Part shown: positions 1 to 63,882 of the stretch, piece by piece
Numbering within the stretch: position 1 is the first letter of the stretch
How the letters are laid out: every line of letters starts with the position of its first letter
Assembly: GCA_049999805.1 (NCBI GenBank)
Contig: JBNGIO010006035.1
Span: 67,587-131,468 of the forward strand
Direction of reading: 5' to 3'
Length of the DNA: 63,882 nt
DNA from: Folioceros fuciformis
Lineage: Eukaryota
The notes under the pieces: generated by a model
What the model was told of the DNA's origin: nothing
Seen by the model: the letters and a program-made list of their open reading frames with translations, nothing else
The model's database searches: none
Made by a program: the position numbers and the translations under genes

Positions 1-1300
1 GGTTTGTGAAATTGTGAGCCCACTGCTGAAAGTCTCAGGAAAATCAAAGCCACGGGAAAGTCAAATCCTCCATTCTGAACGACTGGCTCTGCATGCATTC
101 TGTCAATTCCTGGTACCAACGGTTCAAAAGCTCTAGTAGTGATAGACTCCCCCTCCTAGACAGTCACTCCTAGATAAGTTGGTATGCTTGTCCAGAATGA
201 GAACAACACAACGTCCAATCCATCACAAAAACGAGCAATCCTGCTGCACATATCACTGCAACAGGTAGTATTGCGCAGAAGTTTGCAATCGCTGTGCATC
301 AATGAAAACACTGCCACATTGAATTTGAAAACCAAGCTTGCAAGCTCTGCACGTCACATGACCGCTGTCAGTCTATAGGACCTGGGAGTAAACTTGCAAA
401 TGCAATGCGGAGGGAGCAGAGGGAGCACCTGGTTCTGGTGAGGGAGAAGCTAATGGAGCTGCGCAGACTACATACCCAGGGCAGAGTGCGCATCAAGCTT
501 GTCAATTTCAACCGAGAAACGACGTTGAAGTCTACGGTTTCCTGGGTCGTGTACACCGAGTGACAAAGTCAACACTACTGCACCGGTTTGGACATTGATG
601 TGCGATTGGTTCCTTTTTCTCCTGATTCGTCCTGTCCACCAGTTCTTAGGGGACAGACAGGGCCTGGTCCAAAACTTGTAGTGCAAGTTGCACAGGCTCG
701 TGCTTGCTAAGCAGCAGATTAGCATTCGTCATTTGGGAGCTGCAACTGAGGAAAATGTAGAAAATTTTGTCAAAACTTTTGTTTGAATAACATGCAAGTG
801 GCTTCCTTTCTGTTCCTTCAAGGTAATATGCAAGTCGCTTTGAAGCCACGCAGCGCGGGCTGCACAGGATGGCTCAGCCATGGACTAGTGAAAACGAGCC
901 CGGGGCAACAGATCAGCTCAGAGATGGAAATGGGAGCTTGGAAGTGGGTTCAAAGCAATGGCACGTTTTCTTGACTTGGGCAATAATACAGACAACGTGG
1001 AGGCCTTAGGGTGGTAAGGTACAACGCACAGCTGCCCGCTTTGAAACCTACCTACAGGGCAAGTTTTCTAGCACAGTTCTTGAAGTCATGCAGATTCTGC
1101 TACATACTTCCACACTGGAGGTAGGTGGTGAGGTCATTGATATTTAATTTAGCGAAGGGTGACGGAGGGTGTGCTTGCAGGGAGGGCAGTTTAGGCCATG
1201 CTTGGCTTCGAAGGTGGTACAACCAGTGTGGGTGCTTGCATCATACAGCCATGGGAGAAGAGAGAACATAGGATGGAGGTGGAAAATGTTCAGGAGACAG

Positions 1301-3941
1301 TTAGAAAGAGTGGGCTGTTTCCTCGAGAGGCTGTGCAGTAGCCACCTTCTTGGGGATATAAAGGTAGGCGAAGAGGATGAAGAGGGCGGTGCTGGTAGCA
1401 ACTACGCCGGCGAGGAGCCAGTAGAACCATTCCAGGCCTCCGGTCATGAGTCCGGTGATGCTTAGCCAGCCGCCGTCCGACTTCTTGGTGGAGGCGTTCA
1501 CGATGTTGACGAGAATGCTGGAGAAGAAGTAGCCCATGGAGATAGCGGTGAAGTAGAAGGAGGTGCCGATGCTCTTCATGCCGTCGGGAGCCTCTTGGAA
1601 GAAGAAGTTGAGCTGGGCAACACCAATGACGAACTCCACGAACCCCAGGATCATGTACTGCGGGAGCAGCCAGAAGATGGACATCGGGACCAGCCCCATC
1701 TGGGTCTCCAGGGGCATGATATTATGAGTTTTGATGAGGCTGACCCTTTTCCTCTCAACCAGGGCGGCGGCCACCATGGAGAAGATGGCGGCCACCAAGC
1801 CGACCCCGATGCGCTGGAGGTGGGTGAAGCCCAGGGGGTTGACGGTATAGCGCCTTGCAAGAGGCCTGACCACCGTCTCCCAGATTGCTACTGACACGAA
1901 TGCAGCCGCCATGAGGAAGATGGCGATGGAGGGAACAGGGATGACAAAGTTGCCGTTGCCGATGTGCCGGTTCATGCCGATGGCTTGCTGCTGCGTGAAG
2001 GACGCAACTTGGGCGAAGAGGGTGTAGACCACGATGTTGGTAAGCCAGATGGGCAGGAGCTGGATGATGGTTTTCAGATTCTCCACCTGCGTTACCGTGC
2101 ACTGCTTCCAGTGGCTCGTCTCTCCTTCCTGTCTGATGGCTGCCTTGTCCAAGAAGCTGCCAAACACACCACAAGATAGGGAAAAGGCTAAAGATCTGTC
2201 ATCCCATGATGCCACGACTATCCTATCATTTGTTGGACGCCTTTTTGAGTTTTGTGATTTGCCCTTGGCATGGGAATTGATGCGTGGTTGGGCATGGGGT
2301 GGTGAGATTACCGTAGCCTGTCTGTGTGAGCAACCCTCCGGATGCCTTTCAATGCCAGCTCCTTGTCATCCAGCTCGTAGAGCTCGGAGCTGTCTGCAGG
2401 CAACGGAAGCTGAATGTTTGAGAAAGCAGCCGCTACCACTTGAGCCAGTTGAGTGAAAGCGCTTCCTCCAGGCTTCTGGTGCCTGGAACACATGAGGGAA
2501 CACGGTGGTGCAACGTCAGGACAAAATTACCCTGCTGCCAGTCTCTGTCTGGTCGAAGAATGATGCGCACAATGCTGAATTGGAAAGTTAACGTTGATGA
2601 TGCGCTCACCGGTAGAAGGGTGTTCCCAAGAAGAAGAGAGCAGCACCCAGAACAGAAAATAGGGTGAGAGCAATGAAGGCCCACTTAAACTGTATCGTGG
2701 ACGCCCAGGTGATCAAGGTGACACTAACAACAGCCCCGAGGTTGATGAAGACATAAAACCCAGTGAAGAAGTGCTTGGACTGCACCTTCTCCACAGGATC
2801 GCCCTGGTCGAACTGGTCCTGCCCCAGAGATGCGACGCAGGGCTTGAGTCCCGCCGACCCAACAGCGAGTAAGAAGAGGCCTGCTTGAAACAATCGGAGG
2901 ATATGGCGGTCGGTTGGGGGGCAGTTGGGGTACTGCACACACAGGGGAGGAAGCATGTTCTTGGTGGCAGACTGCACCGTCAGGATAGCCAGGCCCTGAT
3001 GATCAAGACCAGCGCCACGCAGTGCACATCAGCTCAGTGACACTGCCGACATCGAGAGGAGGTTCAGAAATGCAAGGAATCTTAATGACAGAAGTTCAGA
3101 ACCCGTTTGATAATTCTTACAGCAAGACCGATGGTAACGGACAAGGAAATTGTGAGGAATCGGCCGAGGTAGGCGTCGGACACGAAGGCCCAGAAGAAAG
3201 GCAGCAGGTACGTGACGCCAAGGAAGTTGGTCACGATGTTGGCTGCCTCGACTGGCAACAAGTGCATGGTGAAGAGCAGGTAGGAGAACAAGTTGGCTGC
3301 CACTCCGATGATGGTCACCATGTCGGTGAACGTCACCCCTGCCACCACCAATTCCACACAACTGTAGTCACATTTCACCGTACTCCGCTCCGCGTGGTTG
3401 CATTAATCATCAATCAAGAATCAATCTTCCACACTTCACCGTCGCCCGATTCATCACCGAGCATCGACATACTCGATCGAATCCTTGACATCCAAAGTCG
3501 GAAGCAGGCATTCATGCAGTAATCCATCTACCTATCGTCTGCTCCTTCAATCAATCCATCAAACGCATGCATACCATAGAGAAACCCCGCCGACTTCCAC
3601 GACCCCGTTTTGAACTTGTTGCAAGGCCGACCCCGAAGACACACAGACCCGTCGGTCACGAAACCCGCAACCAGATCTCTGTCCTGGATCCCATTGCCAA
3701 CGCCAGTGCTCGGCGCCGGGTCTCGCACGGGACTCCCAAGCGGGCTTGTCAAAACCTCCTATACGTTCACACATGACCAGCCTCAAAATTACAACCAGTG
3801 TGCACAAGCCAACATCTCCACCCACATTCCAACACTCCTTCCTTCCTCCCTTCCGTTCTTCCTTCCTTCCTCCATCCTTCTTTTTCTTCCTCTTCTTCTT
3901 CTTCGTCTTCTTCTTCTTCTTACGGTCCTGGAACGTACCAT
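1301..3941 (-). CDS. NRT1/PTR (NPF) family transporter, multi-exon
   Basis: Exons encode GSVCLRGRP..KTGSWKSA, AFVSDAYLGRFLTI, GSAGLKPCVASLGQDQFD, CTVTQVENLK, QRIGVGL, MSIFWLLPQY and FFFQEAPDGMKS. The start is inferred as a 3-nt ATG exon (3941-3939) followed by GTACGT and spliced to the TAG acceptor at ~3759, because an in-frame stop precedes exon 2. Confidence 0.93.
3836..3921. repeat. (CCTT)n/(CTT)n microsatellite in the first NPF intron
   Basis: Visible tccttccttcc... and cttcttcttcttcgtcttcttcttctt tracts. Confidence 0.85.
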
Positions 3942-4213
3942 GTTTGTTTGCTTGCCGATTCCGGGGGTTCACTCAGTCCGGCCCAACTGACCTGACCCTT
4001 GCAGACTCGGGCGTTGCTCGCGCAGCGCTATAGCATGCGCCGGTGCCACAGCAATCGCATTGCCAGTGCCAGTGCCAGTACCGGTGCCAATGCCAACGGA
4101 AATCGAGTACTGCACAAACCGATCGTGTTTGGAGAGACTGGTGCTGGCCAGGACACAGAGACGCGAAGGCCTGCAGCTGTTGCCGGGTTGGAACTCGCGT
4201 AGCTTAACCATGT

Positions 4214-4277
4214 GCCGGCCGGCAGCACGGCTGAGCTCAGGTCGGCCGGCAGCACGGCTGAGCTCAAGTCGGCCGGC
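4214..4277. repeat. Short GC-rich tandem repeat (~28 bp, ~2.3 copies)
   Basis: cggccggcagcacggctgagctca(g/a)gt is repeated upstream of the NPF gene. Confidence 0.8.
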
Positions 4278-6403
4278 GTTCCTTTCCGTAGTGGAGAATC
4301 TGGAGGCGAGTATGGCCGACCACGCTTACCATCCGCGTCTGGGATCCGGCATTCGTAGATTCTTCACCGCATTCTTTTTCTTCACACCGCAACATGCCGT
4401 CCTCCAGCTTTCTGTTAGAAAAAAGGTGAATCCCAAGATAAGCCCCAACCCAAGATAAGCCTCGTAAAAGTACATCTAGATTGAGAGTCGATGCGTATAT
4501 ATATAACCTTCAAGCATGACTATAACTTAATAAAGAGTAAACATTATTGTGGTTCTATTCTATATACCTTAGGTATAATCTCTAGACTTTAATGTAGATA
4601 TGTTGCACAAACCCCATAAGTTTCTAACACTTTCTTGTTTTGTACACTTTTGCTGTAGTTTTCATTCTCCTTTGCCTCCCTGCAGCTCCGGGAAAGATTC
4701 TGCATATGGATGGGGGGCGAGCGTTATGTCTTTGTGGAAAAGGGTCTAATAATGCTCCACAGGATGTAGGGAGTGCACATTATCGAAGACTCCAGAGTCA
4801 CGGGCCCTTGAGAAGAATCAGCACAATATAGGGTTTGAGGCTGATAGATGTGATGCACAAGCTTCCCTTGTGCAAGATATTTGAATGACATTGCTGCTTT
4901 GTAAAGCAAAATAAGCTTTAGGCTTGTGTAAGATGAAATTATCATCCGGAACTGGCCGTCAGACTTGGGTCCAAGGTTCACCTTGCATGAGGCGTCTGTG
5001 TCACAGTGCCACTTCGTAAGGCTACGTTGAGGCCACTATGCTCTGCTCTGATGGCGAAGCACTTGTTTGGTTCGTGTGAGGTATACATCCATGAGATTGC
5101 CACTTAGCAAATAAGTATCCTCCTCACGAGCACTTGCGGCCGCAAGAGAGGGATGCGCAAGTAAGTTAAACGTTGGATCAGGGCCAGGCCATGGTGTCTT
5201 CAATGGCAGTGGGGGGAATGGCAGCTGGCGTTTATCATGCCAAGTTCTCCCCATTCATGGATATGACCGGACACAGAGCGCCAACACCGCCATGTCCCAC
5301 CAGCTCGGCCTCGCAGGAGAGTGTTGGCAGAACCAGAGAGATTGGTGATACATTAGCGTGCCACCCAGGCATGTGAAGACACCTGTAAATTTAGGCAACG
5401 AGTTTGGTGCCATCGAGGCGGAAAACACACACATCCTTTACTTGGCGGGACCGCTCTAGAGCGCTTGCAACTACTGTAGTCGCAGGAGGGTAGGGCAAGG
5501 TGAAGCAAGTCAGTAGGGACCCTAGTGGTGTGTAAAACGGCGCTACGTTGTGAGAAATAGTTCGATCGAAGGCCAGTGTAAAATAGCCGCAATTGTGGAT
5601 GCCAGACGCTCAATCCGTAGATGTCTCGCATATACAATTTGGCGTCGATCCGAGAGATCATCCTTCCTCAAGCTTCTCGTCGGGCCGTCGGCGATTACCA
5701 CCTGGTTGATGTGGTCTAGCGAATCTGGCTCGCGACTTCAGCAATACCTTAGAACGCGACGACGAAGATGCACCATGGATGGTACGGGAGCAATTTAGTG
5801 CCTAGGCTATGTACATACGTAGGTTATTTCATTGGAAGACTTATGATAACGCGTACACTCTGCTACAGGTGAGGGTAGAGCTGTGCGAACTACAGCTTCC
5901 TTCCCCACAGCCGCATAGCACCCGTAACCTGGTAGGGTTCGAAGTACAATCATTCCCAGTTTTTTACTCATCTCTTGATTAGGAGATAAACTAATCGAAT
6001 TCCGACAGCGGATCTCTTACTTCCGTTCTGCTTCCTTCTGGCATTGTTGGGAACCAACGCCAGACATCCCCCATGGGAATGTCCCTTGTTGTCTTCACCG
6101 AACAGCGAAGTAATGTAGAACTTGCGGCCGTCAACATGCCGCCTGCTGTTCCAAAGTGTCAAAGGAGTAAGTTTGGGAGCACTCCAGAGCCTGTGTGAAT
6201 TATGGCACACCTCAGGAGCCCCCTCTTGTCTAAGGAATCCTGTAACAAGGAAGCAACGTGAAGATTTGCACGAACAGGTGAACCCTTGCTGCCCGTGATG
6301 ACCGTGTGGAGCTAGCCCAATTTTTGAAGACATTTCCGTACTTCGCGGGATCGCAATGAGTCTCCCACCCTGCAGACTGGCTGTTATGAAGGGACGATTA
6401 TCC

Positions 6404-9400
6404 TCAAGACACTCGGATGCGTTTTGACGTCTGCAACTCCTCCTTGAACCAGTCGGTGCAATCCTCAGCGGTTCCATCAGGATTGGCAAGCTGCCACATG
6501 ATCAGCCGTTCCATCTGCTCAGGTGAAACTAAGGGGTTCAGGCACGGTCATGGGACCCATGAGTTGAAGCACTGACCAAAGTAATAGAAGAACACAAAAC
6601 GTCAAGACTGCTAAACACTTGTCCTCACCCATGCCTTCACTTGGGGACCGCCAGACTTCAACCCAAGTAAGGTCATTACTGCCCTTCCATCAAGCAATGG
6701 CTTCACCTCCCATACCTTCTCCAACCCTGCCACAGTCACAAAAGGCAATAGCAAGTTTGTCTCGTGGGTGATTCTTAATGGGCGCCTTTGACTTAACAAT
6801 CCACCAGCATGCCAAGAATTAGACACTCGAGAAACCCAACACACCCATGCTGGTTATTCTTTTCTCAATTTCGAGACAGCGTTGTACTCTGCCTTCGGTT
6901 GCCGAACTTTTCTTCAATTGTGACAAGCTGGGGTTCTCCACATTACCCACAACTGGACCCTTGTAAAGCGGTGATGAAAGTAACAGAGCCACACGCCAAA
7001 GATCTTTGATTTCTCTCAAAAACAGACCTGTGGAGTTGCACATGGGTTTAAGGTTAGAGATTATGATGAAAGACTTTATTTGTTACGAAACAACTCTCCA
7101 GCTAGAAGTTGAAAACATATGCTTGTGCGCTAACCAGCTTTCACTCGCTGCTTAGAGGCAAGGGACGAGGCATCAAAATCTCCATCTTCACCAACATCAG
7201 ATTCTTTTTCAAGATCTGTGCTGAGAGATTCAAAGCCCACAGCGGCAGCATGTAATGCAAGTACCTGCAGTTCCAAGAGTTACATGAGCCATAGAGGCAT
7301 GAACAAAGTAATCAGAGGTTCATGAAGCACGCTCCATACTTCCTCAGCATCTTTGGCCTTTAGCTTCAGTGATTCCCTTATTACTGTGGTTGTCAATGCT
7401 ATCTGCAAGTCAACAGACGGGGAACGCACGAAGGTGTGTAGTTTTAGTACCACAAAAATTATAATACTTGGCATGTATATGCATTGACCGAGATGGATAA
7501 AACGTACCGGCTTGCCTTTGGCATCATGTGACACAATCCCACGGAACGGGAAGAGTAGGGCGCTGAGAAGACATATCCTTTGTTGAATTAACTGCAAATC
7601 AAAGTTCAGAGGGGGATATGACTCATTGTAAGTCAGGCCATGTCAGATATTGTCAGAGGGAACTTGATAGCCATAGTACTGTTGCAGGGCCACATGGGTG
7701 CGTATTCCCCAAGACGATCACTGGAATTCAGATGCCAATTTCTTCCACAATTTCAATCACGAGTCATACTTACATTGACCTTCAAGGGCCCGAACCCCTT
7801 AAGCACTTCCACCACTTCTTCTAGATGATCCACACATGAGCTGTCAGCAACAAGACACCCTCAGACAAGTCATGGGTATAACTTCTCGGCATTGGATTAG
7901 TGAGACACACCATCCAAAGTCTTCAGGGATCCGGATGTCAGTTTTCGAAGAAGCAGGAAGACTGAAAATAGTAGGGAAAAGTTGCAGATCTGCCAGTTGG
8001 CGCATGGCTTTGACAGGATTGTTGCCCCTCAGCATCAAATCGATCTGTACCCATTCCCGTGACAGAACACATGCATCATCTGCTTAAACGAAACAGTAAC
8101 GCCAGCAAGAAAAAACCCGAAGTACCTCGGTGCCAATGCGTTCTCGACTGACTTTGTTCCCGAGGGCTACTTTGACCTCTTCTGATGCTGCTGCATGTTT
8201 CAACTCTTCATTGATCTGGTAATCAAATCGTGCTCCTGAATCAATTACACAAGAAAATGTGAAAAGCCTGAAGTGTCTTCAGCCCCTGAAGACCAAGTAA
8301 GGAGGCCATCCAGGACATACCGAAACGCACTGCCCTTAACACACGAAGTGGGTCATCCAAAAATGTGCAGAGTGGAGGGAGAGGTGTTGCAATGACTCCA
8401 TCCTTAAGATCTTGAAGCCCTGTAGTGACCACAATTTTTAGACAAGCCTCCGGAAAAGAGATTGCTAAAAACATCTCTGCAATTCCATATCAACCTCGTT
8501 TAGTGAAGTCCTCGACAGTACCGGTGTTAATATTATAGAAGAGACTGTCAAGCCACCAGACACACCCATGAATCAGAAACCGCTTTGAAGATACAGCCAT
8601 ACATCAATAGCACACATTGAGAGTTGAAACCTTCTTGTCAAACAGCCACAATTCCTCAACTTTCTCTCCACTGACGTTTTATCAAACTGGGAAGCAACTC
8701 TCAGGCAGATGTGAAACAACTATCCTCCACAGAAGCACACCTGTTTATTGTTAAATCCCGTCGATAGGCATCTTCCTCAGCGGTTCCAAACGTCTGCGGC
8801 AAGGAATAGAGCCTCCAGAAAAGTTCAGCCAGTATGTTCAAGGTTCAGCAGATGCTACCAGTCGGCAGAAAGTGCGTTTGCTTTCAGTTCATTTGAGATC
8901 AACTAAGAAAGAAACAACTGTGGCCGAAATTCACCATGGTTGGGATGCGACTGCCTTCTGTGTAAGCCTCGGCTCGGAGATTCACAAAGTCAATGGCAAC
9001 TCCATGCAACCGCATGTGGGCAGCCTCCAGATGTTTGGACTGCTCAGGATTGCTGTACCATTCCAAGGCGGGCACTTCAACACCTTCGGATTCTCTAGGG
9101 CATGTTCACATAAATTGGAGCTTAGAGACAGCAGACAAGAAGCGAAATCATACCTTTTGATCACACAGAACTCTCGTTCTTGTTCACCAATACTCTTCAA
9201 GTATTCATTCACTTTCTCACAAAAATGGCTCCCCAGCATGTTGTCCAATGCGATATCGATATCTGTCGAGTGTTTTCCCAACAGCTGACAGCCTAACCGG
9301 TCAGAGATGAGCTACTTCCACAACCTTGAAACACACTGCTCGTCTATGACACGCCTTGGCCGTCACGCACCCCAACGATTACATTGGGAACCAACCTTGT

Positions 9401-9800
9401 CACGGACCCATCCACCTGCTACACGAAGTTGAGTGTCGAGCTGATTGTGACGCAGGGTGGCCAGCAACTTGTTGAAAATTATCCCCTCCATCTTGGTCAA
9501 CTTCACAGTGTCCTGAACTTCCATCCTGAAACCTCCTGCCTGAAAGTGCCCTTGGTTCAGTGGAGGCGACCTGTTTCTCCTCCTCGCAGATGAGAATCTG
9601 GCAGGAAAATCCAGCAACGGAGACAAGTTTTCGGAGGCAAGGGAGCTAACGAAGACTAAATCTGATCCAATTGCTCGGCAAGGAAGCTGAGGACCCGTTA
9701 ACAGCAATTGTCTCACCCATGCGTGGACAGTTCGAATCTTGCCAGGTGGTAGCCTAGATTGCCAAGATACAGGGAGAAGGGGAGAAAAAATCCGTGCCAT
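6404..9800 (-). CDS. tRNA nucleotidyltransferase (class II CCA-adding enzyme), multi-exon
   Basis: Motifs LRVAGGWVRDK, DIDIALDNM, EEDAYRRDLTIN, TFLDDPLRVLRAVRF and VWEVKPLLDGR. The last exon reads WQLANPDGTAEDCTDWF..., with TGA at 6404-6406. Confidence 0.93.
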
Positions 9801-10084
9801 CAACGTCCTCGTCCCATCTCAACTACCAGGCAGTGCACCGGTCTTCAAGCTCTGCGGGTCCAGCACGTATCGGGTTGGAATGACGGAGAAGGAATGGATT
9901 TTGGAATGCCAAATTCTTGTCTTACAGAATCCGTCTGGTTCGTTCGTAGGGTTAGTCGGTTGTCACGGCAGAGACTCGAGGGGGGAATCCGTACTCTGGT
10001 TCCTCATGCTTCCCCGACCTTCGAGCTGGATTTCAAGTCTTCAAGCTTTACATTGTCACGCTGCAGACTGCAGGCAGTTCAGGC

Positions 10085-12904
10085 ATGCTCCGTGTCACGT
10101 CTGAAATCGTGAGCAAGTTATGTCATGAAGGCCATGTGTTTAAAGCCGTTGAGGCGTTGGGAGTTCTCGTGCAGACGGACTGCTGCATTCGCAAATGTCT
10201 CCTCTATGAAGTCCTCAAGGAATGTGTGTTCTGTAAGGATGTCATTCTGGGTCGCCGTGTCCATGCTTTCGCGGTGAGAAAGGGATATGAGTCGGACACG
10301 TTCCTATGCAACCACATCCTGCGAATGTATGCCTCCCATGGCAGGTTGCAAGATGCCATTGATGTTTTCTCTATGGTTTCCATACCAGATGCCTTTATGT
10401 GGTCTTCTATCATTTCCGCTCATGTCAGACACGGACAGTACAGCCAGGGGATAAAACTGTATAATAGGATGCGGGAAACAAATGGGAAACCAGATGGTCA
10501 TGTGTTTATGGCAACTCTTCAGGCCTGTGCAAAGGGATCAGACTTGGAAACTGGGCAGCAGGTGCATGCTGATGTGTTAGCTAGTGGCATTGAGCTTAAC
10601 TTGTTCCTTGGAAGTGGCTTGGTGGACATGTATGCCAAATGTGGCAGCTTAGAGGCTGCTCAGGGTGTGTTTGATCGTCTTGGTGAGAAAAATGTGGTGA
10701 CATGGAATGCCATGATAGCAGGGTATTCTCAGAACGGCATGGGCCAAGAAGCTCTTCGTCTGTATAGTGCTATGGAAGAAGAAGGTACCGTTAAACCTGA
10801 TTCAGTGACGTTTGTGTGCCTTCTTCAGGCATGTGTAAGTGTGGGTACCTTGGCTTTGGAGAAGGGGAGGCATCTCCATGCGAAGATAAGAGAACGAGGA
10901 CATGATGGTGATGTGGTTGTAAACAACAGCTTGGTGGACATGTATGCTAAGTGTGGCAACATGGAAGAAGCTCGAAGAGTGTTTGATAGAATTCGTCAAA
11001 GAGATGTGGTGACATGGAATATCATGATAGGAGGGTATTCGCAGCAGTGCATGTGCCAGGAAGCTCTCCATCTATACAGTGCTATGCTAGAAGATGGCAC
11101 AGCTGTCCCTGATGCTGTAACGTTTGTCTGTCTCACGCAGGCATGTGCAAGTGTGGGTACCCTGGCGTTGGAGAAGGGGAAGCAGCTTCATGCACAAATC
11201 AGAGAGCAAGGCCATCAAGGCAATATGTTTGTAGTCAACAGTTTGATACACATGTATGCAAAGTGTGGCAGCTTGCAAGACGCGCAGACACTCTTTGATG
11301 GACTTGAAACGAAAGCTGTGGTAACGTGGAATGCCATGATATCAGGGTACTCCCATCAGGGCATGGGGCAGGAGGCCCTGAGGCTCTACAGCTCTATGCA
11401 AGATGAAGGCATCGCTGCACCGGATTCTGTGACGTACGTGTGCCTCCTGCAGGCATGTGCAAGCGTGGGCACCCCAGCTTTGGAGAAGGGGAAACAGCTT
11501 CATGGACAAATAAGAGAACATGGATACCAAGCTGACGTTTTTGTTGGCAACAGTTTGGTTAACATGTACGCAAAGTGTGGCAGCCTAGAAGACGCTCAAA
11601 GAGTTTTTGAAGGTCTGAATGAAAAAGATGTGGTAACGTGGAATGCAATGATAGCAGGGTGGTCTCAGCAGGGCATGGGCCAGGAAGCTCTGCGCCATTA
11701 CAGTGCCATGCAAGAAATTGGGATGACTGTACCTGATTCGGTCACATTTGTGTGCCTCCTGCAGGCATGTGCAAGTGTGGGTTACCCAGCTTTGGAGCAC
11801 GGGAGGCAGCTTCATGCGCAGATGCGAGAACGAGATCTTCAGGCCGATGTGTTTCTCGCCAGCAGCTTGGTAAACATGTACGCAAAGTGTGGAAGCCTAG
11901 ACGATGCTCAGGGTGTGTTTGACGAACTTGCTCAAAAAGATGTGGTGGCATGGAATGCCTTGATAGCAGGGTATTCCCAGCAGGGCTTGGGCCAGGAAGC
12001 CCTTAGTCTTTACTCTGCTATGCAAGAAGAGGGCATGGCTGCACCCAACTCTATCACGTTTGTCTGCCTTCTGCAGGCCTGTGCTAATGTGGCAGCGTTG
12101 CATGTGGGACGGCAGCTACATGCGCGGATTGAAGAACAAGGGCTTCACGGTGATGCGTTTGTAGCTGGAAGTTTGATAAACATGTATGGAAAGTGCGGGA
12201 GTATGGTTGATGCTCAGCAGGTATTTGATACATTGCCCGACAGAGACACTGTGACCTGGAGTGCACTGATTGCAAGCTACACTTGTCATGGAGACAGTGA
12301 AGTGGTCCTTGACCTGGTCCAAGAAATGAAAGACGATGGCATTGAGCCAGTCGGAATCACATTCCTGAGTCTCCTCACAGTCTGCAGTCATGCAGGTCTA
12401 GTAAAAACGGGCAGGGAATACTTTGATTCTATGACCAAACACTACCGCATCCTGCCCACAGTTGAACACTACACCTGCATGGTGGATCTTTTCGGCCGGG
12501 CAGGCCAACTGGGTGAGGCACTGGCTTTGATGAGTACAATGGATGAAGTGCCTGACACCGCAATGTGGCACACGCTGTTAGCTGCTTGTCGAAAGTGGGG
12601 CAACGTGGAGGTTGCACGCCATGCTTTCAACGCCGCAGTGAAGCTGGACCAAGGAGATGCTGCTGCGTATGTGTTGATGATCAGCATATACACAGGTGCG
12701 CAGATGTGGGAGCAGGCACAGGAGATCCAGGCCATGAGAACAACAACCAGGCCTTGGAAGAAACCAGGTCAGAGCTGGTGGACAGACATGGACGGTCTGG
12801 TGCACAGTTTCGTGGTTGGCGATAAGCAGGATCCCGAAGAAACCAGGTCAGAGCTGGAGGACAGACATGGACGGTCTGGTGCACAGTTTCGTGGTTGGCG
12901 ATAA
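10085..12904 (+). CDS. PLS-class PPR protein, E-type with WW-type PG-box, no catalytic DYW; possibly disrupted
   Basis: Intronless P-L-S repeats (VDMYAKCG...DVVTWNAMIAGY) with E1/E2, ending KKPGQSWWTDMDGLVHSFVVGDK. A 79-bp duplication frameshifts the tail. Confidence 0.92.
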   Translation: MLRVTSEIVSKLCHEGHVFKAVEALGVLVQTDCCIRKCLLYEVLKECVFCKDVILGRRVHAFAVRKGYESDTFLCNHILRMYASHGRLQDAIDVFSMVSIPDAFMWSSIISAHVRHGQYSQGIKLYNRMRETNGKPDGHVFMATLQACAKGSDLETGQQVHADVLASGIELNLFLGSGLVDMYAKCGSLEAAQGVFDRLGEKNVVTWNAMIAGYSQNGMGQEALRLYSAMEEEGTVKPDSVTFVCLLQACVSVGTLALEKGRHLHAKIRERGHDGDVVVNNSLVDMYAKCGNMEEARRVFDRIRQRDVVTWNIMIGGYSQQCMCQEALHLYSAMLEDGTAVPDAVTFVCLTQACASVGTLALEKGKQLHAQIREQGHQGNMFVVNSLIHMYAKCGSLQDAQTLFDGLETKAVVTWNAMISGYSHQGMGQEALRLYSSMQDEGIAAPDSVTYVCLLQACASVGTPALEKGKQLHGQIREHGYQADVFVGNSLVNMYAKCGSLEDAQRVFEGLNEKDVVTWNAMIAGWSQQGMGQEALRHYSAMQEIGMTVPDSVTFVCLLQACASVGYPALEHGRQLHAQMRERDLQADVFLASSLVNMYAKCGSLDDAQGVFDELAQKDVVAWNALIAGYSQQGLGQEALSLYSAMQEEGMAAPNSITFVCLLQACANVAALHVGRQLHARIEEQGLHGDAFVAGSLINMYGKCGSMVDAQQVFDTLPDRDTVTWSALIASYTCHGDSEVVLDLVQEMKDDGIEPVGITFLSLLTVCSHAGLVKTGREYFDSMTKHYRILPTVEHYTCMVDLFGRAGQLGEALALMSTMDEVPDTAMWHTLLAACRKWGNVEVARHAFNAAVKLDQGDAAAYVLMISIYTGAQMWEQAQEIQAMRTTTRPWKKPGQSWWTDMDGLVHSFVVGDKQDPEETRSELEDRHGRSGAQFRGWR

Positions 12905-12914
12905 GCAGGATCCC
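12757..12914 (+). repeat. 79-bp direct tandem duplication of the PG-box coding sequence
   Basis: 12757-12835 and 12836-12914 are identical except for tggtgg vs tggagg. Confidence 0.95.
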
Positions 12915-13236
12915 TCTCAGCCAGAAGCTGATTGCGGCGTGTAACAGCGATCCAGGGGCCAGACTCCTGGTTTCCCAGTGGTATGTCACACTGCATAGTC
13001 TTGCATATAGGAGCTGCGCGAGCGAGTGGACACGGATCTTTGCGATCTCTTCCCTGGTGCAGGTTCGGCATGTGCTCTTGCGATGGCTCTCCGGCGGTTA
13101 AGTGGTATTGCCGGAGGAAGTGCTGTTCATCTGACGTTCTCCACGAACGACGTCGCGAGGTGCAGCACTTGCGAGTGTCTTCCTCTGATGCTTTTGCTGG
13201 TGCGATTCTGTGGGGACCCAACAAATCATAATTGGA

Positions 13237-16185
13237 ATGAAAGTGAGGTCGGGAAGACGAACAGGTAGCCTGAAATCCTGCAAATGGTTCCTCAAGAGGT
13301 CCTTTCGCCAACTACGGGATGATCCTGGCCCTCCCAGGCCTGGAGGATGCGGAAGGACCGTCACAACTGAAACCGTTAGCAAGTTGTGCGATCGAGGTCT
13401 TGTCCCTGAGGCCGTTGAGGGTTTGGGAGTCCTAGTACAGTTGGGTTGTTGTATTTCCAAATATCTGTTCTACCATATTTTGAAGAGCTGTATGGTCAGG
13501 AAGGATCTTGTGCTGGGTCGCAGAGTCCATGCTTTCACTGTGAAACAGGGGCACGTTTCGGACACCTTTCTCTGCAACCACTTTCTCCGAATGTATGCTG
13601 CCCATGGCAGATTGCAGGACGCGATGGATGTGTTCGGAGGGGTTGCCATGCCAGATGCTTTCATGTGGTCTTCCTTCATTTCTGCGCATGTCAAACAAGG
13701 TCAGGACAGGCAGGCGATAGACCTGTATCATCGAATGCGAGGGACCAGTGTGAAGGCGGATGGGCATGTGTTTGTAGCAGCCCTTCAGGCTTGTGCGAGG
13801 GGATCAGACCTGAAAACTGGGCAGCAGGTGCATGCTGATGTTTTGGCCAGTGGAGTTGAGCCTGATTTGTTCGTTTGTAGTGGCTTGGTGGACATGTATG
13901 CAAAGTGCGGCAACTTAGAGAATGCGCAGGGTGTGTTTGATGGTCTTGTGGAGAAAAATGTGGTGACATGGAATGCCATGATAACAGGATACTATCAGCA
14001 GGGCTTGGGCCAGAAAGCCCTTCATCTTTACAGTGCAATGGAAGACGAAGATGTAGTTGCACCGGATTCTGTGACATTTGTGTGCCTCCTACAGGCATGT
14101 GCAAGTATAGGTGCCCCAGCTTTGGAGAAGGGAAGGCAGCTGCATGCGCAGTTAAGAGAACGAGGACATGAAGGTGATGTGGTTGTAGGCAACAGTTTGG
14201 TGAACATGTACGCTAAGTGTGGCAGCCTAGAAGAGGCGCAAAGAGTGTTTGACGGACTTGTTCAGAAAGATGTGGTCTCATGGACTACGCTCATTGCCGG
14301 ATATTCCCAGCAGGGCATAGGCCAGGAGGCCCTTCATCTCTACAGTGGCATGCAAGAAGAGGGCATCGCTGTACCCAATTCGGTTACATTTGTTTGCCTT
14401 CTCCAGGCATGTGCAAGCCTTGGGACCTCGGCGTTGATGAATGGAAAGCAGCTTTCTGCACAATTAAGAGAACAGGGATACCAAGCTGATGTGTTTGTAG
14501 CCAACAGTTTGGTTAACATGTATGCAAAGTGCGGCAGCTTGGAAGACGCTGAACTAGAGTTTGAAGGACTCGGTCAGAAAGATGTGGTGAGTTGGAATGC
14601 TATGATAGCAGGGTATTCCCAGCAGGGTATGGGCCAGGAAGCCCTTCATCTCTATAATGCTATGAAAGAAGAAGGGAGGGCTTTACCCAATTCTGCGACA
14701 TTTGTGAGCGTGCTGCAGGCGTGCGCAAGTGTGGGTGCCTCTGCGTTGGTGACGGGGAAACAGGTCCATTTGCAAATCCGAGAACAAGGGCACCTGGTTG
14801 ACGTGCTCGTAGCCAACAGTTTGGTAAACATGTACTCAAGGTGTGGAAGCCTAGAGGATGCTCAGAGAGTGTTCGACGAACTCTCTGAAAAAGATGTTGT
14901 GACGTGGAATGTCCTGATAGCAGGGTATGTCCAGCAGGGCTTGGCCCTGGAAGCCCTTTGTCTCTACAGTGCTATGCAAGACGAGCCCGTCAATGTACCT
15001 GACTCTGTCACTTTCGTTTGCCTCCTGCAGGCATGTGCGAGTCTAGGCAGTGCTGCTTTAGAGAGGGGTAAGCTCCTCCATGCACAAATTATAGATAAAG
15101 GAAGACGAGCCGACGGGTTTGTTGCCAACAGTTTGGTGAACATGTATGCAAAATGTGGCAGCCTGGAGGATGCTCAAAACGTGTTTGACGAACTTGATGA
15201 AAAAGATGTGGTGTTGTGGAATGCGATGATAGCAGGCTATTCCCAGCAGGGCATGGGCCAGAAAGCCCTTCTTCTCTACAGGGCGATGGAGCAAGAAAGC
15301 ATCGTTGCACCTGATTCTGTAACATTTGTGTGTCTCCTGCAGGCATGTGCCGATGTGGCCGCTTTGCATCTGGGAAGGCAGCTACATGCACAAGTTGAAG
15401 AACAAGGGCTTCAAGCTGACCTGTTTGTAGCCGGCAGTCTGATAAACATGTACGGAAAATCTGGTAGCATGGTTGATGCACAGCAGGTATTCGATGCACT
15501 ACCCGAAAGAGATGTCGTCGCGTGGAGTGCCCTGATTGCAGGCTACTCCTGCCAAGGAGATAGTGAACTGGTTTTTGAGCTGTTCCAGAGAATGAGAGAA
15601 GAAGGCATACAGCCAGTGGGCGTCACGTGCCTCAGCGTATTAACAGTATGCAGTCATGCGGGTTTGGTGGACAAAGGGAGAGAGTACTTTGAGGCGATGA
15701 GCACACGCTACGGCATCACTCCCACTGTGGAGCACTACACAGGCATGGTAGATCTCCTGGGCAGAGCAGGCGAACTGGATGAGGCACTAGCGCTGGTAAA
15801 AGCGATGCACATCCCGCCCACTTCTGCAGTATGGCACACTCTGTTGGGCGCCTGTCGAAAGTGGAGCAACGTGGAGGTGGGTCTCCATGCTTTCAATGAA
15901 GCAGTGAAGCTAGACGAGCAAGACGCTGCTGCATATGTGTTGATGTCCAACACCTACACAGGTGCCCATATGTGGGAGCAGGCACAGCAGATCCAGGCGA
16001 GGAGACGAAGCATTTGGGCATGGAAGCAACCAGGTCAGAGCTGGTGGACAGACATGAACGGCCTAGTGCATAGTTTCGTGGTAGGGGATAAGCACCGTCC
16101 CAAGAGTGAGGACAAACTCCGGCTTCCAGGGGACAAAAGAGACCCTGTAGAACATTTCCAGGTTGTGCAGTCATTGGCAAGATGA
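13237..16185 (+). CDS. PLS-class PPR protein, E-type with WW-type PG-box; tandem paralog of 10085..12904
   Basis: Long P-L-S array ending WKQPGQSWWTDMNGLVHSFVVGDK, with no HxE/CxxC. First in-frame ATG is at ~13237; the true start is uncertain. Confidence 0.92.
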   Translation: MKVRSGRRTGSLKSCKWFLKRSFRQLRDDPGPPRPGGCGRTVTTETVSKLCDRGLVPEAVEGLGVLVQLGCCISKYLFYHILKSCMVRKDLVLGRRVHAFTVKQGHVSDTFLCNHFLRMYAAHGRLQDAMDVFGGVAMPDAFMWSSFISAHVKQGQDRQAIDLYHRMRGTSVKADGHVFVAALQACARGSDLKTGQQVHADVLASGVEPDLFVCSGLVDMYAKCGNLENAQGVFDGLVEKNVVTWNAMITGYYQQGLGQKALHLYSAMEDEDVVAPDSVTFVCLLQACASIGAPALEKGRQLHAQLRERGHEGDVVVGNSLVNMYAKCGSLEEAQRVFDGLVQKDVVSWTTLIAGYSQQGIGQEALHLYSGMQEEGIAVPNSVTFVCLLQACASLGTSALMNGKQLSAQLREQGYQADVFVANSLVNMYAKCGSLEDAELEFEGLGQKDVVSWNAMIAGYSQQGMGQEALHLYNAMKEEGRALPNSATFVSVLQACASVGASALVTGKQVHLQIREQGHLVDVLVANSLVNMYSRCGSLEDAQRVFDELSEKDVVTWNVLIAGYVQQGLALEALCLYSAMQDEPVNVPDSVTFVCLLQACASLGSAALERGKLLHAQIIDKGRRADGFVANSLVNMYAKCGSLEDAQNVFDELDEKDVVLWNAMIAGYSQQGMGQKALLLYRAMEQESIVAPDSVTFVCLLQACADVAALHLGRQLHAQVEEQGLQADLFVAGSLINMYGKSGSMVDAQQVFDALPERDVVAWSALIAGYSCQGDSELVFELFQRMREEGIQPVGVTCLSVLTVCSHAGLVDKGREYFEAMSTRYGITPTVEHYTGMVDLLGRAGELDEALALVKAMHIPPTSAVWHTLLGACRKWSNVEVGLHAFNEAVKLDEQDAAAYVLMSNTYTGAHMWEQAQQIQARRRSIWAWKQPGQSWWTDMNGLVHSFVVGDKHRPKSEDKLRLPGDKRDPVEHFQVVQSLAR

Positions 16186-17098
16186 TCCGGCACACAACCG
16201 ACGGTAGAGAACGAGACAATAAATAGGCAACCACTCCTGGTAGTAGTTCAACTGTCGTGTGTGGGAAGGTATTCTCCGATCCAATCCATGAGGCGGACAA
16301 GCTCCCGCAATCCGCCATCAAGATCTGGATTTCAGCAGGACCAGCGACTTCCATATCTTGGTACATGTGGTAGGCGTCCTCATTATGCACAGATCTGTCT
16401 CCCTTGGATCCCTAGCATGTCACTTATTTTCTCACAAAAACATGCTCTTCATTTTCGTTTTCTTGCGCGTCGCGTAATGTGGGCCACTCTTGGGTTTAGA
16501 AAACGTTGGGCGACTCTTTCGTTTGTGTAAGACAAATATTTGGGCTGTAGACAAAGAAAACATTGTTACATGGGGGAGGCTGACTCTACGTCTACTCCCC
16601 CCAGCCGAGTGACTGCTGACGTTCGGTGATTCTCTTTACATGCGTGGATTTGATTTTTATCAAGCTTTTATTATATTTTTTTAAAACAGCCTCTTGTTAT
16701 TTCATCACTCCTTAATTTTTGTTTATCGTTTCATTCAGTAAGATATGGACACTAATACTTCTTAGAACCTTGATTGTTTTTCCTCATCCACCATCGTTTC
16801 TTGGATGGGCTTCTTTTTTTCTCCTCAATGAAACTTTACTCAAAGTGGAGTCACAAAGAAAGATGGATACATTGTCTCACGATGCAAGAAATGAGAGTAG
16901 AATTGTAAGGAAACTTCAAGGATGGGATAGAATATTTCACAAGAGACCATAAGCACGGAGTAATGGGAAATCTTTAGGATAGATGGTATAACTCAAGTTT
17001 TAAGAGTGGCTTTTATTTATTTTAGAAAATGGGAAACTCATGTACCCCTAAAAGATAAACATGGTTGGGACACTGTGGGCTAACCTTGAAGTTTAATG

Positions 17099-17440
17099 AT
17101 TACCAATAGCAACTTAAGATATCATGGTCTAGAAAGAGAAAGAAATTACCAATAGCAAAAAATTACCAATAGCACCTAAAATATCATGGTCCTGAAAGAG
17201 AAAGGGTTTTGGAATTGTTCACTAAAATCTAATGATTACCAATAGCACCTAAGATATCATGGTATAGAAAGAGAAAGAAATTACCAATAGTACCTAAGAT
17301 ATCATGGTCTAAAAAGAGAAAGAAATTACCAATAGCACCTAAGATATCATGGTTTAGAAAGAGAAAGAAATTACCAATAGCACCTAAAATACCATGGTCC
17401 TAAACAAGAAAGGGTCTAGATGTTGGAATTGTTCACACTT
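17099..17440. repeat. 45-bp AT-rich minisatellite (~6 copies in two blocks)
   Basis: Unit is attaccaatagcacctaagatatcatggtNtagaaagagaaagaa; both blocks end in ...ttggaattgttcac. A (TA)n tract follows at ~17450-17470. Confidence 0.9.
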
Positions 17441-18349
17441 CATTGTCTTTTATATATATATATATATATAGTATTAGCTACATCTACACTCTACAATCAT
17501 CACAAAGTTGAAAATGAGATGCTATGGAAAATATATTTTTCTGTTTTTTAACTATTTAAATATATTTTCTTTGTTGACACTACCTCTCCTATCAATATCG
17601 TCGTCCTATAGATACAGTATTAGCTACGTTTCCCACTCTACAATTGTCACAAAGTTAATAACGGGATACTATGGAAAAATTATTTTCATATTTTTCACTA
17701 TTTAAATAAAATTTAAGTACCAAGCTACTTAGCTAACCCTAAGAATTAACATTGCAAGCCTAAATCTAAAGTAGAGCAGTTTGTAAAAACCTACTACTAC
17801 TATAAGGTGTGAGGTGGTTCAAAGATACAAGCCAACTTTTTGTGAATATTTTTTCCTCTCCTAAGGTAGATGTATGTTTCCATCTTGTTTTCTGAATAAG
17901 TTCTCCATGTTTCTCTTAATCTATTTGTTAAGGATGCATGTCCTATTTTGCTCCTTATTATGTTGAATTATATATTTATATGCGTAGGTTAGATGTCCGA
18001 GTTCGCTTACCGTAATCAAAGGCTATATATGTGCGTATCCGGTCCCAAGATCTTTAAAGCATCACACCAGAAGTACTTTGAGAAACTTTTTGTAGGACGA
18101 AAGTATCCTCTCAAAGAAGCATGAGCACCAAAAACCCTGGCCCAGAGTACTAAGTAGAAAGAGACCAAGGATAGTGACTGAGCGAAGGAAATCTTCTTCG
18201 GAAGGTACGAAGGCTCTTTCATTTCCTTTGCTGTGGCATCTTTTGTCCCTTCTAGTGACCATAGGAGATGAGGTATTGCTATCACTTCATTTCTAGAACG
18301 TACCCACTCCACTTTGCCCTCATATGCCATTCTGTGCGGCTTATGTTTG

Positions 18350-18512
18350 GATTTGATCCTTTGGAAAGCCCATGGACCCAAGAAAACATCTTGGGTGGGG
18401 TTGGTTGGTTTAGGAGAGGAGCATAATAGGTTTGATCCTTGGACCCAAAAAAACATCTTGGGTGGGGTTCGTTGGTTTAGGAGAGGAGCATAGCAGGGGT
18501 TTGATCCTTGGG
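18350..18512. repeat. Imperfect direct repeat (~70-80 bp, 2 copies), probably TE-derived
   Basis: ggacccaa..aaacatcttgggtggggtt..gtttaggagaggagcata..ggtttgatccttgg occurs twice. Confidence 0.7.
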
Positions 18513-19639
18513 TGATGCCCAAGTTGGTGACTCTAAGCATGGAGCATAATTAGCCTCTACTTTGTTTAGGTGTTTCCTCTAAGTTCATAATTGGGTTGGG
18601 AAGAATAGGATTGAGGCATGATGATCCACACATTAGTAGGGCTACTTATGATGGGGAAGAATCTGGTGAAGGAAGAGGCGGAGGAAAGGTGTGGGAATTC
18701 GCTAGGCTTTTGGTGTAGGGCAGGATTCGTAGAGCAGGGGATGTAGGGCAGGGCTCGTAGGGTAATCTGGAATTAAGACGGGAGGGAAAAATAAATAGAG
18801 GGGGACCAATGGGATGCATCGGAAGGGATAAAGGCTAGGACAGACAGTTAAGGTAACCCTGACCAAGTGGGCCCAGTTGTGGAGAAGGAGACGTGGAGGC
18901 TGTGGGTAACTCTGGCAGTTAAGTAGGCCAGTGAGATGGGAATATCTCGATGTACATAAGAGGCAAAGGTATTTAGGCGGAGCGAGGAGCAGGCAGCCCA
19001 ACCCCTTTCTCTCTCTACTCTCTACCGCCTCGCTGGTCCCATGGCTCTCTCTCTCACCCTTTCTCTCATCGGAGCTTGCCTTGGGGGGCCTTCCCTTGCA
19101 GCCCGCTTTCCCTTTGCTCACCGTCTGCCGGACCCTCGACACCCGAGGTCTATCGAGCCACGAAAGCCCAGGCAGGCAAAGCAGGAAGCGCGGGCTCGAG
19201 TCCCTTGCCCGCCAGAAGACGGGCGGAGCAAGAGGCACGAGTCTTGCCAAGCTTGCTTGCCTTGACAGCTGTTCCTGCTGCGGCTGCGGCTGCCGCTTTG
19301 CTGTGTGCGGCCGTGCCCGGTTGCGTGTGCTGGTTGTGCGACAGCTGCGGAAGCGCGCGGTTCTGAGCCAAGGTGTTGTGGTCTGTGTGCAGGGCGGGAT
19401 TTGGGAGGACGATTGCGGTCGGTGGCGGATGCGGGATCAGAGAAGCCCGATTTTGGTGTTGCTGCCTTTGGCGCGGATCGGCAGAGGTGTATGCGCTGGG
19501 AGGGGTTGAGGCGAGACGCGGACGAGTGGGGAGCGGGGACGTGCTGACCACTTGTGCCCGAGGGATGGATGGTTGTCACATCCTTCTTTGAATCGCGGCG
19601 GAGCGTGGTGACTCGGGTGGGCACAGGAAGGGTGGTGCC

Positions 19640-22027
19640 ATGGGGCCGGATGTGTCGGCCGTCTACCTCCAGGTAGTGGAGGACGTGATTAATAAGGTCC
19701 GCAACGATTTTCAGAGCGACGGCGTGGAGGAGCACGTGCTTAATGAGCTGCAACAGGTGAGGGGCCCGTGGACGACGAGTAATTTGGCCGCTGGAGGGGT
19801 TCGGGGTGCTCATGCCTGATCTTGGTTGTGCAGCTGTGGGAGACCAAATTGCAGCAGTCGGGAGCAATTGAGGGGGACAAGCTGGCGGCCCGCGAGCCAG
19901 CTGGTTCTGCGTATCCGCAAAATGCGGGTCCTGCTGCGAGCAGGCCGGGGGGAGGCCTTGTGCCTGCCACCCCAGTGCATGACTTGAATGTGCCTTACGA
20001 GCATACGGAGGACTACGAGGCGCCCACTGCTGAGTATCTGTTTCCGCCTGTGAGTTACGGTCGCCCGCGCTTGCCTTCCTGTTGTTGCTGTGCTGCTTGT
20101 TGGGGGTGCGTGCTGCCTGGAATGGTGTTTTCCGACCGAAGTCATGCGTTCGCTGGTCGCTGACGCGGAGGATACTGTGTATTGTGAAGACGCCTAGCAT
20201 TGTGAGTACTCCGGAGATTGTAATGCAGTACAATACAGCGCTGGCAGAACCGGACAGTGGGCTGGGGTTGGAAGTGAAGCTCGGGAGGCCAGATCCGTAC
20301 ATGGTACCACCATATCTTGAGTCCTTGGTTTTCATTTCTTGCTGTGGGGAATGTTGCTGTTTCGGTTTTCTGTACGGCTGTGTTTTGTGATCATTTCAGG
20401 TTAATGGTGATAAATCTTGTTTTAATATTGATTTATGTAAAAGATTCTGCACCGTTGTCTTGAGTGCTCTCATTTTTCTCGTGTGCAGGCGCAACCTGCA
20501 TCCTGGATGAATCAGAAGCCCCGTGGCGTGGATGTTAACATCGGTGAGCTTGATTCTTGTGTCTCGAAGCTCAGTCGTCGGGGATCTTCGAAACTCCTCT
20601 CAGATTTGGTTTGACATCGCCCATTTTAACCGAACTGTTGTTGCAGCCTATGAGGAAGGAGAAGAGGAAGAAGAGGAAAACGGGCACGAGCACGCCCCAG
20701 TGACCAAGGTCGAAAATAAAATCCAAGCCCTTCTTGTTATGTGTGATGAATCTTAGGCTCTGGACGACCAAGTAGCTTTCGCTTAGTCGCAATTGAAACT
20801 TAGTATGTCCTGTCTCTGTGGCTCAGGACTTTTTCACTCTGGCTCCGGGCAAGAGGAAGCGAGACGAGGTGACCCCTCCTTTCTTCTCTTCTCCGTCCCA
20901 CAGGGATGGAGGTGGGGAGATTGGTCTTGAGTTGTACTCGTCAGTAAATCGCACTCAGGTATTCTCATGGCGTTCCTTGGTTTTGTTCGTGTACTCCAGC
21001 TCATGGGGTTTGTCATCTGATGCATCGATGTCTTTTTTCTTTTTCGTCTTTTCAGACTACTGAGGATGGTGCTTCAGAGTGGAATGCTCAGAAGATGGCT
21101 GGTCGAAATTCTGACCAGAGTGTATGGAAGCAGGATATGATCTTAGCAGATTCAAGGATGGCACGGATGGCTGGAGCAACTCACACTTCTGGGGCATCAG
21201 ATATTCCACAACTCGATGGCATCAACGATGATTATGATGATGTGAGATGAGGGCCGATGTGGGCTTATTTCCATGTTGTCCAGTCTTCGACACAGTGTGG
21301 AAGTGAACATGTTGTCCACGAAGATTAAGATCCAAGTGTTGTGTTTAGTGCTTGATCTTCGTTACTGTTGGCTCATTGTTGCAGGGGGTCGCCGAGGAGG
21401 ATTATAACCAGCCAGCAGAGGAAGGTACGTGTATAGAGCTGTTTCACGTGTGATGAGCTGTACAGAAATTTATCATGAAGCTTTGTCTGAGGACCGTCAC
21501 ACACCCGTCTCCCCAGAGACGCAGCCTGCCCAGGAGGTTTCAAGAGCTGTGAAAAGTGAACCTGCTGCCGCTGAATCGGAGGGTTCAGAACCACCTTTGA
21601 ATGAAGATGACGATGAGGATTTGGACGAAAATGATCAAGGGGATGTGGAACCAACCACTGAAGACATAGTTCTTGCCCAGTTTGATAAGGTGTCCACCGC
21701 TGCGCGGGCTGCCTGCAAAGTCCCTCGTTCTTGCTGAAATTTTAATAGCCATGTATGCCATCTAAGCCTTTCCTGGTGTGTGGGAATGGAAGATGTTGAT
21801 CTCGACGATTTGTGTTGCGTAGGTGACAAGGTCGAAGAACAAGTGGAAGTGCATGCTAAAGGACGGTATCATGCATCTGAACGGCAAAGATATTCTTTTT
21901 GTCAAGGTTGGTCCTCTGTTCTTCCGTTGGAAGGGTCTGCCCTCCGTCTTCCTCGTGTGTCCTTATCTCATGAACTGGGTGACGTAAATTTTTGCGTGGG
22001 CAGGCTAATGGGGAATTCGAGTTTTGA
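19640..22027 (+). CDS. Transcription initiation factor IIA large (alpha/beta) subunit, multi-exon
   Basis: N-terminus VYLQVVEDVINKVR...LNELQQ/LWETKL, then HDLNVPYE and IPQLDG (cleavage-site-like). C-terminus VLAQFDKV/TRSKNKWKCMLKDGIMHLNGKDILF/ANGEFEF*. Confidence 0.93.
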
Positions 22028-23207
22028 CCGGTACGGTGGATTCAGAGGCGTCTATAGCCAACCTGGCATGTTCCGAGAACTTTTGCAACTGGGTTTTGCC
22101 TATTCTCTTGACTGCACAGACAGGGTGGGCTAGTTCCCTTTTTTGTGGTCCGCAGTACAGTCATCTGTAAAATTTTGCCCTTCTAACCAAGCAGGCCTAT
22201 TCCCGTATAGCAGGACATCCTATATTTCTGAGGCTTCACAAGGAGAAGTTTTTAGATACCCACTGTGCTGAGTGAGCCTTCCGGGGAGGCATGCACTAAA
22301 ATTTTGCCACTTGAATTATCAGTTTTCTTTACAATTGTATGGTTGTCCTGCTGCTTGGGTGGGATGTCCTTGTCTCTTAAAGTTGTGGCAAAGTTCAGCC
22401 CCTTTTGGTCAGCCCGGTTCTATGTAGTTTGGCTAGCTGTTGTTGGAGGGCGTGGTTGTGTCGCTGGAGCAACATTGGAGAAGATGAGCTCCTGGATACA
22501 ATAATGTCCCCGTTAGTTAGGCAGACCATTTACCTCCGGACCTGTCCTTGGTCGATTGCACGTAGGGTTCTGTACGTGAATGCATTTGCAAGATTGCAAA
22601 CTATTTGTCATCCTTCAATGGACAATCCTGTGTAAAAGGATTTCTGCATGGAAAGCCCTACTTGCACAGTTCCTTCGTCTAAATTCCTATGCCTCGTCAT
22701 GAATATCTCACCTGTAGGGCTTGGGGTCAGATATTTAGAGTTTGCGGTCTTATCTGACCTGGCAGTGAACGAGCGTGAAGACATTGCCAGTTGCGGGAAC
22801 CTTAATCATCGTCTCCTGTTTCTTTTTTCCCGGATTTGGTTCCGTGCAACTTTTTCTTTTGCGGATATGTTTCCTGCAATTTTCGAGCGAAACGCTTCCA
22901 TCATCCACTTCGTATGCCACGTACACGTGGACGAAGCTTTTGCTACGGGAGCTGATAAGTCTGGACGATACCCTAACGGTGGGGCGGTAGACACGTTCTT
23001 TCTCGTGTGTGAAGCGTACCGGTGACCGCTGAAGACGGGACGGGAGTTGCGGCGGAGCCAAGGAGCAGCGCTTTGCAGGCATAAGCTACTTTGGGCCTGA
23101 CTACGTGTAACCTCTTGTTGCCCGACTGCAAGCGTCTTGATAGCTTTCTTCATCTGTGAGCTACGTTTGTTGCAGAGTAGAGGGTCGCTGTGTGAAGGCA
23201 GCGGATC

Positions 23208-23504
23208 ATGTCTTATCTACTAGGAACTCTGCTTGCCAAAAACAAGCCAGTCAGGGTTGCTCTTACACAGATCTATGGTATCGGGCGTAAGAAGGGAGCG
23301 CAAGTATGTCAGCAATTGGGCCTGAGCGACAACATCAGGGTGAGTGAGCTCACGTCGTTCGAACTTGAGAAGATTGCGCGGGCTATAAGCCAGAACTATT
23401 TGGTGGATTCGGAACTCAGGTCGGAGGTTGCTAATGACAAGAAACGCCTTATGAGCATTGGCTGTCACCGTGGACGCCAGCATGCCGCCAAGCAGAAGGG
23501 TTGA
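23208..23504 (+). CDS. rps13: Nuclear-encoded mitochondrial-type ribosomal protein S13, C-terminally shortened
   Basis: MSYLLGT..NKPVRVALTQIYGIG..VCQQLGLSD..ISQNYLVDSELR..KRLMSIGCHRG matches bryophyte mitochondrial Rps13 as I recall it. A likely 5'UTR intron ends at ttgcag 23175. Confidence 0.88.
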   Translation: MSYLLGTLLAKNKPVRVALTQIYGIGRKKGAQVCQQLGLSDNIRVSELTSFELEKIARAISQNYLVDSELRSEVANDKKRLMSIGCHRGRQHAAKQKG

Positions 23505-23725
23505 GTCTAGTTTTGGTCTTGGCTATGCCAACTTTCTTGGTATCTAAGGCTCTGCGCAAGGCTTGATCCCACTCCATTCGTTTACCATTCTTTACAAAAG
23601 GATGATCAGACTGTTACGTAGTCCCTCAATGGAGGGGCGTTGTACGTTTCTGAACAATTAGGTTTGATATCATGCTACTCTCTAGGCTACTCTCCAGACT
23701 ACCGTCGAAGCACACATGAACAGTG

Positions 23726-26505
23726 TTAGGCAGGTGTAGATGAGGTGGCCGCGAAGTTCATGCATATTGGAGGATTGACCTTAACCAGAGCAAGAATGGC
23801 GGAAGGTACAGTCCAAATTCCATCTCCGCAGATGAGGCCTGACGCAACGGCGGGGGCATACGCTTCTGCTTTCTTACTGTCTCGCCGCTGCCAGATATAA
23901 AGGATGACTGAGCCAATAGCCATATCGATTGCAAAGTAAGCTCCAATGTAGAAAGGGATTGCCATCGCCATTGGAATCGGTATGTATTTGGCGTACCTCT
24001 TAGGGACAACATCCCTGAGAGTGTTGATCCATACTGCCAGGAGAAAGAATCCCAGACACAACTGCAAGCAGTGGCTCGGGAGAGCTGAAAATCCTTCTGT
24101 TCCTATAATAGCCATAGCTCTGAAAATGGTGCCATTTGGTGCCTTGTATTGTCCGTTTTGGTCACCGATGGTGAAAGCGTTCCAATACAACCAAAATGTT
24201 GCTGGCGACACAATGCATCCCATGAGAACGCCAATTATTTGAGCCACAAACATGGATCGAGGTGATGACAAAGTAAGGTAGCCAGTCTTGAAATCCTGCA
24301 TCAAATCTGCTGAAGCCCCAACAATGGTTTGCATCACAGTAGCTGTTACGAGGCCTGCAATGACGCCTCCTCCCGAACTCCCCCCCCAGGTTGCGAATAT
24401 AAATAACCCCAGTTTACCATATGTGGTAATCAGACTCCAGTCTGTTAGGCCCGTCCCGTACGAATTGCAGAATGCTAGCACCGGTGCAAACAAGTAGGCG
24501 ACCAATATGAAGTACCACTTCGCTGGCTTGTATAGTTGGGGTATAGCTGCTGTTGAGATGGCAGCCAGTGTCACATATCCAACCAACGCCAACCAGGGGG
24601 GAATTTGATCCTTATTGAATATCTCATTTCGCTTCTCTTCGTCCAGAGATAAATCCTCAATTTTGGAAGCTATATACGAATGGCAAAGAAATTCGGATTA
24701 GTCAAAACTGATGAAATTGATAATCTCCAAACTAATGAACTCCAGAGTAGGATTTCTACCTTGTGCTCCATCCAGGGGAAGGTCACTTTTTCGCTGCTTA
24801 TAATGCTTGTCAAGGGACGTGATAGTCAGTACTATGATCTTCAAAAAGTTGTAGAGGCCGTCTCCAAGAATAAGAGCAATAGCAAGGAAGATCTAACAGA
24901 CGCGACGGGTCATGAGCTTTTAGTAACTTGTATGGGGCAACGATTCCACACAGCCATATTCGTCCACGCTTACCCTGTAACCAGTGATGCCTTGAAAATC
25001 GTACGATTTAAGGCCCTCTGGATACCACTTCCCAGCCTGGTTGCCAATCAAGGGCCACAATAGGCCCCAAGATATAATAGCTCCCAGAAGCACAGAAAAG
25101 TTCACAATATGGGAACAAATCATGCCAACTCCAATAAATGAGAGGCTGAAATCAAAGTAAAACCTGATTGACAGACCCACACGTCAGAGCAGTTGATGAA
25201 CCAGAGAGTTGGATGGACAAAGATAGTCGACTTATAAGCTGATCTCACACCTGTTTTCAAAGGCCTTCAGACCCAACGAAGGGAAATTGTCAAATCCGCA
25301 GGCGTCTGCTCGACCTGAGAAGAACCACTTGAAGAAACTCCAAAAAAAGCTGATCGTGAAGTACTTCCCCAATATCTTTACTTGCTTCCTGCAGCACCAA
25401 AACGACTCCAGTTAGAATCCAGAGTTGCAGACATGTCCATGTCCTCAGTGCTCTGAATAAATATCTCATCAATACTTGGCTTGGTCGGCTCCCAGCGGAG
25501 TATGAAAGCTGTTAATCAGCACAGCGGTAGCAGTCCCACTTGGATAAGTTAGCTTGTAGTCTAAGATCATAATCTGCAGGATTTTCAACTTCTCTGTCAG
25601 CAGCTCCGCATTTTCCTTCTGTTTTTACCAGGAGCACTCCCTCATGCAACACAATAGGAAGGAGAAAGCAAAGGTTGTAGTACCCTGCGAAGTGGAACGA
25701 TTGAAAAGATACCAATAACACCGATCAGCAACATAAACAAAATAAGACGTCCAAGATGTGGATTTATGATATCTTGTTCAAGGTTTCCCTTCTGTCCAAG
25801 AAGATTTTCGTAACTCTGTCGGTCCATTGCAAGCAGCGAGTTGCTGAATCCACCTGCAGGAACAAATAACACCAACGGTGACATGTGTATGGCCTCAAAC
25901 AACAAAGAAACAATTACCGCTGACTGCACACACTGAGGAGACAATTGTGCAGGCAAAAACAGTTTGAGACGGGCTCACGGAGGGGATCAGTCTTTATTGT
26001 TCAAGTACGTAAGAATCATGGGCACGTTGGCATTGACAGCCAACTTCGTACCTGTAAAAGCCAGTCCGCAACAAGCGATAACAGTCGTTTGAATCACTGT
26101 GTTCTCCTGTCGAGTGAAGGGCCTGGTCTTCAATCCAAAATAGCTCAAGGCGCGATTCCACAAAGAGAGGAGGAAGAAACCCATGAGTCCTGCCGCTATG
26201 TTGAAAGACGGGATGATGCCCACCGTGAAGGCGAGCTTGTGCGTTATAAGAGAAAAGATAACTCCGAGTACTCCCCCCACCGCCAAGGCACGAAATGTAA
26301 TTTGCTCTTTCCATGACGGAACTTCAACACCTTCAAAAAGCTCTTCACCAGCCGGAACATGCTTGTCCCCACGATTTGCGTTGTGTCGCTGCCGAATACC
26401 GTCATGGTCGACTGTAGTGGATAAGTCTCCACCTAATCCATACTCTCTCAACCTGGTGATGCCTTCGTCCAGGCCTGACTCTCGATTCTCCTCGTGCGTT
26501 GCCAT
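23726..26505 (-). CDS. Yellow stripe-like (YSL/OPT family) metal-nicotianamine transporter, multi-exon
   Basis: Motifs [94 protein letters not shown] and PPICM. Confidence 0.95.
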
Positions 26506-28470
26506 TTCTGAGAATCAGATAACGACTAATCAGCAAACGATTCTTAAAACAACAAAGACGGAGTGCAATTCTAGAACGCGCAAGGTAACAATTTTTGGAC
26601 GAACACGCTAATCTGCGACAGGAACCTTCAGCTGCTCATATTATCGGCATGGCAACCAGCAAACCAAGTGCAATCTGAATCAAAACCTTAATCCTGAGCA
26701 CGCGCGCAGTTCTTGCACGGGCACCACATGTCGCATGACAGGGAAAGACTAGATTCTCCAGGCCTTACCAAAGCACAGTTCTCCGGTTCTTACCCTTCTG
26801 GAGAAACCTCCTCGCAGCCTCTCTTTCGTCTGAAGCAACAAGGTATTCCTCTCCTTGCGGCTATTCCATCAGGGCTTTCTGTGAAGAGGAAGAAAGACGA
26901 CTGTCACTCCAATGCGCTGGTCCGTTCTCAGGTGTTATGTCGAGCAAGAGCACCACTTGCCACAGACACAAGGACACCACAAGAGTCGGCACGCAAGAGG
27001 AGCGCTTCGACTCTCACACCAACGTCACTAAAGCTAGCTTAACACTCCAATCCACCTCAATTTTCTTCCAACGACAGAGGAAACCCGTATGCTCGAATGC
27101 CTCTCACAACCTTCCAGAAGCAACCGTTTCCTCCACACACAGCGACGAAGACAAGTACAAAAGACAAGCTCCGAGAGAAGCAAAGAGTGGGGCATCGACC
27201 AATTCTCTGACAGCGATTCGCTCACCGCTGCAGCAGTCTCCTCAAGCGCACAACGTAGTTCGAGCAAGAACAGGTTGGTAGCGAAGATGGAATTGTCATC
27301 AGGCCACTCTCGGGTGCGTGAAGACACTACACTACTCTCTTTTGGTCCGTCCAAGAGCTCTGACAACGCCACCAATTCGGACCCGTTGGACCTGGTTCCA
27401 CTGAAGCAGACATTGTACTGTATATTATCTACTTACCTACCTACCGAGGGATACTGCCTCATCTCTTCTGTCTTGCTCGCTCAAAAGATAAATACTGTAC
27501 AGTTAAACAAATTGAGTTACGGACCCGGTGGCTGGACGGAGCCGCTCCAAGGTCGGATTTCCCACATGGAGACTGCGGCGGCCGCCAGTTGTTTGTTCGC
27601 AGTGTGCTTGCACAGCGACCAATGTGGACACGCATTGACCGAATAATTCCCCGGACGGCAGCGCAGCCACAGAGACACCTCACTCGGATGCGTCCACCAG
27701 TCATAGATGTGTCATAAATATTACACAAAAAGTTATTATGAATAACGAGGACAGAAGGCAAGCCACGAGGCAGATTGGCTAATTACAAGGAAAACACGTG
27801 ACTTGACATGACTTCGGGTATTTTCTCCTTTACAGAGATTCCACTATGCTAGTCGTTCTCCTGTTCATCAACTGCAGCTACGTACATGGAAAAATTGCAG
27901 TTGTGACTGGTGAAAATTTCCTTTTGTGATGCAGCATGCTACAGAAAACAGAAAACGGATATAAAAACCACGCACAGTAACTACATTCACCAAAAGATAG
28001 CTGAGGACTGACGTACAAGAGGTAGGCATCTCTGCTTTCCCGTTGAAGACTGACGTACATTAAGGACGCAACTGTGCTTTCCCCATTGCTGGTTTCGGCG
28101 GCCCTTTAACGACGTCTTTATTACTCCCACGGTTCGCAGCAAGATGGGAACTGCAGGCAGACGCCAATGTCAGATCGCTGGAGGGCTGACAATAGCTGAC
28201 TCCAGTTGCAAAGACCAGTACAGGAGGAGTAGGCTGGACAAGGGGATCATACCTGAATCAAATCTGGCCACCAGAGTAGCAGACAGAGACAACATCTGGG
28301 GTGCAAGTGCGGATCCCGCTTACGTTTGTGCTCAAATGTTGAGACATTGGGCTTAGGAGGCAAACAGTGCAATCACGTCCATATTTGCTTCCCAATAATT
28401 GCGCCCGATATCTAATACAGTCCTAAATAGTGTGGACATTGTAATTATGATCACAACATACCATACCACT

Positions 28471-32247
<3,777 letters not shown>

Positions 32248-32579
32248 CGTTGTTGTTCCAGACGAACAACAGCTGATGAGGAACAACCCGGGACGTGAAA
32301 CGGCCTCGAAGAGATCGGGCGGGGCTATCGAAATGAGGACGATGCAGGGACTACAAACTCATGTTTTTTATTGGAATACATATTATATATGCGAATATTC
32401 GTGACATCAAAAGAATATTCTTCTACTCTACCTCGTTACGTATAACAAATTCCTATTTCTATACCTCTAACCTCTTTATGGACCTAAAAAGAACATATAT
32501 ATATAGGGCAGCTGTGCCGCAGATGTGCCACCATTCCCTTTGTACAGCACAATGCCGAGGCTATGGGTGTAATACCTGC

Positions 32580-33330
32580 AGCGGGCTTCACATTGTCCCT
32601 AATTGGCTTCACATTGCCCCTTGCCCCCTTCCGTTGCAGTCTCTACCATGCAACAATACTAATGGGCTTCATATTGTCCCCTGCCCCTTCATATTGTCCC
32701 CTGCCCCTCTCGTTGCAGTCTCTGCCATCCTTTGCTTAGGGTTTTGTAGTCCCCTTGGCATCGCCACTACCTTCTCCCGGGTGCCCGCACCCCTGCTCAC
32801 TTGGCCTACACCACCTTCCTTTTCTAGACCCGGGTGCGGGCACCCTGCTCACTTGGCCTACACCACCTTCTCCTTTTCTGGACCCGGGTGCCCACACCCC
32901 TACTCACTTGGCCTACACCACAGGTTTCGTAGTCCGGTTTCGCACGTCACTGCCTTCTCCCTTTTCTAGCTTCTCCCTTTTCTGGACCCGGGTGGACGCA
33001 CCCGTATTCACTTGGCCTACACCCCTCCCATTGGAGTCTCTGCCATCCTCTTTGCTTCAGGGTTTTGTAGTCCCCTTCGCACGCACCCGTACTCACTTGG
33101 CCTACACCACACAGGCCCGCTCCCTACTCACTTGGCCTGTACCAATCAGGCCCGCGCACCTGCTCCCTTGGCCTACAACAAAGTCGCCCGCTCCTGCTCC
33201 CTTGGCCTACAACAAAGTCGCCCGCTCCTGCTCCCTTGGCCTACAACAAAGTCGCCCGCTCGCCCGGCTCCTTGCCCTGCACCCTCCCGAGCACTCACAC
33301 TTGGCCATATTGCACACCACCCTAACTAAC
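32580..33330. mobile_element. Repeat-rich non-coding element, probable non-autonomous TE remnant
   Basis: The motif cacttggcctacac recurs about 7 times in degenerate form, and a 34-bp unit is present in three perfect tandem copies (33159-33260). No protein homology or clear termini were seen. Confidence 0.55.
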
Positions 33331-33967
33331 TAAAAAAAGAATGAGTATGATTGAAGCGGTTTCTGTTCTATGATCGAAGCACGCACCCTATGATCACATG
33401 TCTAAACTATTTGCACCGTATACCACCGCCCTAAAATTAAATTTTTGTGAAAGAACCTTATCCTTATCTATATAGGGTGAACTTATGCATATAGAAAAAC
33501 CAGGTGTTCTTAAACACAGAAAATTAACCTTTCTTTAGCTAAAGAAAAACATAACATCTCTCAAAGCATGGTGCAGAGGAATCCATTATCTCTAATCGGC
33601 AAGATTAGTGTGAGAATTATCTAATCACGCCCGCAGAGACCAGGCCAAAGGTTGGACTTATAATTTTTGGATAAATTTTATTGATCAAAACTTATTTATT
33701 TATTTTAATCGGGACACCTCCTAGATGGCACCATAGAGGGAACTTCCTTTAGATCCCATTACGGAGGGTTGACTGTACATACTGTACACAGGCCGCCTAA
33801 AAACCGTTGGTTTAGTCGACCCGGTTACATGAGCTGTGTTTTGATCAAACCAAAGCCCTAACTAAACCCCCCCGGAGTGGAGGCAAGACGGGTTGGCGTC
33901 CACGATTTGGATTCTGCATTTGGTGCATCGAGGTGTAGCGGGTTGGAATCCGATTCGAGCCGGCGCC

Positions 33968-36148
33968 ATGGTGGCCGCGATGCCTGACGTGCAGGCGCAG
34001 GTGGAGGAGTTCGTGACAAAGCTGAAGCGCAGGTACTTTTTTGTTGCTGTGTGCAGGCAGCTGCAGCAGGATGAGGGATGATTGTTTGCGTTGCAGTGGA
34101 ATTTGGTGTTGCCTGCTCTCCATTGATGGCGTGTGTCTGCTGTGAAGAGATCAGGCAAGTGGAAGGAGCTCTGGACACGGCACGGTATGCGGGCACGCTG
34201 CTCCGGCAGGTGATCTCTCAGCACCGCATTCCGGCCTCGGCGGATGCTTCCTCGCTGATAGAGGCGGTGAAGGCGGTTGGGCTCCGGATGATGGCAGCCA
34301 ACCCTATCGGTAGGTGAGCAATTTGGTGTTGGAGTCGGTTGTGGTTTGGGGGCGTCCGTCGTGGTGAAGGGGTGAAGGGGTATTGCAGAGTTGGCGGTCG
34401 GGAACGTGGTCCGCCGCATTCTTCACATTATTCGGGAGGAGGATGCATCCCTGGCAGCCAGTTCTCTCGTGGGGACAGGGCTGTCCGGGGGCAGTGAGGA
34501 TGAGAAGGAAGAGGAGGGGAATCGTCACGAGTATTCTGCCTCTGCGCTCGCTGCTGCTAATCGGACTGCGTTGAGGGCACCGTCTTTGCATAACCTGTTG
34601 GAATCTGTGCCGTCGCCGGTGAAGGCCCAGGCTGTGACCACCGCGAGCTCCGACAGTGATGTCAAAAGCCGAAGTAAGGTCATTGTTCATGGCAGTCGTA
34701 AGCTTTTTCACTTCCTGGAGTAGCGCAAATTGGTGCATTGCACGGGTTGGTCACGTGGGCCTGGTGGTTGGGTTGTGCAGCTGGCGACAGGAACTCACGG
34801 AGCTGGAAGCTGAAGCATAATGTTATCGAGGTCATCAACGAATTGCTGAGTGACATCGACAGTTTTCATTCACAGGTGGCTGACCAAGCCCTCGAGCACA
34901 TTCATCAAAAGTAAGAGTCTCTTGCCTGTTGAAGCACACTTGATCCCGTGCGGGAGCTGGTCTCCACTCCTCGGGCTAGAACAGTAAGCCTTTGTTCTGT
35001 AGGCTGTCTTCATCACTATTGCATAGGGCCATTTAGGTGTTGGTATTTCTGCAGATGTCGGCACATTTTTCTTGTCCAGCAATCATGGAATGTCCAGTGT
35101 GAAAGTGTTTATAACCCTGGTTTCGTTTCGTTCAGTGAGGTGATTTTAACTTTGGGAAGGTCCCGCACATTGCTCCACTTTCTACTGGAAGCAAGGAAGA
35201 AAAGGTCGTTTCAAGTGGTCATTGCGGAAGGTGCGCCAAGGTAGTTGTGCAAGCGATTGTCAAGTTGTTCAAATTTTCTTCCACGGTGGCTGGTTGGTTG
35301 GCATCAGTTTGGTTGCTGGAGATTGTGATCTCTGATGTATGTTTGCCTCGCACAGGTATCAAGGGCATACTTTGGCAAAGGAGTTGGCAGCTGTGGGTCT
35401 GCAAACCACGCTCATCACTGACTCTGCAGTGTTTGCTATGATGGCTCGTGTCAATATGGTATGCCTTTACGTTGGCCCAGGATATATCCCTTGTGGGTGA
35501 GGACAACTGCTTATTCCTGACTGGCTCGATGGTGGGCCATAGGTTATTGTAGGAGCTCATGCAGTGATGGCGAATGGAGGGGTCCTGGCGCCGGTTGGTT
35601 TAAATATGGTTGCTCTAGCAGCTCGTCGGCACGCCGTTCCATTTGTTGTGCTTGCTGGAGTTCACAAGGTTTGTTACAACCTCTCCATGACACCATGATT
35701 CAGATGACAAATCAATTAACATAATGATTCTGATTGCCTTTGGTATGCAGCTGTGTCCGTTATACCCCCACAACCCCTATACAACTTTGAACGACTTCAA
35801 GTCTCCAGCCGAAGTGCTGGACTTTGGTGACTTCTCTCATTCTTTAGATGGAGCAACAGGAGCTTCCGAAATACACGTTGTGAATTCAGCATTCGACTAC
35901 ATCCCTCCTGACCTAGTCAGCCTATTTATCACGGACACGTACGATTCTCGTCCCTGCCATGCCGTCTTGGTCACTCGTTGGTCCGTTGTCTGTATGTTTG
36001 CGGTAAATCCCCTCGGTTTCCATGTCGTGTTGGTGTATGTCTACTGACCTGTACTCCTATGTTTTGTTTCAGAGGAGGGCACAATCCCTCGTACGTCTAT
36101 CGGCTGATCGCTGAATACTACAGCCCTGAAGATTTTGTACTGCAATGA
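33968..36148 (+). CDS. Translation initiation factor eIF2B beta subunit, multi-exon
   Basis: MPDVQAQVEEFVTKLKRR, ELAVGNVVRRILHIIREE, QALEHIHQ/EVILTLG, GAHAVMANGG, FDYIPPDLVSLFITD/GGHNPSYVYRLIAEYYSPEDF. The start is ATG 33968 or 33980. Confidence 0.93.
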
Positions 36149-37211
36149 CAGCGTCCTTTTCTTCGAAGGGAACTGCACCCTTCCCATCGGTTCTCCCTAA
36201 CTTAAGTAGGATGTGTGGACACAGTTCGGGTGCGAAAGGAGGGAGACAGCTAGAGACCTGTCAAGCAACACTCATCCGCTGCATTGGTAGCACACCGAGA
36301 GGTACACTTGTGCGACCGTGAGTGAAGAGTTCGGAGGAGTGTAGTGAGGAAGAAGGTAGGGCTTCCCGTTGCTTAAGGGTTTTCCGCCCTACATGTATCC
36401 ACGGTCCCTCTCACGAGCTGCTGCAAGAGAGTGTGTACGGTCAGCGTGTTGGTCTTCTCGTGGGACCAATTACAGTTTTTAGAATCTCGCGCAGAACACT
36501 TATGTAAAACTATTTAGTTGTTGGTTGAGCCCCCCACCAGTGAGCGGCCAATAATACAGGTTTCTCGCTGTCTCGATCTGTATGTGATCTCGAACCTGGA
36601 CTGTATCGTAGGCATGAATTGCGCTGCCATCAAAGTCCGAGCCTCGTTGGTTTTGCTGGAGGTCGCTTCCCAATCTTCTCTGCTTTCATCCACTGACGTG
36701 ATTGCCGTGGAGGAGACCCTGAGCGGCTCTTGGCATGGAGCTTAACCCTAATTTGTCTTTCGGAATCCCGTGCTGTGTTTGACGGTTCCTGCCACCCCTT
36801 GGACAGGAGGCTCCGGCAGAATGTCACGCAGAAGTGCTCTTCTGTATCGGATCATGCAGTGTGCAGCTCGGTTTCCTTGTAGGTATGCCTGCACGGGATT
36901 CTCCAATTCCGCTCGGTGTCTGTTCGTCACGTATGATTCTGATGGCAGATGCAGTATACTTTATCACTGATGGCCCCTGGTCGTGATGTCCAGCCCTGGA
37001 TTTCAAGAATGTCGTGAGGAATTGAGCAAAAGCCTCCAGTTTGTCAGGACAGAGGTCGGTTGTTGTTTTCCCATTTCTTCTGGAGGAGGCTTGTTGCTTC
37101 ATGAGTTGGATGTGTTCTAGCACAGATTGGCAAGGAGGCTAACAGCCTATTGTTATGATGGCAATCTAGCTCGAAGGTTTGTAAGCGGAGGAGAACTCAT
37201 GTAATCTGTTG

Positions 37212-37940
37212 ATGCCATCTCAGGGTACTCTATCGTCGTTCGGGGCATGGAACGGAGGTCTCGCTGGAGGGAAGGTTGGCGTCGAGTCTAAGGCAGCTTT
37301 ACTTCCTTACGGTTCATACCCGTCACAAATGATGCCGGTTTTGTGTGATAGAGCTGCACTGGTGGTTGAGGGGCACGTGAATGGTGATGTTGAACGCAAG
37401 GCAGATTGGATTGGTAACATGGTCGTCAAACCTGAGTACGTTCGCAGTGCCTCTTTGCCTGCTACTCTGCACCAGTGGCCAACATCTGCATGGAGGATGG
37501 GGTCCGATACTCAAGTGCGTACAGCTGGAATTGCCTGGGGCTTTAGGAGCTCTGTAGCTTTGTCAAACAGGATCATAGGAGCATCTGTTTCGGATGCGAA
37601 CCACGTCAAATCGCAGACAAGATCCTTGGCTTATGGCAAAATGGCGAACAGGAGCATCCGTGATCAAAACAAGAGGCGGCTTGTTGAGAAATATGAGATG
37701 AAGAGAGCCCATTACAAGGCAGTGTTCCATGATAGGTCTCTCCCTAGTCAAGTCCGCTATGACTTTTTCCAGAGGTTGTCCAAGCTCCCCAGAAGTAGCT
37801 CCAAGACCCGACTGAAGAACCGGTGCGTCTTCACAGGGCGTTCTCATTCAGTGTTCAGAAAGTTTGGCATTTCTCGAATAGTGTTTAGGGAACTTGCTCG
37901 CAGAGGTGAGTTAACTGGCGTGGGCAAGGCCAGTTGGTAG
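37212..37940 (+). CDS. rps14: Nuclear-encoded mitochondrial-type ribosomal protein S14 with in-frame N-terminal extension
   Basis: The S14 core starts at 37641: [56 protein letters not shown] 143-codon open frame lies upstream; the true start is uncertain. Confidence 0.88.
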
Positions 37941-38369
37941 GAGCCGGGACTTCGATTTTGTTGCTCCTTCCAGCCTCTAGTATTTAGAGAAAATGTCACC
38001 AATTTTGCGCCATGCTTCCTCCATTTTGGATGGCGCCTTTACATCTGCTTTCCCAGCTATCTGTGACTGATCCGATTTCAATCGAGGAGCTGACCATGCC
38101 ATTGTCAAGCATCGTTCACCCTGTTTGCGTGAGCTCTCCAACTCGCAGCTACTACTATCTTGCTTTGACACACTTCCAGCATGTCGGGAAAGACGGTACA
38201 TACACTACAAGCTGATGCTAGACATCTCACAACCTCAGCAACAGTTCTGATAACTACAGCCAAGCAGATAACAGAAGCATACTGATATAGACTGAACAAA
38301 CTAGCACCTCTAAGGAAAAATGGTTTTCTCCCAATAGCTGCCCCGTCTTGTCTGGCTCCCTTCATGAAG

Positions 38370-40655
38370 TTAATGCCGATCCCCACATGAGCATGAGCCA
38401 TCCACAAAACGGTGTACTCGATGGGCATCTCTGACAACAATCTCCCGCTTCTCAAGATGCGACATAATCTTGGTGCTGCTGTGGCAATCATTACACATTC
38501 GAAGGTTCTTTGTAACTATCAAAGTTGTGCCATCTGGGGTGTTCATCAAACCATAGGCCAAGGCCAGCTTTTCCGCATGTCCACACAACGAATCCTCCTT
38601 CTCCTGCTCAGACACTGCCTTCAAAACCAACTGTGTGTGGGGCACATGGCCTCCCTCCTCCTTCAGCCTGGTATTCACACTCTTCAGCTTGCCGTAAATG
38701 TCGGACCTGTCTTCTCCTACCGTGAACTCATGCACCTCATTCTTCACTTCAATGCATGCTTTTGCTGGCTTCTTCATAGCCCCTGCTGACTTTCTCAATT
38801 TTTCTAGTCTGTCTACATCGCCCCACAGCCCCGCGTTCGCATAGATGTTCCCCAAAAGCACGTAAGAGCTTGCACTCTCAGGTTCCAGCTCCACAAGACG
38901 GTCAAAGCACCGTCTGCCACGCTCTAAATCACCATAGTTTTTGCAAGCACTGAGCAAAGCCTTCCAACCAACAGGATTCTTCTCAAATGATGGCGTTCGC
39001 ATCAAGTTTTCGGCCTCATCCAGACAGCCAGATCGTCCAAGAAGATCAACCATGCAGCTGTAGTGATACGCAGTGGGAACAATACCGTACTCGTCAGCCA
39101 TCACTCCGAAATAGCGCTGGCCCTCTTGCACCAGGCCTGCATGACTGCATGCCACAAGCAGAGAAATGAAAGTTGTCTCATCAGGCTGGACACCTTGCCG
39201 AATCATGTCATCAAAACATTGCATGGCCAGGTCGCCATCCCCGTGCTCAGCGTAGCCATTGAGCAAAGCATTCCATGTCACGACGTCTCGTGTGGATAGC
39301 CTCTTCAGAACACTCCGAGCCTCATCCAGGCTTCCACATTTTGCATACATGTCCACGAGAGCGCTCCCGAGGAGAACGTCATCTTCCAACCCCCTTTTCT
39401 CAATCTGCGCATGAAGCTGCTTACCCTGCTGCAGAGCTCCAACCCTGGCACATGCTTGTAAAAGGCACGCCAAGGAAACCTTATCCGCAACAATTATACC
39501 GTCCTCTTGCATTTTGGCAAAGAGAGCCATGGCCTCCCGACCACGCTCTTGCTGCGTGTATCCTGCGATCATGGTAGTCCATGTCACCACATCCCTTGTG
39601 GCCAACCTGTCAAACACCTCCCGAGCTTCGTCCAAGCTGCCACATTTGGCATACATATTCACGAGGCTGGACCCAACAAATATATCCGCCGTCAGGTCAC
39701 TCTTCACAATATCCTGATGCACCTGCCTGCCTGCAGCTAGATCCACTGCAGAGGCACACGCCTTCAAGACTGCCACAAATATGCGGTTATCCGCCTTCAC
39801 ATTGGTGTCCCGCATTTCCTGATACAACTTCACGGCCTCCACCGGCTGTCCATGGTTAACCCGTGCGAAGACCATCGTGGCCCACATATACACATCAGGG
39901 GAGGGCAACTTATGGAACACCTGTGCTGCCTCCTCCAGCTCTCCATGATACGCATACATGCCAATGATGTGATTAGCCACAAAAGGGTGCAAGTCATACC
40001 CACTTCCCACAGCAAGAGCATGAACACGCCTACCGAACAGCAGCCCCTCTTCTGCCATGCACCTCTTCAGAACAGGATAGAAGAGAGACTGACAAATGGG
40101 AAATCCTCTCTGCAACAGCAACTCCAAGGCCCCAACAGCCTCCCCCAAATCTCCCTCCTCACAAGTTCGCCTCAACATTCTAAGCATCGAATCCCCTGAC
40201 CCATCCTCAGTCCCTGCATAATGCCCCTCCAACCCAGCATCCCACCGGGCCAGCTCATCATCCACCCACCCAGGCTTCTTTGGACTGTTCAGCCACAGGG
40301 GCTCCTTGGTGGCTTTGTGCCTGAAGTCAGGATGCCGGGGACTTCTCTTGTCAGGCCGGTTGTCCCACCATTTTGTAGGATCAAGGAAGAAATCTTCCCA
40401 TAAGAGCTCCTGCCGCTCCTCCTTCCTTGAAATTTTTCCACTGCTCCCTGCAGCAGGAGCTTGGGAGAACTGCGCCAGAGCGCCCAGCTTGAAGCCACCA
40501 CACACTCCATAACCACCATCCCCGGATACTAAATGCTGAAGAGGCCACAGCAAACCGTGCGGCAACCCTTGCTGCTTCAGCACCCAAATGCGGACCTCCG
40601 AGAGCCTCGAATTCCGTGGCCGTTGTTGCAATGGCAGCTCCAGCGACATCGCCAT
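38370..40655 (-). CDS. PDF-motif + PLS-PPR + E1/E2 + DYW:KP (KPAxA/DRH) protein; candidate U-to-C editing factor
   Basis: The C-terminus reads KKPAKACIEV...HAEKLALAYGL...KNLRMCNDCH...RDAHRVHRFVDGSCSCGDRH*. The N-terminal region has WEDFFLDPTKWWDNRPDKRSPRHPDFRHKATKEPLWL. The gene is intronless. Confidence 0.93.
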   Translation of the reverse strand: MAMSLELPLQQRPRNSRLSEVRIWVLKQQGLPHGLLWPLQHLVSGDGGYGVCGGFKLGALAQFSQAPAAGSSGKISRKEERQELLWEDFFLDPTKWWDNRPDKRSPRHPDFRHKATKEPLWLNSPKKPGWVDDELARWDAGLEGHYAGTEDGSGDSMLRMLRRTCEEGDLGEAVGALELLLQRGFPICQSLFYPVLKRCMAEEGLLFGRRVHALAVGSGYDLHPFVANHIIGMYAYHGELEEAAQVFHKLPSPDVYMWATMVFARVNHGQPVEAVKLYQEMRDTNVKADNRIFVAVLKACASAVDLAAGRQVHQDIVKSDLTADIFVGSSLVNMYAKCGSLDEAREVFDRLATRDVVTWTTMIAGYTQQERGREAMALFAKMQEDGIIVADKVSLACLLQACARVGALQQGKQLHAQIEKRGLEDDVLLGSALVDMYAKCGSLDEARSVLKRLSTRDVVTWNALLNGYAEHGDGDLAMQCFDDMIRQGVQPDETTFISLLVACSHAGLVQEGQRYFGVMADEYGIVPTAYHYSCMVDLLGRSGCLDEAENLMRTPSFEKNPVGWKALLSACKNYGDLERGRRCFDRLVELEPESASSYVLLGNIYANAGLWGDVDRLEKLRKSAGAMKKPAKACIEVKNEVHEFTVGEDRSDIYGKLKSVNTRLKEEGGHVPHTQLVLKAVSEQEKEDSLCGHAEKLALAYGLMNTPDGTTLIVTKNLRMCNDCHSSTKIMSHLEKREIVVRDAHRVHRFVDGSCSCGDRH

Positions 40656-41395
40656 GGCAATTTCGGAGGCGCACGCACCCAGCTTTGAGTATACTATCAT
40701 CCCCCTTATCTATCATGGTTTTTGTTTTGGTAGGTACTTTCAAATTTGTCCATTTTAATATCTTCAACAAATGCTACAGAGTAATGGTACAAGTAAAATA
40801 AAGTGAAAGTTAAAAGTAAAAAGGTGAAAGCTAAATCTACAGCCTTCTTATGAGAAGCAAATATGCTTCTTGCTGCCTTTGGAAACAAGATGTGTGTTCC
40901 AGGCAAAACCTCTTAAGAAGGATGGAGTTGTAATGACCACTAGTATTCTCAGATGAGTGGTGTGTATCAATCCCAACTTTAGCAGTGGCTTAATTGTGGA
41001 GTATAAATAGGCCAGTGTTAGGTTTTTAAGGATATACTTTGATACTGTGATATACTGATACACAGAGAGACAAAGAGAGAGAGGCAAACAGTGAGAAGTC
41101 TAGCCTTGAGGCATAGCTGTGGAGGGCTTGAAGAGCAAGCTTGTCAGATTGAGTCTAGAGCAGTAGTCAGTGGGGCATAGATTGCCAGACTCTTTTGTAA
41201 GTATCTGGAACAAAGAGCAGCACCTAGAGGAGGTGGTCTGCGAGTCGTCAGTGGACGGCAAGCTACTTGGAGCCTAGTGCTGAGTCGTGAAAGAGGGAGT
41301 GTGTGATTTGTAAGTGGAGCGCAGTGGAGTGAATAGACGAGATTCGAGGCCGTTGCTTCTTTTTACGCTGCGTAAGGAAGGGGGCGTTACCTAGT

Positions 41396-41407
41396 TGGTA
41401 TCAGAGC
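41396..41407 (+). promoter_or_regulatory. Primer-binding site for tRNA-iMet
   Basis: TGGTATCAGAGC lies immediately after the 5' LTR. Confidence 0.9.
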
Positions 41408-42972
41408 ATAGTCTATTCCTCCAAGATGGCTAAGCGCCAGAGGATGCAGATACGAAAGGTTTCTCCTAATCCCCCGCCTCAACAACTTGAAGAGAATCAA
41501 GGCAAGGAGATGCTGCCTACCGACTCAGCAGGACCATCCAGAGACAAATCTGAAGATTGGAAGACGCAGATGACGGTCGCTTTACGACAAATTCTCCCCG
41601 AAGTATTGCCTGAAGTTCTCCAAGATTTGACAACATCTGGGAAAAAGGCAAGAAAGGATCCACAGCCTCTAGCTCTATAGAATGAGGAAGCGGAAGACAA
41701 TCAAGATCCTTTTCATATCTTCGAAGTAGTTCCGAGGGCAAATTTGAAGTTGGCCGTGCCAGATAAGTATGAGGGAGTAAGGGATCTACAAGCTATTGAT
41801 TCCTGGATTTACTCTATTGAAAGCTATCTTGCTTCATCTGGCCTGGAGCCTAAGCATTACTTAGGAACTGTGGGTAACTTTCTCAAAGGGTATGCTTTGG
41901 TGTGGTGGTGAAGTTATTGTGCTAATATAGCCCAGGGAAATCGAGCACACACCATCACTGACTGGGCATCTTTTAAAGAAGCCTTGAAGAAGCAGTTTCA
42001 ACCTGCGAATGCTTTGTGCTTGAGCCGGCAGCTGCTTGATAATATAAAGCAGACAGGTACTGTACAGGAATATGTAAGTGCCTTCAGTGAAGCTGTTATG
42101 CATTGTACTTCAATGAGTGAAGTTGACAAACTACATCACTTCATGGTTCGTTTGAAGGACTGGGCTGCTAACAAAATTGAGTTGTATAGTCCAATGAACT
42201 TGGCAGAGGCCATAACGGCAGCAAATGCTATCCCAGATACCTTTCATTCCAGCACATCCAACTCCTCAAGAAGATTTCGAGGTAATACCCGTGGACGGTA
42301 TATGCAGACTAGGGTTTTTTCCAACAATGTTGGCAAAGAGACTCCCGAGGATAATGAAAGAAGCACAGTTGCAAGAGGCAACTCCAGTGGGAGCTTCCGT
42401 GGGAGAAATCGAGGAGTGCGCAGGGGGGCGCGGAGCTCAAAGAACAGTGACAATGGGTTCTCGGAAAGGAGTTTGTTTGCTTATGGAGAGCCGGGACATT
42501 ATGCAAATGAATGCCCCAATACTCAACAAACTTTGAATGTTGTTCAAGACAACCCACAGCCCCAAAGACTCAGGATTACAGAAGTACCCGGATCTGAAAT
42601 CCCAAGTGACGGAATTGACCACATGTTGCACAGGCTACATGTGGTGAGTCTCAAGATGCTGAGGACAGCATTATTCACAGGGCAGGTGGAGAGCTCATGT
42701 ATATAGAAGGATGTGTGGATCGTTAAGAAGCGAAGATGTTGCTTGATCTAGCAGCAACACATAATTTCATTTCTCCTGGCAGAGTAAGTAAGCTTGGTTT
42801 GACATGGGCTAGTACTTCAGAGCCATGTACAGTGAAACAAGCAAAAGGAAAGCTGCAGTTCTTAGGACAGCTGCAAAAAGTCCCTTTGCAAATAGGCAAT
42901 TGGACAGGAGAAGCAAGCTTCACAATTGTAGATATGGATGATCATGAAATCATCTTGGGCTTAGAATGGATG

Positions 42973-43344
42973 TGTAGGAACACTAGAGGAGCATGGTGGA
43001 AGAGAGGAGAAGAGGAGGCAGAGAGGAGAGGAGAAAAAAAGGTCACATTGAGAGTGGTTGGCAAGGGAGCTCAAGGGGTATTTATACCCTCTAGAAGAGC
43101 TCCCTAGGAAGCTTCACAAGAAGCTCACAGGAAGCTGCGCAAGAAGCTTCCTACAGATTAGCTTAAGCTAATCTAAACTAATGATACTTAACTAGACACT
43201 AATCTTAGACTAAACACATTAGTCTAAGCACATTAAACTAGACACTAATCTTAGACTAAACACATTAGCCTAAGCCCATTAACTAGACACTAATCTTAGA
43301 CTAAACACATTAGCCTAAGCACATTGGGCTTTAATAACCCTACA
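42973..43344 (-). mobile_element. Nested 372-bp solo LTR of an unrelated family, inserted in the protease region
   Basis: Termini are TGTAGG...CCTACA, flanked by GGATG/AGATG. Excision restores ILGLEWM-KANK in frame. A TATAAATA box lies on the minus strand (~43079-43086), and there are internal ~45-bp tandem repeats. Confidence 0.85.
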
Positions 43345-46315
43345 AGATGAAGGCCAATAAGGTATGTGTAGACGTGAACTCACGCACCATACAGATCTTA
43401 GGAGATGAAAAGCACAAAGCGAGTTGTGCAATTCTTGAGTATCAGCTTGGGCACACGATTGATGAAGTCATCTCTAAGAAAGAGCTCAAACGTTGTGTTA
43501 AAAATGGAGAGGAACTCTATTTGTTGGTGTTGCAAGGACTAGAAGATGGTCTTGAGATGGAGTCTTAAAAGCAACCAAAGATTCCAAAGGAAATACAGGC
43601 TGTCTTGGATGAGTTTAAAGACTTAATGCCTACTGAGTTACCTCCTTTGCCTCAGAGGAGAGTTGTAGATCATGAAATTGATCTAAAGCCAGGAAGTGTA
43701 CCGCCATCAAGAACGCCATATAGATTGTTGCTAGATGAGGTTCAAGAGTTGAAGAGACAAATGTCTAACTTATTAGCCAAGGGCTATGTTAGAGTCTTAA
43801 AATCCCCATTTGGTGTGCCAGTATTGTTTACGCGAAAGAAGAATGGAGGATTAAGATTATGCTTGGATTACAGAGCACTCAACCAGATAACAGTCAAGAA
43901 TTCCTATCCTTTGCCAAGGATGGATGATATGTTTGACAGGTTGAAAGGTGCTAAGTATTTTACCATACTGGATTTGATGGCTGGTTATTACCAGATTCGC
44001 ATCGCAGAAGGACATGAATACAAAACTGCTTGTAGGACAAGGTATGGATCTTTTGAATTTCTAGTCATGCCATTTTGACTCACTAACGCACCAGCCACAT
44101 TTCAGACTCTCATGAATACTATATTCGGAGATCTATTGGATGAGTGTGTTGTGATCTACTTGGTTGACATTTTGATATTCAGTTCTACCTTAGAGGAGCA
44201 TGTCCAACACTTGAGGAAAGTGTTGGAAAGGTTAAGGGCAAATTCTTTGTTCTTAGCTATAACAAAGTGTGACTTTGTTAAGGAAGAAATAGACTTCCTT
44301 GGATTCATTGTCTCTACTGATGGAATCAGGATGGATCCTCATAAGGTAAAAGCCATACAAAGTTGGCTGCCGCCAAGCAATGTGCATGAAGTGCGTATGT
44401 TTATGGGATTGGCTAGCGTGTACAAAAGATTTGTATCGATGTTTGCCAAAATTGTTGCCCCATTAACTGATCTCTTGAAGAAGGCGAAGACTTGGAAGTG
44501 GGATGAGAAATGTCAAAGGGCATTCGAGTTTCTCAAGTTGAAGCTCAGCATTACCCCAGTATTAGCAATCTATGATCCAAAGAAAGATATAGAAGTGTAT
44601 ACTGATGTGTCAGATACAGCTATTTGAGGAGTGCTTATGCAAGAAAGTAGGCCAGTGGCTTACGAATCAAGAAAGTTGCATGAACATGAGAGGAAATACC
44701 CCACATATGAGAAAGAGATGACAACCGTCATCAATTGTCTCAAGATTTGGAGACACTATCTTCTTGGAAGATCTTTTATGCTGTACACAGATAATGTAAG
44801 TACAAGCTTTTTTTCTAATCAGCTGCGGCTAAATGCAAGACAAGCTAGATGGCAAGATTTCCTAGCAATGTATGATGATGTGGAGATTAAGTACAAGCTA
44901 GGGAAGGAAAATCTCGTGGCAGATGCTCTCAGTCGCAAGCAGGAGTTGAGTTTAATATCTGTTTTTAAGCTGAAGAATCCTAAGCTAGCTGCAACACAGA
45001 TAGTGATTGAGCCAAAGGACACTCACACGCAGATTAAGAAGGCTTATCTGTGCGATCCATTAGTGCAAGATTGGATCAATGAGATAAAGCAACCGGGGTC
45101 TAAGTTTAAGCTTACAAATGGCTTGTTAATGTTCAAGCAAAACAAGATTGTGATTCTTGATTCTCAAGAGTTGAGAAGAAAGTTGCTTGCAGAATGTCAC
45201 GATGTGCCAAGTGCTGGTCATCGGGGAATTGACACAACTTATGAAAAGTTGAAGAAGCTGTTTTACTGGCCTGGAATGTACAAACATACTGTAGAGTATG
45301 TGAAGTCTTGTGTAGACTGTCAGCAAGATAAGGTAGAGCAGACAAATCCACGAGGTTTGTTGCAACCCCTACCTATTTCAAGTGGACCTTAGAAGAGCAT
45401 ATCAATGGATTTTGTTATGCCATCATGACAGTTGTTGATAGGTTCAGCAAGCAAGGACACTTTATCCCCACGAAGAAGCAAGTGAAGGCTTTAGAAGTTG
45501 CTCAATTGTTTAAGAAGCATATCTATGTGTTACATGGATTGCCTATGCAAATTGTGAGTGATAGAGATCCCAGATTCACAACGAAAATTTGGCAACAGCT
45601 TATGAAGAGCTTGGGAGTGCAACTATGTTTAAGCACAGCATATCACCCTGATACACAGATGGATCTACAGAAAGAGTAAACAGAATCAAAGAGGAATACT
45701 TACGACACTATGTACAGATGGACCAGAGGAACTGGAGTAATCATCTTGAGGATGCAAAGTTTTGTTATAACAATATTGTACGTAGCTCCACAGGCTATAC
45801 ACCTTTTCAGATGACAGGTAACGAAGCAATGGACACAGTTTCCATGTTGAATGCTGGCGTGTTTGAGACAGCAGCAAGAGAACCACGTGAATTTATTGAG
45901 CAGTTGAGCGCCCGACATGAAATTGCTAAGAGGGTTTTGGCCAAAGCTCAAGACAGGCAAAAGAAGTTTGATGATAGGCACAGGAAAGAGGCAGAATTTC
46001 AAGTGGGTGACACGGTTTGGGTAAAGTTGAAGCACTTCCCACTACCTTAGGGATTGTCCCCAAAGTTAAGGCCCAAGTATGGAGGTCCTTTTTTAGTTCT
46101 GAAGCGCATTGGGAATGTGGCTTACAAACTACAACTGCCTAATTGGATCTTCTCTCATGATGTGTTTCATGTCTCTTTGCTGAAACCGTTTGTGATTTCG
46201 AAAGAGAATGAAGACATGAACAGATCCTATCTGGGTTTCACTTCAAGATGTGCAACAAGGATCATGGATGATTTCACGTTATACTGCAAGTCATTGAGGA
46301 CAATGACATCTTCCT

Positions 46316-46329
46316 AGTGGAAGAGAGAA
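46316..46329 (+). promoter_or_regulatory. Polypurine tract before the 3' LTR
   Basis: agtggaagagagaa directly precedes the sequence homologous to the 5' LTR start. Confidence 0.7.
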
Positions 46330-47851
46330 TTATGGTACAAGTGAAATAAGGTGAAAGTTAAAAGTAGAAAGGTGAAAGCTAAATCCAGAGCTGTCTTGAT
46401 GAAGAAGCAAATATGCTTCTTGCTGCCTTTGGAAATAAGATGTGTGTTCCAGGCAAAACCTCCTAAGAAGGATGGAGTTGTAATAACCACTAGTATTCTG
46501 AGATGAGTGGTCTGTATCAATCCCAGCTTTAGCAGTGGCTTAACTGTGGAGTATAAATAGGCCAGTGTTAGGTTCTTAAGGATATACTGTGATACTGTGA
46601 TATACTGATACATAGAGAGACAAAGAGAGAGAGGCAAACAGTGAGAGAGACAAAGAGAGGGATATACTGTGATACTGTGATATATTGATACACAGAGAGA
46701 CAAAGAGAGAGAGGCAAACAGTGAGAGAGACAAAGAGAGNNNNNNNNNNGAGACAAAGAGAGAGAGGCAAACAGTGAGAGAGACAAAGAGAGAGAGGCAA
46801 ACAGTGAGAAGTCTAACCTTGAGACATAGCTATGGAGGGCTTGAAGAGCAAGCTTGTCAGATTGAGTTTAGGGCAGTAGTCAGTGGGCATAAATCACCAG
46901 ACTCTTTTGTAAATATCTGGAATAAAGACTCTTTTGTAAGTATCTGGAATAAAGAGCAGCGAGTGGTCAGTGGACGGCGGGCTACTTGGAGCCTTAGTGC
47001 TGAGTCATGAGAGCTACTTGGAGTGGTCAGTGGACGGCGGGCTACTTGGAGCCTTAGTGCTGAGTCGTGAGAGAGCTACTTGGAGCCTTAGTGCTGAGTC
47101 CTGAGAGAGGGAGTGTGTGATTTGTAAGTTAGTGCTGAGTCCCGAGAGAGGGAGTGTGTGATTTGTAAGTGGAGAGCAGCGGAGTGAATGGACCAGATTC
47201 GAGGCCGTTGCTTCCTTTTGCTTCCTCTATATGTACTCGACCCTCTTGATTGCGACTTCAAATATCGAGAATGGAGTCCGCGACAGTGCGCTTTTCTGAT
47301 AAAGCATGTCCTCAACAATTTGCGAGGGACAGTCTCGCTTGAAAGTCTTTCGCACGGCTGTCGCGAGCCAAATCACAGCGTTCTCATGGATGTCATCTCT
47401 TCAGCCGATTCAGGCTAGGTCACAGCGTCCTCGTCAATTCATCTTTTTCAGATATCACGGTGTCCTCGTCAACGGCATCCTCCAGCTGAAGGCTAAATCA
47501 CAGCGTCCTGATGCATTCCTCTCCTATGCAAAACTCTGAGATGGACGCCACTCTCTGCCAGAATTCCTCTTCATAACCGTAGCCGTCACTAGGCTTTCTT
47601 GTTGAACGTTGCGAGCTCATCTCATGGCTGCAACTCACGGGCATTAACACTTTGTGCTGAACATCCTTCCTATCAAAATTTGTACAAACAGAAGCGATGG
47701 CTAGCCACAAAATCATGGCGTCCACCTCAGATCATCCTTCTCTAAAATCCAGCAGCACGTGCATTGTGTATGAAGGACGCCTCTCCACTGCACGTTTCCT
47801 TGCCTCCTGCAGGAATGGTGAGACATCTCGAAGGCAAAGATTGAGAACTCC

Positions 47852-48262
47852 TTATCCCTGCGTGTTGCGTGGCGGAGGGGGCACACCGAACTTGTGCTCG
47901 TGCAGCTTCTCGAAGGCAGGCCTTAAGGCCGTGATCACCTGCCCGTCCAGGTAGTGGTCGCAAGCGAAACACCAGACAGAAAGATCTCGGTAGCTGATGG
48001 CCACAGGATGGCCTTTCTCCTCAGAGTGACGAAGCATATGGCCGTTCATGTAGCGACCGCACAGGACTTCGAGGCAGCTCAAGCACAGCCAATTTTCTGA
48101 CGGGTCCTCGCACTGCTTGCACACAGAGTCCGGGCCAGGAATCGAAAAGGCGTCCGAAGCCACGTGATGAAGATGTGGGCACGTTGTGTAAGCTTCCACC
48201 CATCCTGTGGCGGACCCTTCGTAGTCGAGCTGCGTACTCGTCGAGCTTGAGCTCCCTGACAT
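47852..48262 (-). CDS. Stand-alone HDAC6-like ZnF-UBP (BUZ) ubiquitin-binding protein
   Basis: CPHL..C..C...ENWLCLSC..VLCGRY.NGHM..H....HPVAISY.DLSVWCFACDHYL. It is 136 aa, intronless, and has no catalytic domain. Confidence 0.88.
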   Translation of the reverse strand: MSGSSSSTSTQLDYEGSATGWVEAYTTCPHLHHVASDAFSIPGPDSVCKQCEDPSENWLCLSCLEVLCGRYMNGHMLRHSEEKGHPVAISYRDLSVWCFACDHYLDGQVITALRPAFEKLHEHKFGVPPPPRNTQG

Positions 48263-48395
48263 GTTTGCCTCCCGTTGAAATGCGTTTCCAGGTTAAACCT
48301 AGTGCATTTGCGCTTGCAGGTGAAGTATTTGTACGCCAATGTTGTGTCCTTCCGAGGAGGAGCTTCGTTTGCATTGATTCGTGACATAAGATCAG

Positions 48396-50888
48396 ATGCG
48401 AAAACTAGAACAAGGGCCTTGGTATGTGAGGCTGTCGGATGCAGGCATTGGGCTGCTGCAGCAAAAACGGCAGCCGCTCGGTTTTGTCTCGCCAGCTAAA
48501 CATTTACTATCTGGAGGTGGCGGATATGTGGTGTTGGGGAGCTTCACGCTGGGGGCCCTGGGGCAGTGCTCTCCGGCCCCTGCTCCTGCTGCAGGAATTA
48601 GGTGTGGAAGTGTGCGGAGGGAGCGGCATGAGCTCTTGTGGGAAGGTTTCTTTCTTCATCCTGCAAGATTGTGGGACAGGAGGCCCGATAAGAGAAGGCC
48701 CCGGCATCCTGACTTCAGGCACAAGGCCACCAAGGAGCCTCTGTGGCTGAATAGTCCGCAGAAGCCTGGGTGGTTGGATGGAGAGCTGGCCAGGTGGGAT
48801 GCTGCGTTGGAGGGGCATTGTGCAGGGGCAGATGAGGGATCTGGGAGTGCTGCTACGAAGGGTTCTGTGAAATGTGAGGATCTTCCAGATGCAGCGTGTA
48901 GGCCGTCCCGACGCAATATTTTCTCATGGACTGCCACGATATCAGCACACATGAAACGGGGACGGTATCGAGACGCTCTGATAAGCTACAAGGAGATGCG
49001 CGGGGACAGCTTCCAGCCAAGCAAGTATCTTCTGCTGAGTTTGATGAAAGTGTGTGCTAGGCTAGCAGAACTGGAAGAGGGGAAGAGCATCCACGCAGAA
49101 GCTGTCGAGTTTGGCCACGGTTCGGACCTCATTGTGGGCACTACTCTTGTTGACATGTACGCTAAATGCGGGAGTATGATGGATGCTGAGCGTGTGTTTG
49201 ACACGTTGACGGAACGTGACGTGGTGGCCTGGAATGCCATGATCTCTGGGTATTCGCAGCAAGAGCAGGGCAAGAAGGCACTGCAACTCTATTCCCAAAT
49301 GCAGGATGGATCTGTGAGGCCAAATGAGCGCACATTTGTCAGTGCCCTCAAGTCCTGTGGGTGCCTGGCAGCAAGTGAGCAGGAGATGTTTGTCAGTGGA
49401 CAGTATGTCAAAGCAGATAGCCTTGCAAGGGGCCGGGAGATTCATGCTCAAGTTGTGAAACAAGGATGTGAATTGGGGTTGTTTGTTGGCACGACTCTGG
49501 TTGACATGTATGCTAAATGTGGGAGCATGTCAGATGCGCATAATGTGTTTGATAGGTTGCCTCAACGGGATGTGGTATCGTGGAGTGCAATGATTGGAGG
49601 GTATGCTCAGCAAGGACAGGGTGGAAAGGCTCTACTTCTGTACTCTCAAATGCTAGAGGTTGGTATAAAGCCAGATAATTGGACCTTTGTCAGTGTGCTT
49701 AAAGCATGTGCATGCTTGGCAGCGATCGAAGAGGAGACGTTCATGGGGAGGGAATCAGCCAGACTAGACTGCTTGGCAAAGGCTAAACTTGTGCACGCTG
49801 AAGTGGTGAGAAGGGGTTTTGGGAGGGATCTTTTTATTTGTAACAGTCTCATCCACTTGTATGGCAAGTGTGGCAGTATGGTGGATGCAGAGCAAGTTTT
49901 CAATAAAATTCAACATCCAAATGTGGTATCCTGGACAGCCATGATTGAAGGATACGCTGAGCAAAATCAGGTAGATAAGGCAATGGAACTCTATTCCAGA
50001 ATGAAGGGGCAGGGTGTGCAACCAGATCAGGCAGCGTTTCTCAGCATCCTTAAGGTGTGCAGCAACGTTGGAGCTCTTGACACATGCATGCAGATTCATC
50101 AGGACATAATAGACAGCGAAGTTGACTGGAGTGTGAACGCTGCAAGCAACCTTGTACATGCATACAGCAAATGTGGGAGCATAGTGAAGGCTCGTTGTGT
50201 GTTCGACAACCTGCCCAAGCAACACCCAGTCTTGTGGAATTCAATGATTGCAGCATATGCAAGGCATGGCGACTGTGCAAGCAGCTCGCAGTGTTTCTTG
50301 GACATGCAAAAGGCAGGTGTAGATCCTGATGGAATCACATTCATATCCTTGTTGGCTGCGTGCAGTCATGCTGGCCTAGTCGAGGAGGGCCTCGCCTTCT
50401 TCCATTCCATGAGCAATCTCTACAGCATTACGCCGACTGCTCGCCATTATGCGTGCCTTGTGGACCTCCTCAGCCGTGCAGGACTACTTGTGGATGCTGA
50501 GAATGTGCTCTTGACCATGCCCACTGAGCCGGACGTAACCATGTGGTTGTCTTTGTTGGGAGCGTGCCGGACTTACCAAAATGTAGAGCTGGGAAGGCGT
50601 GCCTTTGATGGTGTAGTCAAGTTGGACCCCAAATATGGAGCAGCCTATGTGGTTATGTCAAGCATGTATTCTCTAGCGCAGAGGTGGGAGGATGCTACGA
50701 AGATACAAGAGTTGAGACTAAGTGAACGAGCTTGGAAAACGACTGGTCAGAGCTGGACAGAGCACTTGGGAACTATGCATGTATTTGTGGTGGGAGATAC
50801 CAGACATCCACAGATTGAAGAGATCCATGCCAAAATAAGGCACCTCAATTTGCAAGAAGCATCCCGACATCTGGAATCGGCATTGTAA
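48396..50888 (+). CDS. PDF-motif + PLS-PPR (with elongated L motifs) + E/E+ protein, no catalytic DYW
   Basis: The N-terminal region has WEGFFLHPARLWDRRPDKRRPRHPDFRHKATKEPLWL, followed by a PLS array. The C-terminus is KTTGQSWTEHLGTMHVFVVGDTRHPQIEEI...*. Confidence 0.92.
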   Translation: MRKLEQGPWYVRLSDAGIGLLQQKRQPLGFVSPAKHLLSGGGGYVVLGSFTLGALGQCSPAPAPAAGIRCGSVRRERHELLWEGFFLHPARLWDRRPDKRRPRHPDFRHKATKEPLWLNSPQKPGWLDGELARWDAALEGHCAGADEGSGSAATKGSVKCEDLPDAACRPSRRNIFSWTATISAHMKRGRYRDALISYKEMRGDSFQPSKYLLLSLMKVCARLAELEEGKSIHAEAVEFGHGSDLIVGTTLVDMYAKCGSMMDAERVFDTLTERDVVAWNAMISGYSQQEQGKKALQLYSQMQDGSVRPNERTFVSALKSCGCLAASEQEMFVSGQYVKADSLARGREIHAQVVKQGCELGLFVGTTLVDMYAKCGSMSDAHNVFDRLPQRDVVSWSAMIGGYAQQGQGGKALLLYSQMLEVGIKPDNWTFVSVLKACACLAAIEEETFMGRESARLDCLAKAKLVHAEVVRRGFGRDLFICNSLIHLYGKCGSMVDAEQVFNKIQHPNVVSWTAMIEGYAEQNQVDKAMELYSRMKGQGVQPDQAAFLSILKVCSNVGALDTCMQIHQDIIDSEVDWSVNAASNLVHAYSKCGSIVKARCVFDNLPKQHPVLWNSMIAAYARHGDCASSSQCFLDMQKAGVDPDGITFISLLAACSHAGLVEEGLAFFHSMSNLYSITPTARHYACLVDLLSRAGLLVDAENVLLTMPTEPDVTMWLSLLGACRTYQNVELGRRAFDGVVKLDPKYGAAYVVMSSMYSLAQRWEDATKIQELRLSERAWKTTGQSWTEHLGTMHVFVVGDTRHPQIEEIHAKIRHLNLQEASRHLESAL

Positions 50889-51657
50889 ACTGGGATTACG
50901 GTTTAGGGTTTTGGGATTTGGGCGAGTCACACGTAAACCACCCACATTTAGGATTTTGGGGAATCATGTGGGCTGATGCGTGCCAAAAATCACACAAAGG
51001 ACAAAGCCTTTGCTCAAAGTGGCTCAAGAACTGGAAACAGAAAACTTCAATCGTTGTATCCCCTACGTGTCGTTACGGACCAGTTCAGAAAAGTGTTTTT
51101 GTTAACATTTAATTTCACCTACATTGAAAAAATATAACTGAATAAATTATATTATACAAGATAGAACTATTATAGAGTTTTCCTAAAAACATTGAATTCT
51201 TAAGGACCTTAATGTTCCTATTACGCGAAGACCCTTCAGTCCATCGGGGTTCACCCCGTATGAGTGGCCCATGTGCACCGGACTGAGTCGCTATGCGCCA
51301 TGGGGATTCCAAGTTGGAATACACGCCAGGGATGAGGATGTTATTTCGTGAGAGCACGATGAGTCTAGGCAGGTAAAACTTCTATCCGCCTGACAGGTGT
51401 AGGCCTCAATTTACCGGCATTTCATACTTGAGACCAAGGGAAAGGAAGACTGATGGCTCACTAGGCGCATATCCAGATATTAACATTCTACGGTTCGTGG
51501 ACTGGGCATCTCGTTGCCATGGAGCGGCATAAGTTGTGAAGGTATGTACAGTTCATCCAGACAAGTGATCCTGGAAGTCACCTTAACCATACCAAACTTA
51601 CGCATGAACCATCCCCGTACTTGAACAGTATACAGCTCTGAGGATGCCCCACTTGTC

Positions 51658-53496
51658 TCACCTGCCACGCTCCCGCTCAAAATTGACGCGGGTTCTGCCG
51701 GACCCACCTTCATATGCGTCTCTGGAGCCTCCACCACCACTTGCTCGCATGGTGCCGCCACCACCAATTTTATCCAAACCCTTCTTCCCCTTCTTCACCT
51801 CAGTCAAGAACTGGTCGAGACCGAAAGGATCTGCCTCCTCGGCATCCCGCTCAAACTCAACAGGTCGATCCCTCGGGCCTGGCCTTTCGGAAGCCCCTGC
51901 AAATCCTTTATCTGCTCTGAACCTGTCAGTCTTGAGATGATCATCGTTGGCAGGGGCATCGTTATCAGCATCTTTCCTAGGCCTGTAAAGGCCTCCAAGA
52001 CCTGAGTGAGACGAAAACAGACCCTTATCGTACACATTGTAGGAATCGTCCGCCCCAAAGCCAGACTCCATGCCCTGCTCCTGGTTGAACAAACGCTGAT
52101 CATACATAACCTCATCACCGCCTCCAGCAACGTGTGCCATACCAAGAGCGACCTTTTCACTGACGTCCCTGTCCCTATCTCTGGTGAGCTTGCTCTTTTT
52201 GCTGACAGGGCCATCTTTAGCCTCCAACCTCCGCTCCCTCTCCCTCTCTCTGCGCCTATCTTCCCTGATGGCCTCCCTCCTCTGCCTATCTTCCCGTTCC
52301 TCCTTGGTCTCCCTCACCCGGTCCTCCTTGCCAGGACCTCCCCTTCCACCATCCATCTCACCATGACCTCTCTCTCCTGCTCCTCCACCACCACCACCAC
52401 CTAACCCTCTCTCACCGCCTCCAGCAGAAGCTCCAGCTCTATCCCCACCAGCACTCGAACCACCACCTGCCCTTTCCATGCGAGCCCTCTGGGCCAACAT
52501 ACGCAGCTCCTGCTCCCTCTTCTCCTTCTCCTTCAAAATCAGCTCTCTCTGAATCTTCGACCTCGTCTCCACGGCTTCCCTAGCCTTCTGTTCTGCAACA
52601 TATAGCGCCTCTGAAAATTTGGCAAAGTTGTCATTGATCTGGACTTCTTGCAAACCCCTCCCATCTGCCGCCAAACGCTTGTCAAGCGGAATGGTGTACC
52701 CTTTCGGATTCTTCCAGTTAGAAATACACGGGGGGATCTTCCAATCCTGCTGATCCTTGACAGTCACCGGCCGAGGCGGGGAGTGCATAACCGGCACAGG
52801 AGGAGAGCCAGAAGCTTTAGGCACACGCTTATGCTTAAACTTAGGAGGCTCCAGGGGATCCTTGGGCATCTCCACCATTCGAATCACTCTCTCCTTAGCT
52901 CCAGAATTGAACGCCGCTGACTGCTGCGACGGCGTGTACTTGATGTAAGCCGGCTCCGTAGAATGAGACGGCAAGCTCTTAGGCTGCGCAGCGCTCAACC
53001 TAGCACTCACGATCTTCTCCAACACAGACTTCGTCCTCTCCGTAGTCTCCACCACTTCCTCCTCACCAGGTCTACCCGTGTCCACCTCAGTAGGCAGCTT
53101 CGGCACCAGATCCTGGTGCTGCGTAAACACCGTCTTGGATGCATTCTCCGCCTGTTTCACAACAGCATCGAAGGCGATATTCCCCGCCGCGTCCACACTG
53201 ACCGGAAGAATCTTGCTGTCCGGCCTCTCCTGCTTCCGGCCCATATTGAGCGGGTACTGCGCCACATGCACTTCCGGAAATGCTCCTCCATCTCCAAAAT
53301 CCTCAACCCTGCGCGGCACGAAGCCTGCCCTCTTCCCGTACGGCGGAGGCTCCTTGAACCTGATTGCAGCTGTGCCGGACCCCGGCTTGCCGACCTCAAG
53401 CCGCTCCTTGAACCAGGCATCCGCGGAGACATCGTAAGCCGGAGCCGCCCTGTGCTTCGGCTCCGGCAAATGCCCCAGCAGCTCCACCGCCGACAT
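51658..53496 (-). CDS. SKIP: SNW/SKI-interacting protein (Prp45), intronless
   Basis: FGDGGAFPEVHVAQYP, DPLEPPKFKHKRVP, PPCISNWKNPKGYTIPLDKRLAADGRG and YDQRLFNQ. Confidence 0.95.
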   Translation of the reverse strand: MSAVELLGHLPEPKHRAAPAYDVSADAWFKERLEVGKPGSGTAAIRFKEPPPYGKRAGFVPRRVEDFGDGGAFPEVHVAQYPLNMGRKQERPDSKILPVSVDAAGNIAFDAVVKQAENASKTVFTQHQDLVPKLPTEVDTGRPGEEEVVETTERTKSVLEKIVSARLSAAQPKSLPSHSTEPAYIKYTPSQQSAAFNSGAKERVIRMVEMPKDPLEPPKFKHKRVPKASGSPPVPVMHSPPRPVTVKDQQDWKIPPCISNWKNPKGYTIPLDKRLAADGRGLQEVQINDNFAKFSEALYVAEQKAREAVETRSKIQRELILKEKEKREQELRMLAQRARMERAGGGSSAGGDRAGASAGGGERGLGGGGGGGAGERGHGEMDGGRGGPGKEDRVRETKEEREDRQRREAIREDRRRERERERRLEAKDGPVSKKSKLTRDRDRDVSEKVALGMAHVAGGGDEVMYDQRLFNQEQGMESGFGADDSYNVYDKGLFSSHSGLGGLYRPRKDADNDAPANDDHLKTDRFRADKGFAGASERPGPRDRPVEFERDAEEADPFGLDQFLTEVKKGKKGLDKIGGGGTMRASGGGGSRDAYEGGSGRTRVNFERERGR

Positions 53497-54868
53497 CACA
53501 ACCATCAACGCAACGCTCCCACCAGCTCCAAATGCTTGGCAAGAGCGAACAATCGCAGCACTGACTCGCTGCAAACAACCCTAGGTCACACACCACGGGA
53601 GGTCTCACACCTCCTAATCCCTGCTCCTTAGCGACCACTTCTGCCGTTCAGGGCTCGGGGTGATTTCAGCTACGAAAGATATCCGGTACCTGCATATATA
53701 GCCGCATATATAATCTCGAATATAAAATATATAATCTCGAATGCCTGGTTGAACCCCTACTAACAAAGTGAAGATTAAAAAATAGCTGATTCAGAAAAAC
53801 TGCTTAAGAGATATGTAGTGTGATGTGCAGGAATTCTCATGTTATCAAATGAAGAGGACGCCTCAATATATAGTCTTATTATTTCTTGGTCTTTGAAATA
53901 AATAATTTTATATTTATTCTTGATTTTTGAAATAAAAAAGGGTTTAGGGAAATTATTATATATTTGTTCTTAGGCTTTAATTGGATAAGCTTAACACTTC
54001 TAACTTCAACTTCATTACCTTAAGATTTTTTTTGTCAAATCGACAAGGAGGAAACCAAGGCGTTATTGAAACCCATCTAACCCAATGTAGGGTTAGGTGG
54101 TAGCAACTAACCCTGAAAATACAAAATTAAATATATATTTTTCAAAACAAATGATTATTTGACAATACGCTGTTGCACCCGAGGAGTGTTCCAGCAGAAG
54201 AAACCTGTGACACAAGCAAGCACGCCTGTTGGAGCAGGAACATAAGGTGACTCAAGGATGCCTTGTTGGACGCAGGACTGCGAATGGGTTTCCTCTTGTG
54301 ACACTTGAAGTCCAGCTCTTACAAGGAGCTTTTCTGCTTCTCTATGGAAGAGGTCCTGTTGCTTATGTTTTGTGATGAGAGGAGAAAGGTGGCATGGACA
54401 CAGACTTTTATTAGTCCTCCCTCAGTGTATGGCTGGCCTGGTCTGAGGAACAGTGTCATTCGAATGTTTCTCGAACAAACATTCAAATGTTTTTGCTTCA
54501 TGGGCAGAAGCAAGTGGCAATATACTGGCAGGCAACATGTCACGGGTTAAATCAGACGCAGCCGGCATACATTTCTTTCACCAGGACGTTTCGGGTACGA
54601 CACAGGTTAAAATGGGTACACCGTCTGCCCCAGGGCTAGATCACCACCGGCAAATAGGGTGAGCACACACAAGGTCCTGGTTGAAGCCACCACACTGGAA
54701 TTGAAGTGACTGTAGATTGAAACAACACCTTGCAGGTCGTGAGCTTGGCCACGATGGACTGAGGAGCCCACATGGATAATATACACCGACTCGAGAGGGA
54801 AAGTGAAGCCTTCAAGTTCCAAACACCTGCCTCATCTCTAAACAATCTTTAATACTTTTCTGTACGTG

Positions 54869-56179
54869 TCAAGTGTCATCACCTGGGCTAGCCATAAGCA
54901 GCAACCTTTCTTCTGCCACGTGACTACCTGTCCTGGTTTTCTCCTCCGCCAACAGAGACTGAAGGTCACTACCATTGGCCAGGCTGTTGAACTCCACGGA
55001 CTTAGATGGCATTGACGGATAACGCCTTTGGCATAAGGTCATCAGTCTCTTGATAGACTGCAAATACTTTCTCGTAGTTTCGTCATTCATGATGTGCGCA
55101 ACGCTGTTGGTGTAAATCTTCTCTCGAGCAGAACGCTCGTGAATGCCAACCATAGTGACACCAATTGGCCATGGTGCATTGCCAATAGCAAGTTTGATGT
55201 ATTGGTCCATTGCCGTCAGGTAGTCTCTTTTCATACAGCAATTCACCACAATCATCAGCGCCTGGCGGATGTCATCTGGTAACATCTGCACACAAGCATA
55301 AAAGTGAGAACTCATTCCCGATCGACAAACCAGAACCAAACACAAAATGACCACACGTACCCGCTTCCTGCACATTTTGAAGAGTGGTTTAAGATACCGA
55401 GCACACTGCTTGAAAATAGCCACACTCGACTTGCCCCTGCCCGTTCTCCTCTCATTGTCCGGCCGGTCCTCCAGCTCCTGCTCCCATTCCTGGAGAAGAC
55501 GCTTGAAAAACACCAAAATCTTGTCCTCGTCCCCTAGGTCATCGAAATTACTCTTGAGTCTCTTGATGTCCTTATCTGTGTCAAGCCCCGAGGAGCCACC
55601 TCCACCACCCTCCTTTTCACCGCCATTGTCCGTATCCTCAGCATCCATCGTATCCTTTTCCTTGACATGCTTCCCTTTCTTCCCATGCAGCCGTCCGTGC
55701 TTCTCCCGCTTCTTCAATTCCGCCATGTCTGCTAGAAAGTCGTTCCTCTGCCCCTCCATCAACTCACTGTCGGGATCCAGCACCCCCTGCTTCAGCACTA
55801 ACTTCAACCTTGCCAGCCGCATGTCATCGTCCTCACCAAACAACGTGATCGGGGCCTTGAGAATCCTTAGCTGCCGTATAACCTCGCCGCGTGGTAAGAC
55901 TAAGTCATCGATTTTAGACTCCTCACTTGCCACTTCCTTCCCCTTCGCGGAACCCTTGGCCGAAGAAGGCAGCGATGGGGCATCTGAAGCATGTGCTGCA
56001 GCATCTGCTGCTCCGGCCTGCGCCTTCTTCGCTCGTTCCAAAAGCTCTTTCCGCTCTTCCTCCCTGATCTTCTCCAGCTCCCTTTGCTCGATCTCTCCTC
56101 TCTTCACAAACTTTCGGCCCCCAAAGTCCTGCTCAAACGCCTTCCTCTTCCGCGCCAGTTCCTGCTTCAAGACATCCAT
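54869..56179 (-). CDS. PRP18: Pre-mRNA splicing factor Prp18, one 75-nt intron (55286-55360)
   Basis: PRP4-like APITLFGE motif, plus YIKLAIGNAPWPIGVTMVGIHERSAREKI and AHIMNDETTRKYLQSIKRLMT. Confidence 0.95.
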   Translation of the reverse strand: MDVLKQELARKRKAFEQDFGGRKFVKRGEIEQRELEKIREEERKELLERAKKAQAGAADAAAHASDAPSLPSSAKGSAKGKEVASEESKIDDLVLPRGEVIRQLRILKAPITLFGEDDDMRLARLKLVLKQGVLDPDSELMEGQRNDFLADMAELKKREKHGRLHGKKGKHVKEKDTMDAEDTDNGGEKEGGGGGSSGLDTDKDIKRLKSNFDDLGDEDKILVFFKRLLQEWEQELEDRPDNERRTGRGKSSVAIFKQCARYLKPLFKMCRKRVRVVILCLVLVCRSGMSSHFYACVQMLPDDIRQALMIVVNCCMKRDYLTAMDQYIKLAIGNAPWPIGVTMVGIHERSAREKIYTNSVAHIMNDETTRKYLQSIKRLMTLCQRRYPSMPSKSVEFNSLANGSDLQSLLAEEKTRTGSHVAEERLLLMASPGDDT

Positions 56180-56561
56180 GACCAAAATTTCTCCGACCAC
56201 CACACTTCCAGGTTGGAATATAGAATACGTTACAGTGTAGGTTACACTTATAGATCATCTCATGCGCCTGTGTCTCAATTTCCGATCCAATAAATGCTTC
56301 TCCCGTTTGTAATCCCCCGTGGCATGACGTCCCCATCTTCCGCCATCATCTCTCTTCACCCTGGTGTGGCGTCTCGGCAAAACGTCCACGCCCAGTTTTG
56401 CCGAGACGCACTTATTGGATCGGAGATTGAGACGCAGGCCATACACGCTCGAAACTCGAAGATTTCGAAACCTAGACCAGAAAAACTCCTAAAAAAGTGA
56501 TATTAAATTACGAATGTATGGCAAGAATGAGATAGGTCGTCCCAGACCTGTTCCACCTCTA

Positions 56562-58955
56562 CTAAGGGAGGTCCGCTCTTAAGGAGTCCCCAGGTTTGTG
56601 GTCATTGGACTCACGGCTCTCAGCCACTGGAGGTAGAGAGGGTGGAAAAGCATTTCGCTGAGAAATTTCCCCAATCAAGGGTTGAATGAACTGATACCCT
56701 AGTCCTGGAGACTGATCTGGTGTCCCCGTTCGGTTCAGAAATCGCTTGATAAGGCCTCTCAGGAACGGGGCCATTGTGTCTGGCTCGTACTCGTGGTAGT
56801 ACATCACCGCTCCCATGCAAAGGCAGAACAGAGCTATCTGCGGTTGGAGGATGAGATGTGTGAGCAACTGAGCAAGCTGGCGAGGTTAGCATGAAGGAGC
56901 TGCTTAACAGACGGAGAGAAGATTGGGAAGGAGGTAGGAACCGTACTTCAGCATGCTTCAAGTCAGGCAATAGGTGCCTGTTAACTAAAATGTACCACAG
57001 CGAGTCCGCTGCACGAGGAAGTGTGTAGAGGGCCAGTTCGGATCGCCTGCTCTTCTTCTCTATAAGCGCTGAGAGAGCAGCAATAGCGCCAGCAAACATG
57101 TAGGTGAGCTTGTGATCCTTTACCAAAAACTTCCTTTGCCAGCAAATGACTGCCTGTGAAAGGGACAGATCCACTCGATCAGTTGCACGGACATAGTCAT
57201 CAGTTTCCAACCAACTGAGAAAACTCTCTTTCAACCAGTCATCCAGGTCGGAAAGGGCTACCTGATAAATTCCCACGAAGGCGGAAAGGAAAGATGTTGA
57301 CCTCAGAGCGCTCTTCAGGGCATTCCAGCAAGTATGGAGAGGAGCTTGCATGAACTGAAAGGAAACTCTTTTGAGTCAGATCTAAAAACACCTGACTATG
57401 ACATAATAAACCAACATGTCCATCCAACTCACCTTCTGGATGTTGAGTATCACGAACGGAACAAGGGTGAGGGATAAATAGAGAGGAAATGTCTTGCGGA
57501 AAGTTGCTCGTGTTGCCTTCACGTTGTGCAGCAAACAGGAAGCAGTCTCCGGGTGAACACTTGAGCACGGAATGACAGGCATATTTGTGTCCAGGCCTAC
57601 AGGTACCCGCCCCGTTCGGGCTTCGATGTAAGCAGCTAAAGCTCCAACATCCACAGGGCCACCACGGCAGCTCTCACGAACAGCCTTGTACACAGGCTTT
57701 GAAATTGGTCCAGTCTTGGAAATGAAATCCGTGTAGGACTTCGGCAAGGTCTCTGGGCGCATGACAAACGCGTACATAATCTGCAACATTTTGAAGTCTT
57801 CCATCACACTTCCACCTAAATCGAAAAGGCGCACAGAAACCAAAACCAAGTCCTTCCCCGCACCTGTGCTGAAGCCAAGGCAAATAGTAAAGTGTCGCCA
57901 TGCTGCCACTGACTTCCCCAGAAGTGGAACTTGTTCTGAGCCTTTGCAGAGTTGTATGCACACTACACAGCCATCATCCACACAGAGGTGAGGCCTCGCC
58001 ACAGCAGAGCTGTTCGTGCGAGGAGCTGAGATATCCGTATGAACATGTATACGCCCAAAGCACAGTTCCCTGACTACGAATGGTTTATCACCGTCCACTC
58101 ATCACCGTTAAGCTGCCAAGAGCTAGGTGATGAAGTACCTGTCCAACGCGAGCCAGCAGGTACAGAGCGAACGTGCGTCGCTTGCTGGAATCATCCAATG
58201 AAATAACAGACAAGCCAGCTACCGCTCCAGCAACAAATCTGTTCACGTCTAGCACATAGTCAATCAGCTGAAATATACCGGCATGGCTTCACCGCTCAAA
58301 CAAAGGTGGAGCTATGCGATGGCAGGATCATTACGCATTCAAAGGAGTCTCCTTTCCTCGTGCCCGGCGCAACAGGCACCTGATGCCATGAAAGGCACCT
58401 GTAAAACCTCCGAACAGCAAACCAATGCGAACAGCCTCCTCCCTAACAATCAAATTGTTTTCCGACAGAAGCAGCTGGAGCAGCACAACAACCACACATC
58501 TCAGAGAGAGAATCATCGGACATCGCATCATGCAGTCTGAATGACTATCACACGCCTTGCTGCAAAGAAGACGAGAGCAGCAACTAGCCAACCTTCAAAT
58601 CCAGAAAAGAATGATAAGGCCGCTTTTTAGCCAGTTTGAAAGCTCTCAACAGCACGCCTATCCCAACCCTTACACCGTACGCCAGCAGAAAGCTCTGACA
58701 CAGGCTTCCCACAGCATTGGCCACGCATGAATCTCCATGCTGACAAAGGGGATGCCTGCCACTCTGGAATAGCGCCTCAGTATCCTTGGTAACATGAATT
58801 CGCCTAAGCTCTTCTACCGCATCCCGGAATCTCCTCTCCGCCTCCTTGAGCCGCCTGTCCGAGTCCGCCTTCCCAACGCCAGTCCTCAGCGACTCCTCCT
58901 CAGCTGAAACTCCGGTCCCCTGTCCCAAGCTCTCCGCTGACCGCTTCATGTCCAT
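56562..58955 (-). CDS. TMEM135-family membrane protein, multi-exon
   Basis: SCVANAVGSLCQSFLLAYGVRVGIG, VREEAVRIGLLFGGFTG, QIMYAFVMRPETLPKSY, EKKSRRSELALYTLPRA and LFCLCMGAVMYYHE. Confidence 0.88.
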
Positions 58956-60077
58956 GCTCGACAGGCCTCTTCATTCATCGGCCTGTAGCTCCACAACCTC
59001 AGATCCTCATACCAGAACAGCAGGAAGCAGCAAACTTTCACTCCACTGCATGCCCTACCAAAAAGCGCGGCCCCTCCAGAATCACAATCACAACCGTATC
59101 GATCGCCATTCCGGCAACCCGCAATGTCGCTATCCACCACAATTTGCCGCATCCATCCACCAGCTCCGCAACGACTCCACCAGAATTGCACACCACAATT
59201 CCGCTCACCTGTGCTGTTCCCCTCGAATGACCCGGCAGCTCGCCTCCTCGAGCGCTCGCATCGGCTATGGCGCAACCCGGCGGACGGAGCGAACCAGGGG
59301 CGAGTGATTCGCGAATCACCGGCGGAGGAGCAACAACCGAAGATGCCGATTCAATAAAGACCGAATAGGGCGCCAAGATGCAAGGCCTGCCACTGGTCGC
59401 TGCAGACAACGTAGACTGGACAGGACTCATGAAAGACGGCTCGTCCGTCACGTCTCCTTCGAGATCCACGTTTCGTGAATCGCGATTCGCGTATCATCAT
59501 CCCGCTCAACGTATTCCTTTCCACCCGCAGCAGCAGGTTATCAGGCACCCGGAAAGTAGCGTCACCGAGTAGGCAAACCTCGGCCAAGCCCCTTTTTTCT
59601 TACCAACTTTGCCCCCGATTGTAGCCTGTAAGCTTGCCAGCTATTTTCATGTTCCTCTTACTTTAAAATATTCTACACTCATGTTTTAAGAGTAATTATT
59701 TTTTTATATTTAAAAAAAATTCCTTCTTTTTGAAGGTAAAATTCCTTCTTTAAATTAATTTAATACTTTCTTACATATAAATTATCTACAAGAATAAACA
59801 AATGGCTTTAAAACTCCTAAGTACAAATTATTTGCCGAGGTCTGCCGGGGAGGTAATGCACGTCAAAAGTCCGGAAAGGCTGGACAGGCGGACTTTCTGA
59901 AACTCTGAGACGAGTTGTATGACGTGAGACGTCTTCGTCCCTCCATATCACTTTCACAAGCACGCAGAGGATAGGACAGGTCTCATCAACTGGCCATTGA
60001 CGCCATTTGGCACACAATGCCGCTGTGAGGAATCCCTCGCAGCTCTCAGTAAGTGCATACTATTTACATGCCAGCAA

Positions 60078-60252
60078 GCAAGCACCTGGGAAAATCACAA
60101 TCAAAATCGGCACCTGCACCATCAACATAGGCACAAGCACCTGGGGAAATCACAATCAAAATCGGCACCTGCACCATCAAAATCGGCACCTGCACCATCA
60201 AAATCGGCACAAGCACCTGGGGGAATCACAATCACAATCGGCACTTGCACCA
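60078..60252. repeat. Tandem 21-bp/compound repeat in the DDB2 3' region
   Basis: aaatcggcacctgcaccatca and caagcacctggg..aatcacaatca units are interleaved. Confidence 0.8.
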
Positions 60253-60262
60253 TGGACCCGTG

Positions 60263-63112
60263 CTACTTCCCATTCCTGGGCTTCTTCTTCGGTGCAGGGG
60301 TTTCCACCAGCTTTACGGGCACAGACCTAGTCTTGCACTTGACTTTTCCATTTCCCTTCCCCTTCATGCAGAAATCGTCATCATCGTCGTCGTCGTCATT
60401 CAGCTTGCCCTTGCCCTTGCCCTTCTTGCCAATGATTTCTTCTACAGTGTAAATGGACGCCTCGGATCTGGTGTCAGTGGTGCCTTTGTCCTCTCTTTCT
60501 GAATCGTCGCTGGGCTTCCATATGAAAAGTGACCTGAAACAGGCAGATGATGCCGGTCAAGGAGACAGAACTGCGATTCAGCGAGTGGGGTCTTGAGCTA
60601 CTCGAGTCCGGATGGTTTACCTGGAGCTGCCAGTTGCCAATACGTCCAGCCGAGGGTGCAGCTTGTTCACAGGACATATTGTGGTGATGGCGCGATCTTT
60701 CACCTCTGAAACGAGCTGACCTGTACTAGCATCGATGAAGTCGATGGGGTGGAGAGCAACCCCTTGGAAGTCATCACTGATGTAGCGTCCAATGACGAAC
60801 AGATTCTCCGAGGGGTCCTGGTGAGGAAGCAGGCATCAGTGGAGGTGTTTGGCTCGACGGTCAGGGTAAAGGAAGGGCCATGGGTTTAGAGCGGAGGAAA
60901 GAATGTACCTTCGGATCCCATTCTGCTCGGAAACAAGTTAGGTAACGATTGAAATCGTGGCTATGTACAATCTCTCTACTTGGTTCTGACAGAGCCCCGA
61001 AGATGGTGTCCCAGACTCGTATTCGGTTGTCCTGGCAGGTAGTCAAAATTTTGCTCCCCGTGAACTCCGAGAAGTAGGCAGAGTTGACAACCCTGGGATG
61101 CTGTAAGTTTGCTAGACTTGAGGACTCGTCAGCCAACATCCGTAAATCCCATATCCTAGCCTGGGCGGACCGAAAGGAACACAACGTCTCAGGTTTCATA
61201 TTCATTTCAACGGAATCGAATACCACGAACCGTTAGATGTTTCCAAACAGGACAATGCGTTGCAAGGAGAAGGTTGAGCATGCCAACTACCAGATGATCG
61301 TTTCCTGCTGACATGAAGATATCAGGGTCAACAGGATTGCAATGAATCCCTACAATCTTCGTACCCTTCTTGTGTATCAGCTTTGGATCGCAAAGACCAC
61401 CTTGAGAATGCTGGCTGCCCCTCTTCTGCTCTCGCAGATCCAATCTGCAAAAAAAGTTCCAGCACATCAGGAACAAGAAAAGGAATGCTGAAAGTGCACT
61501 GTTTGCATTGCAGGACATCTCTGCATACTGATACAAATAACCCCGGTTGTCTGCTGCCAACACGACATTCCGTGATTTGTTGACATCCATGGCGTACATC
61601 ATCTTCCAAGTCGCTGGACCCTTCAAGAACAAAGAAAGGCTTCCTTGTCAGACAGAGACCCAAACGTTTGCATGAGGAAAGGATGACTCTAACAAATAGG
61701 AAGACGTTACATTCCAACCATCCGGATTCAAATCAATCATGCTTGAGGCGATTCCCGTTTCCAGATCAGTCCAGCACACAGTCCCATCCGATCCAGAGGT
61801 ATAAATAGTATCAGTGTTTTGTGGATGAAATCTGCAGATCCAGTGCCGCATTTATGAACATGTATCCCAAGATGAGGCATTCCTCAAATTTAATGAAACC
61901 ACCAAGCCGAGACAATCACGTTGGCAGCTGAAACCGAATAGAGAAAACAGTCGAGAGCCTCACTTGATGCTGTTGACCAGACAACTGTGGACAGTGCTAT
62001 ACACTGTTTTTTCAAACACCTTCTCAAAATCCCAGACCCCAAGCTGCCCTTTCTGCCAACCAGTTACCAAACATGTCAGCTACACTCGGGCATTACAGGG
62101 GGGAAAGATACAGAGGATCACCCACAAGCGAGATCACGAGTCTTGCGCCCACTAGCTGGTCCACCAGGAAAGTCAGAGAGCACATAATGGAGACGAAACC
62201 TTGTCTCCCGATATGAGAATGTTGTCTCTAGTAGGATGGAATTCAATGTTCGTTATCCTCCTGCTGTGCAACCTTATAACGGCTGCGTTAACTCTGTCTG
62301 GAATAATTGGAGCACGTTTCCACTGCATACGCACAGTTTACAAATGCAGTTGAAGAGGCTCTGTCCATAAAAATTCCAGAAGAATGCAAAGAGCTCACCA
62401 CTGAAGGCAAGAGACATGCATACCGCAAGAACATGACACCGAAGCTGGCGCTCATGCAAAAAATCAACAATGCCAAGAGATTGTCTTCGAGGAGCTGGTG
62501 CAACCCCATGCTCTGTTGCCACTCGATGTGGACACGTTGCAGTGGTGTGGCCTGACAGACAAAAGAATCCGCAAGCTCTCAGCCCATAAATCCAGTCATA
62601 CTATGTACAAACGTGTAGAACAAATTCCAGTGCCCTCCAGTACACACTTACCAGGATTCTTACATAGATAACACGGTTTATTTGGGCAATCAAGATACAC
62701 GGAACCCACAAACCCTGCTTGATGACCAGGCTTCTTGCAAACCTGCGATCACAGTCCCAAGACTGCATCACTGCAAGAACGAAAACAACCACACAATCCC
62801 TAAAACATGGACAACCGTCTTCCACACACCATCATGCTGATTCTGGCAATGGGAACATACCTTGCAAACCTTGGCACCTTTCAGACTGATAGTTATAGGC
62901 CGCTTCTTCCTCTTCTTCTCGACCTCATCCTTCTGCTCCACTTCCTTTACCTCTGCGTTCTGCTCCTCACCATCAGCAGACTCATCATCATCATCGTCAG
63001 ACTCTACGACAAGGTCATGGTCTTCTTCCTCTTCCTCCTCTGAGCTTTCCTCGTAATCACTCTCCTGCTCGACCACTACTTTCCGAACTGCCCTTCTCGG
63101 CCTCGTTGCCAT
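60263..63112 (-). CDS. DDB2: Damaged DNA-binding protein 2 (WD40), multi-exon
   Basis: Acidic N-terminus, ITISLK..VCKVC zinc-finger region, HSRRITNIEFHPT, GQLGVWDF, ARIWDLR, HPRVVNSAYFS, HSHDFNRYLTCFRAEWDPK and RSLFIWKP. The stop is at 60263-60265. Confidence 0.92.
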
Positions 63113-63882
63113 CTCTGAACCAAACAACCGGTTAGTCCACAAGAGCAGCACGTCCCAGATATCAGCAACAATTCCATTGCTAATAGCTATGCAACGTAGA
63201 TTTCCCGACCTCCACAACAAAACGCATAGACTACACCACACAGTGCTACGCTGACAACCCGACGCAAACAATCAAACAGCAGCCGTACCTTCACCTTCTC
63301 AGTCACGCGCCCGTGTCCTATTACGGCGCCGACCAGGCGCATCCATGAGTTGAAACGATGCAGCAGGAACTCATCCTCCGTCAGCTGGACAGCGTTCTCC
63401 GACTGCCGAATTCCGCAATGGAAACGAACAATCGGATTCCCCAAACGATTCTCGCGCCAATTCCTATCTACCGATAACACAAGCGGACCTTCCCAAAACG
63501 ACAATGAGGGCAGTGACTACGACTGAACAGTACCCGCCAGACAAAGATTGCTTCAACTTTCTCCTTCCTCCGACTTTACATGTAGGGGAGCCCGCAAACG
63601 GCCTGGCCGCCGCCATACAGAGTCCAAGGCACACGAGCGGCCACGTCGTGACCCCGTTCCGTCAAAACTAACGGGTTCCGTTACGACGGCAACCCTGGCA
63701 ACCACAAGAACTCCTTTCCCGAGTGCGCAACTCTCCCAACCACATGGCCCCGCTCGCGGCCCGATCGAGCAAGCAATTCGACGACTGGAGCAAGCGGCCA
63801 TCGAGACTGGCGCGATCCATGGCTGCTTCCGCTTGAGATCTCAGCTCTTGTTAGTGGACCATCGGCAAGAGAGAGCCATGTC

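Follow-up and report, generated by a model that had tools for sequence, protein, structure and literature searches.

An OSB-like PDF motif ahead of the PPR array of a PLS-class, DYW:KP-type protein gene in Folioceros fuciformis

In the usual view, a PLS-class PPR editing factor consists of a transit peptide, repeats and E/DYW domains, and its N-terminus is usually dropped from expression constructs and from motif annotation. In a 63,882-nucleotide stretch of Folioceros fuciformis DNA (contig JBNGIO010006035.1, positions 67,587 to 131,468; hereafter the window), one gene appears to encode such a factor with an additional motif, resembling the PDF motif of the ssDNA-binding OSB proteins, between its N-terminus and its repeats. 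We therefore asked whether this motif is indeed related to that of the OSB proteins, how widely the combination occurs, and what such a motif could do in an editing enzyme.

Architecture of the gene and type of its DYW domain

The ORF at 38370..40700 on the minus strand is intact from ATG to stop, and its frame stays open as far as 40709 (Table 1). An earlier note on this DNA had given the gene as 38370-40655; the intact ORF was recovered, but it begins at 40700, 45 nt upstream. At 40655 stands codon 16, whose ATG has the context gccATGgcg, and codons 16 and 18 both provide alternative starts. As had been proposed, a presequence-like N-terminus precedes the motif and a PLS array follows it within a single ORF, which was borne out by both the ORF and the AF2 model, and the N-terminal 90 residues would probably direct the protein to an organelle.

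Table 1. Coordinates of the PDF-bearing KP-type gene, its parts and its paralog in the window
Feature	Position	Strand	Description
Whole CDS	38370..40700	-	776 aa + stop (38370-38372)
Presequence-like N-terminus, aa 1-90	40431..40700	-	Predicted disordered; AF2 pLDDT 20-34; omega 0.50 vs paralog
PDF domain, aa 91-159	40224..40430	-	Predicted helix 92-106, strands 111-113 and 126-128, helix 145-159; core motif 40251-40403
Short PDF/PPR linker, aa 160-166	40203..40223	-	Low confidence; pLDDT <50 across aa 156-167
12 PPR motifs, aa 167-575	38976..40202	-	Pfam and AF2 helix pairs
E1 and E2 motifs, aa 576-643	38772..38975	-	Pfam E_motif 5e-18 (aa 589-650); helix pairs in AF2 model
DYW domain, KP type, aa 644-776, 133 aa	38373..38771	-	Pfam DYW_deaminase 1e-35 (aa 684-774)
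Paralogous gene	48396..50888	+	Presequence-like N-terminus, PDF motif (~48612-48827), PLS array, E motif, without DYW domain
Common N-terminal cassette (~codons 25-169)	40194..40627 vs 48409-48845	- vs +	76.8% nucleotide identity

Pfam detected PPR in the 776-aa protein at 2.1e-46, and the 12 helix pairs of the AF2 model gave motif lengths of 37-35-31, 35-35-31, 36-35-31 and 35-36-32, corresponding to three P-L-S triplets and a P2-L2-S2 triplet. Judged by its P/L/S alternation, its E1/E2 motifs and its HxE...CxxCH signature, the predicted product is a PLS-class PPR editing factor.

The earlier note had further assigned the DYW domain to the KP type. The nearest solved structures are PG-type DYW domains (9kfx, 1.7e-40; 7w86; 7o4e), and when the domain start KKPAKACIEV was aligned to KEPGCSWIEV of a PG-type structure, K1-P2 was found where Pro-Gly is expected. 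DYW:KP domains are characterized by a Lys-Pro start, Ala or Cys after the zinc-binding His, a length of 132-133 aa, Lys88 and a variable C-terminal triplet (PMC11845758). Every one of these features was found here: the zinc-binding His is followed by Ala in place of Ser (HAE, domain positions 65-67), the domain is 133 aa long when its K of KP is taken as position 1, Lys88 is present as the Lys of KNLRMC ahead of the CxxCH that begins at position 93 (CNDCH), and the C-terminal triplet is DRH, not DYW, the two PDF-bearing KP-type relatives ending in GRP and DRH. The assignment thus held, and the domain can be placed by sequence in the KP subclass, the type linked to U-to-C editing, although the activity of natural KP proteins is described as still unknown (PMC11845758). 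The predicted protein shares its P-L-S triplets, its E1/E2 motifs and its 133-aa KP-type DYW domain with the DYW:KP PLS factors of hornworts, lycophytes and ferns and with the designer proteins KP2, KP3 and KP6. In canonical PLS editing factors, a transit peptide alone precedes the repeats, according to the available text of PMC9459714, whereas the present gene would encode a folded PDF domain at this place.

Homology and predicted fold of the N-terminal motif

The 51-aa translation of 40251-40403 on the minus strand, which equals the peptide of the earlier note plus four residues (DDEL), includes P124-D125-F126, the Pro-Asp-Phe signature by which the motif of ~50 aa is defined in the available text of PMC6963530. 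Pfam had no family for aa 1-167 up to a threshold of E<=10. When 5.8 billion proteins were searched by word index, three of 87 candidates matched at E<=0.01, comprising two Adiantum PPR proteins (E 3.1e-19, 64% identity, and E 4.7e-15) and a 'protein OSB2, chloroplastic-like' (E 2.6e-17). In BLASTP, each of the two PDF repeats in this OSB2-like protein aligned with the window motif (E 7e-17 and 7e-15). An exhaustive phmmer search of 1.84 billion representatives yielded 700 matches at E<=1e-3, 226 of them at E<=1e-10. A word search with aa 85-165 among proteins of 426-1358 aa returned four OSB-like matches and no PPR protein, owing to the limits of the word index. As the earlier note had proposed, these matches establish homology between the N-terminal motif and the PDF motif known from OSB proteins. 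When an HMM built from the phmmer matches was run on the 1312 six-frame ORFs of at least 30 aa in the window, two ORFs matched, both of them PPR genes, namely 38370..40700 (E 9e-32) and a second one (E 4.5e-23), and the next ORF scored E 0.38.

The PPR-linked (63) and OSB-like (378) motifs have in common the consensus core LW..P..WWD.R..K..P..PDFKHK...E.LW....P.WV, whose invariant or near-invariant positions (W, W, W, R, K, F, H, W, W) hold for the most part aromatic and basic residues. The present motif has the same ~50-aa extent, Pro-Asp-Phe signature and conserved W, R, K, H and W positions as that of the OSB proteins, but the OSB2-like protein carries a longer insertion between the K and the PDF signature, which the PPR-linked motifs lack. 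[quoted passage not shown] No OB-fold-like domain was found in this protein by Pfam, and aa 1-90 were modelled as disordered; judged by its domains, the product is not an OSB protein.

The AF2 model confidently predicts a small folded alpha/beta domain of ~65 aa, with a pLDDT of 84-92 over aa 91-155 when the whole protein was modelled and of 81.3 when the domain was modelled by itself. A PDB sequence search with the domain gave no match at E<=10, the ESM Atlas search no usable match, Foldseek against the PDB none at E<=0.001 (best E 2.2), and VIA-align against 48,161 chains none at Z>=5 (best Z 4.9). The predicted fold thus has no clear match among nameable known folds, which is not proof of a new fold. 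A complex prediction between the PDF domain and the PPR-E-DYW part, run without alignments and without controls, scored 0.00, which speaks neither for nor against a contact.

Distribution of PDF-PPR proteins

That the fusion is singular, as the earlier note implied, was not borne out. The window contains a second, paralogous gene, whose similarity to the first ends at the PDF/PPR junction, and 54 public proteins among those retrieved carry one to three PDF motifs directly ahead of a PPR array. They come from the ferns Adiantum, Ceratopteris and Pteridium, the lycophyte Diphasiastrum, the mosses Sphagnum and Ceratodon, and the liverwort Calypogeia. Among the 150 best library representatives, 17 had the combination, as did two Adiantum proteins in addition, and an N-terminal PDF motif was present in 35 of the 119 proteins from the full-length search. 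Four Pteridium transcriptome ORFs, in which PDF is followed by PPR, support the fusion at the transcript level in a fern. None was seen in seed plants, with none among 32 gymnosperm matches. From the end of the core motif to the first detected PPR, the median distance was 31 aa, and it was 12-50 aa in 51 of the 54 proteins (PPR boundaries are by phmmer and approximate). Contigs from four runs were compared, which are of uncertain kind and inform on presence only; those of three related organisms contain the region, ~90-93% identical and interrupted at 40416 by a 3-nt gap that keeps the frame.

A special link of the PDF motif to U-to-C editing was not sustained either: 22 public PDF+PPR proteins have a DYW domain, 20 of the HSE/PG type (C-to-U) and two of the KP type, so the PDF domain is not specific to U-to-C editing. 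Other PDF+PPR proteins end in E motifs only. These proteins would together form an old, apparently undescribed PDF-PLS subfamily of bryophytes, lycophytes and ferns, with E-only, DYW:PG or DYW:KP C-termini. The close KP-type Logan relatives mostly begin at or near the first PPR, for which absence of the domain and cut gene calls are both possible.

In a FastTree tree of 441 motifs and 66 columns, some of whose 'non-PPR' rows are fragments of PPR proteins (the P0130 cluster contains a 763-aa PPR protein), the PPR-linked motifs grouped apart from most OSB motifs, with 13 label changes, compared with 58-63 in the first five of 100 label shuffles. The best split united 44 PPR-linked motifs and seven others at a support of 56, and there was no single supported PPR-linked clade; the tree is too weak for counting fusion events.

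The earlier note knew of no description of this architecture, and likewise none was found in the accessible PPR and OSB literature. OSB or PDF does not occur in the available text of a 2026 fusion survey (PMC13386178), and PDF is absent from the accessory domains of PPR proteins listed in the available part of PMC9459714. Other PPR proteins that carry an accessory domain (RRM-PPR like PPR4, PPR-SMR, PPR-LAGLIDADG, NYN/PRORP, CBS and SAP) follow the same principle of an array joined to a second nucleic-acid-related module, which in RRM-PPR is likewise N-terminal (PMC9459714, available part). They are, however, P-class proteins with Pfam-defined domains, whereas the present gene encodes a predicted PLS-class editing factor, and the PDF domain was missed in PPR proteins because no Pfam model of it exists.

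Possible roles of the PDF domain

PPR arrays bind RNA with their N-terminal repeats toward the 5' end. Our preferred reading, which we put somewhat short of an even chance, is that a nuclear gene here encodes a PLS-DYW:KP factor that is sent to an organelle and whose PDF domain aids RNA binding in cis. Because the PDF domain lies close to the first repeat, it would lengthen the nucleic-acid-binding platform, and it may touch, regardless of sequence, the single-stranded RNA immediately 5' of the PPR footprint. This contact would contribute extra affinity or hold the site unfolded, while the PPR code would pick the site and the DYW domain would perform the chemistry. We infer from the homology to OSB proteins that the PDF domain may bind nucleic acid; its ligand may be RNA, and it is probably retained in the mature protein. 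Since no known nucleic-acid-binding fold was matched, the argument for binding is drawn entirely from OSB homology.

That homology also speaks for a different ligand. The AtOSB1 PDF motif is reported to suffice for ssDNA binding (available texts of PMC6963530 and PMC13393729), recombinant OSB1 and OSB2 reportedly prefer ssDNA to dsDNA or RNA (PMC4166229, available text), and ssDNA binding is the only biochemistry of PDF motifs described in the available texts of PMC4166229 and PMC6963530. This preference favours, over RNA contact, the first proposal of the earlier note, a domain that binds organellar ssDNA, whether in transcription bubbles and R-loops or in intermediates of replication and recombination, and thereby concentrates the factor at nucleoids for co-transcriptional editing of nascent transcripts. 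The core residues common to PPR-linked and OSB-like motifs are consistent with such nucleoid tethering, as are the one to three tandem PDF motifs of some Diphasiastrum PPR proteins, an OSB-like trait. However, tethering to a second molecule does not need the tight PDF-PPR spacing, and the PPR-linked motifs group apart from most OSB motifs in the weakly supported tree, so their ligand may have diverged. We regard nucleoid tethering as possible but rather unlikely.

It is improbable that the domain acts at the protein level without contacting nucleic acid, by capping or stabilizing the N-terminal end of the solenoid, oligomerizing, binding a partner or sorting the protein within the organelle. 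Its C-terminal helix (aa 145-159) lies ~8 residues ahead of the first PPR helix in the AF2 model, and AtOSB2 is reported as a tetramer in the available text of PMC6963530, both of which would suit such a role; the linker between the PDF domain and the first PPR is nevertheless modelled at low confidence, and the conserved aromatic and basic positions are the same as in ssDNA-binding OSB motifs.

Decay of the motif does happen, as the close Logan relative P0210 carries a degenerate PDF-like remnant, but it is very improbable that the present motif is a relic outside the working protein, through a start at a downstream Met (aa 174 or 177) or loss with the transit peptide. Its core is kept from mosses and a liverwort to a lycophyte and ferns, omega between the two window paralogs is 0.30 over the PDF core, and the domain is confidently predicted to fold. 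Furthermore, the motif lies ~75-90 aa from the start, after a disordered stretch of the usual presequence length, and a protein begun at aa 174 would lack a presequence altogether. Lastly, editing of ssDNA fed by the PDF domain to the DYW:KP domain is barely credible, although the earlier note had raised action on ssDNA as well: its one argument is that the PDF motifs of OSB proteins prefer ssDNA (PMC4166229, available text), and the domain also occurs on deaminase-less E-only proteins and on 20 ordinary PG-type proteins. The PPR array, moreover, is a reader of RNA.

Against the preferred reading, a moss PPR56 construct without its N-terminus edits in E. coli, according to the available text of PMC10482289, so that a PDF-like domain would not be generally required for editing; PPR56 itself may or may not carry a PDF motif. 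The finding widens the known range of the PDF domain past the OSB proteins, and it raises the questions of whether editing is coupled to the nucleoid or to transcription, where sequence-independent affinity beside the PPR code comes from, and whether natural U-to-C (KP) enzymes need a PDF module. In a broader view, to which we give only a small chance, PDF-PLS proteins would be an ancient, overlooked subclass of editing factors of land plants, in which the PDF domain provides a helper function in cis, the capture of single strands at the nucleoid or on nascent RNA, with seed plants using helpers in trans. If so, trimming of the 'signal peptide' region in heterologous assays would discard a functional domain, and such N-terminal trimming could bear on the absence of shown activity for natural KP-type proteins.

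The N-terminal motif and its predicted fold

We analyzed the N-terminal region of the window protein, which is encoded by a single ATG-to-stop frame that keeps the motif intact, as the earlier note had claimed; the peptide quoted there is indeed the translation of 40251-40403 (-), with four further residues. In Pfam, the PPR repeats scored 2.1e-46, the E motif 5e-18 and the DYW deaminase domain 1e-35; no family was assigned to aa 1-167, even at E<=10. An 87-aa piece, compared with longer proteins, yielded three matches at E<=0.01 among 87 candidates, namely two PPR proteins of Adiantum capillus-veneris (878 aa, E 3.1e-19, 64% identity; 1002 aa, E 4.7e-15) and a Tasmannia protein named "protein OSB2, chloroplastic-like" by NCBI (E 2.6e-17), and BLASTP aligned the window motif with each PDF repeat of the latter (E 7e-17 and 7e-15). 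Furthermore, an exhaustive phmmer search of 1.84 billion representatives afforded 700 matches at E<=1e-3, of which 226 reached E<=1e-10 and 19 reached E<=1e-30. When a PDF HMM built from 399 motif instances, a profile check akin to one proposed in the earlier note, was run on all 1312 six-frame ORFs of at least 30 aa in the window, its matches were the ORF of the window protein (E 9e-32) and a second ORF (E 4.5e-23), with nothing else better than E 0.38. A common core is present both in the consensus of the 63 PPR-linked motifs and in that of the 378 other (OSB-like) ones. At the sequence level, these matches identify the motif as an OSB-type PDF motif, as had been proposed. The PDF motif spans 50 aa and owes its name to Pro-Asp-Phe; in AtOSB1 it is enough to bind ssDNA, according to the accessible part of PMC6963530, and the excerpted text of PMC13393729 describes it as the main ssDNA-binding part of OSBs.

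AlphaFold2 modelling of the full window protein (39-row alignment; mean pLDDT 82.8, pTM 0.75) predicted a disordered N-terminus, then the PDF domain as a confident unit, and then 12 PPR motifs, in agreement with the suggested placement of the motif ahead of a PLS array. The helix pairs of the model gave motif lengths of 37-35-31, 35-35-31, 36-35-31 and 35-36-32, laid out as P-L-S three times and P2-L2-S2, with E1, E2 and the DYW domain after them. Modelled by itself from a 59-row alignment, the PDF domain (pLDDT 81.3) reproduced the helix-strand-strand-helix order; four positions (W, D, K, P) of this alignment are invariant, and most near-invariant ones hold aromatic or basic residues. The domain matched no solved structure by sequence, and its model found no structural match with Foldseek (best E 2.2) or with VIA-align against 48,161 chains (best Z 4.9), which leaves the predicted fold neither named nor proven new.

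Features of the window and of the window protein (nt positions in the window, or aa where marked)
Feature	Position	Strand	Description
POT fragment	1301-2365
PLS+E ORF	9956-12904	+	982 aa, stop to stop
PLS+E ORF	13189-16185	+	998 aa, stop to stop
Low-G+C stretch	16001-18000		G+C 0.373 vs about 0.45-0.55 in rest of window
OPT fragment	23726-24697
DEAH-helicase parts	28471-31262	-	long uninterrupted ORF
Window protein	38370..40700	-	776 aa
Shared block, window protein gene	40194-40627	-
ORF from out-of-frame ATG	40381..40716	-	111 aa
Shared block, paralog	48409-48845	+
Paralog	48396-50888	+	PDF, PLS array and E motif
SKIP/SNW protein	51658-53580	-	640 aa, long uninterrupted ORF
Prp18-like protein	54869-56254	-	461 aa, long uninterrupted ORF
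N-terminus	aa 1-90		disordered, pLDDT 20-34
PDF domain	aa 91-155		small alpha/beta unit, pLDDT 84-92
PDF helices	aa 92-106, 145-159		AlphaFold2
PDF strands	aa 111-113, 126-128		AlphaFold2
Linker	aa 156-167		low confidence
PPR onwards	from aa 167		helix pairs without interruption
E motif	aa 589-650		Pfam
DYW deaminase domain	aa 684-774		Pfam

The editing domain, the paralog and the shared N-terminal block

The DYW domain carries every mark of the KP subclass described in the available text of PMC11845758, consistent with the full DYW:KP domain reported earlier: Lys-Pro replaces Pro-Gly at the start (K-K-P-A, aligned where a solved PG-type protein has K-E-P-G), the zinc-binding His is followed by Ala or Cys (HAE, domain positions 65-67), the C-terminal triplet is variable (here DRH), the length is 132-133 aa (133 aa from the K of KP), and the conserved Lys88 (the Lys of KNLRMC) and CxxCH are present. 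The nearest solved structures are PG-type DYW domains (9kfx, 1.7e-40; 7w86; 7o4e).

The paralog, the second PDF-bearing gene of the window, has the same N-terminus and lacks a DYW domain. The PDF HMM found no motif in the two adjacent PLS+E ORFs, and the 64 kb window thus holds four PPR genes, two with PDF and two without. Between the paralogs, aa identity is 78% in the PDF core (omega 0.30), 49% in the presequence part (omega 0.50) and 40% in the PPR-E part, where synonymous sites are saturated (pS 0.76); by this measure the PDF is under purifying selection. As a result of blastn, one discrete block of ~440 nt (76.8% identical) was detected, starting near codon 25 and ending at the PDF/PPR junction, and the upstream non-coding DNA of the two genes showed no similarity. 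Since the block is discrete and the PPR arrays have diverged, the module behaves as a cassette that is more recent than the otherwise old paralogs or has been homogenised between them, and we infer gene conversion or 5'-end exchange of the N-terminal module between them.

Contigs from three related organisms (runs X2, X3 and X7) cover the region at about 90-93% identity. Just upstream of the motif, at 40416, all three have in common an in-frame 3-nt gap relative to the window. The long DEAH-helicase, SKIP/SNW and Prp18-like ORFs, together with the POT and OPT fragments, indicate a compact, intron-poor nuclear plant region.

Distribution among land plants

Of the 150 top-ranking library representatives, 17 have a PDF followed by PPR, as do the two Adiantum proteins, and Pfam confirmed PPR families in all 10 PDF+PPR proteins submitted. 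A full-length search, in which we took the best 120 of 4280 proteins at E<=1e-30, added 119 new proteins, 35 with an N-terminal PDF, although the motif is among the query words, which skews this list towards PDF. The resulting 281 sequences (278 public proteins, two translations from the window, and a copy of the paralog, P0160) include 54 public proteins with PDF plus PPR; together with the second gene in the window, these speak against a one-off fusion. They come from ferns (A. capillus-veneris, Ceratopteris richardii, Pteridium aquilinum), the lycophyte Diphasiastrum complanatum, mosses (Sphagnum species, Ceratodon purpureus) and the liverwort Calypogeia fissa. Among the best 120 of 4280, 23 of 34 Diphasiastrum and all four Calypogeia proteins were positive, and none of 32 from gymnosperms (Ginkgo, Cryptomeria, Taxus) had the motif. 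Four Pteridium transcriptome ORFs support the fusion at the transcript level, and some Diphasiastrum proteins bear two or three PDFs in tandem.

Twenty of the 22 DYW-bearing public PDF+PPR proteins are PG-type, with HSE and a terminal DYW or DSW; the other two are KP-type Logan proteins that share 54-55% identity with the window protein and have HAE and the ends GRP and DRH. The remaining PDF+PPR proteins have E-motif ends or are incomplete. On these counts the PDF is not specially linked to U-to-C editing, contrary to what its pairing with DYW:KP had suggested. In P0210, a KP-type Logan relative (54% identical), an N-terminal stretch under the HMM threshold resembles a degenerate PDF and may be a decaying copy. 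P0004 of Kingdonia uniflora (1160 aa) contains 13 PDF-motif stretches and no PPR, compared with one to five in the OSB literature, as far as its excerpts go.

In agreement with the earlier note, our literature search on OSB, PDF and PPR found no account of the fusion; the original OSB and some PPR papers lay outside its scope, and a prior mention is possible. A review of Physcomitrium PPR proteins, in its available sections, names RRM, LAGLIDADG, SMR, NYN, CBS and SAP among additional domains and shows a transit peptide alone ahead of the repeats (PMC9459714). OSB or PDF does not occur in the accessible text of a 2026 survey of domain fusions in editing factors across the kingdom (PMC13386178), nor PPR or pentatricopeptide in that of a 2026 survey of 182 OSB genes (PMC13393729). 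The architecture was plausibly overlooked because Pfam has no PDF model.

Possible roles of the PDF domain

A PPR array binds RNA with its N-terminus on the 5' side. The PDF abuts the first repeat family-wide, the distance from the core-motif end to the first detected PPR being 12-50 aa in 51 of 54 proteins (median 31 aa; PPR boundaries approximate). For these two reasons we tentatively favour a reading in which the PDF domain would touch the RNA immediately 5' to the PPR footprint. The window protein would be imported into an organelle, and the domain would stay on the mature protein and bind single-stranded nucleic acid. The main rival, that the PDF is an ssDNA or nucleoid tether, better fits the sole known PDF biochemistry, the preference of OSB1 and OSB2 for ssDNA over dsDNA or RNA (PMC4166229, as excerpted), and we regard it as possible, if somewhat unlikely. 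A protein-level role seems improbable. It is more doubtful still that the motif is untranslated or cleaved off. Each of three candidate starts (codons 1, 16 and 18) retains it. The end coordinate given earlier, 40655, is codon 16, whose context (gccATGgcg) is the better one; an out-of-frame ATG lies at 40716, 16 nt upstream of codon 1. Editing of DNA by the enzyme is very hard to credit.

Only the conserved PDF domain at its N-terminus sets the window gene apart from other KP-type PLS editing factors, and this domain is the hallmark of an architecture that is widespread in non-seed land plants and has apparently gone undescribed.
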